A DNA stretch of 64,000 bases from Blastocladiella emersonii ATCC 22665 (lineage: Eukaryota; Fungi; Blastocladiomycota): contig JANHCV010000011.1 of assembly GCA_025594325.1 (NCBI GenBank), positions 930,001-994,000 on the forward strand. Direction: 5' to 3'. Made by a program: the position numbers and the translations under genes. The notes under the pieces are model-generated. The model ran no database searches, was not told where the DNA came from, and was given only the letters and a program-made list of their open reading frames with translations. Below, piece after piece: positions 1 to 64,000 of the stretch. How positions within the stretch are numbered: the stretch's first letter is position 1; each line of letters opens with the position of its first letter.

Positions 1-335
1 AGCGGCGGCGGCGGTCCAGGCCGCGGCGTCCGTGATCCCGTGAGGTGCTGCAGGAGGCGGCGCGGCACGCTCTTCTGCGGGCTGCGGGCGCGGCCGCCGC
101 CGCCGGCGACGAGATCGAGGTCGGACGCGTCGCCGCCATCGCTGTCGAGGTTCACGGTCATGAAGGTCTCGGCGGCGGCCGACGCGGCGCTCGCGTTCGA
201 CGCGTGCCGCTCGCCGCGCGACGGGAGCAGGAGTAGGCCCGGGAGCACGGCCGCGGTCGCCGAGGGGGTCAGCGGGCCGAGGCGGATGGGCGCGTCGTCG
301 GTTGCGGTTGCGGTCGCGGGTGCAGTCGATGCCAT
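1..335 (-). CDS. Hypothetical protein, 5' part only (runs off the window start)
   Basis: ATG at 335 on the minus strand opens a frame MASTAPATATATDDAPIRLGPLTP... that stays open to position 1. It is divergent from the WD40 gene. No family recognised. Confidence 0.4.
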   Translation of the reverse strand, partial: MASTAPATATATDDAPIRLGPLTPSATAAVLPGLLLLPSRGERHASNASAASAAAETFMTVNLDSDGGDASDLDLVAGGGGRARSPQKSVPRRLLQHLTGSRTPRPGPPPP

Positions 336-663
336 TGCAATTGATCGCTGGTCTTGAGGGAGAGAAGCGGGGGGAGGGAGGCTCGGATGTGACGAGGGCA
401 GGGCAACGCGCGGCGCTGTCTCCCCGCACCGTCTCCCACAACGCGGCGACCTGCAGCGGTCAGCTGACCGGTCGCTCGTTCGCTCGCCTCGCCGCTTCCC
501 CGCCCCGCCTTTTCGCCTCGGCGGCTCCACTCTCTCGCCCGCTCTCACACCCATGCATACCCCGGCCGCAACGCCGCCCACACACCCCATGTAACTTGCC
601 GCACCGCCGCCCACCGCCTGGCCGACCCCCTACGACACCCGCGATCTCTTCTTGTCACCACCA

Positions 664-3260
664 ATGAGCCTCGGCATCCACTCGAGTCCCGCCGCGGCCG
701 CTGCCAGCGCGCTCGCTGCCGGTGCTGCTGCTGATGGTGCCGGTAGTGCTGCGCCGCCACCACCACCGACGCTCTCGCTCCCGCCGCTCTCCAACGCGAG
801 CTCGTCGTCGTCCACGTCAACGGCAGCGGCCTCGCCCAACCCGTCCGTCATCGCCGTCGATACCTCGCCCATCCCGTCGTCGCTCGCGTCGCCAAGTCCC
901 GCGGGTGTGCTCGACGCGGGTGGGGGAGGCAACGCGTCGTCTTCGTCGTCGTCCGAAGATGAAAATGAAAGCGACGGGCCCGCCGGGAACAACACCGGGT
1001 TCGCCGGCTTCTCGTTCGCCAACATCGACCTCGACCAGCTCGAAGCCTACGAGGCCCAGCTCGGCCTCTACTCGCCGTCCGACGGACCCACCTCTTCCGC
1101 GTCCGAGTACGAGACGGGTGCCAGTTCGAGCGAGGAGGAGGACAACGGCCACGTTGCGCTGTCGACCGGCGCGTTTGGGATCCTCGGCATGCTCGCGGGC
1201 AGCGACGGGTCCGGCAGCGACGCGACCGGGTCCGAATTCGGGACCGAGTCGGAGGAGCACGCGTCGGACTACGACGACCCCGACGCGTACTGGCCGTACC
1301 CCGACGACGACGACATGGACCAGGACACCATCGACGACGACGGCGGGCCCGCGACGCACCCGCTCGCGAGCATCCCGATCCCGCTCGCCCCCATCGGCCC
1401 GTCGTTCCTCGAGCTCGCCGCGACCGCGGCCCCACTACCCTCCACACCAACCCAACCGCCGCCCGCCGCCGTTGCGCCGTCGCCGCTCGGCGCCTTCCCG
1501 CTCCCGACCACCCCGCAGGTCCCCGCGCCCTCGCCGTTCCTCCTCAGCCACCAGAACCCCGTCGCGCCCGCGTCGTTTGGCCTCTCGATCATGGAGACCG
1601 ACGAGTGGGCGACCGCGAGCGACGCGGGCGGCGACGGGGATGACGAGGACGACGACGACGAGTTTGACCACTCGTACATGATCGGCGACATGGGCGTGCT
1701 CGACGACGGGACCGACGACGTCGAGCTCGCCACGCCGGGCATTGCGGCGTCCGCGTCGCATCAGTCGTTGCCGAGCGATGTACGTTTTTGGAGTGTACCG
1801 CGTGGGGATCGGATGGCTGACGCGGTCGCGTGTATGTTAGCCAACCGAGGTCACCTACGAGGACCACTGCCACGGCGTCGACATCCAGGGCATCGACTGG
1901 CCGTCGCTCCCCGTGTCGCGCGACCACTACCGCCAGACCCGCAACCACGACTACACGCCCTTCCGCAACACGACCGACACGTTCATTGCCGTGGTGCGTT
2001 CCCCGCGCCCAACGCGCACCGTCGCCACCCGCTCACTTTTTCCCGCCAACAGGACGCGACCCCACTCCGCCCCGTGTCGCACCTGTACCGGTTCGAGTAC
2101 ACGAAGCTGACGGTCAAGTGCAGCTACGTGCACTTCCAGCTGCGCAACCTGGTGTGGGCGCCGACCAAGAACGACGTCGTGTACACGCACGACTCGGTCA
2201 TCCGCGTGTGGGACGTGCACCGCCGCACCTCGCGCACCCTCGTCGACTGCTTCTCGGACGCGCGCGCCACCCCGCGCGGGCCCGTCCGCATCTCGTCCAT
2301 CGCCGCGGGGCACGGCGTCGTCGTCGCCGGCGGGTTCCTCGGCGAGCTCATCGTGAAGCCGCTGCAGCGGTCGCTCCCGCCGGCATCCAGCATGATCACC
2401 GGGGACCCCAACGGGATCACCAACCAGCTCGAGGTCGCGCTCGACCGGAGTGGGGTGGTGACGGCGCTCGCGGCGTCGAATGATGGGAAGGTTCGCCGCA
2501 TCCATCTCGGTCGACGCCAGGTCGTCCAGACGGTCGAGATGCCGTGGGCCGTCAACGTACGTTTTCTCACGCTGCGCCCTTCTCGCTCACCGACGGAAAC
2601 TAACTTTCCGCGAATCCGTAGTGCTGCGTGCAATCGCCCGACCGCACGCTCCTCGCGGTCGTCGGCGACGCGCGCGAGACCTTCCTCCTCGACGCGCGGG
2701 ACGGGACCCACCTCGCCAGCGCGACCGGCCACCTCGACTTTTCCTTCGCCTCCGCCTGGTCGCCCTGCGGCCGCCTCCTCGCCACGGGGAACCAGGACCA
2801 GTCCGCGCGCGTGTACGACATCCGGAACCTGTCGCGGTCCCTCCTCGTCGTGCCGACGGCGATCGGCGCCGTCCGCTCGCTCCGCTTCTCCCCCGATAAC
2901 GGCACCCTGGCGATCGCCGAGGACGCCGACTACATCTCGCTCGTGTGTCCGCGCCGCGAGACGGTGCAGCAGCTCGACTTTTTCGGCGAGATCGCGGGCA
3001 TCGCGTTCTCGCCCGACGGAAGCGCGTTGTTTGCGGGGAACGCGGACGAGGCGTACGGGTCCATTGTCGAGTTTGCCCGCGGGACGGGCGGCGGCGGCGG
3101 CGGCGCCTGGGCGGGAGCGGCGGGTGGGGTCGAGGCGTGCCCGGCCGACGACCTCGTGGTGCCGTCGGCGACGCTGGGGAGTGCGAGGAGGGGTGTCTTC
3201 GCCGCGAGCTCAGGCGGAGGCGGCGGAGGGTTGACGGGCGTGTCGTCGCCGTTCGTCTAG
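664..3260 (+). CDS. WD40-repeat protein of the fungal/plant DUF2415-like family, with a long acidic low-complexity N-terminus; 3 introns
   Basis: Introns at 1780-1840, ~1994-2051 and ~2557-2620 (GTRCG..YAG) join frames giving GVDIQGIDW, FEYTKLTVKCSYVHFQLRNLVWA, HLDFSFASAWSPCGRLLATGNQD and GAVRSLRFSPD, which are motifs of this WD40 family. Confidence 0.85.
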
Positions 3261-3300
3261 TCAGTGTAAATACAAGCTATTTGTTTATCTCGATGTAAAA

Positions 3301-8675
<5,375 letters not shown>

Positions 8676-9700
8676 GGTTGGTCGGTCGGAATGGATCGTG
8701 GACGGGGCGAGCAGCGGGGTGGCGGGTGAGGGTCGGTCGAGCGAGGGACGCGTGTGCAATGAGCGAGGTCGGCGAGAGGGCAGAGGGAGAGCGAGAGGGA
8801 GGGACAGCGAGGGCTTTTGTAGGCCCGTCGACTCGGATGACGAGGCCCCGGCCGGCGAAACCCCAGGAACCGTGAGGCATTCACCCGCGACCCCCGCGAC
8901 GACCACGGCCATCCGATGACCACGGACACGGCAGATGCACCGGGTCCACGGCAACGGATTCGTCAGCGTGGCCGTGCGTTGGGAACTCGTTGTCGTCGGC
9001 GGCCTTCAACGTGTGCTATCGCGATGGCCTCGCCGGCAACGAGATCCAGGTCATGGCGAGCGTGGCTACGGAGCGAGCGTGGCTACGGAGCGCACGCGCC
9101 TCGACGAGGACGCGGTGTCGACACGCTCCGATCGCATGCCGCTCGGGTTGACCTCGTCGTCTCCATCACGGCCATGGCGGCGGCGGCGTAGCGAAGCGCA
9201 GGGCAGGCGAGGATTTCGGGCGGACCCGCGGGCCGATGTGCGCCACATGCACGCCGAATCTGAAACGCGACCTGCCCCATCCCTGCCATCCCGCTTCCGT
9301 CGCACCGTCGCGTCCGCCAGCTCGGGAATTCATCACGATTAGCCGTAGCTTCCAGCATCAAACACGTTCGCGACGCGGGTGTGTGTGTCGTGAGCATGGG
9401 GCACCGGCTCGAGAGGTTCGGTCGCCCGCTCGCCTTCAGCGATCACGTCAAAGGAGCCGTGCCTCGCCAGCGGGCCCGTTGCTTGAACTTTTCATGGGAT
9501 TCCTTGCAGTGAGAGCGAAAGCGCTCCGATCATGCCTTCGTTCGTTGCAACGCGTCTCTACTTTCACAGCGCGCGGGGAGACGCGTCGCCATCATGGTGC
9601 GAGACAGTCAGGCGTCTGTCATGTGCCACGCGTCCCCACCTTTTCCCCCTTTCTCGTTTCCCCCTCGCACATCACGCTCCGCAATCATCCCACCATCATG

Positions 9701-11079
9701 TTACCCACCTGCAACCCGCTCGACCTCCTTCACCACCCGCGCCGCCGCGTCGTACACATCCACGACCCCCTCGACCCCCTCCGCGCCGCGCACCGCCTTG
9801 GCGAGCTCGCGCACCGCATCCGCGAGCCGCTCGTGCGGGCGCGGGGACACGCCGGCATCCCCAGCGAACGCGCCGGCCCATGCGACAGACCACCGGACTT
9901 TGACGCGCTGTTGCTCGGCAGGCGAGCTGGTCGCGCGGGCGAGGAGGTGCAGGATGTCGCGCGGCGAGGTCGCGGAGACGCGGAGGGTCCATGCCGCGCG
10001 CTCCTCTTCTTCTCCCGAAATGGGTGTGGCGGGCGCGACGTGCACGGCGACCTGGTCCGCCGCCAATACCGCCGCGATCGCGCCGCTCCTTGGTGGTGGC
10101 GGGCTGACGACGGTGAGGGTGCCGCTTGGATCGACCCACCTGAGCACGTCGAGCGGGCCGAGCACCGCGTCCCCCGAAACCGCGTGGACGTCGAGGACCG
10201 CGACGACAGGAAACTCGACCGCGATCACCTCCTCGTCGTTACCCCCACTCGGCGGCGTCGGGGTCCACGGGTGCGGGACGTACATCGGCGGCCGGTCGCG
10301 CGCCGTGAGCCAGACCGCCCTTCTCGACGCGTGCCGGTGGACGAGCAGCGTCTCGAGGCTGCGGTGTGGCGGCTCCGACTCGGTCTCGAACGTGACGGCG
10401 ACGCCGAGCGGGACCCCGCCCTCGCTGGAGAACGGGGTGCCGAACGCGAGTGCGGGGCCCGACACGCGAGCGTGTGAGTACACGGTCGCGGCGTCGCCGG
10501 GCGCGAGCGACGCGGTGCGCGGCGCGTGTGAGGTGAGCCGCACGCCGTCATGGTGCGCGAGCAGCGCGAGGTCCAGGGTGATGTGGTACATGGTCTCGCT
10601 GGCGAGTCGTTAGCACGCGGTCTCGTGTGAAAATCAGCGCGGCGAGCGGCGACGACGTACGTCTTGGACTCGTTCACCACCTCCGCCGCCACCGTGAACC
10701 GCCCGTCGCGGCCGGGGTACACGATGGGCCCCTTCCTCGCGCGCAGCGGCAGATCCGCCGCCAGGACGGCGGGTTTCGCGACGAGCAGCGCGCCGCGGCT
10801 CACTTCCGTGCGGCTCCCACCTGCCGCTGGCGGGGGGTGCATCCTGATCATCTTCGGCCCCTCGCCCTCTTCTTCCTCCCCCTTGCGCGCGACGAGCGTG
10901 CCGAGGACGGACGGCAGAACCGCGGCACGCAGCTCGTCGTACGCGCGGCGGCGGCGGTCGACGCGGGCTTGGGCGGCGCGCAGGTGGGTGGCCTGGTCGT
11001 GCGCGGTGCGGTCGAGGGCGGCGACGAGGGCGGCGCGGCCGGTTGTTGGATCTTGTTGCATCGAGTTGGAGTGGTTCAT
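9701..11079 (-). CDS. Hypothetical protein, 2 exons
   Basis: Intron 10599-10660 (GTACGT...GCTAAC...CAG) joins ORF 10225-11079 to ORF 9701-10591 in frame (..ESKT/ETMYHITLD..). Family not recognised. Confidence 0.65.
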
Positions 11080-11233
11080 TGCAGTGAGGGTGGGTGGATG
11101 AGGAGAGTGGATGACGCGCGGCGATCAGTCGCGTCATCATCACCTCCACCGCCGGTCCGTGTCGATCGCGTAGCGTAGGCAAGGTATATGTGGTGGGAAC
11201 TGCACAAATGCTAAGGAAGGGAGGGAAACTAGG

Positions 11234-12355
11234 TCATGGCGCGAGCCCGAACGCCGCGACCTGCGCGCCGAGCGGCGACTGCGGGTCGCACCACTCGGCG
11301 AGCCGGGCAGCGACCACGACGTTGGCGAGCATGCCGTCGGCGACGAGCGACTCGACCGAGGGCGCGCCGGGCGCCAGCGCGCTGCCCGTGTCGGATGACG
11401 CCGACTCGCCGTCGCTCCACGAGGGCGTGCGCGTTACGCCGCCCGAGCCCGATACTGGCGGTACGCTGCCCGAAGTTGCGGTGGCGGCGAACAGCGACGA
11501 CGGCGTGAGCGGCAACTGCTGCTGCTGCTCCTCGGCAGCCGCGAGCGACGAGACCGACGACGACGCCGAGGCCGCGCGCGACCGGGGCGGCGTGTGTCCG
11601 AGCGCCGAGTCGACGCACCCGCGCTTGCTCGCGAGCGAGCGGGCGAGGCGCGGGTAGACCCAGACGACGGCGGGCACCGCGCCCGCGAGCTCCTGCAGCA
11701 GGCGGGTGCACCGGGACCCCTCGATATGGACGTGCGGCCGGATCGCGCGCACGCACGCGAGCTGCGCGGCGAGGTGGCCGGGGAGCGGGCCCGCGGCGGG
11801 CGGCGACGTGGGCGGCGACAAAAGGTGGATGCGGTCGGAAGGGACGAGCGCGTGGATGCTCGCAGCGGTCAGGAGCCGGGTCACCTCGGCGCGCTCGGCG
11901 GGCGAGGCGACGGCCGCGACGAGGTGCAGCTCGATGCGCGGGTGCGCGGCCAGGTGCCGCACCAGCACCGCCTTGGCGCCTTCCGCAAAGGCGTAGTTGG
12001 GCGCGGTCGGGTCCGACGACGGCGACCACAGCGCCGTGTTGCGCAGCGTCATGGTGATGCGGATCGGGCCCGACGACGGGAGCTTGCCCTTGGCTGACTG
12101 CTCGCCGTCGCCGTCGGCGTCAGCGGGCGAGGCGGACGAGGAAGAGGCGAGCAGCGCGCGCACGGCGCGTACAGCGACGTAGGCGACGCCGACAGCGCCC
12201 GCGGCGAGGGCAGCGGCAGCGAGGAGCTCCCAGGCGCCGAGGTGGCCGGCGCGCAGGCGACGCAGCAGGCGGCGCGGGTCCGCGGACGCGGCGGCGCGGT
12301 CGGCGACGAGGCCCAGCGCGGCGGTCGAGGCGGTCGGGTCGAGCGACAGGTCCAT
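11234..12355 (-). CDS. Probable peroxin Pex22-like protein (N-terminal TM anchor)
   Basis: ATG at 12355. An N-terminal hydrophobic segment is followed by ITMTLRNTALWSPSSDP..NYAF, IELHLVAAV..AERAEV..LL and VRAIRPHVHIE, resembling plant/fungal Pex22 (VRQLEPDWHID). Confidence 0.6.
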   Translation of the reverse strand: MDLSLDPTASTAALGLVADRAAASADPRRLLRRLRAGHLGAWELLAAAALAAGAVGVAYVAVRAVRALLASSSSASPADADGDGEQSAKGKLPSSGPIRITMTLRNTALWSPSSDPTAPNYAFAEGAKAVLVRHLAAHPRIELHLVAAVASPAERAEVTRLLTAASIHALVPSDRIHLLSPPTSPPAAGPLPGHLAAQLACVRAIRPHVHIEGSRCTRLLQELAGAVPAVVWVYPRLARSLASKRGCVDSALGHTPPRSRAASASSSVSSLAAAEEQQQQLPLTPSSLFAATATSGSVPPVSGSGGVTRTPSWSDGESASSDTGSALAPGAPSVESLVADGMLANVVVAARLAEWCDPQSPLGAQVAAFGLAP

Positions 12356-13885
12356 GGCCGTGATGTAGCGAGTGATGGACGGCGGTGCGGTTGGAGATGG
12401 GCGATCGGATCGGCGGCGAGTGACGCGGCCGGGGGTGACGCGGTGACGCGGCGGTGCAGGATTCGCAGGGACCAGGTGCGCGCGATGGACGCAGCAGCGA
12501 GCGAGCGGGAGAGGGGAGCGGCGCGGTTTTGAAGGGCCACCGCGAGTGGGAGAGCGAAGAAGAATAGGGTTCAGCGGCGGCGGGACCGAATTCCTTGGGA
12601 ACGCTGCCGGCGTGAAAAAAGGGCGCGGCGCGCGACAATTAAGAACAACCAGACGGCCCACGCGGACGGGGCGGGCGTGTGGTGGAGGGAGATGGGGGAG
12701 CGGGCGCGGCGCGTGTGCGTGTGTGCGTGGAGGTGTGTGGCTGAATTTCGCGCCGCGAGCGTGAAAAGGGCGCGCGTCGGCGTCGAGAACGTGTCTGGGA
12801 GGGTGGAGGTGGTGGTGGTGGAGCGCGTCGTCGGTGTCGTGGCGCAGCAGCACTCGGTCGGCGGGCGGGCAAGGGGAGGGACGGCGGCAGGGTCGGTGGC
12901 AGGGTCGGGTCGGCCTTGGCGACGAGGAGGGAAGGTGGGGCAGCGTCGAGAAGGTTCGCGGCGGGCGGGTCGATGGGGGGCGCGGTAGGTCGCAGACGTT
13001 GGAGGGGAGAGAGAGAGGAAGGACGAGCGGAGGGAGGGCAGAGGACAGGGTCCCCGCGGCCGACCGACGGCTGTGCTGACCGAGACGGTTTGCACGTTTG
13101 CGTCGCTGCAGGTTTGAAACGAACCACGGAGCCGGCCCCAGGCGCGCGCAACATCTTGTGCCGCGACCGTGGCCGACGGGATCGCGCTCGCTCTCGCCGT
13201 GGTCACTGTCGCCCGCCGTGGTGGCCGCCGCCACGGTCGCGCCATGGCCACCGTCACGCGGCCGCCGACGCATTCCACGTCACTCGCCACCGTCCTCACC
13301 GTCCACGCGCGCACGCGGCGGGTGAGCCATGATGACGGCGCACCGTGATCCGCTCTGTCGCGGTGACAAGGGCGATGATTCGTCTCCCACGCTCGCCGTC
13401 GCGCTGCGAGATTCGACGTCGTCGCGACGTTGCGCTGCGCCGCGCCACCCACCCCGCTGCCCGCCCAATTTTCACGCGGGAGGGAGACTGCACGCGGCGC
13501 GCCGCCTGACTCGATCATGGGGCGGGGGTTGCTGACATCACTGTGACGCTTCGTTTCACCGCTGCGCGCGTGACCGCGGTTTTGCAGAGCGGTTCTACCG
13601 CCCGCCTAGCAACGGGTCCACCTGATCCCACATGAGCTGCGACGCCACGCGCACCCTGCGTCGCGCCGCCGCGCGTCCGCTCCCTGCCGGCCGGCCGCGG
13701 CCGCGATCCGAGGCCAGAGACCGCGCGGCCGTGGCCACGACGACGCACGAGCACACACGAATCGACTACACGCTGTTGCACCCGCTGCAGCCGACCAGCC
13801 GACGACCGCTCGGTATGCACATGAAACGCCCATGAAGTCACGACCACACGCGCTAACGCTCAACCCCGTCACCGCCAGCACCGCC

Positions 13886-16800
13886 ATGCCGCCCGTCAGC
13901 CAGCTCAAACCCAAGCGCGTGGCCGTGGCTGCCGCCGACGGCTCCGCCACGGGCGAGGTTGTGGACGCGGCCGACGCCAAGGCCGCCAACGCCGCCGCGG
14001 GCCCGAACCTGCACCACCAGCCGACGCGCAAGAAGGTGGACCCGCGCGTGCGCACCGTGCTGCAGAACGCCATCGCGCTCAACCAGCGGTCCTTCTTCGT
14101 GATCGTCGGCGACCGCGGCCGCGACCAGATCGTCAACCTGCACCTGTTCCTGTCCAAGGCCAAGGTCACCAAGCGACCGTCGGTCCTCTGGTGCTACAAA
14201 AAGGACCTCGGCTTCACGTCGCACCGCAAGAAGCGCATGAAGATCATCAAGCGCCAGGTCCAGAAGGGCCTGCGCGACCCCGACAAGGACGACCCGTTCG
14301 AGCTGTTCGTGTCGTCCACCGACATCCGCTACACGTACTACAAGGAGACCCACAAGATCCTCGGCAACACGTACGGCATGTGCGTGCTGCAGGACTTTGA
14401 GGCGCTCACGCCCAACCTGCTCGCCCGCACCGTCGAGACGGTCGAGGGCGGCGGCGTCATCGTGCTGCTGCTCAAGACCATGACCTCGCTCAAGCAGCTC
14501 TACACCATGGCCATGGACGTGCACGCCCGGTACCGCACCGAGGCCCACCAGGACCTGACGGCCCGCTTCAACGAGCGCTTCCTCCTCTCCCTCTCAGGCT
14601 GCGACAACTGCCTCGTCGTCGACGACGAGCTCAACGTGCTCCCGCTCTCGCGCGCCCGCGACATTGTCCCCGTCGACGGCGGCATCGACCCCACCACCGC
14701 CGCCGAGCGCCGCCTCGCCACCCACCCCGCCGCCGTCGAGCTGCGCGACCTCCAGGAGTCGCTCAAGGAGACCCCGCCCGTCGGCCCGCTCGTCTCGTGC
14801 GCCGTCACCCGCGACCAGGCCAAGGCGCTGCTGACCTTTGTCGACGCCATTGCCGACAAGTCGCTGCGCTCGACCGTCGCCCTGACTGCGGCGCGTGGTC
14901 GCGGCAAGTCGGCGTCGCTCGGTCTCGCCATGGCCGCGGCCATCGCGTACGGGTACTCGAACGTGTTCGTCACGTCGCCGTCGCCCGAGAACCTCAAGAC
15001 GCTGTTCGAGTTTGTGTTCAAGGGCCTCGACGCGCTCGGGTACGAGGAGCACCTCGACTACGACCTGGTCCAGTCGACCAACCCGGCGCTCAACAAGGCC
15101 ATCGTGCGCGTCAACGTGTTCAAGAACCACCGCCAGACGATCCAGTACATCCACCCCGAGGACGCGCACGTCCTCGGCCAGGCCGAGCTGCTCGTCATCG
15201 ACGAGGCCGCCGCCATCCCGCTGCCGCTCGTGCGCAAGCTGCTGGGCCCGTACCTCATCTTCATGGCCTCGACCATCCACGGGTACGAGGGCACCGGTCG
15301 GTCCCTGTCGCTCAAGCTCATCCAGTCCCTGCGCCAGCAGTCGGCCGCCGCCGCCACTACGGCCGATGCGGCCGAGGCGTCGCAGGCGCGCACGCTGCGC
15401 GAGGTGGCGCTCGAGCAGCCGATCCGGTACGGCGAGGGCGACCCCGTCGAGTCGTGGCTCAACCGGCTGCTGTGCCTCGACGCGACCGTGTCCAAGACCA
15501 TCACGGGTTGCCCGCACCCGTCCGAGTGCCAGCTCTTTGCCGTCTCGCGCGACACGCTCTTCTCGCACCACCCGGTCTCCGAGGCGTTCCTCCAGCGCAT
15601 GATGGCGCTGTACGTGTCGTCGCACTACAAGAACACGCCCAACGACCTGCAGCTCATGTCGGACGCGCCCGCGCACCAGCTGTTTGTCCTGCTCCCGCCC
15701 GCGTCCGCGTACTCGTCGGGTGAGGGGGATGACGACGAGGCCGAGGTGCTCCCCGAGCCGCTCGTCGTGCTGCAGGTGTGCCTCGAGGGCCGCATCTCGC
15801 GGCAGTCCGTGTACAACGCCCTCGCGCGCGGCGTGCGCAACGACGGCGACCTGATCCCGTGGTGCATGTCGCAGCAGTTCCAGGACGACGAGTTTGCGCA
15901 GCTGTCGGGCGCCCGCGTCGTCCGCATCGCCACCCACCCGGACTACATGGGCATGGGGTACGGGTCCCACGCGCTCACGCAGCTCGAGCAGTACTACCGC
16001 GGCGCGTTTGACCTGCTCGACGGGCCCGCCGTGTCGCAGGACGCGCCGCGGGCCAGCGCCATGGAGGTGGATGCCTCGGGCGCCGATCTCCACTCGGAGA
16101 CGATCGGCGTGCGGTCGACCGACTCGATGCCGCCGCTCCTCGTCCGCCTGTCGCAGCGCAAGCCCGAGCGGCTCGACTGGCTCGGCGTGTCGTTTGGCCT
16201 GACGCGGTCGCTGTTCAAGTTCTGGAAGCGGTCCGGGTACTTCCCGCTGTACCTGCGCCAGACGGCCAACGAGCTCACGGGCGAGCACACGTGCGTCATG
16301 CTCAAGTCGCTCGCCGGCGATGCCGACGATTCTTCGGCGACCGAGTCGTGGGTGTCGACCTTCTCGCACGACTTTTGCCGGCGGTTCCTCAAGCTGCTGG
16401 CGTTCGAGTTCCGCAAGTTCGACAGCGTGACGTGCATCTCGATCCTCGAGGCGGCGCGCCGCGGCGAGCACGTTACCGGTGCGGCCAAGCTCGATGCGGC
16501 GGCGCTCGACGGCGTCTTCACCCCGCACGACCTCAAGCGGCTCGAGTCGTATGCGCACAACCTGCTCGACTACCACGTCGTCGTCGACCTGGTCCCGTCC
16601 CTCGCCGAGCTCTACTTTGGCCGCGCCGGCGTCCGCCGCGAGCTCGAGCTGTCGGGTCTCCAGCAGTCGCTGCTCCTGGGCCTCGGCCTCCAGCACAAGT
16701 CCATCTCCGACCTCGAGAACGAGTTCACGCTCCCCGGGTCCCAGCTCATGGCCCTGTTCCAGAAGATCATGAAGAAGTCCAACGCCTACTTCAACGACGT

Positions 16801-17317
16801 GCAGACGCGCGCGCTCGAGGCGCCCGTCGCGCCCGCCGCGCCCAAGCCGGTCTCGTCCATCGAGGAGATCACCGAGGAGGCCGAGACCACCGAGTCCGAG
16901 GCCAACCCGGACCGCCGCGACCTGACCGACGACGCGGCATGGGACCCGCTGGCGACGTCGCTCGCCGACGAGCTCGACGACGCGGCGGGCGGCGCCACGG
17001 CCGCCATGAACGAGCGCCAGCGCGCCATGCTCGACGCCATTGACCTCAACGCGTACGCGGTCGCCGGCGACGACAAGGAGTGGGCCGCCGCTACCAAGCA
17101 GGGGAAGGCGCCGTCCCGCGTCGCCATCAAGTCGGGCAAGACGGCGGCCACCGCCGCGCCCACCGTCAAGGCCGAGGACGCCAAGGCGCCCGCGCCCGAT
17201 ACCGAGGCGCCCGCGGTCGCCAAGAAGCGGAAGTTTGCCGCGACCACGGCGGCCGCGGCGGGCGGGAAGGGTGGGGCCAAGGGCGGCCAGGGCGGGAACA
17301 AGAAGGCGCGCCGTTGA
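13886..17317 (+). CDS. NAT10: RNA cytidine acetyltransferase NAT10/Kre33, intronless
   Basis: Motifs: VLWCYKKDLGFTSHRKKR, KILGNTYGMCVLQDFEALTPNLLARTVETVEGGG, TAARGRGKSASLG, LLVIDEAAAIP, SSHYKNTPNDLQLMSDAPAH and RVVRIATHPDY. Confidence 0.98.
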   Translation: MPPVSQLKPKRVAVAAADGSATGEVVDAADAKAANAAAGPNLHHQPTRKKVDPRVRTVLQNAIALNQRSFFVIVGDRGRDQIVNLHLFLSKAKVTKRPSVLWCYKKDLGFTSHRKKRMKIIKRQVQKGLRDPDKDDPFELFVSSTDIRYTYYKETHKILGNTYGMCVLQDFEALTPNLLARTVETVEGGGVIVLLLKTMTSLKQLYTMAMDVHARYRTEAHQDLTARFNERFLLSLSGCDNCLVVDDELNVLPLSRARDIVPVDGGIDPTTAAERRLATHPAAVELRDLQESLKETPPVGPLVSCAVTRDQAKALLTFVDAIADKSLRSTVALTAARGRGKSASLGLAMAAAIAYGYSNVFVTSPSPENLKTLFEFVFKGLDALGYEEHLDYDLVQSTNPALNKAIVRVNVFKNHRQTIQYIHPEDAHVLGQAELLVIDEAAAIPLPLVRKLLGPYLIFMASTIHGYEGTGRSLSLKLIQSLRQQSAAAATTADAAEASQARTLREVALEQPIRYGEGDPVESWLNRLLCLDATVSKTITGCPHPSECQLFAVSRDTLFSHHPVSEAFLQRMMALYVSSHYKNTPNDLQLMSDAPAHQLFVLLPPASAYSSGEGDDDEAEVLPEPLVVLQVCLEGRISRQSVYNALARGVRNDGDLIPWCMSQQFQDDEFAQLSGARVVRIATHPDYMGMGYGSHALTQLEQYYRGAFDLLDGPAVSQDAPRASAMEVDASGADLHSETIGVRSTDSMPPLLVRLSQRKPERLDWLGVSFGLTRSLFKFWKRSGYFPLYLRQTANELTGEHTCVMLKSLAGDADDSSATESWVSTFSHDFCRRFLKLLAFEFRKFDSVTCISILEAARRGEHVTGAAKLDAAALDGVFTPHDLKRLESYAHNLLDYHVVVDLVPSLAELYFGRAGVRRELELSGLQQSLLLGLGLQHKSISDLENEFTLPGSQLMALFQKIMKKSNAYFNDVQTRALEAPVAPAAPKPVSSIEEITEEAETTESEANPDRRDLTDDAAWDPLATSLADELDDAAGGATAAMNERQRAMLDAIDLNAYAVAGDDKEWAAATKQGKAPSRVAIKSGKTAATAAPTVKAEDAKAPAPDTEAPAVAKKRKFAATTAAAAGGKGGAKGGQGGNKKARR

Positions 17318-17525
17318 GCGACGCGCGAGAAGGTGGTTGATGAGTAGCGTTGTATTACATAGTTTTCTCATGTTCACAAATTGCACGCGAGGGAGAGGTG
17401 CACGTGTGCCTCGCAGCGTCGGCGGAGGTGTTGACAAGAAGAACCGCGGCCGCGCCGCGAGATCCCTCCTCTCCCGCATCGCACCCCGGCCATCACGCAA
17501 CGTATCAACCAACCCCCACGAAACC

Positions 17526-17908
17526 ATGTCGTCGATCCTCTCCAAGTCCGCCGACTGGCTGCAACGCGGGCTCGTCGCCGGGCTCGCCACGGTCACGGTG
17601 CTCGGCATCGTTGGTCCGTTCACGCCAGGTGAGATGATGGTTGATGAGAGAGGGAACGCTGACAGTTTCGCGGTGGATAGGCACCTACCAGGCGTCGTCG
17701 GCGCGCATCGAGCTCGCGCGGACCGTCAAGGAGAAGATCCAGAAGCGCGAGCAGGAGCTGGTACGCGCTCCGCCTTGCCGCCGCCGTCGCGACGTGAGCG
17801 CCCGACTGACAACACCGCGAGGCCGTGTAGATCGCCGAGCGCATCGCGCGCGAGCAGGCCGAGGCCGCCGCCGGTGCTGCCGCTTCGACGACGTCGGCGT
17901 CGGCGTAG
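17526..17908 (+). CDS. Small single-TM protein, COX14-like (not in ORF track because it is spliced)
   Basis: Exons 17526-17613 (alternative donor at 17629), 17681-17760 and 17831-17908 give MSSILSKSADWLQRGLVAGLATVTVLGIVGTYQASSARIELARTVKEKIQKREQELIAERIAREQAEAAAG... The AD..xRG.V.GL..xTV motif resembles Cox14. Confidence 0.5.
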
Positions 17909-17988
17909 TCGGCCCGCCTTCCCCCTCACGCTCGCCGAGCCAGCAGTTTGTGACTATTCCATGTGTATACACCTCGTTCCCCACACCC

Positions 17989-19161
17989 TCAGTGCGGGTA
18001 CCCGCCGTACCGCATGTCCGAGAGCAGCGAGAAATCGGACCCGAGCGACGACACGCTCGACTCGCCCGCCTCGGACCGCGTGTCGCCGTCGGCTTCCGAG
18101 GAGAGGATCGACAGGACGTCCGAGTCCGAATCCTCGTCCACATCGTCTTCTTGGTCGTCGTCGCCGCGGTGCGAGGACGCCGAGCTCGACGATGAGGATG
18201 TCGCGGCAGCCGCGGCCATGGCGTCCACCTCGTTGTAGTCGGACCCGGCCGACGACGGCGTCGGGTACACGGGCGCGGGCGGCGCGAGGTACCGGCTCGC
18301 GCCCGCCGACGTCGCCGTGGCCGTCGCGGGCGGCACCGTCGACGAGTCGGCGACCGAGGTCACGGTGAGCGAGGTATCGGTACCCGTCGAGTACACCGAG
18401 ACGCGGCGGACACGCGGCCCTCCCGCCGCCGCCGCCATCGCATCCTCATCCTCAACCTCCACCGCCGTTGGCGGCATCGGGATCGCCGGCGCCCACCCGA
18501 ACAGCGCGCGTTCCTTTGCGGTGAGCACGGTGCTGGGCGGGACGACCGAGTCGATTTCGGACGCGGGCGACGGGTTGGGCGACTGGTGGTCGAGCAGCGC
18601 GGCAACGGCGACCTGGTTGCGCCGCAGCTCGAGCTTCTCCTTGCGCTTCAGCAGCCGGCGCAGTTTCGCGTCGGTGCGCGCCAGCTCCGTGTCGATGGTG
18701 TCTGAGTCGAGGGCGGATAGGAGGAGCGGGCTAGCGAGGGGGTGAGTGAGTGGAGTCAGGGCGCGGGAGGACGGGGAGGGGAGGGCGTACCCTTCGGCCG
18801 CCGTCGTTGGTGTTGGCGAGTCGGTAGCGGCGAGGACCTGCGAGTCGCCGGGACTCGCGCCGGCTTGGTCGGGCCCGACGGCGACAGCGCGGGCCTCGGC
18901 CGCTCTGCTCTTGACCACGTCCGTGATCTCGCTCGCGCCATCCGCCATCATCTCACTCTCTTCATCCTCTTCCTCATGCTTGCGCGCGCGATGGCGACGC
19001 CGGTCCCGCCCACCGCGCGCACGGCGCTGCTCGACAGCCGCGGCGCGCAGGTCGGCGCCGGCCGACAGCACGGCGTACAGGGCGGCGACGCTGGCGGCGA
19101 CGGCGACGCCCGTGGTCGCGAGGTCTTTGATGGAGGGCAGGCTGCCTCCGGGTGCGGCCAT
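17989..19161 (-). CDS. Hypothetical protein with N-terminal hydrophobic anchor, coiled coil and acidic tail
   Basis: 390-codon ORF with host-like codon usage. A probable in-frame 60-nt intron lies at 18731-18790 (GTACGC..CTCAC..TAG). Confidence 0.65.
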   Translation of the reverse strand: MAAPGGSLPSIKDLATTGVAVAASVAALYAVLSAGADLRAAAVEQRRARGGRDRRRHRARKHEEEDEESEMMADGASEITDVVKSRAAEARAVAVGPDQAGASPGDSQVLAATDSPTPTTAAEGYALPSPSSRALTPLTHPLASPLLLSALDSDTIDTELARTDAKLRRLLKRKEKLELRRNQVAVAALLDHQSPNPSPASEIDSVVPPSTVLTAKERALFGWAPAIPMPPTAVEVEDEDAMAAAAGGPRVRRVSVYSTGTDTSLTVTSVADSSTVPPATATATSAGASRYLAPPAPVYPTPSSAGSDYNEVDAMAAAAATSSSSSSASSHRGDDDQEDDVDEDSDSDVLSILSSEADGDTRSEAGESSVSSLGSDFSLLSDMRYGGYPH

Positions 19162-19403
19162 GATTGTTGATTACGTTGCAGGTTTGGGGGAGTGTGGGAG
19201 AGAGAGAGGGCGGAGTCGGACGATGGATGGGTCCACTTAGCCGGTCGCTCGCTCGGCCGCGCAGCTGCAGCCCGACGCGACTTGTTGACGTGGCGCCGCG
19301 CCACTCCTCCGTCGCCCTCAACTGTCCAGTAGGAGAGCACAAATACATCAAAATTCTCTAGCTTACAAGGTTCGTCGGTATCCCATCTCCATCTCCTTCC
19401 TCC

Positions 19404-22400
19404 TCAGCACTTGCCGTCGAGCATCCCGACAATCTCGGTCGTCAGGACGGGCGCCTCCTCGATGTACGACTCGTCGCCATCGACGATGCGCAGGATGAGC
19501 CGCTCGCCGACGTTGGTGGGCACCGCGAACGGCAGCCAGTACTTTTCGTCCAGCATGAAGTACGTGTACTGGCGCCCGTGCGCCGCGTCGAACGCCGACA
19601 CGGCGACCACGGGGCCCTTGATCTGGTGCATCGACACGGACACGCGGCGGTTGCGCTGCTGCTGCTGCTGCTGCGCGGGCGAGGACCGCGGGGAAGAGTA
19701 GACGGGCATCCCGTTGTCGTCGAGCGGCGGCGGGCTGAGCGGCGGGCTGGCGAGCGGGTCGTAGTACTCGGCGTACGCGGCGCCGTCGTGGTGCCCCGCG
19801 CCACCCGAGGAGGGGCCCATGTTGGCGGTGATGGACAGGTCGATCGCGAGCGAGGTGCGGCGCGCGGCGCCGAACCCCATGGGCGACTGCGGCCCGTTGA
19901 ACATGCCCTCGTCGTTCTCGACGTCGCGGACCGCGTCGACGGCCGAGTCCTGGGCGCGCTGCGCGCACCGGGCAATGTAGTCGGCGATGGCGGGCGCCAC
20001 GGGGTTCTCGTCGTCCTCGTACGTGTACTGGTCGAGGGCGCGGCGGAGCTGCGACCAGTTGAGGATGGCGAGGTGCTCCGACTCGCGCAGCGCCTCGATG
20101 AACGTGTCGAGCGACTTGAAGTGGGTCAGGATCTGCAGCAGCTGGAGCATCGAGATCACGGGCTGCAGGTGCCGCGTGAACGAGTCGCGCGAGGGCGCCG
20201 GGATCGGGTTGGACCGCACCCAGTCCTCGAGGTGGCTCAGGTTCATGCGGATCTGCATCGCCTTCCACCGGCAGCACAGCTCGGGCCGCGACAGCAGCCT
20301 GTTGAAGGTGGCCGCGCCCAGGTAGAAGAAGAGCTGCTCAATCGCCTGGTGCACCAGCGACGGGTGGATCTGGAACGTCTGCAGCACGTACAGCGTCGAC
20401 GACAGCACCGTCGTCACCGTCTTGGGCGTCCGCTTGCCGCCCACCCCGTGGCTCCCGCCCGGCACCCGCTTCTTGCCGTTGCTCGCCCCGCGCCCGCCGT
20501 GCAGCGACGACGTGGACGAGAAGTACGACGACAGCCGGTTGATGCTGCTGAGCTTGCTGCCCTCGGGCACGCCCGACCCGTTCCCGGCGGCACCGCCCGC
20601 GCCGCCCGCGGACCCGTTGGCGCCGTTGCCGTTGGCGAGGTTCGCGTTGACGTTGGGCGACGACATGACGCGGCGCAGGCCCGACGCGAGCGCCGAGGCC
20701 GCGGCCGACGCCGCCGACTGCGGCTCCTCGGGGGCGGCACCGCCGTCGAGCCCCGCGCCGGCACCGGCGCCGCCGGGGACGCCCGACACCTTGCGCTCGC
20801 GGAACTTGATGGACGAGTACCCCGGGATCGTGTCATGGTTGAGGAGCGCCTCGTCGACAATGGACGACAGCCGCTGCTGGGCGTCGCGCAAAAGGGCCAT
20901 GAAGATGTCCTGGATCAGCTCGTTGAGGCGGACCTGGTACTGCAGGGTGGCGACGACGAGGCCGCCGTCCTTCTTGAGGAAGTAGAGCAGGCGCGAGCAG
21001 TTGGCGAGCCAGTACCCGAGGAACATCATGTCGTGGCGCTTTGGCCGCAGCACCTGCTCGAGCAGGTCAAACGCGCCCGTGAACAGGCGGTCGAGCAGGT
21101 CGGGCGACCCGTAGTAGCCCGCGTACCGCGCGGCCAGGAACAGCACGTTGGCCGAGACCGGGCGGCGCGTGAACCCGGCCGGGTTGTTGTTCTGCGACCG
21201 GATCACGGCCGGGTCCGACAGCCGGCGGATCGCCACGTGCAGCAGGTGGTCGAGCGACTTCTCGGAGAAGACGAACATCTGGTCGGGCGGGCACGACTCC
21301 CACGAGAAGTCGATGAGCCCCTCCTCCTCCTCGTTCAGAAACACCTGCGGGTCGACCATGTCGGGGACCTGCAGGTCCTCGGCCGCGGTCACGTCGCGCC
21401 CGACGTGCACGAGCTGCGCGGGGACGGTCGTGCCGACGATCTTGCACATCTCGCGGTAGTCGACGCCGTACAGGGAGGGCACGTAGTACGACTCGGACGT
21501 GAGCGACGTGATCGAGGTCGCGGCACCCAGCGAGCCCTCGGACCCGGACGACCGCCGCGTGTACGTCGACCGCGTGTCCGAGAAGAAGATGGACGCGAGC
21601 TTCTCGCGCTGCGGCAGGTGCGCGCGCTCCAGGAAATCGCGCACGGTGCGCCCGCTCCGCGACTTGAGCTCCGGGTCCACGCCCTGGTCGAGCAGGAACT
21701 CGACCACCTCGTCGCGGTTGTTGTTGGTCGCCCACATGAGCGCCGTCCAGCCGTCTATTCGTGGAGGGGTGCGCGCGCGCGTGGGGCCGGGTCGTTAGTC
21801 ATGGATGGTGGATCGTGTGTGGGTCATGGGTGGCGCTCGAGGTGGTCGAGATGGGCGGCGTCGAGCGAGCGACCAAGCGAGTGAAAAAAAGTCGCCACAC
21901 TTGGTCGGTCGCCGCCGCCACCACGACCGCCTCGAGCGACTGCACGCACACGCAGACACAAAAATGCAAACGTACTGTTATCCTGGAGATTCTTGTCGGC
22001 GCCGGCCTCGACGAGGTGCTTGACGACGGCGAGGTGGCCGAAGCACGCGGCCTGCATGAGCCCCGTAGTCCCGGCCTCGTCGCGGGCGTCGACGGCCACG
22101 TCGTTGGCGCAGTGCTTGAGCAGGTAGCTGACCTTGCGCAGGTCGCCCGCGCCGCACGCGCGGTGCAGCGCCGACTGCAGCTCGGCCTTGATCTCGTCGT
22201 CGTGGTACACCGAGTCCAGCGTCTGCGTCAGCTCGAACGCAAAGTCGGCGTCCTCGGGGTGCAGCACCGTGCCGCTCGACGACACGATGGAGACCACGGA
22301 CCGCCGGCGACGCGGGAGTGCATCGGTGGCGGCGGGCTCGGCGGGGACGGGCGGCATGGGCGGCAGAGCGCCGGCCGCGAGCACCTCCTTGAGCGACGCC

Positions 22401-22552
22401 ACGTCCATGACCGACGGCACGGCGGTGGCGGGAGACGCAGATGCTGCTGCTACTGCTGCTGCTGGTGGACTGGCCGTGGTGACGGAGGGCGACGGCGGCA
22501 GCGGGACCGACGACGCCGCGGCCACGTCAGCGGGAGGTGGTGTCGATGCCAT
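19404..22552 (-). CDS. Ankyrin-repeat + Dilute (DIL) domain protein; true start may lie upstream (frame open to ~22978)
   Basis: Ankyrin motifs GTTGLMQAACFGH and, across intron 21755-21975, QDN/NGWTALMWATNN. Also FSWESCPPDQMFVF, ANVLFLAARYA and the DIL motif WKAMQIRMNLSHLEDW. Confidence 0.85.
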
Positions 22553-23926
22553 GGTGTAGTGGTAGTTGTAGTCGGCCGAAGACCGGTTCGAGGACAGGGT
22601 CGAAGAACGAGGCGAAGAGGAGGAGGAGAGAGAGAACGAGTCGGTGGCGGCGGCGGCGGTGCTCGGGGCGGGGGTTGCGTCGAGTGGCGTAGCCGTTGCA
22701 GAGTCGTCGTGGGCGGCGACCAGAAGTGGCGGACCCGGCGATGGCGCGAGCGAGGGCGACTCGGCCAGAATGTCGGCCAGGGATACGGGCTCGGTCACGG
22801 CGAGCGGAGACGTCGGGACCGTGGCGGCAGAGAGGCCCGACGTGGAGTGATGGCGCGCGCGCAGGTGCTGAGGCGGCGTGCCGTTGCTTGGACTGCTGCT
22901 GCTGGGACTGTTGGGACTGTTGGGACTGCTGGGCGAGGTCGAGGACAGGCTCGGGTGGCGGCGCGTCGAGAAGCGCACTGCCGGAGGATACAGAAAAATT
23001 CAGACCAGGAGAGGAGAGGAGAGGAGATGAGCAACGAGAGCGAGGCGCGGCGCCGGCGAAGGAGACAGCATGACCACAGCCGGCGCAGCCAGTGGTGCGA
23101 CTGGTCGGTCAGACCGCCACGCCGCCGCCACTGGGGCCCTGAACTGCTCCATCCGACCTCGACCGCGCGCGCGACAGGGACCAGCGGAGGGCGGAATCCC
23201 CCACGAGGTCCACCAGGTCGGCGGTCGTCGCGCGTGGCGGGTGGTGCGCGGACAGCTCGGGCCGAGCGACGGCGACACAATCCCTGATCCAGCGTGATGC
23301 CGGCAGTAGGCGAGGCAGGGATCAAAGAAGGCTACGCACTCTTGAGGGTCTATCGGTCCCGCTCTCTAGTCTAGTGGTCTCGCGCCGAGCCGGGTGCGTG
23401 TAGGGTATGGGCGTCGAGACGAGGCGGAGGCGGATGGGCGTCGCCCGGCGCGTTCGAGCGAGACGCGCGCACGATTCGCGTGGCCAGGTGGCGCAAGGGA
23501 TCCCGATGCAGGTGCGAACACGGCGGCGGGCCGTCGGCTTCACGCAGGGAGCCGGTTGGAGGTCGGCGGCAGGGACGGCGGAAGGTTGGCGGCGGAGATC
23601 ACCCGCGGCGGGATGGGCGAGCGGGTCGGTCAGGACGCCGAGGCGGCAAGGGGATTGCACGATGTGCGAGGTGCGGGCACAGTCCGCGTGCGTGATGGCT
23701 GCAGAGTCCACGGGGCGGCGGCGAAGGGCCCGCGGTGATGAAAAATCGAGTCGCCTCCGCCACGCCAGAGTCGGCGGTTGCCTGCAGGGCTGCGCCAGTC
23801 ATGCGCGTGTGGCGCCGGGCCCGCGTCGGAGCGCCAAGATGGCCCAAGGACCCGTGTCGGAGCGCCAAGAAGGCCGAGGCAGAGTGGGAAGCTCAAAACG
23901 GGTTTTTATGCACAGGCGGGATGGCC

Positions 23927-24830
23927 TCAGACATAGTCGAGGTCGTCGGGAATCTCAAAGCTCTTGTTGAACGTGCTCGTGTCGTAGCCAAACTTGTCGC
24001 GCACGTAGCCCTGCACCGCGTAGATGTTGTCGGTCCACCGGTTCACGGCGGCGCGGCACTCGTCGACCTGGCGCAACGTGTCCTTGAACACCTCCGGGTC
24101 GCAGTCGCGGTACGCCTCGAGCTCCTTCTCCATGGCCGCCACGTCCGCCTCGAGCTGCGCGAGCTCGGCCGTCAGCTGCACCCGCTCGTCCGTCTCCTCG
24201 CGCGACGCACGCGCCTCGGTCAGCGCCGCGTCCAGCTGCGCGTCGTGCGCCTCGAGCGCCTGCGACTGCGCGCGCAGGTCGTCGAGCATCTTGGCTTTCT
24301 ACACTCGCGTCCAGCGAGGGTGAGTCCGGGCGGACACGCGTGAGCGCCGAGGCGGTTAGCGTACCGCCTTGGCCGCGGTGGCGGGGAACGACCAGTAGTA
24401 GTTGGACGACCCGATCTTCTCGCACATGACGAGCCCGTCGTCGACGAGGTTCTGCAGCACGTCCTTGACGGCCTGCATGACTAGGAGGTCGGGCGCAAGG
24501 ACGGGTCAGGGTCCACGCGTTGGCGGTGCGTGCAGGCAGCAGCGACACGTACTGACGCCCTTGCCCTTGGCGAGCCGCTCCACGTCCTTGTGCTGGAACA
24601 CGTCCTTCTGCGCGGAGGCGGGCGTGCGCGCGCGCACTCGAGACTCAGCGACTAGTCGAGCGGTGGCGCGGCGACGGTGGAGCGTACCGTCTCGTGGAAG
24701 ATCTCGAGGATGCGCTTGCGCTTGTCTTCGTACGAAACGCCCTTGGCCTGGACGCGAGACGAGGCGGCGCGCTGGCGTCAGGGCACGCGTGTGCGGGCGA
24801 TGCATCGAATTTATTTCATGTGGTTACCAT
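23927..24830 (-). CDS. MND1: Meiotic nuclear division protein Mnd1; 5 exons, the first being only ATG
   Basis: Exons 24828-24830, 24688-24747, 24553-24607, 24365-24480 and 23927-24298 give MAKGVSYEDKRKRILEIFHETKDVFQHKDVERLA..VKDVLQNLVDDGLVMCEKIGSSNYYWSFP..DCDP..NRWTDNI..FEIPDDLDYV. Confidence 0.93.
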
Positions 24831-25262
24831 GGTGTTGAGTTCGTGGTGGTGGTGGTCGTGTCTCGGAGCGATGCGGGAGCGAGAGCCGAACACGAGCGAT
24901 CGCCGTGTCCGCGTGGGTGCGAGAGAGGAGTCACAGCGCGAAGGGCGCCACACGCGGGAGACAAAATCTCGGCGCGCCACGTGAGCCGCACGCGACTCAA
25001 CAACTCGGCGAAAACCGGTTTCGGGCGGGCACGGGGCTGCGCGCGGTCGTGCCTGCCACGCCCGTCGGATCGGGCCGGCGTGCGTGTTTTCGGGCTTTGT
25101 TTTTCGGTTTCGCTCGGGCGCGGGCGGGTTCGGCGGCCGGCGGCCGGCCGCGCGGCAGCCCGCCTGCTGCTCCCCGCCCATCACACGCCGCCCCGCCCCG
25201 CCCCGGTCGCTTCTCCTTCGCTGTTGGCCTGTTCGTCCTCGACACCCCAACCACCCGCCACC

Positions 25263-27409
<2,147 letters not shown>

Positions 27410-27767
27410 GGTGTTCCTCTACCCCTCGTCGTCGTCGTTTGTTATTGTTCCTTCCTACCTACCCCACCCCCCTACCCTCGGCCGACGCCGCCCCCCTCCG
27501 ATGTGTCTCGCGCCCTACGGCGGTCCGCCCCGAGTATAATTTCTCTTTCCATCGTTGACTACCCTCGCCTGGACCGTCGTCTTCCCTCATCTTCACAATC
27601 GGTAATGAATAGCGCGTTTTGCAATGGCGACTCTGTCCTGCGATCCGCGCGCGACGCGAGCGAGCTGCTGCCGCCGATGCTGATGTAAGCCCTCCTCACG
27701 GCGACGACGACGCCGCCTCTCGAGCCATCCTCTCGCTCAACCCGCCCGCCCATCACGACTCTGTGCA

Positions 27768-28040
27768 ATGGTGTTCCCCATCTTCGCTCGGTCCGTCCCT
27801 TACCCAGCGATGGCCATCGTCGTCAACTCACCCTCCCGCGACCGTAGCCTCCTGACCATGCAGATTGCGGCGCCGCTGCAGAAGCTCATCACGGAGCAGC
27901 TCCTGCGGTCTCCGACCTTCCACCGGTTCGTGCACTACTCGGAGAACCAGGTGGCACGCGCCGCGGACGAGGCGGCCAAGCGCGCGCGCGAGGTCGCGAA
28001 CCGCAAGCTCGAGCAGTTGCAGCGCGAGTTTCGCCGGTGA
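27768..28040 (+). CDS. Small protein, Mrx7-like (mitochondrial)
   Basis: Contains LITEQLLRSPTFHRFV, like the fungal Mrx7 motif LLxSPxFHRFV. Probable in-frame 57-nt intron 27791-27847 (GTCCGT..CTCAC..TAG). Confidence 0.55.
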   Translation: MVFPIFARSVPYPAMAIVVNSPSRDRSLLTMQIAAPLQKLITEQLLRSPTFHRFVHYSENQVARAADEAAKRAREVANRKLEQLQREFRR

Positions 28041-28121
28041 TGGACGTGGTGATATCCTGTGGAATAGAGAGGTGTATGATGAAGCGGTTGGACCTGGGTG
28101 TCGTGAGGTGAAGGCGATGGC

Positions 28122-28180
28122 CGTGGCCGTGAGCGAAGGTCGTGGCCGTGAGCGAAGGTCGTGGCCGTGAGCGAAGGTCG
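28122..28180. repeat. 19-bp tandem repeat x3 (CGTGGCCGTGAGCGAAGGT)
   Basis: Read directly; intergenic between two convergent genes. Confidence 0.85.
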
Positions 28181-28916
28181 TGTTGATGGCCCATGGCCAT
28201 GGTCGCTGTTAGGGTCGCTGTGAGAGGAGGACCAGGGCGTAAGTCGACGCGTCGTAGCGGCGTCGCATCCGCTCCGAAGCGACTCCATGTCTCGCGAGAA
28301 CGCTCAGCAGGCCGGCGAGTGGCGGTGGGATCGGGCGGCGCGCTCAGCGGGAACGACGGCGGCCGCCTTGACACGGCCTCGCATTCAGCTGCACGACTTA
28401 GCGTGGTCTTGACGCGCAGCCTTTGCGTGAGCGAAGTGGTGTTGATGGCCATGGCCACGGCCGCTGTGCAAGGAGACCCATGGCGATGGCCGATTTGTTG
28501 TCGCGTTCGCTCAATGTTGAGTTCCTGTCGAGCGGTCGCGCTTCGCTGGTGGGTGGGCCGGCGAGGGCGACAGGCTCAGGATCGGTGTGCGGCGACGGCG
28601 CGCTCAAGCGAGCGACGGCGGCCTCGTCCCTCGCCGGATTGTTGTCCCGTGGCTCGGCGACGCGACCAAACATGGGCTCGACGTGCGCGTTCCTGGACGC
28701 ACGACGTTGGCCAGCAGCATCGCGTGATGAGCGACGAGACGCGAGGGAGTTGGCCACGAGGACCGTGATGACTGACCAGCACGGCTTACGGCGACCAGCG
28801 AGACAAGCGACCAGCGAGACGAGAGAGACGAGCGAGTAGGGATGGTGAATGCAGATGTTTTTGGTATTATCAATTATCAACAGGTAGTCTAAGGGATGTG
28901 TGTGCAGCTCGCTCGC

Positions 28917-30513
28917 TCACGACTCGAGCGGTGACGGCGTGTACTTGAGCTCGCCCTTGGCGAACGGGCCCGTGAGCAGGGTCTCGTTGCCCTCGCGGCT
29001 GAGGACGATCTGGTACAGGTCGATGACGCGCGCGGCGAACCCGGCCTGGCAGTAGGCAAAGTAGTAGAGGAACTTGCGGTAGAAGTGGTCGGTGCCGATC
29101 TCGGCGCGGCGGCGCACGCCCTCGATCTCGTCGACCGACTGGTACGCCTTGTCGGACGCGGTCTCGGTGGCGCCCGTCGCGGCCGTGGTCACGACCGACG
29201 GCACGGCCGGCGCGTTGCTGACGGCGGCGCGCGCGACCGTCGGGTACGTCGCGACGAACTTGGCCTCCCACGCCTGCAGGGTGCGGGCGTAGTGCGTCGC
29301 GTAGTTCTCCATGTGCTGGACGATCAGGTGGCCGTTGGACGACTCGGTGGCGAGCGAGGTGATCTGGGTGATGGACGGCAGGAAGCCGCCGGGAAAAATG
29401 TACTTCTGGATGAAGTCGGCGCGCTTGCCGTACTGCTCGGCGCGGCGCTCGGGCATGGTGATGGCCTGCAGCACCATGATGCCGTGGTCCGGGTGCAGCA
29501 TGCGGTGGCAGATGTCAAAGTAGCTCGGCAGGTACTCCTTGCCGACGGCCTCGATCATCTCGACCGACACGAGCGCGTCAAAGTGGCCGTCGGGGAACCG
29601 CTCGGGCAGCTTGCGGTAGTCGCACAGGAGCACCTGGACGCGGCCCGCGGGGATGTACCCGGCGGCCTCGGCGCGGCGCACGCGGTCCTCGGCCAGCAGC
29701 TTCTGCTCGACCGACAGCGTGATGGTGACGACCTCGCACCCGCCGCTCTGGCGGACGGCCTCGACGGCGAGCCCGCCCCACCCGGACCCGATCTCGAGCA
29801 GCTTGGTGGTGGGCGTCAGCTTGGCCTTGGACAGGATCGTGGTGATCTTGCGCAGCTGCGCCGCCTCGAGCGTGTCGGTCGGGTCGGCCCAGTCCCACAC
29901 GGCGCACGAGTACTGCATGCGCGGGTCGAGGAAGGCGGCGAACATGTCGTTGGACAGGTCGTAGTGGGCCGAGATGTTGGACAGCGCGTTCTTGACCGAG
30001 TTGGCCAGGCGCGAGTGCATCAGGTAGTCGACCGACTCGGACACGAGGGCCAGCGGCGTCGACGTGTCCTCGAGGTACGGCTTGTTCTTGACCATGATCT
30101 GGTGGCAGGGAGGGGTACGCGTGCGTGTTAGACTAGTCCGGTGGGGCGAACGCGTCGCGACCCGCAAAACGGCGTACCAGGAGGAACGCAGCCATATCGT
30201 CGACGTCGACCTCGGCGGCCATGTAGGCCTCGGCGAAGCCCATGTCGCCGCCCGTGACGAGGCGCGACCAGAAGGCGTCGCTCTTGACGGTGAGCGTGGC
30301 GGCCGCGTCGGCGTAGACCGAGGGCTCGGTGGGCGGCACGGGCGACTTGGCGCCGTCGAAGACGAAGGTCGCGTTGCCGTCGCACTCGACCACGACCGTG
30401 ATGCGGCCGATGCGCAGGTTCTCGAGCAGGCCGAGGAACACGCGGCGGCCGATCTTGGGCAGCGGGTTGAGCGCGCTCAGCGACGACGACAGGGTGGAGA
30501 CGATGGAGACCAT
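28917..30513 (-). CDS. Cyclopropane-fatty-acyl-phospholipid synthase (CMAS) family methyltransferase, long form
   Basis: Motifs GDMGFAEAYM, NISAHYDLSNDMFAAFLDPRMQYSCA, LLEIGSGWGG, FDALVSVEMIEAVG and FIQKYIFPGG. Intron 30099-30177. Confidence 0.92.
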
Positions 30514-31631
30514 GGTGATAGTGGGTGCAAGAAGATGGGGTGGGTGTTGATGCGTTGCAAGAAGGTGAGGGCCGCTGCAATGAGCGATGGTTTACGTGTG
30601 CGTGTGCTATGCGAGGGTCCAAGGAGAGCGGGAGCGGAGGCGCGGGCACGGCGAGGGTATAAGGCCTCTGCCCGTTCTTCTCGGTCAGGCGCGTCGAGAG
30701 CGGGTGGGAACGGGGCCAGGGCCACGGTGGCCGGCCGGCGCGCGCGGCCGGTTGGTGCCTCCCTCCAGGCCGGCCCAGTCAGCGCCGCGGATCAGGATCA
30801 GTCAGGGCAGCGTGTGGCGAGCGGCGGGTGGCGCGCGCGGGCAACCCTGATTCGGGCGGCGGCCATCGTGCTTGCGTGGGCGTGGGCATCCGACATGGCA
30901 TCCGACGAAAGTCGATCGCGGGCGGGCGCGGCGCGGAGACAGCCGCACGCCGTGGCGTCCCGCCCTGCGAGACAAAAGCTCACGTCACCTGACTGACGTA
31001 AGAAATCCGGCGCGTCTCCGATCGCGAGCGCCTGCACGCGAAAACGCGCGCTTGTCTCCGCTTGCCGTCCCACGTTTGCCTCGCAGCACGCCGCCGCCGC
31101 GCTCCCACGTCCGCGTCCGCGAGGATGCGCGCGTGGACGTGGGAGCACAGAGCTCGGCGCGGAGGCCGCCCGCCGCGGGAGACACGCGCGCGGATCTCGC
31201 CGCCGTGGTGGCGGTGGCGCCGACCGGCGAGCCCGAGGCCGCGACGACGAGCTCGAGGATCGCTCGGATGAGGACGAGGGCAGGGAGGCGAGGCAGGCGT
31301 CCCTGATTCGCCGCCGATGGGCGCAGGGTCGCCGCCCTCGAAGCATGACATAAGCGTCGCAGCAAACCGCGCGACTGGGCGACTGGGCGTCCTTCGCCAC
31401 ATCTAATCACCCGGAGCCCGTTGAAATTCGGCGAGGGGACAAGCGCGAACGCGTGAGTGAAGGGGCCTCGCTTCCGATGGTCAGCGAGGCGGGACGGGAC
31501 GGGCCCCGCGAGCGCGCGGCTTCCGCGTCGGTCGGCCCCCCCGCACGGTCAAGATCCCACGCTGCCCCTCGCCCTCCTTCCTCTCTCTCCCCCCCGCTCA
31601 TAAACACATTGCAACGGGCAATATCACCACC

Positions 31632-32909
31632 ATGTAAGTCTACTATGCAACCGACACACCCCATGCACCCGAGCTGATCATCCAACTCCGTAGGTCCTCC
31701 GCCCTGTACTCGATCGCGTCGGGCGCCGCGGGCGTCGTCGACTCGGTGTCGCGCAAGGCCATCGGCATGCCCATCTTCTCGGCCGTCGGCGACGCCAAGA
31801 CCTCGGCCCTGGCCCCCGTTGAGTCGGCTGCGGCCGGCGGGCCGACCTCGGTGCTCGAGTCGGTCCAGGAGTGGGCCATCGACAACGGCGCCTACACGGA
31901 CGCGCTGCTGCGCCGCGGGATCCGCACGCTGCTCGCCAAGCGCCTCATCGACCTGCGCGCCGAGTACCACTACGACGACGTTGAGGTGTTCACGGCCAAG
32001 AAGGCCGAGTTCGCGCAGTCGCTGCGCCAGCTGCCCAAGATCGCCATCCACACGGACAAGGCCAACGAGCAGCACTACGAGGTCGACACCGAGTTCTTCC
32101 GCCAGTGCCTCGGCACCCACATGAAGTACTCGTGCTGCCTGTACCCGACGGGCAAGGAGACGCTCGACGAGGCCGAGCGCGCCATGCTCGAGCTCTACTG
32201 CGAGCGCGCCGAGCTCGTCGACGGCATGCACATCCTCGAGCTCGGGTGCGGCTGGGGCTCGCTCTCGCTCTACCTCGCCCAAAAGTACCCGCTGTCCAAG
32301 ATCACGGGCGTCTCCAACTCCAAGACCCAGAAGATCTTCATCGACGCCGAGACCAAGAAGCGCGGCCTCACCAACCTCAAGATTGTCACCGCCGACATCA
32401 ACAACTGGTCCACCACCGAGACCTTCGACCGCGTCATGTCCATTGAGATGTTCGAGCACCTCAAGAACTACGGCACCATCTTCAACCTCATCAACCGCGC
32501 CCTCAAGCCCGACGGCAAGTGCTTCATCCACATCTTCGTCCACCGGGACATGCCGTACCACTTCCAGACGAATGAGGACAACTCGTGGATGGCGCGTTAC
32601 TTCTTCGAGGGCGGCCAGATGCCGTCGGCCGACCTGTTCCCCGTCTACTTCCAGGACACGCTGACCGTCGAGCACCAGTGGGCCGTCAACGGCACCCACT
32701 ACGCCAAGACGTCCCTCCACTGGCTCGAGAACATGGACCGCAACAAGGACAAGTGCATGCCGTGGCTCGAGCGGTGCTACGGCGCTGATGCCGCTGTTGC
32801 CTGGTGGAACCGTTGGAGGGTGTTCTACTTGGCGGTGGCCGATCTTTTTGCCTACAACGGCGGCAACGAGTGGTATGTCCAGCACTACCTGTTCACCAAG
32901 AAGCACTAG
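31632..32909 (+). CDS. CMAS-superfamily SAM methyltransferase, coclaurine N-methyltransferase-like; start codon split by an intron
   Basis: Motifs ANEQHYEVDTEFF, MKYSCCLY, ILELGCGWGS, FDRVMSIEMFEH and WMARYFFEGG. AT(31632-33) + intron 31634-31693 (GTAAGT..CTGAT..TAG) + G forms ATG in frame with the ORF. Confidence 0.9.
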
Positions 32910-33176
32910 GTGGCGGTTGCGCTCTGGGCGCGGCGCGTTGTTGATTCGAACTCTATACAGTAATACCTATATTGTAAACCTCATTGGAAGCTTAGTATTG
33001 AGAGCAGATTCAGGTCCCGATCGAGCGACTTCGGCTGCGGAGAGAGTAGTGGCGTCGCGCGGTCGCGTGAGTGGCGCAACGCGTTTCAGGCACAAGTCCC
33101 GTCGCCGGAGCTCGTCGCTCGCTCGTCGTGTTGCACGCTCTCTCCCGACTGACTATCAATGTAAACCGCAACGACC

Positions 33177-33983
33177 ATGCTATACTACTACGAAAAACAC
33201 GAAAAGCTCCAGGTAACCACGATTGAGTCGTCTCCTGGGGAGCTCTCAGCGAAACTTGGTGAGGCGCTTGAATCGCTTAGACAGCTCCTACGGGTGGAAA
33301 CCAACGTTAAGTTTGTCGACGTCACGCAGACTACTCCCGGAACGAGGCAGCTGATAGTGCACAACCATAGCGACAAAGACGTGTTCTTCCTTGCTTCGTG
33401 CAGGAACCCGTCCATCCGCGACTGATGCCCGGTCCAGTTTCAACAGTCACAGGTCGACACGCTGACCAGTAACTTCTGGTCGACTGTTGTAAATTCAGGG
33501 GAGCCTGTGCCGAACAATCTGCGGTTTGTTGCGTCGCCAAAGAGTTGGGGGGAGCAACCAGCTCACTGACAAGTAAGTTGATCTGCGCTTGACACAGCTT
33601 ACAAGCAAGCTGACGCGCGCGACTTCCGAAATCTCAAGCTCAAATGATGCAGTTGGCCAACCGCGAGGCCTCCGAACAGCTTGTAGCGGCCAGTGACGAC
33701 GGTCAGGACCTGGTCTTGCTCATGGCCGCACGCGCGTCCGCGTGAATTGCGACAGTCGCTGAGCGCTTCTCAACAACAGGGAAGCCTGTCGATGAGCTGC
33801 AGCGCACATTATCCCCATCCCGCAGGTTTCTGACGTGCGCAGCGTGCGTCGGCGCCAGTCTACGGCAGCAACCCGGCCAAAGACCTGACTGTCCCTGTGG
33901 AAGCTGACCCGAGTGCACCGGCAAAATCAGCTGCAGAGAGGATCAAGGCCCTGAAATTCAAGAAGCGGCGCCGTCTCACATAG
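33177..33983 (+). pseudogene. Degenerate paralogue of the orphan gene at 35.0-36.4 kb
   Basis: FLASCRNPSIRD*CPVQFQQSQVDTLTSNFWSTV aligns with FLDSCTHSNVHSVDPVRFARPQLDTLTNNFWSIV. Both end in a basic tail (LKFKKRRRLT* versus LKRKKKRRVA*). In-frame stops present. Confidence 0.6.
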
Positions 33984-34451
33984 CCTCACTTGGTCCTCTC
34001 TCTCTCAGGTTAAACAGACTCGTATCGTGTTCAAGGCGCTGATATTCTCGCGTCACGCCAATCCTGATCGAACACGTGATCTGCATTCAACTGACGGCTG
34101 AGAGTCGCACACAACGTCCTCGCTCTGAGCGAGCCCACCCACACTCCTCATGGAACATGCCAGCAACGAGCCGCGACTGCGTGCAATTTGAGGAAATTGG
34201 ATGGCTTCAATGGGCTCTGGACCTGCTTGCCGACCATGTGCTGGCCGCAGCAACGGCCATCATGGAACTCAACTCACGACTGGCTCAGCTTTTCCGAGCA
34301 ATCCTGTCCATGCCATGCATCGCGCCGTCGTCGCGTCCTCTGGCCATTCCGTCATTGGAGCCCTTGGACTGCAATTCATTGCTTGACGCAGCGTGGCCAG
34401 TTCGCGCTCCGTACTGGCTGCAGAAAAAAAATACGCACGCGTTCTCAGAGG

Positions 34452-34793
34452 GATGAGCCGCAAAGGACATCGCGGACGCGGGCAACATCCCGAGCGCCTC
34501 CGAGTGCAGCAACAAGGCCAACAAGTTCAAGTGTACAGTAACTACGTCGATGGGACGACGGCTGTCCTGAAGCTTATTCGTGCGGCGAGGGTCGAGATCT
34601 ACCTCGATCCTCTTCCCGCTGAATCACGACGAACAGTCCATCGCGCTTCGTGGTGGTGATTTGACTGTGGACCTGACAGCCATGGCGAAAGCAGGCGATG
34701 ACCCGCGAAGGGCATGGCGGACGCGGGCAACGACCCGAGTACCTCAAAGAGCAGCAACAAGGCAGACGAATTTAAGTGCACAGTAAGCTACGT
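34452..34793 (+). repeat. Diverged ~95-bp direct repeat (34452-34547 and 34697-34793), probably a duplicated first exon
   Basis: Both copies read ADAGN.PS.S..SNKA..FKCT followed by GTAA. Only the second copy keeps the ATG (34714); the first has ATC. Confidence 0.7.
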
Positions 34794-36444
34794 GGTGGTA
34801 AAAATTTTACTAAGTAGATCTCATATATGCATATATCGGTTCGGGCAGCGGGCCGACATCGCGCGTCCAAGGACGCGTCGCTCACCTCCGCGTGACACAC
34901 GCAGCCGATTTCGGGAGTCACCCTCGTCGTCTAACCGCGCGCCTGTCTCATCTTCGCTCTCTCTTCGCGCGACGAGCACACCGCTGAGCCAATGGTAACA
35001 CCATGCAATCGACACGAGAGATAGTCTATGAATCGTACATGCAGACTGAGTTTGCGTCGCCCCGGGAGCAACTTTACGTCATGCTTGCGACCGCGCTCAG
35101 CTCCCTTGGCACGCTCGAGCGCGTCGAGATGAACTTGAACGTCCTTGACATGGATGGCAGCGCAGCGGGACCTGGTCGTCGAATCTATATCGAGGTCGCC
35201 TCGTTGAAGGACCGGTACGCCCGTTTCGCCGCAGTAACGGGAAAGTGCAACGACGCACACTGACGGCGCTGCACAGGCGCGACGATTCGGCGATGAACTT
35301 GATGCGCCAGGCCCGCTTGTTCGCGGATGCCGGGGGTCGATGCACCTTTCTTGTCCGCGTCAATCCAATGGTTTCAACCGCTGACGGAGGCTACCTCTTC
35401 CTGGAGCGCGGCCTCGCTCACCACATCAACTCTGCAAAGCTTGGAGACGAGGACCTGCGTATCCGCATCGAGTTTCTGGCCTTCAGCAACATGCTTGCGC
35501 AGTCGGTCGTCGATGCAGTGCTCTGGTTCGTAGGCGCCCCGCTCGACGCACCCCCGCCCCACCGTGTCGCCATGGTTGGCGCGGATTTTGGTGACCTGCG
35601 CCAACTGGGCCTGATTCCCACGGGCGCCGTTGTTCCTCGCGAATTTGTAATGCCGTTCTGTTTCTCGTATGCGATGCCGCCCGAGCACGCGGCCGGCACG
35701 AAGCGGTCCATCACGTACGACTACGGCGGCGAGACTGTATCCTTCCTTGATTCGTGCACGCACTCAAACGTTCACAGCGTTGACCCGGTCCGGTTTGCGC
35801 GGCCACAGCTCGACACGCTGACCAACAACTTCTGGTCGATCGTTGAGCTCAGGGGCTCCGATATCAAGTACTCTGCGAGCTATCGTGCCGTCAAGGACTT
35901 TGGGTGGAGCGACGAGCTTGCTGACGCGTATGACGATGCGCTCGGCACGGCGCACAAGCAGTCTTACGTGCATGGCTTTCGGCCGGTCCAAGCTTACATG
36001 GTGCAGCTGGTCAACCGCGAGGTCACCGAGCATCTCGCAGTGACCAACGGCGATGGCCAAGCCGTGGCCTCGTTCGTGGCTGCTCGCAAGTCCGCGTGGA
36101 TCGCGACCGCCACCAAGCTAGCCAACCTCACACACATCCTTTCTTGCGTCACGGGGAAGCCCGTCGACGAGGTGTTCCCGTCGCACACGGCGCCGGCCGG
36201 CCTCGATCGCGAGTTCCAACGCGTGCACGAACTGCAGCGCGCGATCCCTGTCCCGCGGATCAGCGACGCGCGCGCACGTGCGTCGGCGCCGGTCTATGGC
36301 AGCGACTCGGCCGCCGATCTGACGGCCACCGTGGGCGCTGAGCCAAGCGCGCCGGCGAGCGCACCCACTGCTGGCAGAGCTCCCGTGGCCACTGAGGAGG
36401 GGGCCGAGTCCCTGAAGCGGAAGAAGAAGCGCCGTGTCGCGTAG
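34714..36444 (+). CDS. Orphan multi-exon protein with C-terminal basic NLS-like tail; exon structure uncertain
   Basis: Putative first exon 34714-34782, ORF 35003-35263 and long ORF 35245-36444 ending SLKRKKKRRVA. Lower GC than the flanks; no family recognised. Confidence 0.5.
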
Positions 36445-36721
36445 CGTCGGCCGGTCCGTTCTTTCGGCGATGTACAGATTCAGTCGTGACCTAATCGACG
36501 CAGTGATTTTGTCGCGTTGCGCCATTCTGATCGGAAACGTGACCAGCAACGGCTGGATTGCGCCATCCCGAGCCGGCGGAGAGTTTTCATGCACGCGGGA
36601 GAAGCGAAAGTGGAGCCGCATGACAAAACAGCAACAGGGACTAGGGCCGCGCCGCCTTCCCGACTGGGCCGCCGCGCAGGACTGCTCGCAAACATCAACA
36701 AACCCTGCCGCCGTCCCGCCC

Positions 36722-36728
36722 TATAAAG
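36722..36728 (+). promoter_or_regulatory. TATA-like box of the SQR gene
   Basis: TATAAAG about 77 nt upstream of the ATG at 36805, within GC-rich sequence. Confidence 0.4.
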
Positions 36729-36804
36729 CTCGCCCGCTCCCCCGCCCGCCCCTCGCTCTCTCCCGCATCCTTCGGCGGATCGCACCTCATACCCCGCACC
36801 CGCC

Positions 36805-38659
36805 ATGTCCGCCTCACACACCTCACGCCACCTCTCCACGGCCCTGCGCTCCATGTATGCCCGATCAGCGGGCATAGCGGGCGGAGGCGGTGGCGGAGGT
36901 GGAGGCAGCCGCCCGCGCGCCCTGCTCGCCAGCATGCACGCCGCTGCCGGCACGCCCGCCCTCGCCCGCTACACGGCGTCGGCGGCGTCAGCCTCGTCGC
37001 GCGCACCCACCTCGTCGATCCTCGCCCGCTCGCTCGCCACGGCCACGGCCTCGGTCAAGGCCGCCCCCGCCGCGCCCGTCGCTAAGCCCGACGCCGAGTA
37101 CCGCGTCGTCGTCGTCGGCGCCGGCACCGGCGGCCTCTCGACCGCCACGGCTCTCGCCGAGAACCTGCGCGGCGAGAAGATCGCAATCGTGGACCCTGCT
37201 AAGGAGCACTACAAGTACGTCGTCTTTGTCTGCGACCTTGCGCTCGTCTCGCGCCGTGATGATGTCGGCCGGTCGGTCGCCCGATACGCTATCGCGGTGC
37301 GCCGCCGACCATCGCATGCGCCCTCGCCGCCGCCACTGCCGTCCTTGATCGGAGCGCTAACAACGCCACGTTTCGCCACTCCCTCCCTCTGCTCCGCTTC
37401 GCTCGCCTCCCTCGCATGACAGCCAACCTCTCTGGACCTTTGGTACGCTCCCTCACACCTCGATCCGCTCGCGCACACGACCGGTCCCTGACATTCCCCT
37501 CCTCGCTCCCGCTCCTCTAGTCGGTGGCGGCCTCAAGCCCTACTCTGACTCGGTGGCCCCGCTCTCGTCGCTCATCCCGCGCGGCGTCAAGTGGGAGAAC
37601 TCGGCGGTGACCAAGATCGACCCGGTCGCCAAGCTCGTGCACACGTCTGGCGGCCGCACCCTCGGCTACGACTACCTGGTTCTCGCTCCCGGCATCGTCT
37701 CCAAGTGGGACGCCGTCAAGGGCCTCGAGGCGGCGCTCGCCGACCCGGCCTCGCGCGTCGTCTCCAACTACCACAAGGACCACGTCAAGAAGACGGCCCC
37801 CGCCTTCAAGTCGCTCGACCGCGGCCGAGCAGTCTTCACCATGCCCTCGACCCCCGTCAAGTGTGCCGGCGCCCCGCAGAAGATCGTCTACATTGCCGAA
37901 GAGTACTGGCGCGAGTCCGGCCGACGAGACGCCGTCGACGTCGCCTTCTACACGGGCACCCCCAAGATCTTCGCCATCGACAAGTACGCCGCCGCCCTGA
38001 CCGACGTCTGCACCCGCCGCAACATCCACACCCACTTCCTGCACAACCTGGCCGCCGTCGACACCACCCGCAACGTCGCCACGTTCCAGCGTGTCGCCTC
38101 ACCCGTCCCCGGCAGCCCACCCCCACCGGCAGATCCAGTCGAGGTGCCCTTCGACTTCCTGCACGTCACCCCGCCCATGGGCCCGCCGCCCTTCATCGCC
38201 GAGTCTGGCCTCGGCGACGCGGCCGGGTTCGTCAACGTCGACCGCCACACGCTACAACACGTCGTGTTCCCGTCGGTCTTTTCGCTCGGCGACGCGTCGT
38301 CGGTGCCCACGTCCAAGACCGCGGCCGCCGTCGCGGCCGAGTCGCCCGTCCTCGTCAAGAACCTGCTCGCGCACATGTCGGGCCGCCCGCCACCGGCGTC
38401 GTACGACGGGTACACGAGCTGTCCGCTCGTCACGGGCCGCAAGTCACTGATCCTCGCCGAGTTCTCCGGGTTCACGGGCCAGCCCATGGAGACGTTCCCC
38501 GTCGACCAGGCCGTCGAGTCGCTCGCCCTCTACAAGCTCACGGCCGACGTCCTGCCGCCCGTCTACTGGCGCGGGCTCGTGTCCGGCGGCTGGTGGAAGG
38601 GCCCCGCGCCCGTCCGAGCCGCCCTCAACAAGGTCTTTGGCCACGCGTCGTCCGCGTAA
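36805..38659 (+). CDS. SQOR: Mitochondrial sulfide:quinone oxidoreductase (SQR/Hmt2-like)
   Basis: Motifs VVVVGAGTGG, HYNQPLWTF/VGGG (via 20-nt micro-exon 37423-37442), VKCAGAPQK, VFSLGDASSVPTSKTAAA, YDGYTSCPLVTG and LAEF. Confidence 0.95.
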
Positions 38660-39927
38660 GTGACGCGTGGGGCCAACGGGAGTCGTTCCCGGCTCGCTCG
38701 CTCGTCGTCTTTCTCCTCTCTCGCATCTCCTGGTCTTCTTCGTGTGGGCGCCGTTCGCGTCACCGTCGGGATCGGTTGGTGTGGGGGGTGGGAGGGCGCG
38801 CGTGTGCGAGTAGATTGGAGTTGAGCCGTGTCAACGGGCGCGAGCGCGGCGGCCGGCGGTCGTGGCGGACGTAGTCGATCTACTTTCGGCGGACTGGCGA
38901 CGGCGTGCGGGATCGGCGGCGACGGTGGCGGCGTCATCGGCGGCAGGATCACCTTCAAGGAGAAACAACCACCAACTACTACCACCATCATCACCCAGCA
39001 TCTCTCCCAGCTCAAGTCAAAACGTAGAAACCAAGCATCCTCTCCTCATCCCTCCCTTCCTAGTGCAAGCCCGCGCTCGCGCCCCGCGGCCCGGTTCGAG
39101 TTCGTCTACTCGCCGCGCAGCGGGTGCGCGCAGCTGCAGTTCCTCTCTCGTCTCTCCCCTCTCGTCTCTCGCGCGGCCATTGTGCCAACCGACTTCTCCT
39201 CTCCCAAATCGTCTCCCCCTCCTCCTGCACATACTTCATCATTACCCCCCTCAGCTATATCACAAACTATCTCTTCGTCAAGAATCTACTGGTCTTCGCT
39301 TGAGCTCTCTTGAGGATCGTCGCCAGCTAGCGAACTGAAGGTCGCGATAGCCACCGTGTGATCGTAGGCATGTTCGCGATGGCCACCGTTTGACCGTGGC
39401 CATGGCCGCGGCTTTCGCTCACGCGTTGCCCATCACGATAACCATCACGCCGCCGCGCGTCTGTTCGATTCGTACAGCACGTTGACGGCGGATACGGCGG
39501 GTTCGTACTATGTGCCGCCGAGTCCGCTGGTACTGCCCATGTCCGAAGCGGCAATGATGATGCAGCGGCAGCATCAGTATCAGGCGACATGCGGAGCGGC
39601 CGCGTGGCCAGGGTTTGGGTCGCTGCGCGAGCGGACGGGTCACCGTGCGCTCGGAGGCGATTCTGGGTGAAGGCCGATGTATATACATCCTGCGGTGACG
39701 AACAGTAGGCGAGAGTGAGAAAGAAGGGAGGGAGGTGAGCACCCTCGCTACCCACGAGCTCGTCCATCCATCGGCAGTCACTTTGTGCGCGAGAAGGGCG
39801 AGCGGGAGAGCGAGCGATATCGGCAACATATGGCGTCGGAAACAAGAGCACGAGAGCAACAGCATGAGCGAAGAGCGGCAAGCCGAGGGGGCGAGCGAGA
39901 CGGAGTGAGAAAAATGAAAAAGAACCA

Positions 39928-39999
39928 AGGTCCTACTGAGATTCGAACTCAGGTTACCAGATTCAGAGTCTGGTGTGATGACCGCTACACTATAGGACC
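39928..39999 (-). tRNA. tRNA-Gln(CUG)
   Basis: GGTCCTATAGTGTAGCGGTCATCACACCAGACT-CTG-AATCTGGTAACCTGAGTTCGAATCTCAGTAGGACCT folds into a full cloverleaf; an oligo-T tract follows. Confidence 0.96.
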
Positions 40000-40613
40000 A
40001 TGCTTCGACCTCAAAAGACGCCGGCACCAGCCTCCCCGATACCATCAAACAACCGGCTTCGCTTGGCTCGACCCCGATCGAAACGATGCCCTCCCTCCCT
40101 CCTTCCGCACTCCGTTGCTCACCCGACGCCGAATCAAGTGCGCTCGTACGAGCGAACAAGATGCACACTTGTCGTCGTCGTCGTCGCCGTGTGGTGCGCG
40201 ATCAACGGGGCCAAGACGAGAGGGAGCGGGCAGTTGGAACGCACCGCATTGCCACTGAAGCGGACGGGCGTGCTCACCCTCGTCGGTCCGCTGCGAACGC
40301 AGTTTGCGCGTATAAAAACGAGGAGGCAGGATCACAGTGGTGCTCGGTCCGCAGAACACGGATTGATGGCAAATGTGATCGAGCAAAGCGGACAAGAACT
40401 AGAAGAATATAAAGCGACTACATTAGCAAGTCATCTTAGTATAGTGGTTAGTACTCCACGTTGTGGCCGTGGCGACCCCAGTTCGATTCTGGGAGATGAC
40501 ACCTTTTTTTTTTGGCTTCTGCTACGCTCACTTCACTTCCTCCCTCCCTACTCACTCACTAACTGGTTTGGCTGGCTGGCTGGCGCTAGAGCGCAACGGA
40601 AAACAAAACGTGA

Positions 40614-40685
40614 TGCCGCCTGGGAGGATCGAACACCCGGCCTTTGCTTTACGAGAGCAACGCTCTGCCACTGAGCTAAGGCGGC
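40614..40685 (-). tRNA. tRNA-Thr(CGU), copy 1
   Basis: GCCGCCTTAGCTCAGTGGCAGAGCGTTGCTCT-CGT-AAAGCAAAGGCCGGGTGTTCGATCCTCCCAGGCGGCA; cloverleaf with one T:T mismatch in the T stem. Confidence 0.95.
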
Positions 40686-41377
40686 CTGTGATTGAAGTCC
40701 ACAGTTTCGGATCCTATTTGGGTCAACTGAAGCAATCGGCGCGAAGCAAGCAACTTCCACGAACGTGCTGTACAACAATCAAGCAAGAATCTTTGGCAAC
40801 CGTGCTCAACGAGCGAGCCGTACTCGCCGAGTACGGACTGGATCAAGCGGTCTTTGTCTTTGGCCACATCTGGGAGTCAGTTTGGTTGGTCGCTCAGCTA
40901 CAAACCTCGCTCCTGTGGGATTTCCGCGTTCAAGTAAAGCCATGAAAATTCACGAGCTGTACAGCTAGTCAGAGGGGTGTATTCTTCGATCTGGCCCTGA
41001 ATCATGGCTGGGTGAGGGGATAGAGAATGACAAAATGGAGTATGATGCTGCAGGAGCGCGACTGGTAGCGAGGCGGTTACGGGCGAGAGCATGCGAGATT
41101 AGGTGGACGATCACCACGATCACCACCGCATGAACGACGCGTAACAACCCCCCTGGCCCGCTTCACCCAGTTCTCTAAGCTCAAGAATCTCAGCATGGCC
41201 ACACTGGTCAGCAACTACCGCGATTGGCATGCCGAGCTGAAGAACGAGCGAGTGAAACCGTGGCTTTGGAGGGTTCTAGATCGATTGATTTGTCTCAATC
41301 TAGTTGACCACGTGATGTATCTGCTGATGGAATACGACCTTCGGTCTTTGTTACGCAACAATGACGCAGGAGAGCGA

Positions 41378-41449
41378 GCCGCCTTAGCTCAGTGGCAGAG
41401 CGTTGCTCTCGTAAAGCAAAGGCCGGGTGTTCGATCCTCCCAGGCGGCA
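41378..41449 (+). tRNA. tRNA-Thr(CGU), copy 2, identical to copy 1 and inverted
   Basis: Same 72-nt sequence, followed by TTTTT. Confidence 0.95.
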
Positions 41450-41780
41450 GTACTTTTTCTCCTTTGTCTTGATCGCATGAGCGAGCATGTGCGCACCTTT
41501 TGCTCTTCCCTCGAGCTTGCGAACTTGTTGGACCAGTCTCTCAAACTTGATGGCAGTTGTTTTTGACCACGCCTCGTGCGCACAGTGCACGCTCTCCCAA
41601 TGCAGTGTGTTTGCTCATCTTGTAGCCATAAAGACACAACGTTGTTGCCCTGGGCTTCCCGCGCGATGTTCACGGGAATGATCTCGCTGTCACCCTTGTC
41701 ATCGTTCCCCATGCCGGTACCCCCAGCACGTCAAAGGTCCACCTGCTCAGGCGTTGCGCTGTTGTCAGCCTCCAAATTGT

Positions 41781-41957
41781 TAGTGTCACGGTTCAGTGAT
41801 CCAACAGCTCGGGCTGGTGGCGCGGGCTGGTGGCGCAGTCCCTCATAAGCCGAGCGTTGCCCTCGCTCTCCCTCTCTCTTGTCATTCGTGATACAATCCT
41901 TCATTATCCGGCTAGTCATTCCTCGTGGCGCAAGACCCTCCCCCTCGGCACCTTACA
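41781..41957 (+). repeat. 5' LTR
   Basis: TAGTGTCACGG...CCTTACA; differs from the 3' LTR at 5 positions. Confidence 0.95.
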
Positions 41958-42011
41958 CTTTGTATCACCGTAAAACCCCCTCCAAGCGGTGATTTCTTCC
42001 ACGACGGCAAG

Positions 42012-43088
42012 ATGATAACGCCGGCACAGTTCCTCAAAAAACTGGCGACGTTTGACGTTGCGGCCATCGTCCCCAAGTACCAGCTTGCGCCGTGGCACAA
42101 CCTGGTCATGCCGTACAAGGACAAAGCCAAGCTCGTCTTCCTCGCGCTCAACGTCGCCAGCGACTACTGGCAACTGGGAGTGCCAACCGAGGCCCACGCG
42201 GTCGCGGCTGAGCGGCGTGCTGAGACGGCGGAGCGCCGCGCGTATGCGCTCAAGGTCAAGCTGCGGCAGACGCAGCAGAGCCAGCCGCTCAACGGTATCC
42301 TGCAGGGCGAGCTTGATAGCATCCAGGTCAGCAGCGCGCGCAGGCCGGGCGTGGGCGTTGATGGCTTCACGCTGGCCGCAATGCACGCGCTGATGCGCAT
42401 GAAGTTGGTTGACGGCGTCAACTTCAAGGTCAAGAGCGCCATCACGCAGTACGAGAGTATCCTCCAGCTCACGTTCAACGTCCCAGAGCAGTTCAAGGTT
42501 GCGCACTTCCACGGCAAGCTGACGGGCAAGGTGCTCAAGGCCATGGAGCTGGCAATGGCCGGGTCCAAGTTCGAGGACTACGGCTTGTTCAACGCCTACA
42601 TCTCCCTTGTCAAGTCGACGCAGCCAGCCGAGAAGTTGGAGACCAAGTACGCGCATGAGCTCAAGAACCTCAAGTACGTGCGCAGCGCCATGCCAGCGCG
42701 CGATTTTGTCTCCAAGTTCCGCCAGACCGCGTCCGGTGCAGGCTACTGCGCGCTCAGCAAGCTGGCAATGCAGTTCTACCTGGTGGTCACGGCCGGCAAC
42801 TCGCCGCTGGCCACAGACGTGGCCTTCGCCTCGCTGCGCAAGGGCTGCTGTTTTGACAAGATGGTCAAGCACTTCCTGGTGCACGAGGGCGGGGCGGCGG
42901 GCGTCGCGGCCGAGCTCGTCCCAGACCCAGACGCCATGGACGTTGGCGCGATTTGGCAGCGGGCGGCGGCGCACCAGGGCCGCGCCCTCACCAACATCAA
43001 GTGCTACAACTGCAAGGGCTACGGCCACAAGGCGGCTGATTGCCCGTCGCCCCCACGCTTGTCGTCGGGAAACGCCAGTCGGGCGTAG
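42012..43088 (+). CDS. gag: Gag with CCHC zinc knuckle
   Basis: Open frame directly after the LTR/PBS, containing CYNCKGYGHKAADC. Confidence 0.85.
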   Translation: MITPAQFLKKLATFDVAAIVPKYQLAPWHNLVMPYKDKAKLVFLALNVASDYWQLGVPTEAHAVAAERRAETAERRAYALKVKLRQTQQSQPLNGILQGELDSIQVSSARRPGVGVDGFTLAAMHALMRMKLVDGVNFKVKSAITQYESILQLTFNVPEQFKVAHFHGKLTGKVLKAMELAMAGSKFEDYGLFNAYISLVKSTQPAEKLETKYAHELKNLKYVRSAMPARDFVSKFRQTASGAGYCALSKLAMQFYLVVTAGNSPLATDVAFASLRKGCCFDKMVKHFLVHEGGAAGVAAELVPDPDAMDVGAIWQRAAAHQGRALTNIKCYNCKGYGHKAADCPSPPRLSSGNASRA

Positions 43089-43147
43089 CAGAGCAGGCCG
43101 CGACGTCCTCAAAGCCAAAACCTGCGGATTTGGGTGGTACAACAGCG

Positions 43148-46100
43148 ATGGCCACGGCGGCCGCCGCCGCGGACAAGATGTCAGTGCCTGCCAACAAGAA
43201 GAAAAAAATGAACAAAAAGAAGAAACAAAACATGAATGATAAGAAGACTAATGGAAAATCTGTTGCTGCGTACTTTGGTGCACTTGTGCGTCTAGAGATG
43301 GCGCAGGACCACCTGCACCTCAGCGGGCTCCTCGCGCATCCAGGGCTCCGCACGGCGCCAATCCCAACGTTCATGATGCTCAACATGGGCGCGCCGGTTA
43401 ACCTGATCAGCCGCAGGGTGGCCAAGCAGGCCGGGCTCATGCCGAAGCGCCTAGCGCGTCGCATCAACCTCTGCGGTGTTGTCGGGTCCGCGCCGGGCCA
43501 GCGCCAGTACATCTTGCATTACGTGCACGCGGCCGTGTCCGTCACGTCGCCCCAAGTTCCTGCACGCGGCGGTCGCGGGATCCCAAACCGTGTTCGCGGA
43601 CGGCGTTGTGCCTCCTGGCAACGCGTCCAAGCAGAAGCGCGTGGTGGGAGACGCGGGTCGCGCCATCAACATTCCGTGCCTTCATTGCTTGGTTGCGCGC
43701 TTCCTCGTTGTTGACTCTCCCGCGTTTCCGGTGATCATGGGACTTGAATGGATGGTCGCAAACGGCGCGAAGCCGGATCCGCGCTTGGCCACGGTCAAGA
43801 TTGACGGCGCGTGCACTGGTCGCTGCGGGTGCCCACCCGCCCAGCGCGTCACGGTGGCCACGGTCGCACTGCGCGTCGACCTTGACCCGCTCGCGTGGGA
43901 CGAGGCGCACGGCCCGCCCAAGGCGCCAGATGACGCGGCGCTGAAGCGCGTGCTGCCCGCCAAGTACCTCAAGTGGGCGCATGTCTTTGATGCCGCTGCG
44001 GCGTCCGCGCTCCCGCCGCACCAACTGTACAACTGCGAGATCGAGCTCATTGAGGGCGCCAAGGTGCCGTTCCTGCCCATCTACGCCCTGTCGCAGCCCA
44101 AACTTGAGGAGCTGCGCAAGACCATCAACAAGAACCTCGCGCGCGGCTTCATCCGCCCATTGCGGTCGCCAGCTGGCGCGCCAATCATGTTCGTGCCCAA
44201 GGAGGACGGGTCGCGCCGCATGTGCGTGGACTACCGCCGCCTCAACGCGCTGACGGTCAAGAACCGCTACGCGCTGCCGCTCATCGTGGAGCTCATGAAC
44301 CAAGTGCAGGGCGCGCGCATCTTCACCAAGTTCGACCTGCGCGGCGCGTACAACCTGGTCCGCATCCGCGAGGGCAACGAGTGGAAGACGGCGTTCCGCA
44401 CGCGCTATGGACATTATGAATGGATGGTGATGCCGTTTGGGCTGACCAACGCGCCGGCCGCGTTCCAGGCGTTTGTCAACAATGTGTTCCGCGACCTGCT
44501 TGACCGCCGCAGCGTTCTCGTGTACCTGGACACCATCCTCCTCTTCAGCGAGGACCCCAAAGAGCACACAGCGCTTGTCAAGGAGGTGCTGCAGCGGCTC
44601 GCCAACAACAAGCTGTATGTCAAGCTTGAGAAGTGCGAATTCGACGTGACGCGCGTCAAGTACCTCGGCCACATCCTGACCACTGAGGGCGTCGAGATGG
44701 ACCCGGCCAAGGTCCGCGCCGTGACCGAGTGGCCCGCGCCACGGACAGTCAAGGAGGTGCAGGCGTTCCTGGGCCTCGCCAACTGCTACCGCCGCTTCAT
44801 CCCCGAGTTCTTGGAACTGACCATCCCGCTCACCCGTCTTACGCAGAAAGACACGCCGTGGCAGTGGGGCGACACCGAGGCGGCGGCCTTTGCAGCCATC
44901 AAGACGTGGTTTGCGTCCGACCAGTTCCTCGCGCACCCCGACCCCTCAAAACCGTTCATTGTTGAGGCCGACGCGTCCAACTTCGCCATTGGGTGCGTCC
45001 TGTCGCAGGTTGACAATGAGGGCACGCTGTGGCCGGTCGCGTTCCACTTGCGCGCGCTCAAGGCGGCGGGGCTGAATTATCCCATCTTGGATAAGGAGCT
45101 GCTCGCCATCAAGGTCGCGTTTGAGATCTGGCGCCACCACCTCGAGGGCGCGCAGCACCCGGTTGAGGTGTACACAGACCACAAGAACCTCGAGCACTTT
45201 CGCACCATGACAGTCAAGTCGCAGCGGCACGCGCAGTGGGCACTGTTCCTTGAGCGGTTTTTGTTCTGGTTCACATACCGGCCCGGCGCAATCAACAGGC
45301 GCGCCAACGCGCTCTTGCGCCGCGCTGACTACGAGGCGCGCGACAACCCAATGCTTGGCCGCTCGATTGTCCCCGCCACGTTGCTCACGGTTGGCGCCAC
45401 GCTGGGCACGTCAGCGGGCAATGGCAAGGGGGAGGAGGACGGCAACCCGACCCACACGGCGATTCTGGACGGCATGCGCGACGACAAGTACGCGCAGAAG
45501 GTGCGGCGCAACCAGGCCAAGTACCCGCAGCTCGAGGTCGACCTCGATGGGTTCATCTGGCGCGAGGCCAAGCTGTACGTGCCTGCGGGCATCACGCGCA
45601 CACACGTGCTCAAGGAGGCGCACTCAACGCGGGTCGCGGGACATTTTGGCGTCGCGCGCACCATCAACCTGGTCGAGTGGTCGTACTGGTGGCCCAGGAT
45701 GCGCCGCGAGGTCGACCTGTTTGTCAAGTCGTGCCTCACCTGCGCGCGGGCCAAGGTGCCGCGTCATTGACCCGACGGCGAGCTGCAGCCACTGCCCACG
45801 CTGTCGCGGCTGTGGTCGTCGGTCTCCATGGACTTCATCACGGACCTGCCGCGCAGCAAGGGCATGACGTGCATCATGGTCGTGGTCGACTGGTTCTCCA
45901 AGATGACGCACTTCATCCCGCTCGCCGCGCTCCCAACGGCCGCCACGACTGCCAACGCCTTCATCAAGCACGTGGTGTGGCTGCACGGGCTGCCCGATGA
46001 CATTGTCTCAGACCGCGGGTTGCAGTTCACGTCGCGGTTCTGGTCAGCCATGTGCAAGTCGCTTGAGATCAAGGCCAAGCTCTCAACGGCGTACCAGCAG

Positions 46101-46901
46101 ACCAATGGGCAGACCAAGCGCATGAACCAGACCTTTGAGGTGTACCTGCGCATGTTCGCCAACGAGGACCAGTCAAACTGGGCCGAGCTGCTGCAGTACG
46201 CCAAGATGGCCATCAACAACACAGTCAACAAGTCAACGGGCATGTCGCCGTTCAAGGCCAACTACTTGTTTGACCCGCGGCTCTTGGCCGCGCCAGTGCG
46301 GTTGGATTGGGTCCCGTCGGCCGCCGCGCTGGCCAAGCGCATCGCTGACATCCAGGGCAAGCTGCGCGAGAAGGTCGAGCGCGCCAAGGAGCTGTACAAG
46401 AAGCACGCTGACTGCCGCCGCCACAAGGGCCCCAACTACAAGGTTGGCGACATGGTGCTGCTGAGCACCAAGAACCTGCGCGTCAACGTGCCCAAGGCCA
46501 AGCTCGGGCCCAAGTACATGGAGCCGCTCAAGATTGTGCGCCTCATCCGGAAATTGGCCATCGAGCTTGAGCTGCCGCCGACCATGGCGCGCGTCCATCC
46601 CATGTTCCACGTCTCGCTCATCAAGCCAATTGACAAGCACAACGAGGAGGCGTTCCCGGGCCGCGCACTGCCGCCGCCAACGCTGTACGCCGTCAACGGG
46701 CACGAGGAGTGGATGGTCGAGGCGATCTGCAACGCGCGCAAGGTCAGCTGCAGCGTCAAGTACCTGCTCAAGTGGCACAGCTGCCCTGAGGACAACAACA
46801 CCTGGGAGCCGTACGCGAACCTCAAGCACCTTGAGCTGCTTGCTGAGTTCCACGCGCAGAACCTGTCAAAACCCGACCTGTGGAGGGGGAAGGGGAGATA
46901 G
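43148..46901 (+). pseudogene. pol: Pol (PR-RT-RNase H-integrase-chromodomain), disrupted
   Basis: Protease site reads LNMGA (expected LDTGA). RT has MCVDYRRLN and YLDT (expected YLDD). RNase H has VEADAS and YTDHKNL. TGA at 45768-70 interrupts the integrase (SMDFITDLP, IVSDRG, QTNGQTKR). Chromodomain KYLLKW..NTWEP. Frameshift near 43.5 kb. Confidence 0.93.
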
Positions 46902-47075
46902 TGTCACGGTTCAGTGATCTGACGGCTTGGGCTGGTGGCGCGGGCTGGTGGCGCAGTCCCTCATAAGCCGAGCGTTGCCCTCGCTCTCCCTCTCTCTTGT
47001 CATTCGTGATACAATCCTTCATTATCCGGCTAGTCATTCCTCGTGGCGCAAGACCCTCCCCCTCAGCACCTTACA
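46899..47075 (+). repeat. 3' LTR
   Basis: Follows the PPT GGAGGGGGAAGGGGAGA; its first three bases (TAG) are the pol stop codon. Confidence 0.95.
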
Positions 47076-47080
47076 ATTGT

Positions 47081-49900
47081 TGACTAGCTTGCCAGGCATC
47101 ATGTTCATGTAGTTGCAGAAGTGGTTGATCCACCTGTGCCAGTCGCTGCCCTGCCTGAGCGTGTTCTTGAAGAGATTGAGCGCTGAACCATACACTCCTC
47201 AAGGAGTCAACTGCCAACTTGTCTCTAAAGAACCTTGCGCTGGTGACGTGCACCATGTGCGCAATGCTCAAGTGTTGCTGCAAGTCATGATGGTGCCCAA
47301 GGCGGCCACTACCACCAAGTTCCTCAATCTCTTGAAGTCCATGCCCGCGCCAAACCCTCTCCCTGTTCCCAGCACGTTTGGCCTGCCTTGTCCTTATGTC
47401 TGGCTGCCATGACGGGCTAGTATCCCGCCAGAGTGGAACAACGTTGCTCTGCACAACACTGGGGATCGCTCTAGATGGCAGTACGTCCTCTCATCCTTCT
47501 GACCCTGCTCACCCTTTGCATAGACTGCGCCATCCACAAGACGTGCAAGGACTCACTAGACTGAGGCAAGCTGCCTGTGATCTCCCCTGCAAACATTGGC
47601 GATCCTGGCAATCGCCCCAAGTGCCTCAAGATTTTGACGCGCGTCAAGGAGGTTTTGATCTTGCGCGTTCACCCCATGATCTATGTCTTCAAGTTTGGGT
47701 ACAGCTGCAACAAGCGTACGCACCAGCCCTTCATGAAGGGCAACTGCATTGCGTTCCTGCAAAACACGCAGAGAAGCTTTGAGGCCATGTTGCTGGTAGT
47801 TGGGGATGTGGGCAAAGCTGTATGTTGTGTATACCCACGTCTCCTTGCCCTTGCGGATCAGGTCAAGCGCAATCTGCTGGCTGCTGATTTTGCAAGACGT
47901 TGTTGAGCAGTTGACAAGTCCGCACAGGATGGAGCCAGCTGCAAGAGGGAGCAGCACCACCAAGTTGAGTTGGCACTTGCGCAGCTTCTTGGCATGCTTG
48001 AGGAGGGCGTACATGTTGGACAAGGATGGTGGCAAGTTGGCAACGTAGTTGGTGATGTAGTAGATGACGTTGGCGGGGTTGGCAGCTGGCTAGGTTCTTG
48101 ATGTCCATGTTTGGATGGTCAGGTTGTACAAGTTGATCCAGTGGTGCAATCGCCAGTGGACTGCAACAGCCTTGAGCTCACCCGTTTCTGGATCTGGAAC
48201 GAGCTTGATGAGCGTCACCTTGTGGACAATCTTGCCATTGGTGCCAAAGTGGAACCAACAAAGTAGCAGCTCACCTGGCTGCACGTTCTTGTAGCACATG
48301 CACCTGTGCTTGTGCATCATGCCTTCCTGGAGGGCGTGGTTCATTGATGGCTGTGTCAAACAACTTGGGCAAACTGGTCCACGCTGGATGCTTGCTGCCC
48401 GTGAGGTCAAAGGGCTTCCACGTGCCTGCAAGCTTGCCAACTGTTGTGCACCAGACCGGAGCCACTTCGCCGGGTTGCATGCTGTGGAGCAGACCAGCTG
48501 CACGTTGACTTGCACACAAGAACTGTGTGAGTGGCAGCGCTGCAGCGGGAGGTACGCCGCAGCACACGCGTCTATTGTCAAGCAAATATAGGCCGTTGCT
48601 GACAACGCCATCAAGGTACGCAGTGATGCAGTCGAGGTACAGTTGACTAAGTAGCTGGATGTTGTGTTCAATCTTGGCCTGACTTGGCACGTTGGGGCTT
48701 TTGACAAGGACATGGATGTGCAGCGTGCTGCGCCCCTGCGTGCGCCTCGATGATGCCATAGTACCCCTTGATGGGACCAAGAACGCCAGGTCGCTGAGCT
48801 GTGCCCATGATCAGGTTGTTGAGGATTGTTGTGATGACTGTGTTGAAGTAACAACTCGCCTCCCACTCTGAAATCCGTCTGCCTGCGCTTGCAATCAAAC
48901 AAACGCCACCTTCCACAAACGTGCTGCTTGCCCTGCTGCTCGCCCACCCGTCCGCTGGCCCCTCCCTCCCATAAGATCCCCGCCCTCCCCTGCCCCTCCC
49001 CTCCACGCTTGCCACGATGCCCTACTTGACAATGCCATAGTACCTCTCAATGGGACTGAGAACGCTGGGTCACTGAGACGTGCCCATGATCAGGTCATCA
49101 AAGATGGTTGTGACAACTGTGTCAAAAAACCAATTGGCAGCCACTGGATTGCGTGCCGCAAACACTCAACGCTTGTGCGCCTGTGCAAACTTTCTGTCCA
49201 TGTCCATGACAAAGTTGCGCAAGAAACCCGCCATGATGGCAACAATTTGCGAGTTGACGTCATACGGGTTGAGCGTCACAAAAAAGTCTGGCAGGCCCAA
49301 GAAGAGAACAGGGCGCGCATCTCCTGCCGCCTGGTTTGCAGCCAGCTTGGAGATCTGGGTGCGCGGGCGCCGGCGATCTGGACCCATTGAAGGAGACTAC
49401 AAACTTGACCATTGAGCTGCACTGTCTTACCCTGCTTGGCAAGCTCAAGGTTTGTGTCCAGCGTGGCAAGCAAGATGCCATCCATGGTCGCTGCGGATGT
49501 GTTGTAGAGTGTGCAAGGAACACAACACCACGTCTCAGACCCAATGAGCTTCTTGAGGATCATGTTGTTCACGACAGACATGAAGGTGCTGTGCTCAGCA
49601 AAACGACTGTCTGTGTTTAGGAGGAGCGCTTGAGCGTGGCTGCGCCACGGTGCGCGCTTGTGGTTGAACCCGCCAGCGCTGTACAGGAAGTGCACTGGAA
49701 ACGCCATGGCCGTGAGCCTGATTGAGTACTCGCTCACAGGCATCAAGCCCATAGGCACCTGCAGCACTTGAGCAGGCAGATCAGTTGAGCCACAGCCTGC
49801 GCCGCCGGGTCGCGTGTTCATGATTATGTAGAGTTGTTGGAGGGACTGCACAACGACTGAGTTGTTGTTGTTTGGGTTGCGGAACACGCCAACCAACTCA
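47081..49900 (-). pseudogene. Degenerate Helitron Rep/helicase
   Basis: Fragments MAFPVHFLYSAGG..DSRFAEHSTF, PDFFVTLNPYD (~49265-85), LGPIKGYYG..QGRSTLHIHVLV (HUH motif, ~48703-23), HWINLYN and VIYYITNYVA (~48045-65), followed by decayed helicase-like sequence. Many frameshifts and stops. Confidence 0.8.
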
Positions 49901-50388
49901 AAGAGCGCTACGGCGAGGTGATCAAGTCAGTGATCAGGCCGTGTTTCAGGTTGTGCCACGGCACATGAGTGGCGCATGGCGAGAGCAAGTCGCGTACCCT
50001 CGAGTCAAGGGTTGCATGGACTCAGTACCTACCCGTAGGTAACTGGTAGGTATACACCTTTTCAGCTCAGTTTTGGAGGTACAATGTACAGAAATTTTTT
50101 TTCAGGGACCCTCCCCAAAGGTATCAGGTACTGCGATTTTGGGGTAGGTATTGTCCAGCATTTTACACAGGAAGGTACAAGGTATTGAGGTTTTGGCGGG
50201 AGGGTAGGTACAAGGTACTGGCTTCCTGAGAAGCCAAGGTACTGGGTATCAGTGCGGGAACCTGTGTTTGAGGAGATCAACCATTGTTATTGCAGGCTAG
50301 GAAAGATCTTGGGATTAATAACGATGGGACGAAGGAATAAGGTAAAGCGGGGCTCAATAAGCTCAACCTGTTTGTTGACAACTAGATC

Positions 50389-50642
50389 TATGGCACATCA
50401 GCTTGCAAGGTGATGGGTGCACATAACCTCACAAGCTGATAGGTGCACATCAGCTCACAAGTTGATGGGTGCACATTGGCTCACAAGCTGATGGGTGCAC
50501 ATCAGCTCACAAGCTGATGGGTGCACATTGGCTCACAAGCTGATGGGTGCACATCAGCTCACAGGTTATGGGTGCACATCAGCTCACGGGTTATGGGTGC
50601 ACATCAGCTCACAAGCTGATGGGTGCACATCAGCTCATGAGC
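50389..50642. repeat. 25-26-bp hairpin minisatellite, ~10 copies (consensus TGATGGGTGCACATCAGCTCACAAGC)
   Basis: Units start at 50411, 50437, 50463, 50489, 50515, 50541, 50567, 50592 and 50617, plus a degenerate first copy. Consensus-type units can form an AGCTGATG/CATCAGCT stem. Confidence 0.9.
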
Positions 50643-53101
50643 AGATCTCTGCCCATCTCAAGGTCCTCAACATGATACGCACTCAAGACAGGGAACTGCA
50701 GCAGATCCCACAAACACTCCCAGTCCTTCAACTTGCTCACCTGTCCCAATCTGGGGCTCGACTCAACAACATTCCATCCCTGATGCTGCTGCAACAAGGA
50801 AGGAGGCGCTGCTCTTAATAGGGACAACATCGCGCGTCCTGCTGACCTGGTAGAGGATCTTCATGATCGCTTGCAGGCCCAGGCTTGTCTGGACCAGGAT
50901 TGGGGCAAAGCGTTGGTGGTTCCTTCCAGTGTTCATGGTGTTGTGTTGCAGCCCTGTGCTGCAAGTAGGGGTCAAGGAAGCACACAAGCGGCGGCAGCAG
51001 CGCGGCACGGCAAACAAGCAAGCGAGCGAGTGGGCGGACAGGTGGGCGAGCAGTGCGGGACAGTCATGTGACATCAGCTGTGGCGTTGCCACCCTCACTC
51101 AACGCTGCCTTAGCGTTCGCCGCCGCGATGTAGTCCGCTGGGTGAATATTCAAGCTTACATAGCTCAACTACTACTACGGTCTGACGTCTGATCGCTCAG
51201 GGCAAAAGTGTGCCGCCGCCGTAGAAGCTCAAGGCATGCAAGTCGTCCTATCGCTGACCCTGAGGCTTACCGCTGAACTGAGAGGCGGGTTGGTACCTCA
51301 AGAACTCGTTGCATACAGTGCACAGAGTCGTATCGACCGCGGCAGTGGTGTATGAGCTGCGGCGGGGGTGGTGGAGAGAAAGCGATCGCGACGACTCACG
51401 CCGTGTGGCGCTGCGCCGCGTGGCGCTTGGCTGAGTGGCGCATCGCGGCCCGCCTTAACCGCCACACGTCGAGCGAGCGACCCGCACACAAATCCACGCT
51501 ACGAACGCAACATATAACTTGACGCGACTTCTCCACATCGTTAATGAGGGAAGTAAATCGAGTGGAGCGCGTTCAAGCGGGCGGAGCGGAGCTGCAGTCT
51601 TTGAGGCTCGCGTGCACACTCAAATCTCACTTAATCTGTCCAGGCCAAACAGAGGCTTTATAGATACGTATCTCGCTCACCTTCACCTCAATTTGTGGAT
51701 GCCCGGCATGCCTGGGGTGCGCGGCAGAGGGTTGCGCGTGCGTAAGCACCGATTCGTCGCGTACCGACTCAAATCCCATCAGATCGACTTCCGCCAAACA
51801 GAAGACTTGTTCGAACTTACATCAAACATCTCTCCTATTGGCCGATAAACAGCAGCGTGTCTCTAGGGCCATTGCCAGCGGGTGCACCAATCTGTCACGG
51901 TTTGACCTTAGATTTCTCGAAATAATATCACACAAGCTGGTCTCGGGACCTCAAAAAATCGAGCTCGTAGACATCAAATACCCCACAGTTACAATTTGGA
52001 GCGGCGGGGGTGGAAAAAGGTGCCCGCGTCAACCCGTCCTGCAGGTTCGCACTGAGCTGTTGCAAGTCTACTGCACCGATCGATGCGCGAACCCGACCTG
52101 CCAGTGGGCGGGGCCATTGAAGACGCTTTACAATGTAAAAAGGAGCTCCGAACACGATGGCGTGTTTGGATTCGCAAGAAACCTCCCGTTGCGACCTGCA
52201 GGTGGACTTGAACGCGCCCAGACTCAGCTGTGGTCGCGCGACCATCACCGATCTCGGCCCACAATCAAGCTGCAGCAATTTAGTAAAGACCACAAGATGC
52301 GCAGAGCATACTTTAATGAATAGAACTTTAATCTCAAGACCTTGTGACAAGATCTGTAGTGGTTACGCGATGGAAACGGAGACGAGTGACCAACAAGTCG
52401 CGCAGCCAGTCGCAGCGCACAGGTTTCAGCTTGGCGGTTTGACTCGGCGCTCACCCGGGCGTTACGTGTCAACCCTTGGGGAGCTGGGCAACTCGCTGTG
52501 GCGTTCAGCTGCAGCAACTTGCATCTGCGCCAGCCAATGGAGAGGTTGCGCAGTGAGAGAAAAAAATTGATTGGTCAGAATTTTTTCCGGACCAGGCGCG
52601 GCGTGGAGCGCGGCGTGAAAGTGGTGAGCGCGGCGGACACCTGGCGGTTCCCGCGGTTTTGGGGCACGTGCCTGATTCGCGCTGTCTTGCAGCCGCCACC
52701 AATGGGCTGCCGCCACCCTGTCACCCTGTTGTTGTCATCCTGCCTGACCTCGCCGGCTCTTGCTCCCGAGGTTGCACCAACCATTGCCCTATGAACCAAT
52801 GCATTGCTTCTCACGCAGCTCGCCCGCATCGCCAATTTGGAGCCCGTCACTCCCAGCCATGGACTGGCTCCTCGGTGCTGATGTGGCGGCCTTCAGCGCT
52901 CGCAGGCCCACTCATCACCATGGCTCCGCTGCTGGCTCAGGCACCCTCCGCCCGCGCACTTGCGTCCAGATGCCGCGCCTCGCTCATATAACTTGGCGCG
53001 ACCCCGCCAGGCGCTCGCCATGACCTGCGCTTGACCATCTTCCTTCTCCTCGCCCGATCCCCCCCTCTCCCATCCATCCCCCATCCCACCCATCCCTCAC
53101 C

Positions 53102-53542
53102 ATGACCTGGCCCGTGCCGTACATCGTTGCAGCCTTCATCCTTCTCAAAGCCCGCATCCGCGCCGACCCCTCTCTGACCCTCCTCCAAGCCACTCAGCTT
53201 GTTGCTGGCAACAGCGTCGCTGCCCGCGCCCGCCTCCTTTGTGACAAACTCCCCCAGCCCCGCAAACTCGATCCGCCCCCTCACTGCCTTGAAAACGTGG
53301 CGGACGCCGCGCGCTGCGTCCTTTGCTCGGCTTCCCTGCCCGCTCGCTTCGCTTTGTTGCCATGGGCCGATATGGCCCAGAGACCCTACAACGAGCTGTG
53401 CGCGCATGAAAAGCGTCTCACCGGTGCGGCGAAGGCTGCGACTGCTGCCGCTCGGGCCTCGCGCGCCGCTACCGAGCAGGCCCGTGATGATCTCGCGGCC
53501 CGCGTGCAGGCTGCAGCGCTGCTGTTGGTACAACGCGACTAA
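53102..53542 (+). CDS. Hypothetical protein
   Basis: 146-aa ATG-started ORF with a hydrophobic N-terminus and an Ala-rich helical C-terminus; no family recognised. Confidence 0.3.
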   Translation: MTWPVPYIVAAFILLKARIRADPSLTLLQATQLVAGNSVAARARLLCDKLPQPRKLDPPPHCLENVADAARCVLCSASLPARFALLPWADMAQRPYNELCAHEKRLTGAAKAATAAARASRAATEQARDDLAARVQAAALLLVQRD

Positions 53543-53643
53543 AACCGCCGCAAACGTGACGTAAACCACTGCAAGAGCGACAGCCTGACGGTCCATGGTG
53601 ATTTCATGCAGTTGCGTGTGCTTGTGGGGACGGCGTATGTGTT

Positions 53644-54268
53644 GTATCCCTTAAGGGATACGACATGGGCTGACCCACTGCCACTCGGGCTGACCAATTG
53701 CTTACCCCGAGCGGTCGGCGACAGTCACTCGGGGTAACCACGTGAGACCCCGTTGCTTACCCCAGGTGGTTAATAAAATGTTGGATTCAAATGTCGTGTT
53801 CCCTTAGGGAACACGACACGCGGACGGAGGCCGAAGGCCAAAGCAGGTGGGCGGGAGGGTGGGTGGAAGGGAGGGGCGAGCGGTCCAGGAGTGAGTCCCT
53901 GACCTGACCCCCAAGCCCGTCCCTAACCAACCCCTTGGGCTGACCATTGCTTACCCCGAGCGGTCGGCGGCGGCCGGCGAGCGCAGCGAGATGAAGAGCA
54001 GCGCAGCTGCGGCTACCCACTGACAGAGTTCCCTGGTCTGGTCCCTGAGCACGGCTGCGAGTCGATCTGCGAGTTGATCTGCGAGACAAGTCCGAGAGCA
54101 GATCCCTGAGCCCGTCCCTGACCAACCACTCAGGCTGACCATTGCTTACCCCGAGCGGTCGGCGGCAGCCGGCGAGCGCAGCGAGACGAAGAGCAGCGCA
54201 GCTGCGGCTACCCACTGACAGAGTTCCCTGGTCTGGTCCCTGAGCACAGCTGCAAGTCGATCTGTGAG
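53644..54268. repeat. Repeat/hairpin cluster: two related hairpins plus a ~160-bp direct repeat with 195-bp period
   Basis: Palindrome GTATCCCTTAAGGGATAC (53644-61); hairpin TGTCGTGTTCCC-TTA-GGGAACACGACA (53792-818); repeats at 53914-54073 and 54109-54268, with a partial copy at 53687-720. Confidence 0.85.
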
Positions 54269-54341
54269 CAGTCCCCGAGCCAGTCCCCGAGCCAGTCCCT
54301 GACCACCTGCCGCGAGCGGCTGCTATGAAGCCGTTCACCGT

Positions 54342-54418
54342 AAAAGTTCCACTTTTCGCTCAAAAACAGGTAGGTATATATATACACTGCCCCTTTTTGA
54401 GCGAAAAGTGGAACTTTT
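54342..54418. repeat. AT-rich 77-bp inverted repeat with perfect 25-bp arms
   Basis: AAAAGTTCCACTTTTCGCTCAAAAA (54342-66) and its exact reverse complement (54394-418) flank a 27-nt spacer containing GTATATATATAC. Confidence 0.95.
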
Positions 54419-54628
54419 CAGAGACAAGAGGTCAGGGTACAGGGGGTCAGGGCAGGGGAGCGTCTTAGCAGCATCAATGTATTAAACAAAGACAAAGGGT
54501 CAGGGTACGGGGGGTCAGGGGCAGGGGAGCGTCTTAGCAGGCATCGTGGCAGGTCGTGGACTGTCTTAGGGCTTGTTGATGAGCTTGTCGTAGACCTCAT
54601 CCAGGTCCAGCTCCAGGACAAACGGCGC

Positions 54629-57577
54629 CTACTCGGCCGGGGCAGTGGTCCAGGTCTTGTACATGACAAAGTAGTTGATGTCTTCCGTCCACTTCAGGTT
54701 AGTGTACTTCTTGCCACGAATTGTGACCTGGCGGTTGTCCTTGTCTGGCACAGCAAGGCACTTGTTAAAGTAAGTGCTGAGAAGCCTGTTTAGGACTGTT
54801 GCTGTGTCACACTTGTAATACCCAAGCTTCTTGAAGTACTTGTGGATGTCTGCTTCAAACGTGGCGGGGATGGTGGCCTGGATGTTGAACTCCTTGGACG
54901 TGCGGAGGTCCATGCCGTTGTGGTCAAGGAGCTTGTGCAGGACGTGGGCCTTGTCCTTGGTGTAAAAGTACTGGATACGTTCCATGAAGCGCTCGGCGTT
55001 GTCGTCCCAGATGGCCTCCATGTTGTTCTCGCTCAGACCCTTGAACTTGCGGATGAAGAAGGCCTTGCGGACGGAGAGGCAGATGGTCCAGTCTGGGTCC
55101 TCGAGTGTACCCTGGCAGTGGTCGCGCAGGGTCTCCTTGGATGGAAGCTGGACGTTTGCCCAGTCAAAGGACCAGCCCGATGTCATGACATCCTCAATCT
55201 CGGGGTGCGCCTTGTAGTAGTACTCGGGGGAGTCGTCCATGACAATGTTGGCAACCTTGCGGAAGGCGTCAAAGACCTTGAGGCACAAGGTCACAGCGGC
55301 CATCTCGTTCTCGAGATCCGTGTTCTTGACAATGGCCTGGTGAAGTTTGCCGACCAAGTCCGAGTTAATGACCTGGGACTTGTTCATGTACGCGCCGTGG
55401 CAACCATTGCTGATCATGAACACGATCTCGTTGTCAATGGGGTAGCGCACGCAGTAGATTGCCTGGAAGAAGTCGCGGGCAGGGACCCAGGACTCGTAGC
55501 GCGCGTACACCTTGTGGAAGACGTCTGGCTTTGAAAAGTTGACCCCCACAGTGATCTTGAGGTTGGCAATGACTATACGGACTGTATCGTCGCCCCACAC
55601 AGAGTCAGGGTCAATGAGTTCCTTGTCCTCGTGGTTGGGGCGGTCGCCGTGGTAGAGCTTGATCTGCTTGCCAATCTTCCACGTCTCCTCGGCAAAGACC
55701 CGCTCGAGGTACTCGCCAAAGGTCTGCACCAACCACTTGGTTGACTTCTTGCATGGTCGTGGGAGGAAGAGGTAGAGCTTCTTGTTGGCCTTGAGGTCGG
55801 CAATGATGTTGCTCTCCATGATGTCTTCGGCGGACTTCTTGTTGTCCTTGTCGTCGGTGATGAGGCTCATCTTGCGCGGCTCAAACTTCTTGCCGAGCGT
55901 GTTTGTGATCACCTTGATCTTACCATGGAGTGTGGTCTTGATGTTGTGCTCGACAGTAAAGGAGCGGAGGACGTCCATGGTCAGGTTCGTGACAAACGCG
56001 TCCATGAAGATACCCTTGCTGCCCTTGTGCTCGCACAGCGTCTTGAAGGCCTTGAGGTTGGCCTCAAGGTTGTTGCGAATGGTGGTTGTGTGCAACTTGG
56101 CGTCCTGGAACATCTTGAGGACTGTCTCGGACTTGTCCACCACAACAATGTTGTAGGGCTCGGTCAAGTAGTGCAGCGAGCACGGCGAGACAATGAGTCG
56201 CTTGTGATCCCCCAGTGTCTTCTTGTCCTTGATGCTGCGGTAGTTGACAAAGCCAAGCTTCTGTTCGCAGGCTCAACCCTCGGTGTTGTGGGCCAGGGTG
56301 ATGCGAGGTGTGATCCAGACCACTTGCGCGTCTGGGTACTTGGCAATGTAGTCGCAAACAGCGCCCGTCTTGTTGGAGCCCATGCCCGTGGCCAGCACGT
56401 TGAACTTGGCCAGGGTAATGTTGTCGCAGGACAGGAACTGGTTGGGGCTGGTCACGTCCACTGGTACCTCAAGCGACTGCTCAAACTTGGCCATGGCCTT
56501 GGACTTGAACGCGGCTGGGAACCGCTTGTAGAAGATGGCCTTGACAAACGTGTCCAGCACTGGGTAGTTGTTGTTGCTGGCAATCTCGTTCCATTGGTCC
56601 CAGTACTTTTGCATGCGCTGAGCCGAGTTGTCCTGCTGCGACGTCCACGCCCAGAACTGGTCAAATGTGACCCCTTTGCGCATGGCCCATGTCATGATCC
56701 GCCAGGTCACGTTGTTGTGGAATGCGTTCTCGGGGCTGACAGGGAGGTTGTGGAGGATCTCAAGTGGCGTGGCGTCGTAGTAGAAGAAGTCGGGGTCGAT
56801 CTGCACGTCCTTGAACTCGGGGATGTCGAGGTTGTAGTCAAAGCGACCCTTGCGGCGCTTGGCCCGCGCTGCCTTGGCCTCGGCAGACACAAACTCAACA
56901 AAGGACAGGTCCGAGATCGGCACGCAGTTGGGGTCAAAGCCGTACTGGATCAGATGCTTGGACAGGCGGTCCTTGTTCCCTGCCTTGAACGTGCCGGGTG
57001 TCTTCTTGGGCTTGGACTGGTTGATGCACTTCATGAAGCGGTGCTTGCTGTACACGCTGGCGTCAAAGCCGAGCTTGACGTGGTCGGGGTGGCTGCAGAA
57101 CAGCTTCAGGAACGACATGTCCTTGAGCGTGGCCGTGTAGTTGCTGAGGACAATGTGCCACGACTTTTTGAGGTCCGTCTCGTAGCCGCAGACCTGGAGG
57201 TTGGCGCCGGGGAACTGGGCCAGGATGACCTTCTTGATGACGTCCAGCGTCACGTCCTTGTTGTTGCCCGGGCAGTCAATGTCAAAGTAGACCTTGGACA
57301 GGCGCTCGGGGTGGACCATCTCCTGGATGCAGCGGTTCTTGTTGAGGAGCCCAGCCAGGCCCACCGTCTTGACCTTGGCAAAATAGTGCGCCGCCTTGGG
57401 TTCGCCATGGTTGTCGACGCCCTTGTCAACAAGGCGCTTGATGACCGTCTCGTTGTCTTGCAGCTCGGAGAGGAGCTTGCGCTGAGGGCCCATGTCGCTG
57501 CCGCCGCCGTCCTTGCCGTGGAACCACTCAAGACCAAAGGCAGTGCCAGCTGTACCAGGAACCTGCTTGCAAGGCAT
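54629..57577 (-). pseudogene. AEP primase-polymerase (PrimPol) + PriCT-2-like + UL9/origin-binding-protein-like SF2 helicase fusion (~982 aa), with one in-frame TGA
   Basis: AEP motifs VYFDID, KKSWHIVL and FDASVYSKHR. Helical segment TWRIMTWAMRKGVTFDQFWAWT. Helicase motifs GMGSNKT, VVWITPRITLA, VVVDKSETVL, IVIANLKITVGVNF and FFQAIYCVR. ORFs 56273-57577 and 54629-56167 share one frame, separated by TGA at 56273-75 with 35 open codons in between. Confidence 0.85.
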
Positions 57578-57617
57578 CTTGTTATGATGAGGCGACAGAA
57601 AAGGTGACAGGGCAGGT

Positions 57618-57629
57618 GCGTTTAAACGC
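57618..57629 (-). promoter_or_regulatory. Palindromic upstream motif GCGTTTAAACGC
   Basis: 40 nt upstream of the primase-helicase ATG; near-identical copy at 58719-30. Confidence 0.55.
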
Positions 57630-57769
57630 GCAGGATTTAGCGCTAATGGCTGTGACCCGGGAGCCCTTGTTGGCATGGCCCATGACTTGCCACTGTCCTG
57701 ACCCAGGCCCGGCTGCCCTTGCGTGACCTGTCCCTGACCCAGACACGACCTCCCCCATGACCCCGACTT

Positions 57770-58646
57770 GGGAGCCAGTTGAGGCCGAGGTCACGATCCT
57801 TGAACCGTGACCTGGGCAGCGACTGAGGGCAAAGTCACAGACCCCCCAGGAGCCCAACTTGGGAGCCAATCGCGTCTCAGGTCACGATCCTTGAACCGTG
57901 ACCTGGGCAGCGACTGAGGGCAAAGTCACGGACCCCCCCAGGAGCCCAACTTGGGAGCCAGTAGGGTCCGAGGTCACAAACCTCTCAAACCGTGACCTGG
58001 GCAGCAACTGAGGGCAAAGTCACAGACCCCCCATGCTCCCAACTTGGGAGCCAATCGCGTCTCAGGTCACGATCCTTGAACCGTGACCTGGGCAGCGACT
58101 GAGGGCAAAGTCACAGACCCCCCAGGAGCCCAACTTGGGAGCCAATCGCGTCTCAGGTCACAATCCTTGAACCGTGACCTGGGCAGCGACTGAGGGCAAA
58201 GTCACAGACCCCCCAGGAGCCCAACTTGGGAGCCAGTAGGGTCCGAGGTCACGAACCTCTCAAACCGTGACCTGGGCAGCGACTGAGGGCAAAGTCACAG
58301 ACCCCCCAGGAGCCCAACTTGGGAGCCAATCGCGTCTCAGGTCACGATCCTTGAACCGTGACCTGGGCAGCGACTGAGGGCAAAGTCACGGACCCCCCCA
58401 GGAGCCCAACTTGGGAGCCAGTAGGGTCCGAGGTCACAAACCTCTCAAACCGTGACCTGGGCAGCAACTGAGGGCAAAGTCACAGACCCCCCATGCTCCC
58501 AACTTGGGAGCCAATCGCGTCTCAGGTCACGATCCTTGAACCGTGACCTGGGCAGCGACTGAGGGCAAAGTCACGGACCCCCCCCCAGGAGCCCAACTTG
58601 GGAGCCAATCGCGTCTCAGGTCACAATCCTTGAACCGTGACCTGGG
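57770..58646. repeat. Tandem array of 91-94-bp dyad-containing units (~9.5 copies, two variants)
   Basis: Units start (GGGAGCCA) at 57770, 57861, 57953, 58046, 58137, 58228, 58321, 58413, 58506 and 58600. Each contains an AGGTCAC..GTGACCT dyad and a CCCAA-C-TTGGG dyad at the junction. Confidence 0.97.
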
Positions 58647-58718
58647 CCCTCCCACGGTCCATGACTTGCCACCACCCTGACCCTGACCCAGGCCCAGCTA
58701 CCCAGAAAAAAGAACGTT

Positions 58719-58730
58719 GCGTTCAAACGC
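58719..58730 (+). promoter_or_regulatory. Upstream motif GCGTTCAAACGC
   Basis: 41 nt upstream of the tyrosine recombinase ATG; mirror of the motif at 57618. Confidence 0.55.
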
Positions 58731-58771
58731 ACTTGAGCCCATGGAGCCTTTTTGTTGACAGTCAGTAAACC

Positions 58772-59908
58772 ATGGCGCTTGACTCTCTTGCCTCCCAGGT
58801 CGCCATTGCCCTCGCTCAGCACTTTGCCACCGATGTAGTGCACCAAGTGCTTGATGGTATCAAGCCGCTGCTGACATCCTTTGACGAGCGGCTCAAGGGA
58901 GTTGAGACCAGCCTCGCCGCGCTGGCTGCAGTGTCACGTAACTGCAATCACCGTCCCAATCACACCCCCGTCGACGAGTCTGGCGAGCCCATGGACACTG
59001 ACCCCCAGGTCAAGTACGCGCAGATGACCGAGGAATCCATTGCGGCGTGCGTCAACGCGCGTGTTCAGAACAAGCACGGGGAACTGGTTGAGCTGAGCGA
59101 CACGGACAAGGCCAAGACATCCCGCGTGCTCTGTGCCTTTGCCAAGTCGGGCATGGACATTGAAGACGTTGACGCCGTGTCCAAAGCTGTGGCAGCGTAC
59201 CGCGCGTCCAAGGGCGAGCAGGGGCTGCAGGTCGAGACGCTCAAGGCCCTGGCCAAGTACTGCACCTGGAACGGGTGGACCGAACTCGGGGCCAAGTACA
59301 CAGAGGCCAAGAAGCAGGATGCTGCCGACTTCCGCGACGCGCGCAAGGAACTTGAGTCTGGTGCGCTCCCGAGCCGTGACGCCATTTGCGCCGCTATTGT
59401 TGATGCAAAGGGCTTGGGCACGGGGCTCCTGCGTCTGTACCTCCAAGTTGTGAGTGCGGTGCGCTCCGACCCTGCGTTCCTGACCACGAAGCCAACCACT
59501 GGGTACCCGTACTACGACCCAGAGACCCAGATTCTGGCCGGCGATGTCATTGTCAAGACAGAGGGCTGTGGCTACAACTTCTTGCACACAGTTAGTGAGC
59601 CCAAGGTCGCCGCCGCTCTCAAGCGTATCCTCGCCCAGCGTCTCGCCAAAGGTCATGACTTTGTCTTCAACAACTACACCCTCAAGGAGCTCAAGGACAC
59701 CACGCTCCGCAAGAGGGTTAGCAGCACCTGGTGTACGTCGATTAGTCGGGCTGCAAAGACGGTCGGCTTTGAGGATGGCGGCGTGGCAGTGATCCGCCGT
59801 ATCTCCACCAGTGAGAACTTTGCTGCGCAGCAAGCTATTGCCAAACGCGCGCACGAGATGGGTCACAGCGTCCCCGTTGCGCTGACCTACTACATGACGC
59901 CTCAGTAA
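58772..59908 (+). CDS. Tyrosine recombinase of the PLV/virophage/NCLDV type, 378 aa
   Basis: Catalytic residues in the expected order: R (SAVRSD), K (IVKT), R (VIRRIS), H (EMGHS) and Y (VALTYY) near the C-terminus. Confidence 0.7.
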   Translation: MALDSLASQVAIALAQHFATDVVHQVLDGIKPLLTSFDERLKGVETSLAALAAVSRNCNHRPNHTPVDESGEPMDTDPQVKYAQMTEESIAACVNARVQNKHGELVELSDTDKAKTSRVLCAFAKSGMDIEDVDAVSKAVAAYRASKGEQGLQVETLKALAKYCTWNGWTELGAKYTEAKKQDAADFRDARKELESGALPSRDAICAAIVDAKGLGTGLLRLYLQVVSAVRSDPAFLTTKPTTGYPYYDPETQILAGDVIVKTEGCGYNFLHTVSEPKVAAALKRILAQRLAKGHDFVFNNYTLKELKDTTLRKRVSSTWCTSISRAAKTVGFEDGGVAVIRRISTSENFAAQQAIAKRAHEMGHSVPVALTYYMTPQ

Positions 59909-59936
59909 TCCTTTTGTCTCCGCCTTTGTTAATACA

Positions 59937-61049
59937 ATGTATGCCCACAAAGAACCTTTGACTGCTGAACAGACCGAGTACCTGAAAGACTTGTACTACA
60001 AACGCGGCCATGTTGGGGTCGGGATCCACCGTCTCTTTGACATTGTTGACCGCGAGCATACAGGGAAGCACATTTACCGCGCCCAGCTCGAGCGGTGGCT
60101 CAATGACCAGTCCGTGTGGCAGCAGTACAAGCGCGCACCTCAGAAGCGCCGAGACATTCAAAGCATCAACTCAACAAGTCCTGGCCGCAACTTTCAGCTC
60201 GACCTCATTGACATGGGCGAAAACGGTACGTACAAGGGCTTCCGTTACATTCTCACGTGTGTCGACCTGGCGAGCCGCCGCGTCTACCTCCAACCCATCA
60301 AGACCAAGGACAAGACGCAGGAAGCATGGTCCAGCGTGGTTGCCAAGCACAGCCTTACACCTGCCACGATCCAGACAGACAATGGGACTGAGTTCTTTGG
60401 CATAGAGGCCGGGACCGAGGCCAAGCACATCAAGGGCAAGGCAGGAGTGCCATACGGTCAAGGTGTTGTTGAACGCATGAACGGGACCATCTGCCGGATG
60501 CTCACACCGTGGCTGTCCATCCCGGGCAACAACGACTGGCCCAAGCACCTCAAGACCATTGAATCTGTGATCAACAGCAGCAAGTCGAGGGCCACAAGCA
60601 AGGCACCCAACGCGTTCCATGACATGCCCTGCGAAACGGCCAAGCAAGAGCTCAAGGAGATCCAAGCTGCCAAGGGCAAGCCCGAGGGCGACCCTCTGAG
60701 CGCGTTGTTGAAGGTAGGGACCCAGGTCCGAGTCCGCGAGCCGTACAAGACTGCCATGGAGGCCAAGGGGAAGCCGGTCTGGTTGACAACTGTGAGCCAG
60801 GTCCAGGTTGTGCGCAAGGGGTCGGGCGTAAGCAATCCGAGCTACAAGGTCCAAGGCCTCAAGGGCTTCTACCCTCGAAGCGACGTCCAGCCAGTCACAG
60901 CGACCCAGGACCCGCCAACAAGGCAGCGTGTAGGTCCAGGTCTTCCAAGGCTCCCTGTTGCGCGCACCCCAGTCACGCCAAGGGAGCCCTCGACCCGGGT
61001 CAGGCGCGTCCCAGTCCGAGTCCAAGAAAAGTGGGACCGCGGGCTTTAG
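59937..61049 (+). CDS. Retroviral-like (rve) DDE integrase, Maverick/Polinton type, 370 aa
   Basis: Motifs LKDLYY..G..RL..WLNDQ, FQLDLIDM, YILTCVDLASR, IQTDNGTEF, GQGVVERMNGTI, WPKHL..INSS, LKVGTQVRV and GFYPRSDVQPV. The DDE triad is intact. Confidence 0.92.
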   Translation: MYAHKEPLTAEQTEYLKDLYYKRGHVGVGIHRLFDIVDREHTGKHIYRAQLERWLNDQSVWQQYKRAPQKRRDIQSINSTSPGRNFQLDLIDMGENGTYKGFRYILTCVDLASRRVYLQPIKTKDKTQEAWSSVVAKHSLTPATIQTDNGTEFFGIEAGTEAKHIKGKAGVPYGQGVVERMNGTICRMLTPWLSIPGNNDWPKHLKTIESVINSSKSRATSKAPNAFHDMPCETAKQELKEIQAAKGKPEGDPLSALLKVGTQVRVREPYKTAMEAKGKPVWLTTVSQVQVVRKGSGVSNPSYKVQGLKGFYPRSDVQPVTATQDPPTRQRVGPGLPRLPVARTPVTPREPSTRVRRVPVRVQEKWDRGL

Positions 61050-62989
61050 AGCAGGGTCCAGTGGCTTTGAATGATGACCTGGCAGTCGTTGGCAACTGCG
61101 ACTGACGGGATCCAGATGAAAGAGTAGCTCTTGGCCGCGTCAAGGTACTCAATGCTCGAGAACTGAAGGAACTGGATGTTGCCTTCAGCGCGGCACCCAG
61201 TGACAAGCGACACTGCAATCATGTCCGTCATATTGTACAGCGCAAAGTTCACAGTGTGGGCTCCAGGGAGCGCGCCGTTTGCGTAGTAGCCCTTTGCATG
61301 GACAAGGTAGTAGCCACTGACAGGGGGTTTGATGCATCCATTGATCACAGACGTGAACGCGCCCGCCGTGGACTGGAACGCAAAGGTGGCCGGGCCCGTT
61401 GATGCTGTGCCGCCAATGATCTTGCCGCCCGTGGTCACTCCGTTTGTAGAGCGGTGCTTGGCCTGAGCGACGTACCGGGTCGTGCCGGACCGCGAGTCAA
61501 CGTACGCCTTGTTTGCCGCGTCGGTGCCTGCCACTGGAGCGAGGTCAAGGGTGAGCTGCCCTGTGAAGCGACCAGTGCCATTGACGCGGAGCCTTTCTGT
61601 GCCAAGCATCGCTGAGCCCACAACCACATTGCCGCCACCTGCCACAAGGGAGACCCCGCCCGTGGTTGCAGACGCAATCTCAATGTTACCCGCCGCTGTG
61701 CATGCCAGGTTGCTTCGCAGTACGCCTGCCTGCTTAAAGTCGACGTACGTCAATGTATTGGCAGCCGAGTCAAAGACAAGGTTTGCGCTTGTGGCATTCC
61801 GGACCAGGACGTTGGGCACAGTCAGTTGCTTGCCAACTCCAAGACCACCAGCAATGGTGACTGCTCCAGTGCTTGATGTCAAACTGTCCGTCGTATTCGC
61901 AAAGGCAAAGGCAGCGCCAAGCCCAAGGGTGGACTGGGGGAGCGTGCCAGCGACCGAGGCTGCGCTCACCGCCGTGACCTTGGCCGAGACGTCGGGGAGT
62001 CGTGCCAGGTCAATGGTCCCTGCAAGCTTGGCCGAGTCAATGCCAGATGCCAGCTTGGCGTTGGTCAGGGTCCCGTCGGCGATGCGGGCAGGGTCGAGGA
62101 TCCCAGTGAGCTTGACCGCCGACACGTCTGTGACCTTGGCGTCCGTGACCGCGCCTGCTGCCAGGTGGGCCGTTCCAATGGACCCAACGTTGAGCTTGGC
62201 CCCATCGATGCCAGTTGCCAGCTTGGCGTTGGTCACGGCCGCGTCTGCCAGGACCAGGGAGCCGACCGTGCCCGCTGCCAGCTTGGACCTGTCGATGCCA
62301 GCTGCCACCTTGGCGTTGGATACGGCACCATCTGCCAGGGCTCCCGTCCCAATAGTCCCTGCAACGAGCTTGGACTCAGACACGGACGCGACCTTGGCAT
62401 CTGTGACTGCCAGGTCAACGAGAGCCGCCGTGCCGACCGTGCCTGCCACAAGCTTGGACCCGGACATGGACGCGACCTTGGCATCAGTCACTGAGCCGTC
62501 TGCCAGGACCGAGGTCCCGACTGTGCCTGCCACGAGCTTGGACCCAGACACGGACGCAACCTTGGCATCTGTCACTGAGCCGTCTGCCAGGACCGAGATT
62601 CCGACGGCTGGGAGGTTGGACGCACTGAGCACGCCCACGACCTTGGACGCAGACACAGTGTCCAGCTGAGCATCAACGAGCTTGCCGGTGACCTGTCCTG
62701 CTGTAATCGTGGCGACCTTGTCGGCCGTGACGCTGGCCGGGAGCAGCTGTGCCGTGCCGACTGACTTGACATAGAGCCCTGCTGCGCCCACGCCAAGGGT
62801 CTGGTCGTCGACCTTGGTCGAGACAGTGGTCCCTGAGACTGCCACGCCAGGGCCAGCAACAGGTGCGCCGACCGTGGCGTACACAGCACTGATGGCCGCG
62901 TCAACGTAGGCCTTGGACACGTCCGGGACCCCCGTGGTAGACACGGTTGGAGACGCAGTACTTGAGACGTTAAAGATATTCTTGACCAT
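61046..62989 (-). CDS. Fibre/spike-like virion protein, ~647 aa
   Basis: Several ~28-aa (84-bp) repeats LADGSVTDAKVASVSGSKLVAGTVGTSV; xxKAYVD motifs near both ends (SKAYVD, DAANKAYVD); beta-rich C-terminal head (IKPPVSGYYLVHA). Confidence 0.65.
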   Translation of the reverse strand: MVKNIFNVSSTASPTVSTTGVPDVSKAYVDAAISAVYATVGAPVAGPGVAVSGTTVSTKVDDQTLGVGAAGLYVKSVGTAQLLPASVTADKVATITAGQVTGKLVDAQLDTVSASKVVGVLSASNLPAVGISVLADGSVTDAKVASVSGSKLVAGTVGTSVLADGSVTDAKVASMSGSKLVAGTVGTAALVDLAVTDAKVASVSESKLVAGTIGTGALADGAVSNAKVAAGIDRSKLAAGTVGSLVLADAAVTNAKLATGIDGAKLNVGSIGTAHLAAGAVTDAKVTDVSAVKLTGILDPARIADGTLTNAKLASGIDSAKLAGTIDLARLPDVSAKVTAVSAASVAGTLPQSTLGLGAAFAFANTTDSLTSSTGAVTIAGGLGVGKQLTVPNVLVRNATSANLVFDSAANTLTYVDFKQAGVLRSNLACTAAGNIEIASATTGGVSLVAGGGNVVVGSAMLGTERLRVNGTGRFTGQLTLDLAPVAGTDAANKAYVDSRSGTTRYVAQAKHRSTNGVTTGGKIIGGTASTGPATFAFQSTAGAFTSVINGCIKPPVSGYYLVHAKGYYANGALPGAHTVNFALYNMTDMIAVSLVTGCRAEGNIQFLQFSSIEYLDAAKSYSFIWIPSVAVANDCQVIIQSHWTLL

Positions 62990-63009
62990 GTTTAACCTTA
63001 AGCAACAGA

Positions 63010-63261
63010 ATGATTTCCAGCGACCATGACCTGAGCCTGGACGAGTGGCGGGAGCACCTCGCCGAGACCATGCCCGTGCCAAGCAGCTGGTACAGCAAGA
63101 GCGACAAGGACAAGGCCAAGTGGCTACGGAAGCGCGACCGCAAGGCCAACCGGTACACGCACGTTGACGACGAGGCAGCGCGGGCAGAGCGGGTCAAGAT
63201 CCGGATCTACAAGGCACTCAACGCCAAGCGCCAGGACCAGGGGGCAAATAGCACCGTCTGA
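63010..63261 (+). CDS. Small basic hypothetical protein, 83 aa
   Basis: ATG-started ORF with element-like codon usage, filling the gap between the fibre gene and the next ORF. Confidence 0.55.
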   Translation: MISSDHDLSLDEWREHLAETMPVPSSWYSKSDKDKAKWLRKRDRKANRYTHVDDEAARAERVKIRIYKALNAKRQDQGANSTV

Positions 63262-63338
63262 GGGACAAAAGGCACCTGCCACGGGGAAAAAGGTACCGAC
63301 AGGGGGACGTTTTATTTTCGGTCCATACAGTAACCATC

Positions 63339-64000
63339 ATGGGCCGAAGAACAGTACCAGAACTACTTGCAAGAGTGACCAAGGCAACCAACGGCCGCAT
63401 CACGGCTGAGCGCCTTGCAGGGCAGAAGATCAAGGCGACCATTGATGGCCGCGAGTACACGTTCCCCAATGCCAAAGAGCTCCTCGACGTCTGGGTGCCT
63501 TACATCCTTGCCTTTGACTACAAGGTGACGCCCGAGAGCTATGCCAACGACTTTGGCCGCAAACGAGGCGACTCGCTGTTCTACCTCAAGCACCAGGACG
63601 GCGTCACTGGGTACGAGGTCAAGGACCTCCAGGAGCACGTCCAAGACACGCTTAAAGCGTGGGAAGAGCACCAGGCAACGGGCAAGGTCACTCGAGTCCC
63701 AGTTGCTCCACCAGCGGCAAGCCCCAGACCAGAGGCCCCCGAGTTGGCCACGGACAGCAACAGGGGCAGCAGCGAAGAGGAGCGCGACGAGCTGGCAGAA
63801 GAGATCTCGCGAGCCCTGGACGTCATTGACGAGGACGCTGTACCGGACCACTTGCTCCCCGTGCCCGTCCGGCCAGTCATGCCCGAGCAGTACCCGGTCA
63901 AGGCCGGCGACTATGTTGGTCAAGACATTGACAAGTACGGCGCCATGATCCCCGGCCAGTACCTGATCCAGAATGACAATGACGGCGGCAACGACCCGCC
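63339..64000 (+). CDS. Hypothetical protein of the element, truncated by the window end (absent from the ORF track)
   Basis: ATG at 63339 opens MGRRTVPELLARVTKATNGRITAERLAGQKIKATIDGREYTFPNAKELLDVWVPY..., which stays open to 64000. Confidence 0.7.
   Translation, partial: MGRRTVPELLARVTKATNGRITAERLAGQKIKATIDGREYTFPNAKELLDVWVPYILAFDYKVTPESYANDFGRKRGDSLFYLKHQDGVTGYEVKDLQEHVQDTLKAWEEHQATGKVTRVPVAPPAASPRPEAPELATDSNRGSSEEERDELAEEISRALDVIDEDAVPDHLLPVPVRPVMPEQYPVKAGDYVGQDIDKYGAMIPGQYLIQNDNDGGNDP

Follow-up and report, generated by a model that had tools for sequence, protein, structure and literature searches.

Gene content and left terminus

Six closely packed reading frames lie within positions 54,629-64,000 of the 64,000-nucleotide stretch of Blastocladiella emersonii DNA analysed here (the window), as the sequence-only reading had described. 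They belong to the left portion of an element, of which 10.4 kb is visible before it runs off the window. Its features are as follows.

53,640-53,665, no strand: left end, a 26-bp palindrome, TG…CA with one mismatch, placed by a junction with differing flanks
53,666-54,341, no strand: non-coding terminal region with repeated short motifs, a candidate terminal inverted repeat arm, with only the left end of the element in view
53,792-53,818, no strand: second, related 27-bp palindrome, a candidate recombinase site
54,342-54,418, no strand: strong hairpin of 77 bp, its loop rich in AT, lying downstream of the replicase
54,629-57,577, minus strand: replicase of 982 codons with an AEP primase, a helical domain and a UL9-like superfamily 2 helicase (motifs, profiles, model)
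57,752-58,647, no strand: 9.7 tandem units of 91-94 bp separating the divergently oriented replicase and recombinase genes, a candidate replication origin
58,772-59,908, plus strand: OLV11-like tyrosine recombinase, 378 aa (profile, motifs, N-domain structure)
59,937-61,049, plus strand: rve integrase, 370 aa, with an SH3-like tail and no chromodomain (Pfam, catalytic triad, tree)
61,046-62,989, minus strand: fibre-like protein, 647 aa, with repeats of 28-29 residues and a C-terminal part resembling C1q (profiles, Atlas)
63,010-63,261, plus strand: orphan reading frame, 83 aa, annotated in two further copies (H9P43_005398, H9P43_009691)
63,339-64,000, plus strand: orphan open reading frame, 220 aa, continuing beyond the window

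From the recombinase onward the intergenic gaps are 28, -4, 20 and 77 bp. The host genes, said earlier to be intron-rich, are not uniformly so; the NAT10 gene is a single stop-free frame of 1,235 codons.

The element had been taken to start at 54,342; its true start is at 53,640, about 700 bp further left. Contigs with long, mutually unlike flanks converge at 53,635-53,640 in three of four runs (3, 4 and 3 contigs), with an agreement of 0.48-0.56 and all four runs coming from one sample, and read depth climbs at the 53,640 junction. Palindromes of the 26-bp class occur only three times in the window and not once in 300 shuffles of 53,640-54,628. Inside the terminal region lies a 195-bp tandem repeat (53,914-54,268), and the 77-bp hairpin, at -30.4 kcal/mol, is well past chance (z -12.1 in a comparison with 200 shuffles). 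A scan of IMG/VR for the terminal palindrome gave no match, and no Rfam family was found in 50-64 kb.

Every unit of the array holds a short dyad, GGTCAC-N10-12-GTGACC, and the unit number varies in some other copies, as read from contig joints. Of the "origin-like hairpin array" first proposed, the tandem array with its dyads stands, while the term "hairpin array" is overstated: the two units tested gave z -1.8 and -0.6, a folding hardly or not at all stronger than that of shuffled sequence.

The element is one of a scattered family of 14 to 20 copies in this water mould, these numbers being counts of annotated proteins (14 replicase genes and 20 recombinase genes). Gene order is conserved between copies. 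Twelve of the 14 replicase genes, on 10 contigs, are adjacent by locus tag to a recombinase gene; the rve gene comes after the recombinase in three further copies (009102, 005396 and the fused model 008593); and the 83-aa orphan of another copy is 005398, four tags past replicase 005394. The order kept in other copies bears out the proposal that this is a single virus-related element, integrated in multiple copies in the genome of an early-diverging fungus; unrelated transposons lying side by side were rejected, as the order is conserved and there is one terminus. A bacterial origin or contamination was also rejected, with only two matches in 185,579 prokaryote genomes, both on MAG contigs, and the one examined (L160) virus-like.

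The replicase, the two integrases and the fibre-like protein

An intact PrimPol-PriCT2-UL9 frame had been claimed for the replicase. The fusion of a primase to a UL9-like helicase is upheld, but the frame is broken in the present copy by an in-frame TGA at 56,273-56,275 (codon 435), and motif alignment reveals further lesions in Walker B (D481-K482) and motif VI (C709). The gene corresponds to an annotated B. emersonii protein; a true intron across the stop was rejected because the annotated model drops 20 residues, including helicase motif Ia, which other copies retain. The PriCT-2 assignment was not confirmed either: Pfam PriCT_2 is matched by none of 31 aligned replicases, and in the model a helical domain (residues 271-368) separates primase from helicase. 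Herpes_ori_bp is matched by 17 of the 31 replicase relatives, and profile matches include HSV-1 UL9 (E 1e-28) and human PrimPol (E 0.004). The model of a sister-copy replicase (pLDDT 87) resembles UL9, the poxvirus D5 AEP and PrimPol. The top structural match, over the full length, is A0A0A0RKB1 (E 8e-47, TM 0.52, 22% identity), which the supplement of PMC7805220 lists as the helicase of Yellowstone Lake virophage 7. The replicase also occurs in Allomyces macrogynus, and the clade containing the fungal replicases has a FastTree support of 0.999, with a weakly placed sister branch (0.63-0.87). Replicase scans of IMG/VR with a single-protein or fungal-only query found nothing, nor did a second pattern set.

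The tyrosine recombinase is annotated from its second Met, as a protein of 305 aa. R231, K262, R342, H365 and Y373 are all in place, and this R-K-R-H-Y set, the LRH and MGHS motifs and a core-binding domain are those of OLV11-like recombinases; Arg stands in place of the His that follows the second Arg. A profile built from viral-locus recombinases matches at E 3.7e-6 (1.2e-8 when iterated), and the N-domain resembles a Xer recombinase (Z 9.8, rmsd 2.1, 90 residues). Profile, motif alignment and N-domain fold thus agree with the original call of a tyrosine recombinase and place it as OLV11-like. The protein has no match in Pfam, and scans of IMG/VR with a single-protein or fungal-only query returned nothing. 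Its structural model is poor (pLDDT 45) and has no Foldseek match at E 0.001, the best eight rows all being Cre, XerA or TelA. The recombinase may also have a role as a protelomerase acting at the palindrome, although the sequence motifs point rather to an OLV11-like enzyme.

The call of an rve integrase also holds. Its DDE triad, D89-D148-E179, is intact and invariant across 23 rve sequences, and the Pfam rve match (E 1.6e-6) falls below the curated cut-off. In the rve tree it joins Allomyces integrases with a support of 0.98. Acquisition from a neighbouring Gypsy element was rejected, since the two lie far apart in the tree.

The repeat-containing fibre-like protein was found as described, with a C1q-like end, and is likely encoded by a fibre gene, judging from sequence matches to Pfam Phage_Tail_Tip (E 5e-9) and PHROGs tail fibre (E 4e-6) and from Atlas features (0.92 to viral C1q-domain clusters). 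The function is worded with caution because these matches are repeat-driven; a comparison with solved structures gave no significant match. The 220-aa orphan matches nothing in Pfam, PHROGs or Atlas.

Viral relatives and the nature of the element

The replicase family is that of virophages and of the Polinton-like viruses (PLVs). At 41 of 80 IMG/VR loci with this family a major capsid gene lies within 10 kb; 46 of the 80 carry an A32 ATPase and 42 an OLV11-like recombinase, and at 60 there is a capsid, penton or ATPase gene. The virophage capsid, penton and ATPase labels were verified by Pfam. Within the fungal-replicase clade, one locus (L086) carries ATPase and PLV-type capsid genes, and another (L085) a recombinase-like gene and an A32 ATPase that shares 79% identity with a protein of Rhizophlyctis. 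On L160 the order replicase, recombinase, rve recurs, accompanied by ATPase and capsid-like genes, and L159 combines ATPase, recombinase and rve, in that order, with a capsid gene of the jelly-roll type and a protease resembling adenain. A scan of IMG/VR for the chytrid-type ATPase found nothing. Replicase kinship does not fix the capsid, because replicases switch capsid types (bioRxiv 10.64898/2026.10.13.758929).

The view that the gene set fits no standard class finds no support. Both virophages and PLVs have AEP-UL9-like replicases among their annotated genes (PMC7805220 Tables S6/S7; bioRxiv 10.64898/2026.10.13.758929), and the two-integrase trio has precedents: mid-GC EMALE virophages pair a recombinase and rve with a primase-helicase, without pPolB (PMC8547959). 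PLVs are already known from Spizellomyces and A. macrogynus (PMC7805220); the latter has capsid, ATPase and helicase genes, that helicase not being equated with the present replicase (PMC7805220). The 14.6-15.0-kb Allomyces contigs were rejected as complete genomes, rve and replicase sitting on separate contigs of similar size. Because the trio of replicase, recombinase and rve is known in such viruses, the element is best regarded as a new fungal lineage and not a new class.

The B. emersonii element is most likely an integrated PLV, with capsid and packaging genes predicted past 64,000; no capsid, penton or ATPase gene lies within the window. A search for A32 ATPases with one chytrid-type query gave 16 proteins, none from Blastocladiales, among only 72 candidates, and was insensitive. 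The best reading, which we consider probable, is a Blastocladiales lineage of integrated PLVs in CpG-type mutational decay. The decay is suggested because the element is CpG-poor (observed/expected 0.78, versus 1.29 in host DNA) and shows an excess of C>T and G>A: of 267 rare substitutions among 14 copies, 103 fit a single C>T or G>A and 45 the reverse. The present copy could be mobile only with a replicase from another copy.

In an intact PLV of this kind, the UL9-like helicase would bind the dyad array as an origin and open it, its own AEP domain would prime, and bulk synthesis would fall to a host or helper polymerase. The rve integrase would insert the linear genome into host chromosomes via the TG end; it is preferred over the recombinase as inserter on the TG start only, because only the left end is in view. 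The recombinase would act at the terminal palindromes, circularising or resolving genomes or inserting them into a helper giant virus, and the fibre would decorate a double-jelly-roll particle.

It is unlikely that the element is instead a capsid-less, self-replicating transposon or transpoviron-like PLV derivative that spreads in the genome or borrows the particle of a helper virus. The high copy number (14-20), the window's lack of a capsid gene and the independent movement of replication-integration modules relative to capsid genes (bioRxiv 10.64898/2026.10.13.758929) are consistent with such an element. However, the 647-aa fibre-like frame has been kept open and would be useless without a particle, and just 10.4 kb is visible, whereas the relatives mostly measure 15-30 kb and have capsid genes. 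Less probable still is a true virophage (Lavidaviridae) provirus like the mid-GC EMALEs, dependent on a giant virus and with a Sputnik-type capsid and protease downstream. While a virophage-type capsid occurs at 18 and a protease at 21 of the 80 replicase loci, the best structural match to the replicase is a virophage protein, mid-GC EMALEs hold the same enzyme set (PMC8547959) and Allomyces is infected by giant viruses (PMC13533422), the sole capsid gene found within the fungal-replicase clade (L086) is PLV-type and the fungal elements published so far are PLVs. That the element is a piece of an integrated Mycodnaviridae giant virus, or a Mriyavirus, both of which can have UL9-like helicases and Polinton-like integrases, is very improbable: giant-virus helicases take ranks 2-18 of the structure search, Polinton-like integrases occur on Mycodnaviridae contigs and AEP-SF2 helicases in some Yaraviridae, but the virophage protein leads by 15 orders of magnitude (E 8e-47 versus 2e-32), the element has a discrete terminus and is a compact repeated unit on 12 contigs, 77 of the 80 related viral loci are on contigs < 31 kb, and Mriyaviruses lack integrases.

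As an integrated PLV, the element may act as a satellite to the giant viruses infecting Allomyces, for which 30 of 58 isolates were PCR-positive (PMC13533422). A more far-reaching and unlikely proposal is an active virophage-like provirus family of Blastocladiales that parasitises Mycodnaviridae, where rve would store the genome in host chromosomes, the recombinase would insert it into the giant-virus genome and infection by the giant virus would reactivate the provirus. If true, it would be without precedent in fungi as an antiviral satellite of this sort, and cultures of Allomyces and Blastocladiella would allow a direct test of what the two integrases are for. According to one report, fungi have yielded no isolated dsDNA virus of such size (bioRxiv 10.1101/2025.04.19.649669), and a large protist survey of PLV insertions omitted fungi (PMC10120064). 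A family of 14-20 copies whose replicases and integrases form clades of their own, spanning Blastocladiella and three species of Allomyces, suggests long-standing infection in a culturable lineage, one in which giant viruses occur too. It is a system for asking what makes some polisuviruses retain two integrases and whether fungi gain protection from PLVs. Because its parts and their combination have precedents, the lineage is useful and new but not a surprise.

Comparison with known systems

The nearest published systems are PLVs of Aquintoviricetes and related groups, including the Spizellomyces punctatus group and the elements found in Allomyces macrogynus (PMC7805220; bioRxiv 10.64898/2026.06.19.733378), which are likewise integrated in zoosporic fungi. 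Shared features are a primase-helicase in place of pPolB, an OLV11-like recombinase, compact genes and a terminal repeat region. The B. emersonii element differs in adding rve to the recombinase, against the published trend that AEP replicases go with recombinases and DDE integrases with pPolB (bioRxiv 10.64898/2026.10.13.758929). In the trees, its replicase and its rve each fall into a separate Blastocladiales clade, and the left part visible here has no capsid gene. Mriyaviricetes are characterised by having no integrase, integrases being reported absent from them, whereas the element has two; no gene for an HUH endonuclease, VLTF2 or VLTF3 lies within the window.

Mavericks/Polintons (Polintoviricetes) share an rve with a DDE triad and SH3-like tail and multi-copy chromosomal insertion. 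Unlike them, the element has no pPolB in the 10.4 kb seen, uses an AEP-SF2 replicase and carries a recombinase. The Yellowstone Lake virophage 7 helicase A0A0A0RKB1 (clusters PC_0108/0233/0360; PMC7805220) matches the replicase structurally over its full length, but is a free virophage gene at 22% identity, compared with a fungal provirus here.

Mid-GC EMALEs of Cafeteria burkhardae (PMC8547959) combine rve, a tyrosine recombinase and a long primase-helicase, lack pPolB and form many dispersed insertions, a likeness of gene content. They have a virophage capsid and protease, whereas the visible part of the element has neither, and its host is a fungus. The unpublished L160 (CBCXTS010000015.1, binned in a bacterial MAG) has three enzymes of the same families in identical order. 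It differs in that the three genes lie on one strand with no intervening array, its rve has a chromodomain and its GC content is 30-42%.

Left boundary and gene layout

Evidence for a discrete element came from its left end. Summed contig depth, taken from four public runs of one sample and used only as a step because it is not a copy number, climbs at ~53.4 kb from 16-31 to 81-183 (run X1) and stays high until 64 kb except in a tandem array. At 53,635-53,640, three, four and three contigs (three runs) depart from the window into long, mutually discordant flanks, and a 26-bp TG...CA palindrome begins at 53,640; the window holds only three palindromes of such size, this one included, and 300 shuffles gave none. 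Flanks and palindrome together move the left end to 53,640 from 54,342, where the sequence-only reading had started the element. The right end lies beyond the window, and the terminus evidence is that of the left end in a single sample.

The insertion site (53,518-53,643) sits within a low-copy repeat. Two contigs run past 53,643 into other sequence, a possible uninterrupted target, and one has the same junction yet diverges left of 53,518; contigs around this interval could supply an empty site and a duplication.

Six closely packed reading frames occupy 54,629 to the window end, as the packed set first described had it, and GC is 59% in the element versus 69% in host DNA at 1-32 kb. The features are:

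53,792-53,818: second palindrome, related to that at 53,640
54,342-54,418: strong hairpin (z -12.1)
57,577 to 54,629, minus strand: replicase, the longest frame, with an in-frame TGA at 56,273-56,275
57,752-58,647: tandem array, 9.7 units of 91-94 bp
after the array, in order: 378-aa ORF; 370-aa rve integrase; 647-aa repeat protein (minus strand); two orphans

The array had been described as origin-like hairpins. Its tandem units and their short dyads stand, and the hairpin folding has little support: two tested units gave z -1.8 and -0.6, so the units are better read as putative repeated binding sites.

Several features lie to the left. A full-length chromovirus-type Gypsy retrotransposon at 41,782-47,074 (gag zinc knuckle, RT, RNase H, rve, SH3, chromodomain; LTRs of ~175 bp; apparent ATTGT target-site duplication) is multi-copy by depth and interrupts the region beside a decayed Helitron. 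That Helitron-like region (47,100-50,600) is strongly CpG-depleted (0.56), with a weak Helitron_like_N match; a 26-bp tandem repeat lies at 50,393-50,637. A lower-GC island (59%) at 33,000-36,444 is not CpG-depleted, and its 431-codon frame (35,149-36,444) has no Pfam match. By eye, two divergent genes at 28,900-32,900 resemble cyclopropane fatty-acid synthase-type methyltransferases, and ~39,900-40,100 holds a putative tRNA-like sequence.

Replicase, integrases and fibre-like protein

The replicase translates to 982 residues, with the TGA read as X. Its alignment holds three AEP motifs, a conserved aromatic helical segment and helicase motifs; Herpes_ori_bp matches 17 of 31 members, and a profile of 102 sequences finds HSV-1 UL9 (E 1e-28) and, weakly, human PrimPol (E 0.004). 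The predicted structure of sister copy P0004 (pLDDT 87) matches UL9, poxvirus D5/E5 AEP domains and PrimPol. These data uphold a primase fused to a UL9-like helicase; the PriCT2 domain once assigned to it is not confirmed, Pfam PriCT_2 matching 0/31 members. The model's best viral structural match, A0A0A0RKB1 (E 8e-47; next 2e-32), is listed in Table S7 of PMC7805220 as the Yellowstone Lake virophage 7 origin-binding helicase. The window copy is altered at three points: the stop, Walker B (D481-K482) and motif VI (C709). Among 14 copies, Walker B is canonical in eight, has the Lys form in three and is non-matching in three.

The 378-aa protein has no Pfam match. A profile built from the OLV11-type recombinases of the viral loci detects it (E 3.7e-6; 1.2e-8 iterated), and we call it OLV11-like partly on motifs that we take to be those of OLV11. 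The name comes from PMC4642659, in the part consulted. When profiles are aligned, the match has a probability of 40% (E 3e-4) and so is weak, with eight control profiles at <=0.3%; it sets R231, K262, R342, H365 and Y373 onto conserved motifs. The N-terminal domain, in a low-confidence model, matches the core-binding domains of Xer, Cre and lambda integrase (best Z 9.8), and the tyrosine recombinase first proposed is upheld. The rve integrase is secure: its D89-D148-E179 triad is invariant, and it clusters with three Allomyces proteins (0.98), apart from the window's Gypsy integrase. The 647-aa protein matches tail-fibre families, and its C-terminal half is like viral C1q-domain proteins (score 0.92, 26/30 matches), in keeping with a fibre-like repeat protein. 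Such a gene implies a putative particle.

Copies and relatives

Other copies were sought in the host genome by protein look-ups, which found 14 replicase genes on 10 contigs (mutual identity 59-97%) and 20 recombinase genes. The window replicase agrees with H9P43_008336 (Blastocladiella emersonii ATCC 22665) at 939/940 aligned residues; the annotated model of that gene removes the in-frame stop by splicing. Replicase and recombinase adjoin in 12 of the 14 copies (exceptions 009605 and 007415), judged by locus tag and, for the window copy, by sequence. At 009102, at 005396 and within the fused model 008593, rve comes after the recombinase; the 83-aa orphan turns up again at 005398 and 009691. 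Subtypes are shuffled (one 90% replicase cluster, for instance, adjoins three recombinase clusters), which suggests that copies recombine with one another. Observed/expected CpG is 0.78 in the element versus 1.29 in the host, and among rare substitutions between the 14 copies R>C, E>K, D>N and R>H come first, with 103/267 fitting C>T/G>A and 45 the reverse; both suggest erosion by putative host methylation. With its left end fixed, its order conserved and its sites many, the element is a mobile unit.

Relatives of the replicase are found in three Allomyces species (A. arbusculus, A. javanicus and A. macrogynus), in Phlyctochytrium and in Borealophlyctis; the first two Allomyces species also have relatives of the rve. 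In IMG/VR, 82 stretches proved related, a few being two matches on a single contig, and 80 were kept; none falls inside the fungal replicase clade. Within 10 kb of the replicase, these 80 loci carry an A32 ATPase (46), a recombinase (42), a protease (21), a virophage-type capsid (18), a Polinton-like virus (PLV)-type capsid (16), a capsid gene of any sort (41), or a capsid, penton or ATPase (60); rve is near in three, none with a detectable recombinase. Virophage capsid, penton and ATPase labels were verified by Pfam; the PLV-type capsid label, with no Pfam match, is based on position and 93% profile similarity to a cluster with a weak Capsid_N match.

Scanning metagenomes (186 relatives; 78 loci retained, with those up to L118 placed in the tree) yielded members of the fungal clade. 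At locus L086 an ATPase gene accompanies PLV-type capsid genes. L085, a soil contig whose replicase is sister to that of Borealophlyctis, carries an ATPase that shares 79% identity with a Rhizophlyctis protein, together with a weakly matching recombinase-like gene (E 6e-4). L085 and P0233, P0236 and P0243 form a chytrid-associated PLV-like group (ATPase 69-79% identical to Rhizophlyctis rosea proteins). L159 carries ATPase-recombinase-rve, a jelly-roll capsid gene and an adenain-like protease. L160, a 21-kb contig that was misbinned with an alphaproteobacterial MAG, shows replicase, recombinase and rve ordered as in the window, and also has an A32 ATPase and capsid-like genes. Directly past its rve (15,170-15,320), three 43-bp repeats and a small TGT...ACA palindrome resemble the end of an integrated PLV, and GC leaps from ~33% to 49%. 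On PLV-sized contig L041, a secreted-looking, glycoside-hydrolase-like ORF (772-1,683, by eye) adjoins rve and replicase.

Proposed mechanism and identity

DDE integrases of the rve family act at TG...CA ends, so the rve integrase would insert the element genome into the host. UL9 acts at oriS; by analogy, the dyad array is the likely origin for the helicase. For the recombinase, a likely role is to circularise or resolve genomes at the terminal palindromes; alternatively, it would insert genomes into that of a giant virus, an idea put forward for endogenous mavirus-like virophages (EMALEs) in the portion of PMC8547959 consulted.

The element is real, well bounded at its left end, multi-copy and virus-related. 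Its most probable identity is an integrated PLV of a Blastocladiales lineage. This reading is weakened by the lack of a capsid or ATPase gene for the Blastocladiella family, in the window and in one chytrid-type ATPase search, by terminus evidence from a single sample, and by replicases interchanging between capsid types, an exchange also supported by the part consulted of bioRxiv 10.64898/2026.10.13.758929. A capsid-less transposon would have the first point in its favour and the fibre-like gene and capsid-bearing relatives against it, and is unlikely. A true virophage, towards which the replicase's structural match would point, is less likely again, the capsid genes of clade member L086 being PLV-type and the published fungal elements PLVs. 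A giant-virus fragment, with giant-virus helicases ranked 2-18 in the structure search but a virophage protein far ahead of them and a discrete left terminus in a multi-copy unit, is very improbable.

In the parts consulted, PMC7805220 describes a Spizellomyces PLV, records capsid, ATPase and helicase genes for A. macrogynus, and assigns origin-binding PrimPol-helicases to the virophage, GKS1 and Trimcap groups; bioRxiv 10.64898/2026.06.19.733378 places chytrid ATPases at two points among Aquintoviruses. Partly consulted related literature comprises 10.1101/2024.02.29.582850 (Mriyavirus preprint), PMC13533422, PMC10120064, PMC5294986, 10.1101/2019.12.13.875310, 10.1101/2025.04.19.649669 and 10.1101/2025.06.16.659975. 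Searches pairing Blastocladiella with Polinton, or B. emersonii with endogenous viral elements, found no literature; for Blastocladi- with virophage, the portions of text examined do not describe the family. Its loci could already be listed in bioRxiv supplements, above all those to the 7,103-genome survey and to the PLV framework of 2026.

The element had been thought to fit no standard class and perhaps to be a new lineage. The fungal lineage holds and the novelty of the gene set does not, given the L160 trio and EMALEs with both integrases. In the sections seen of bioRxiv 10.64898/2026.10.13.758929, AEP-SF2 fusions are a sizable minority, and AEP tends to pair with recombinases and DDE with PolB. 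The two-integrase set is uncommon but precedented: EMALEs, as described in the part consulted of PMC8547959, carry both integrases and no protein-primed PolB, and the element likewise has both integrases.
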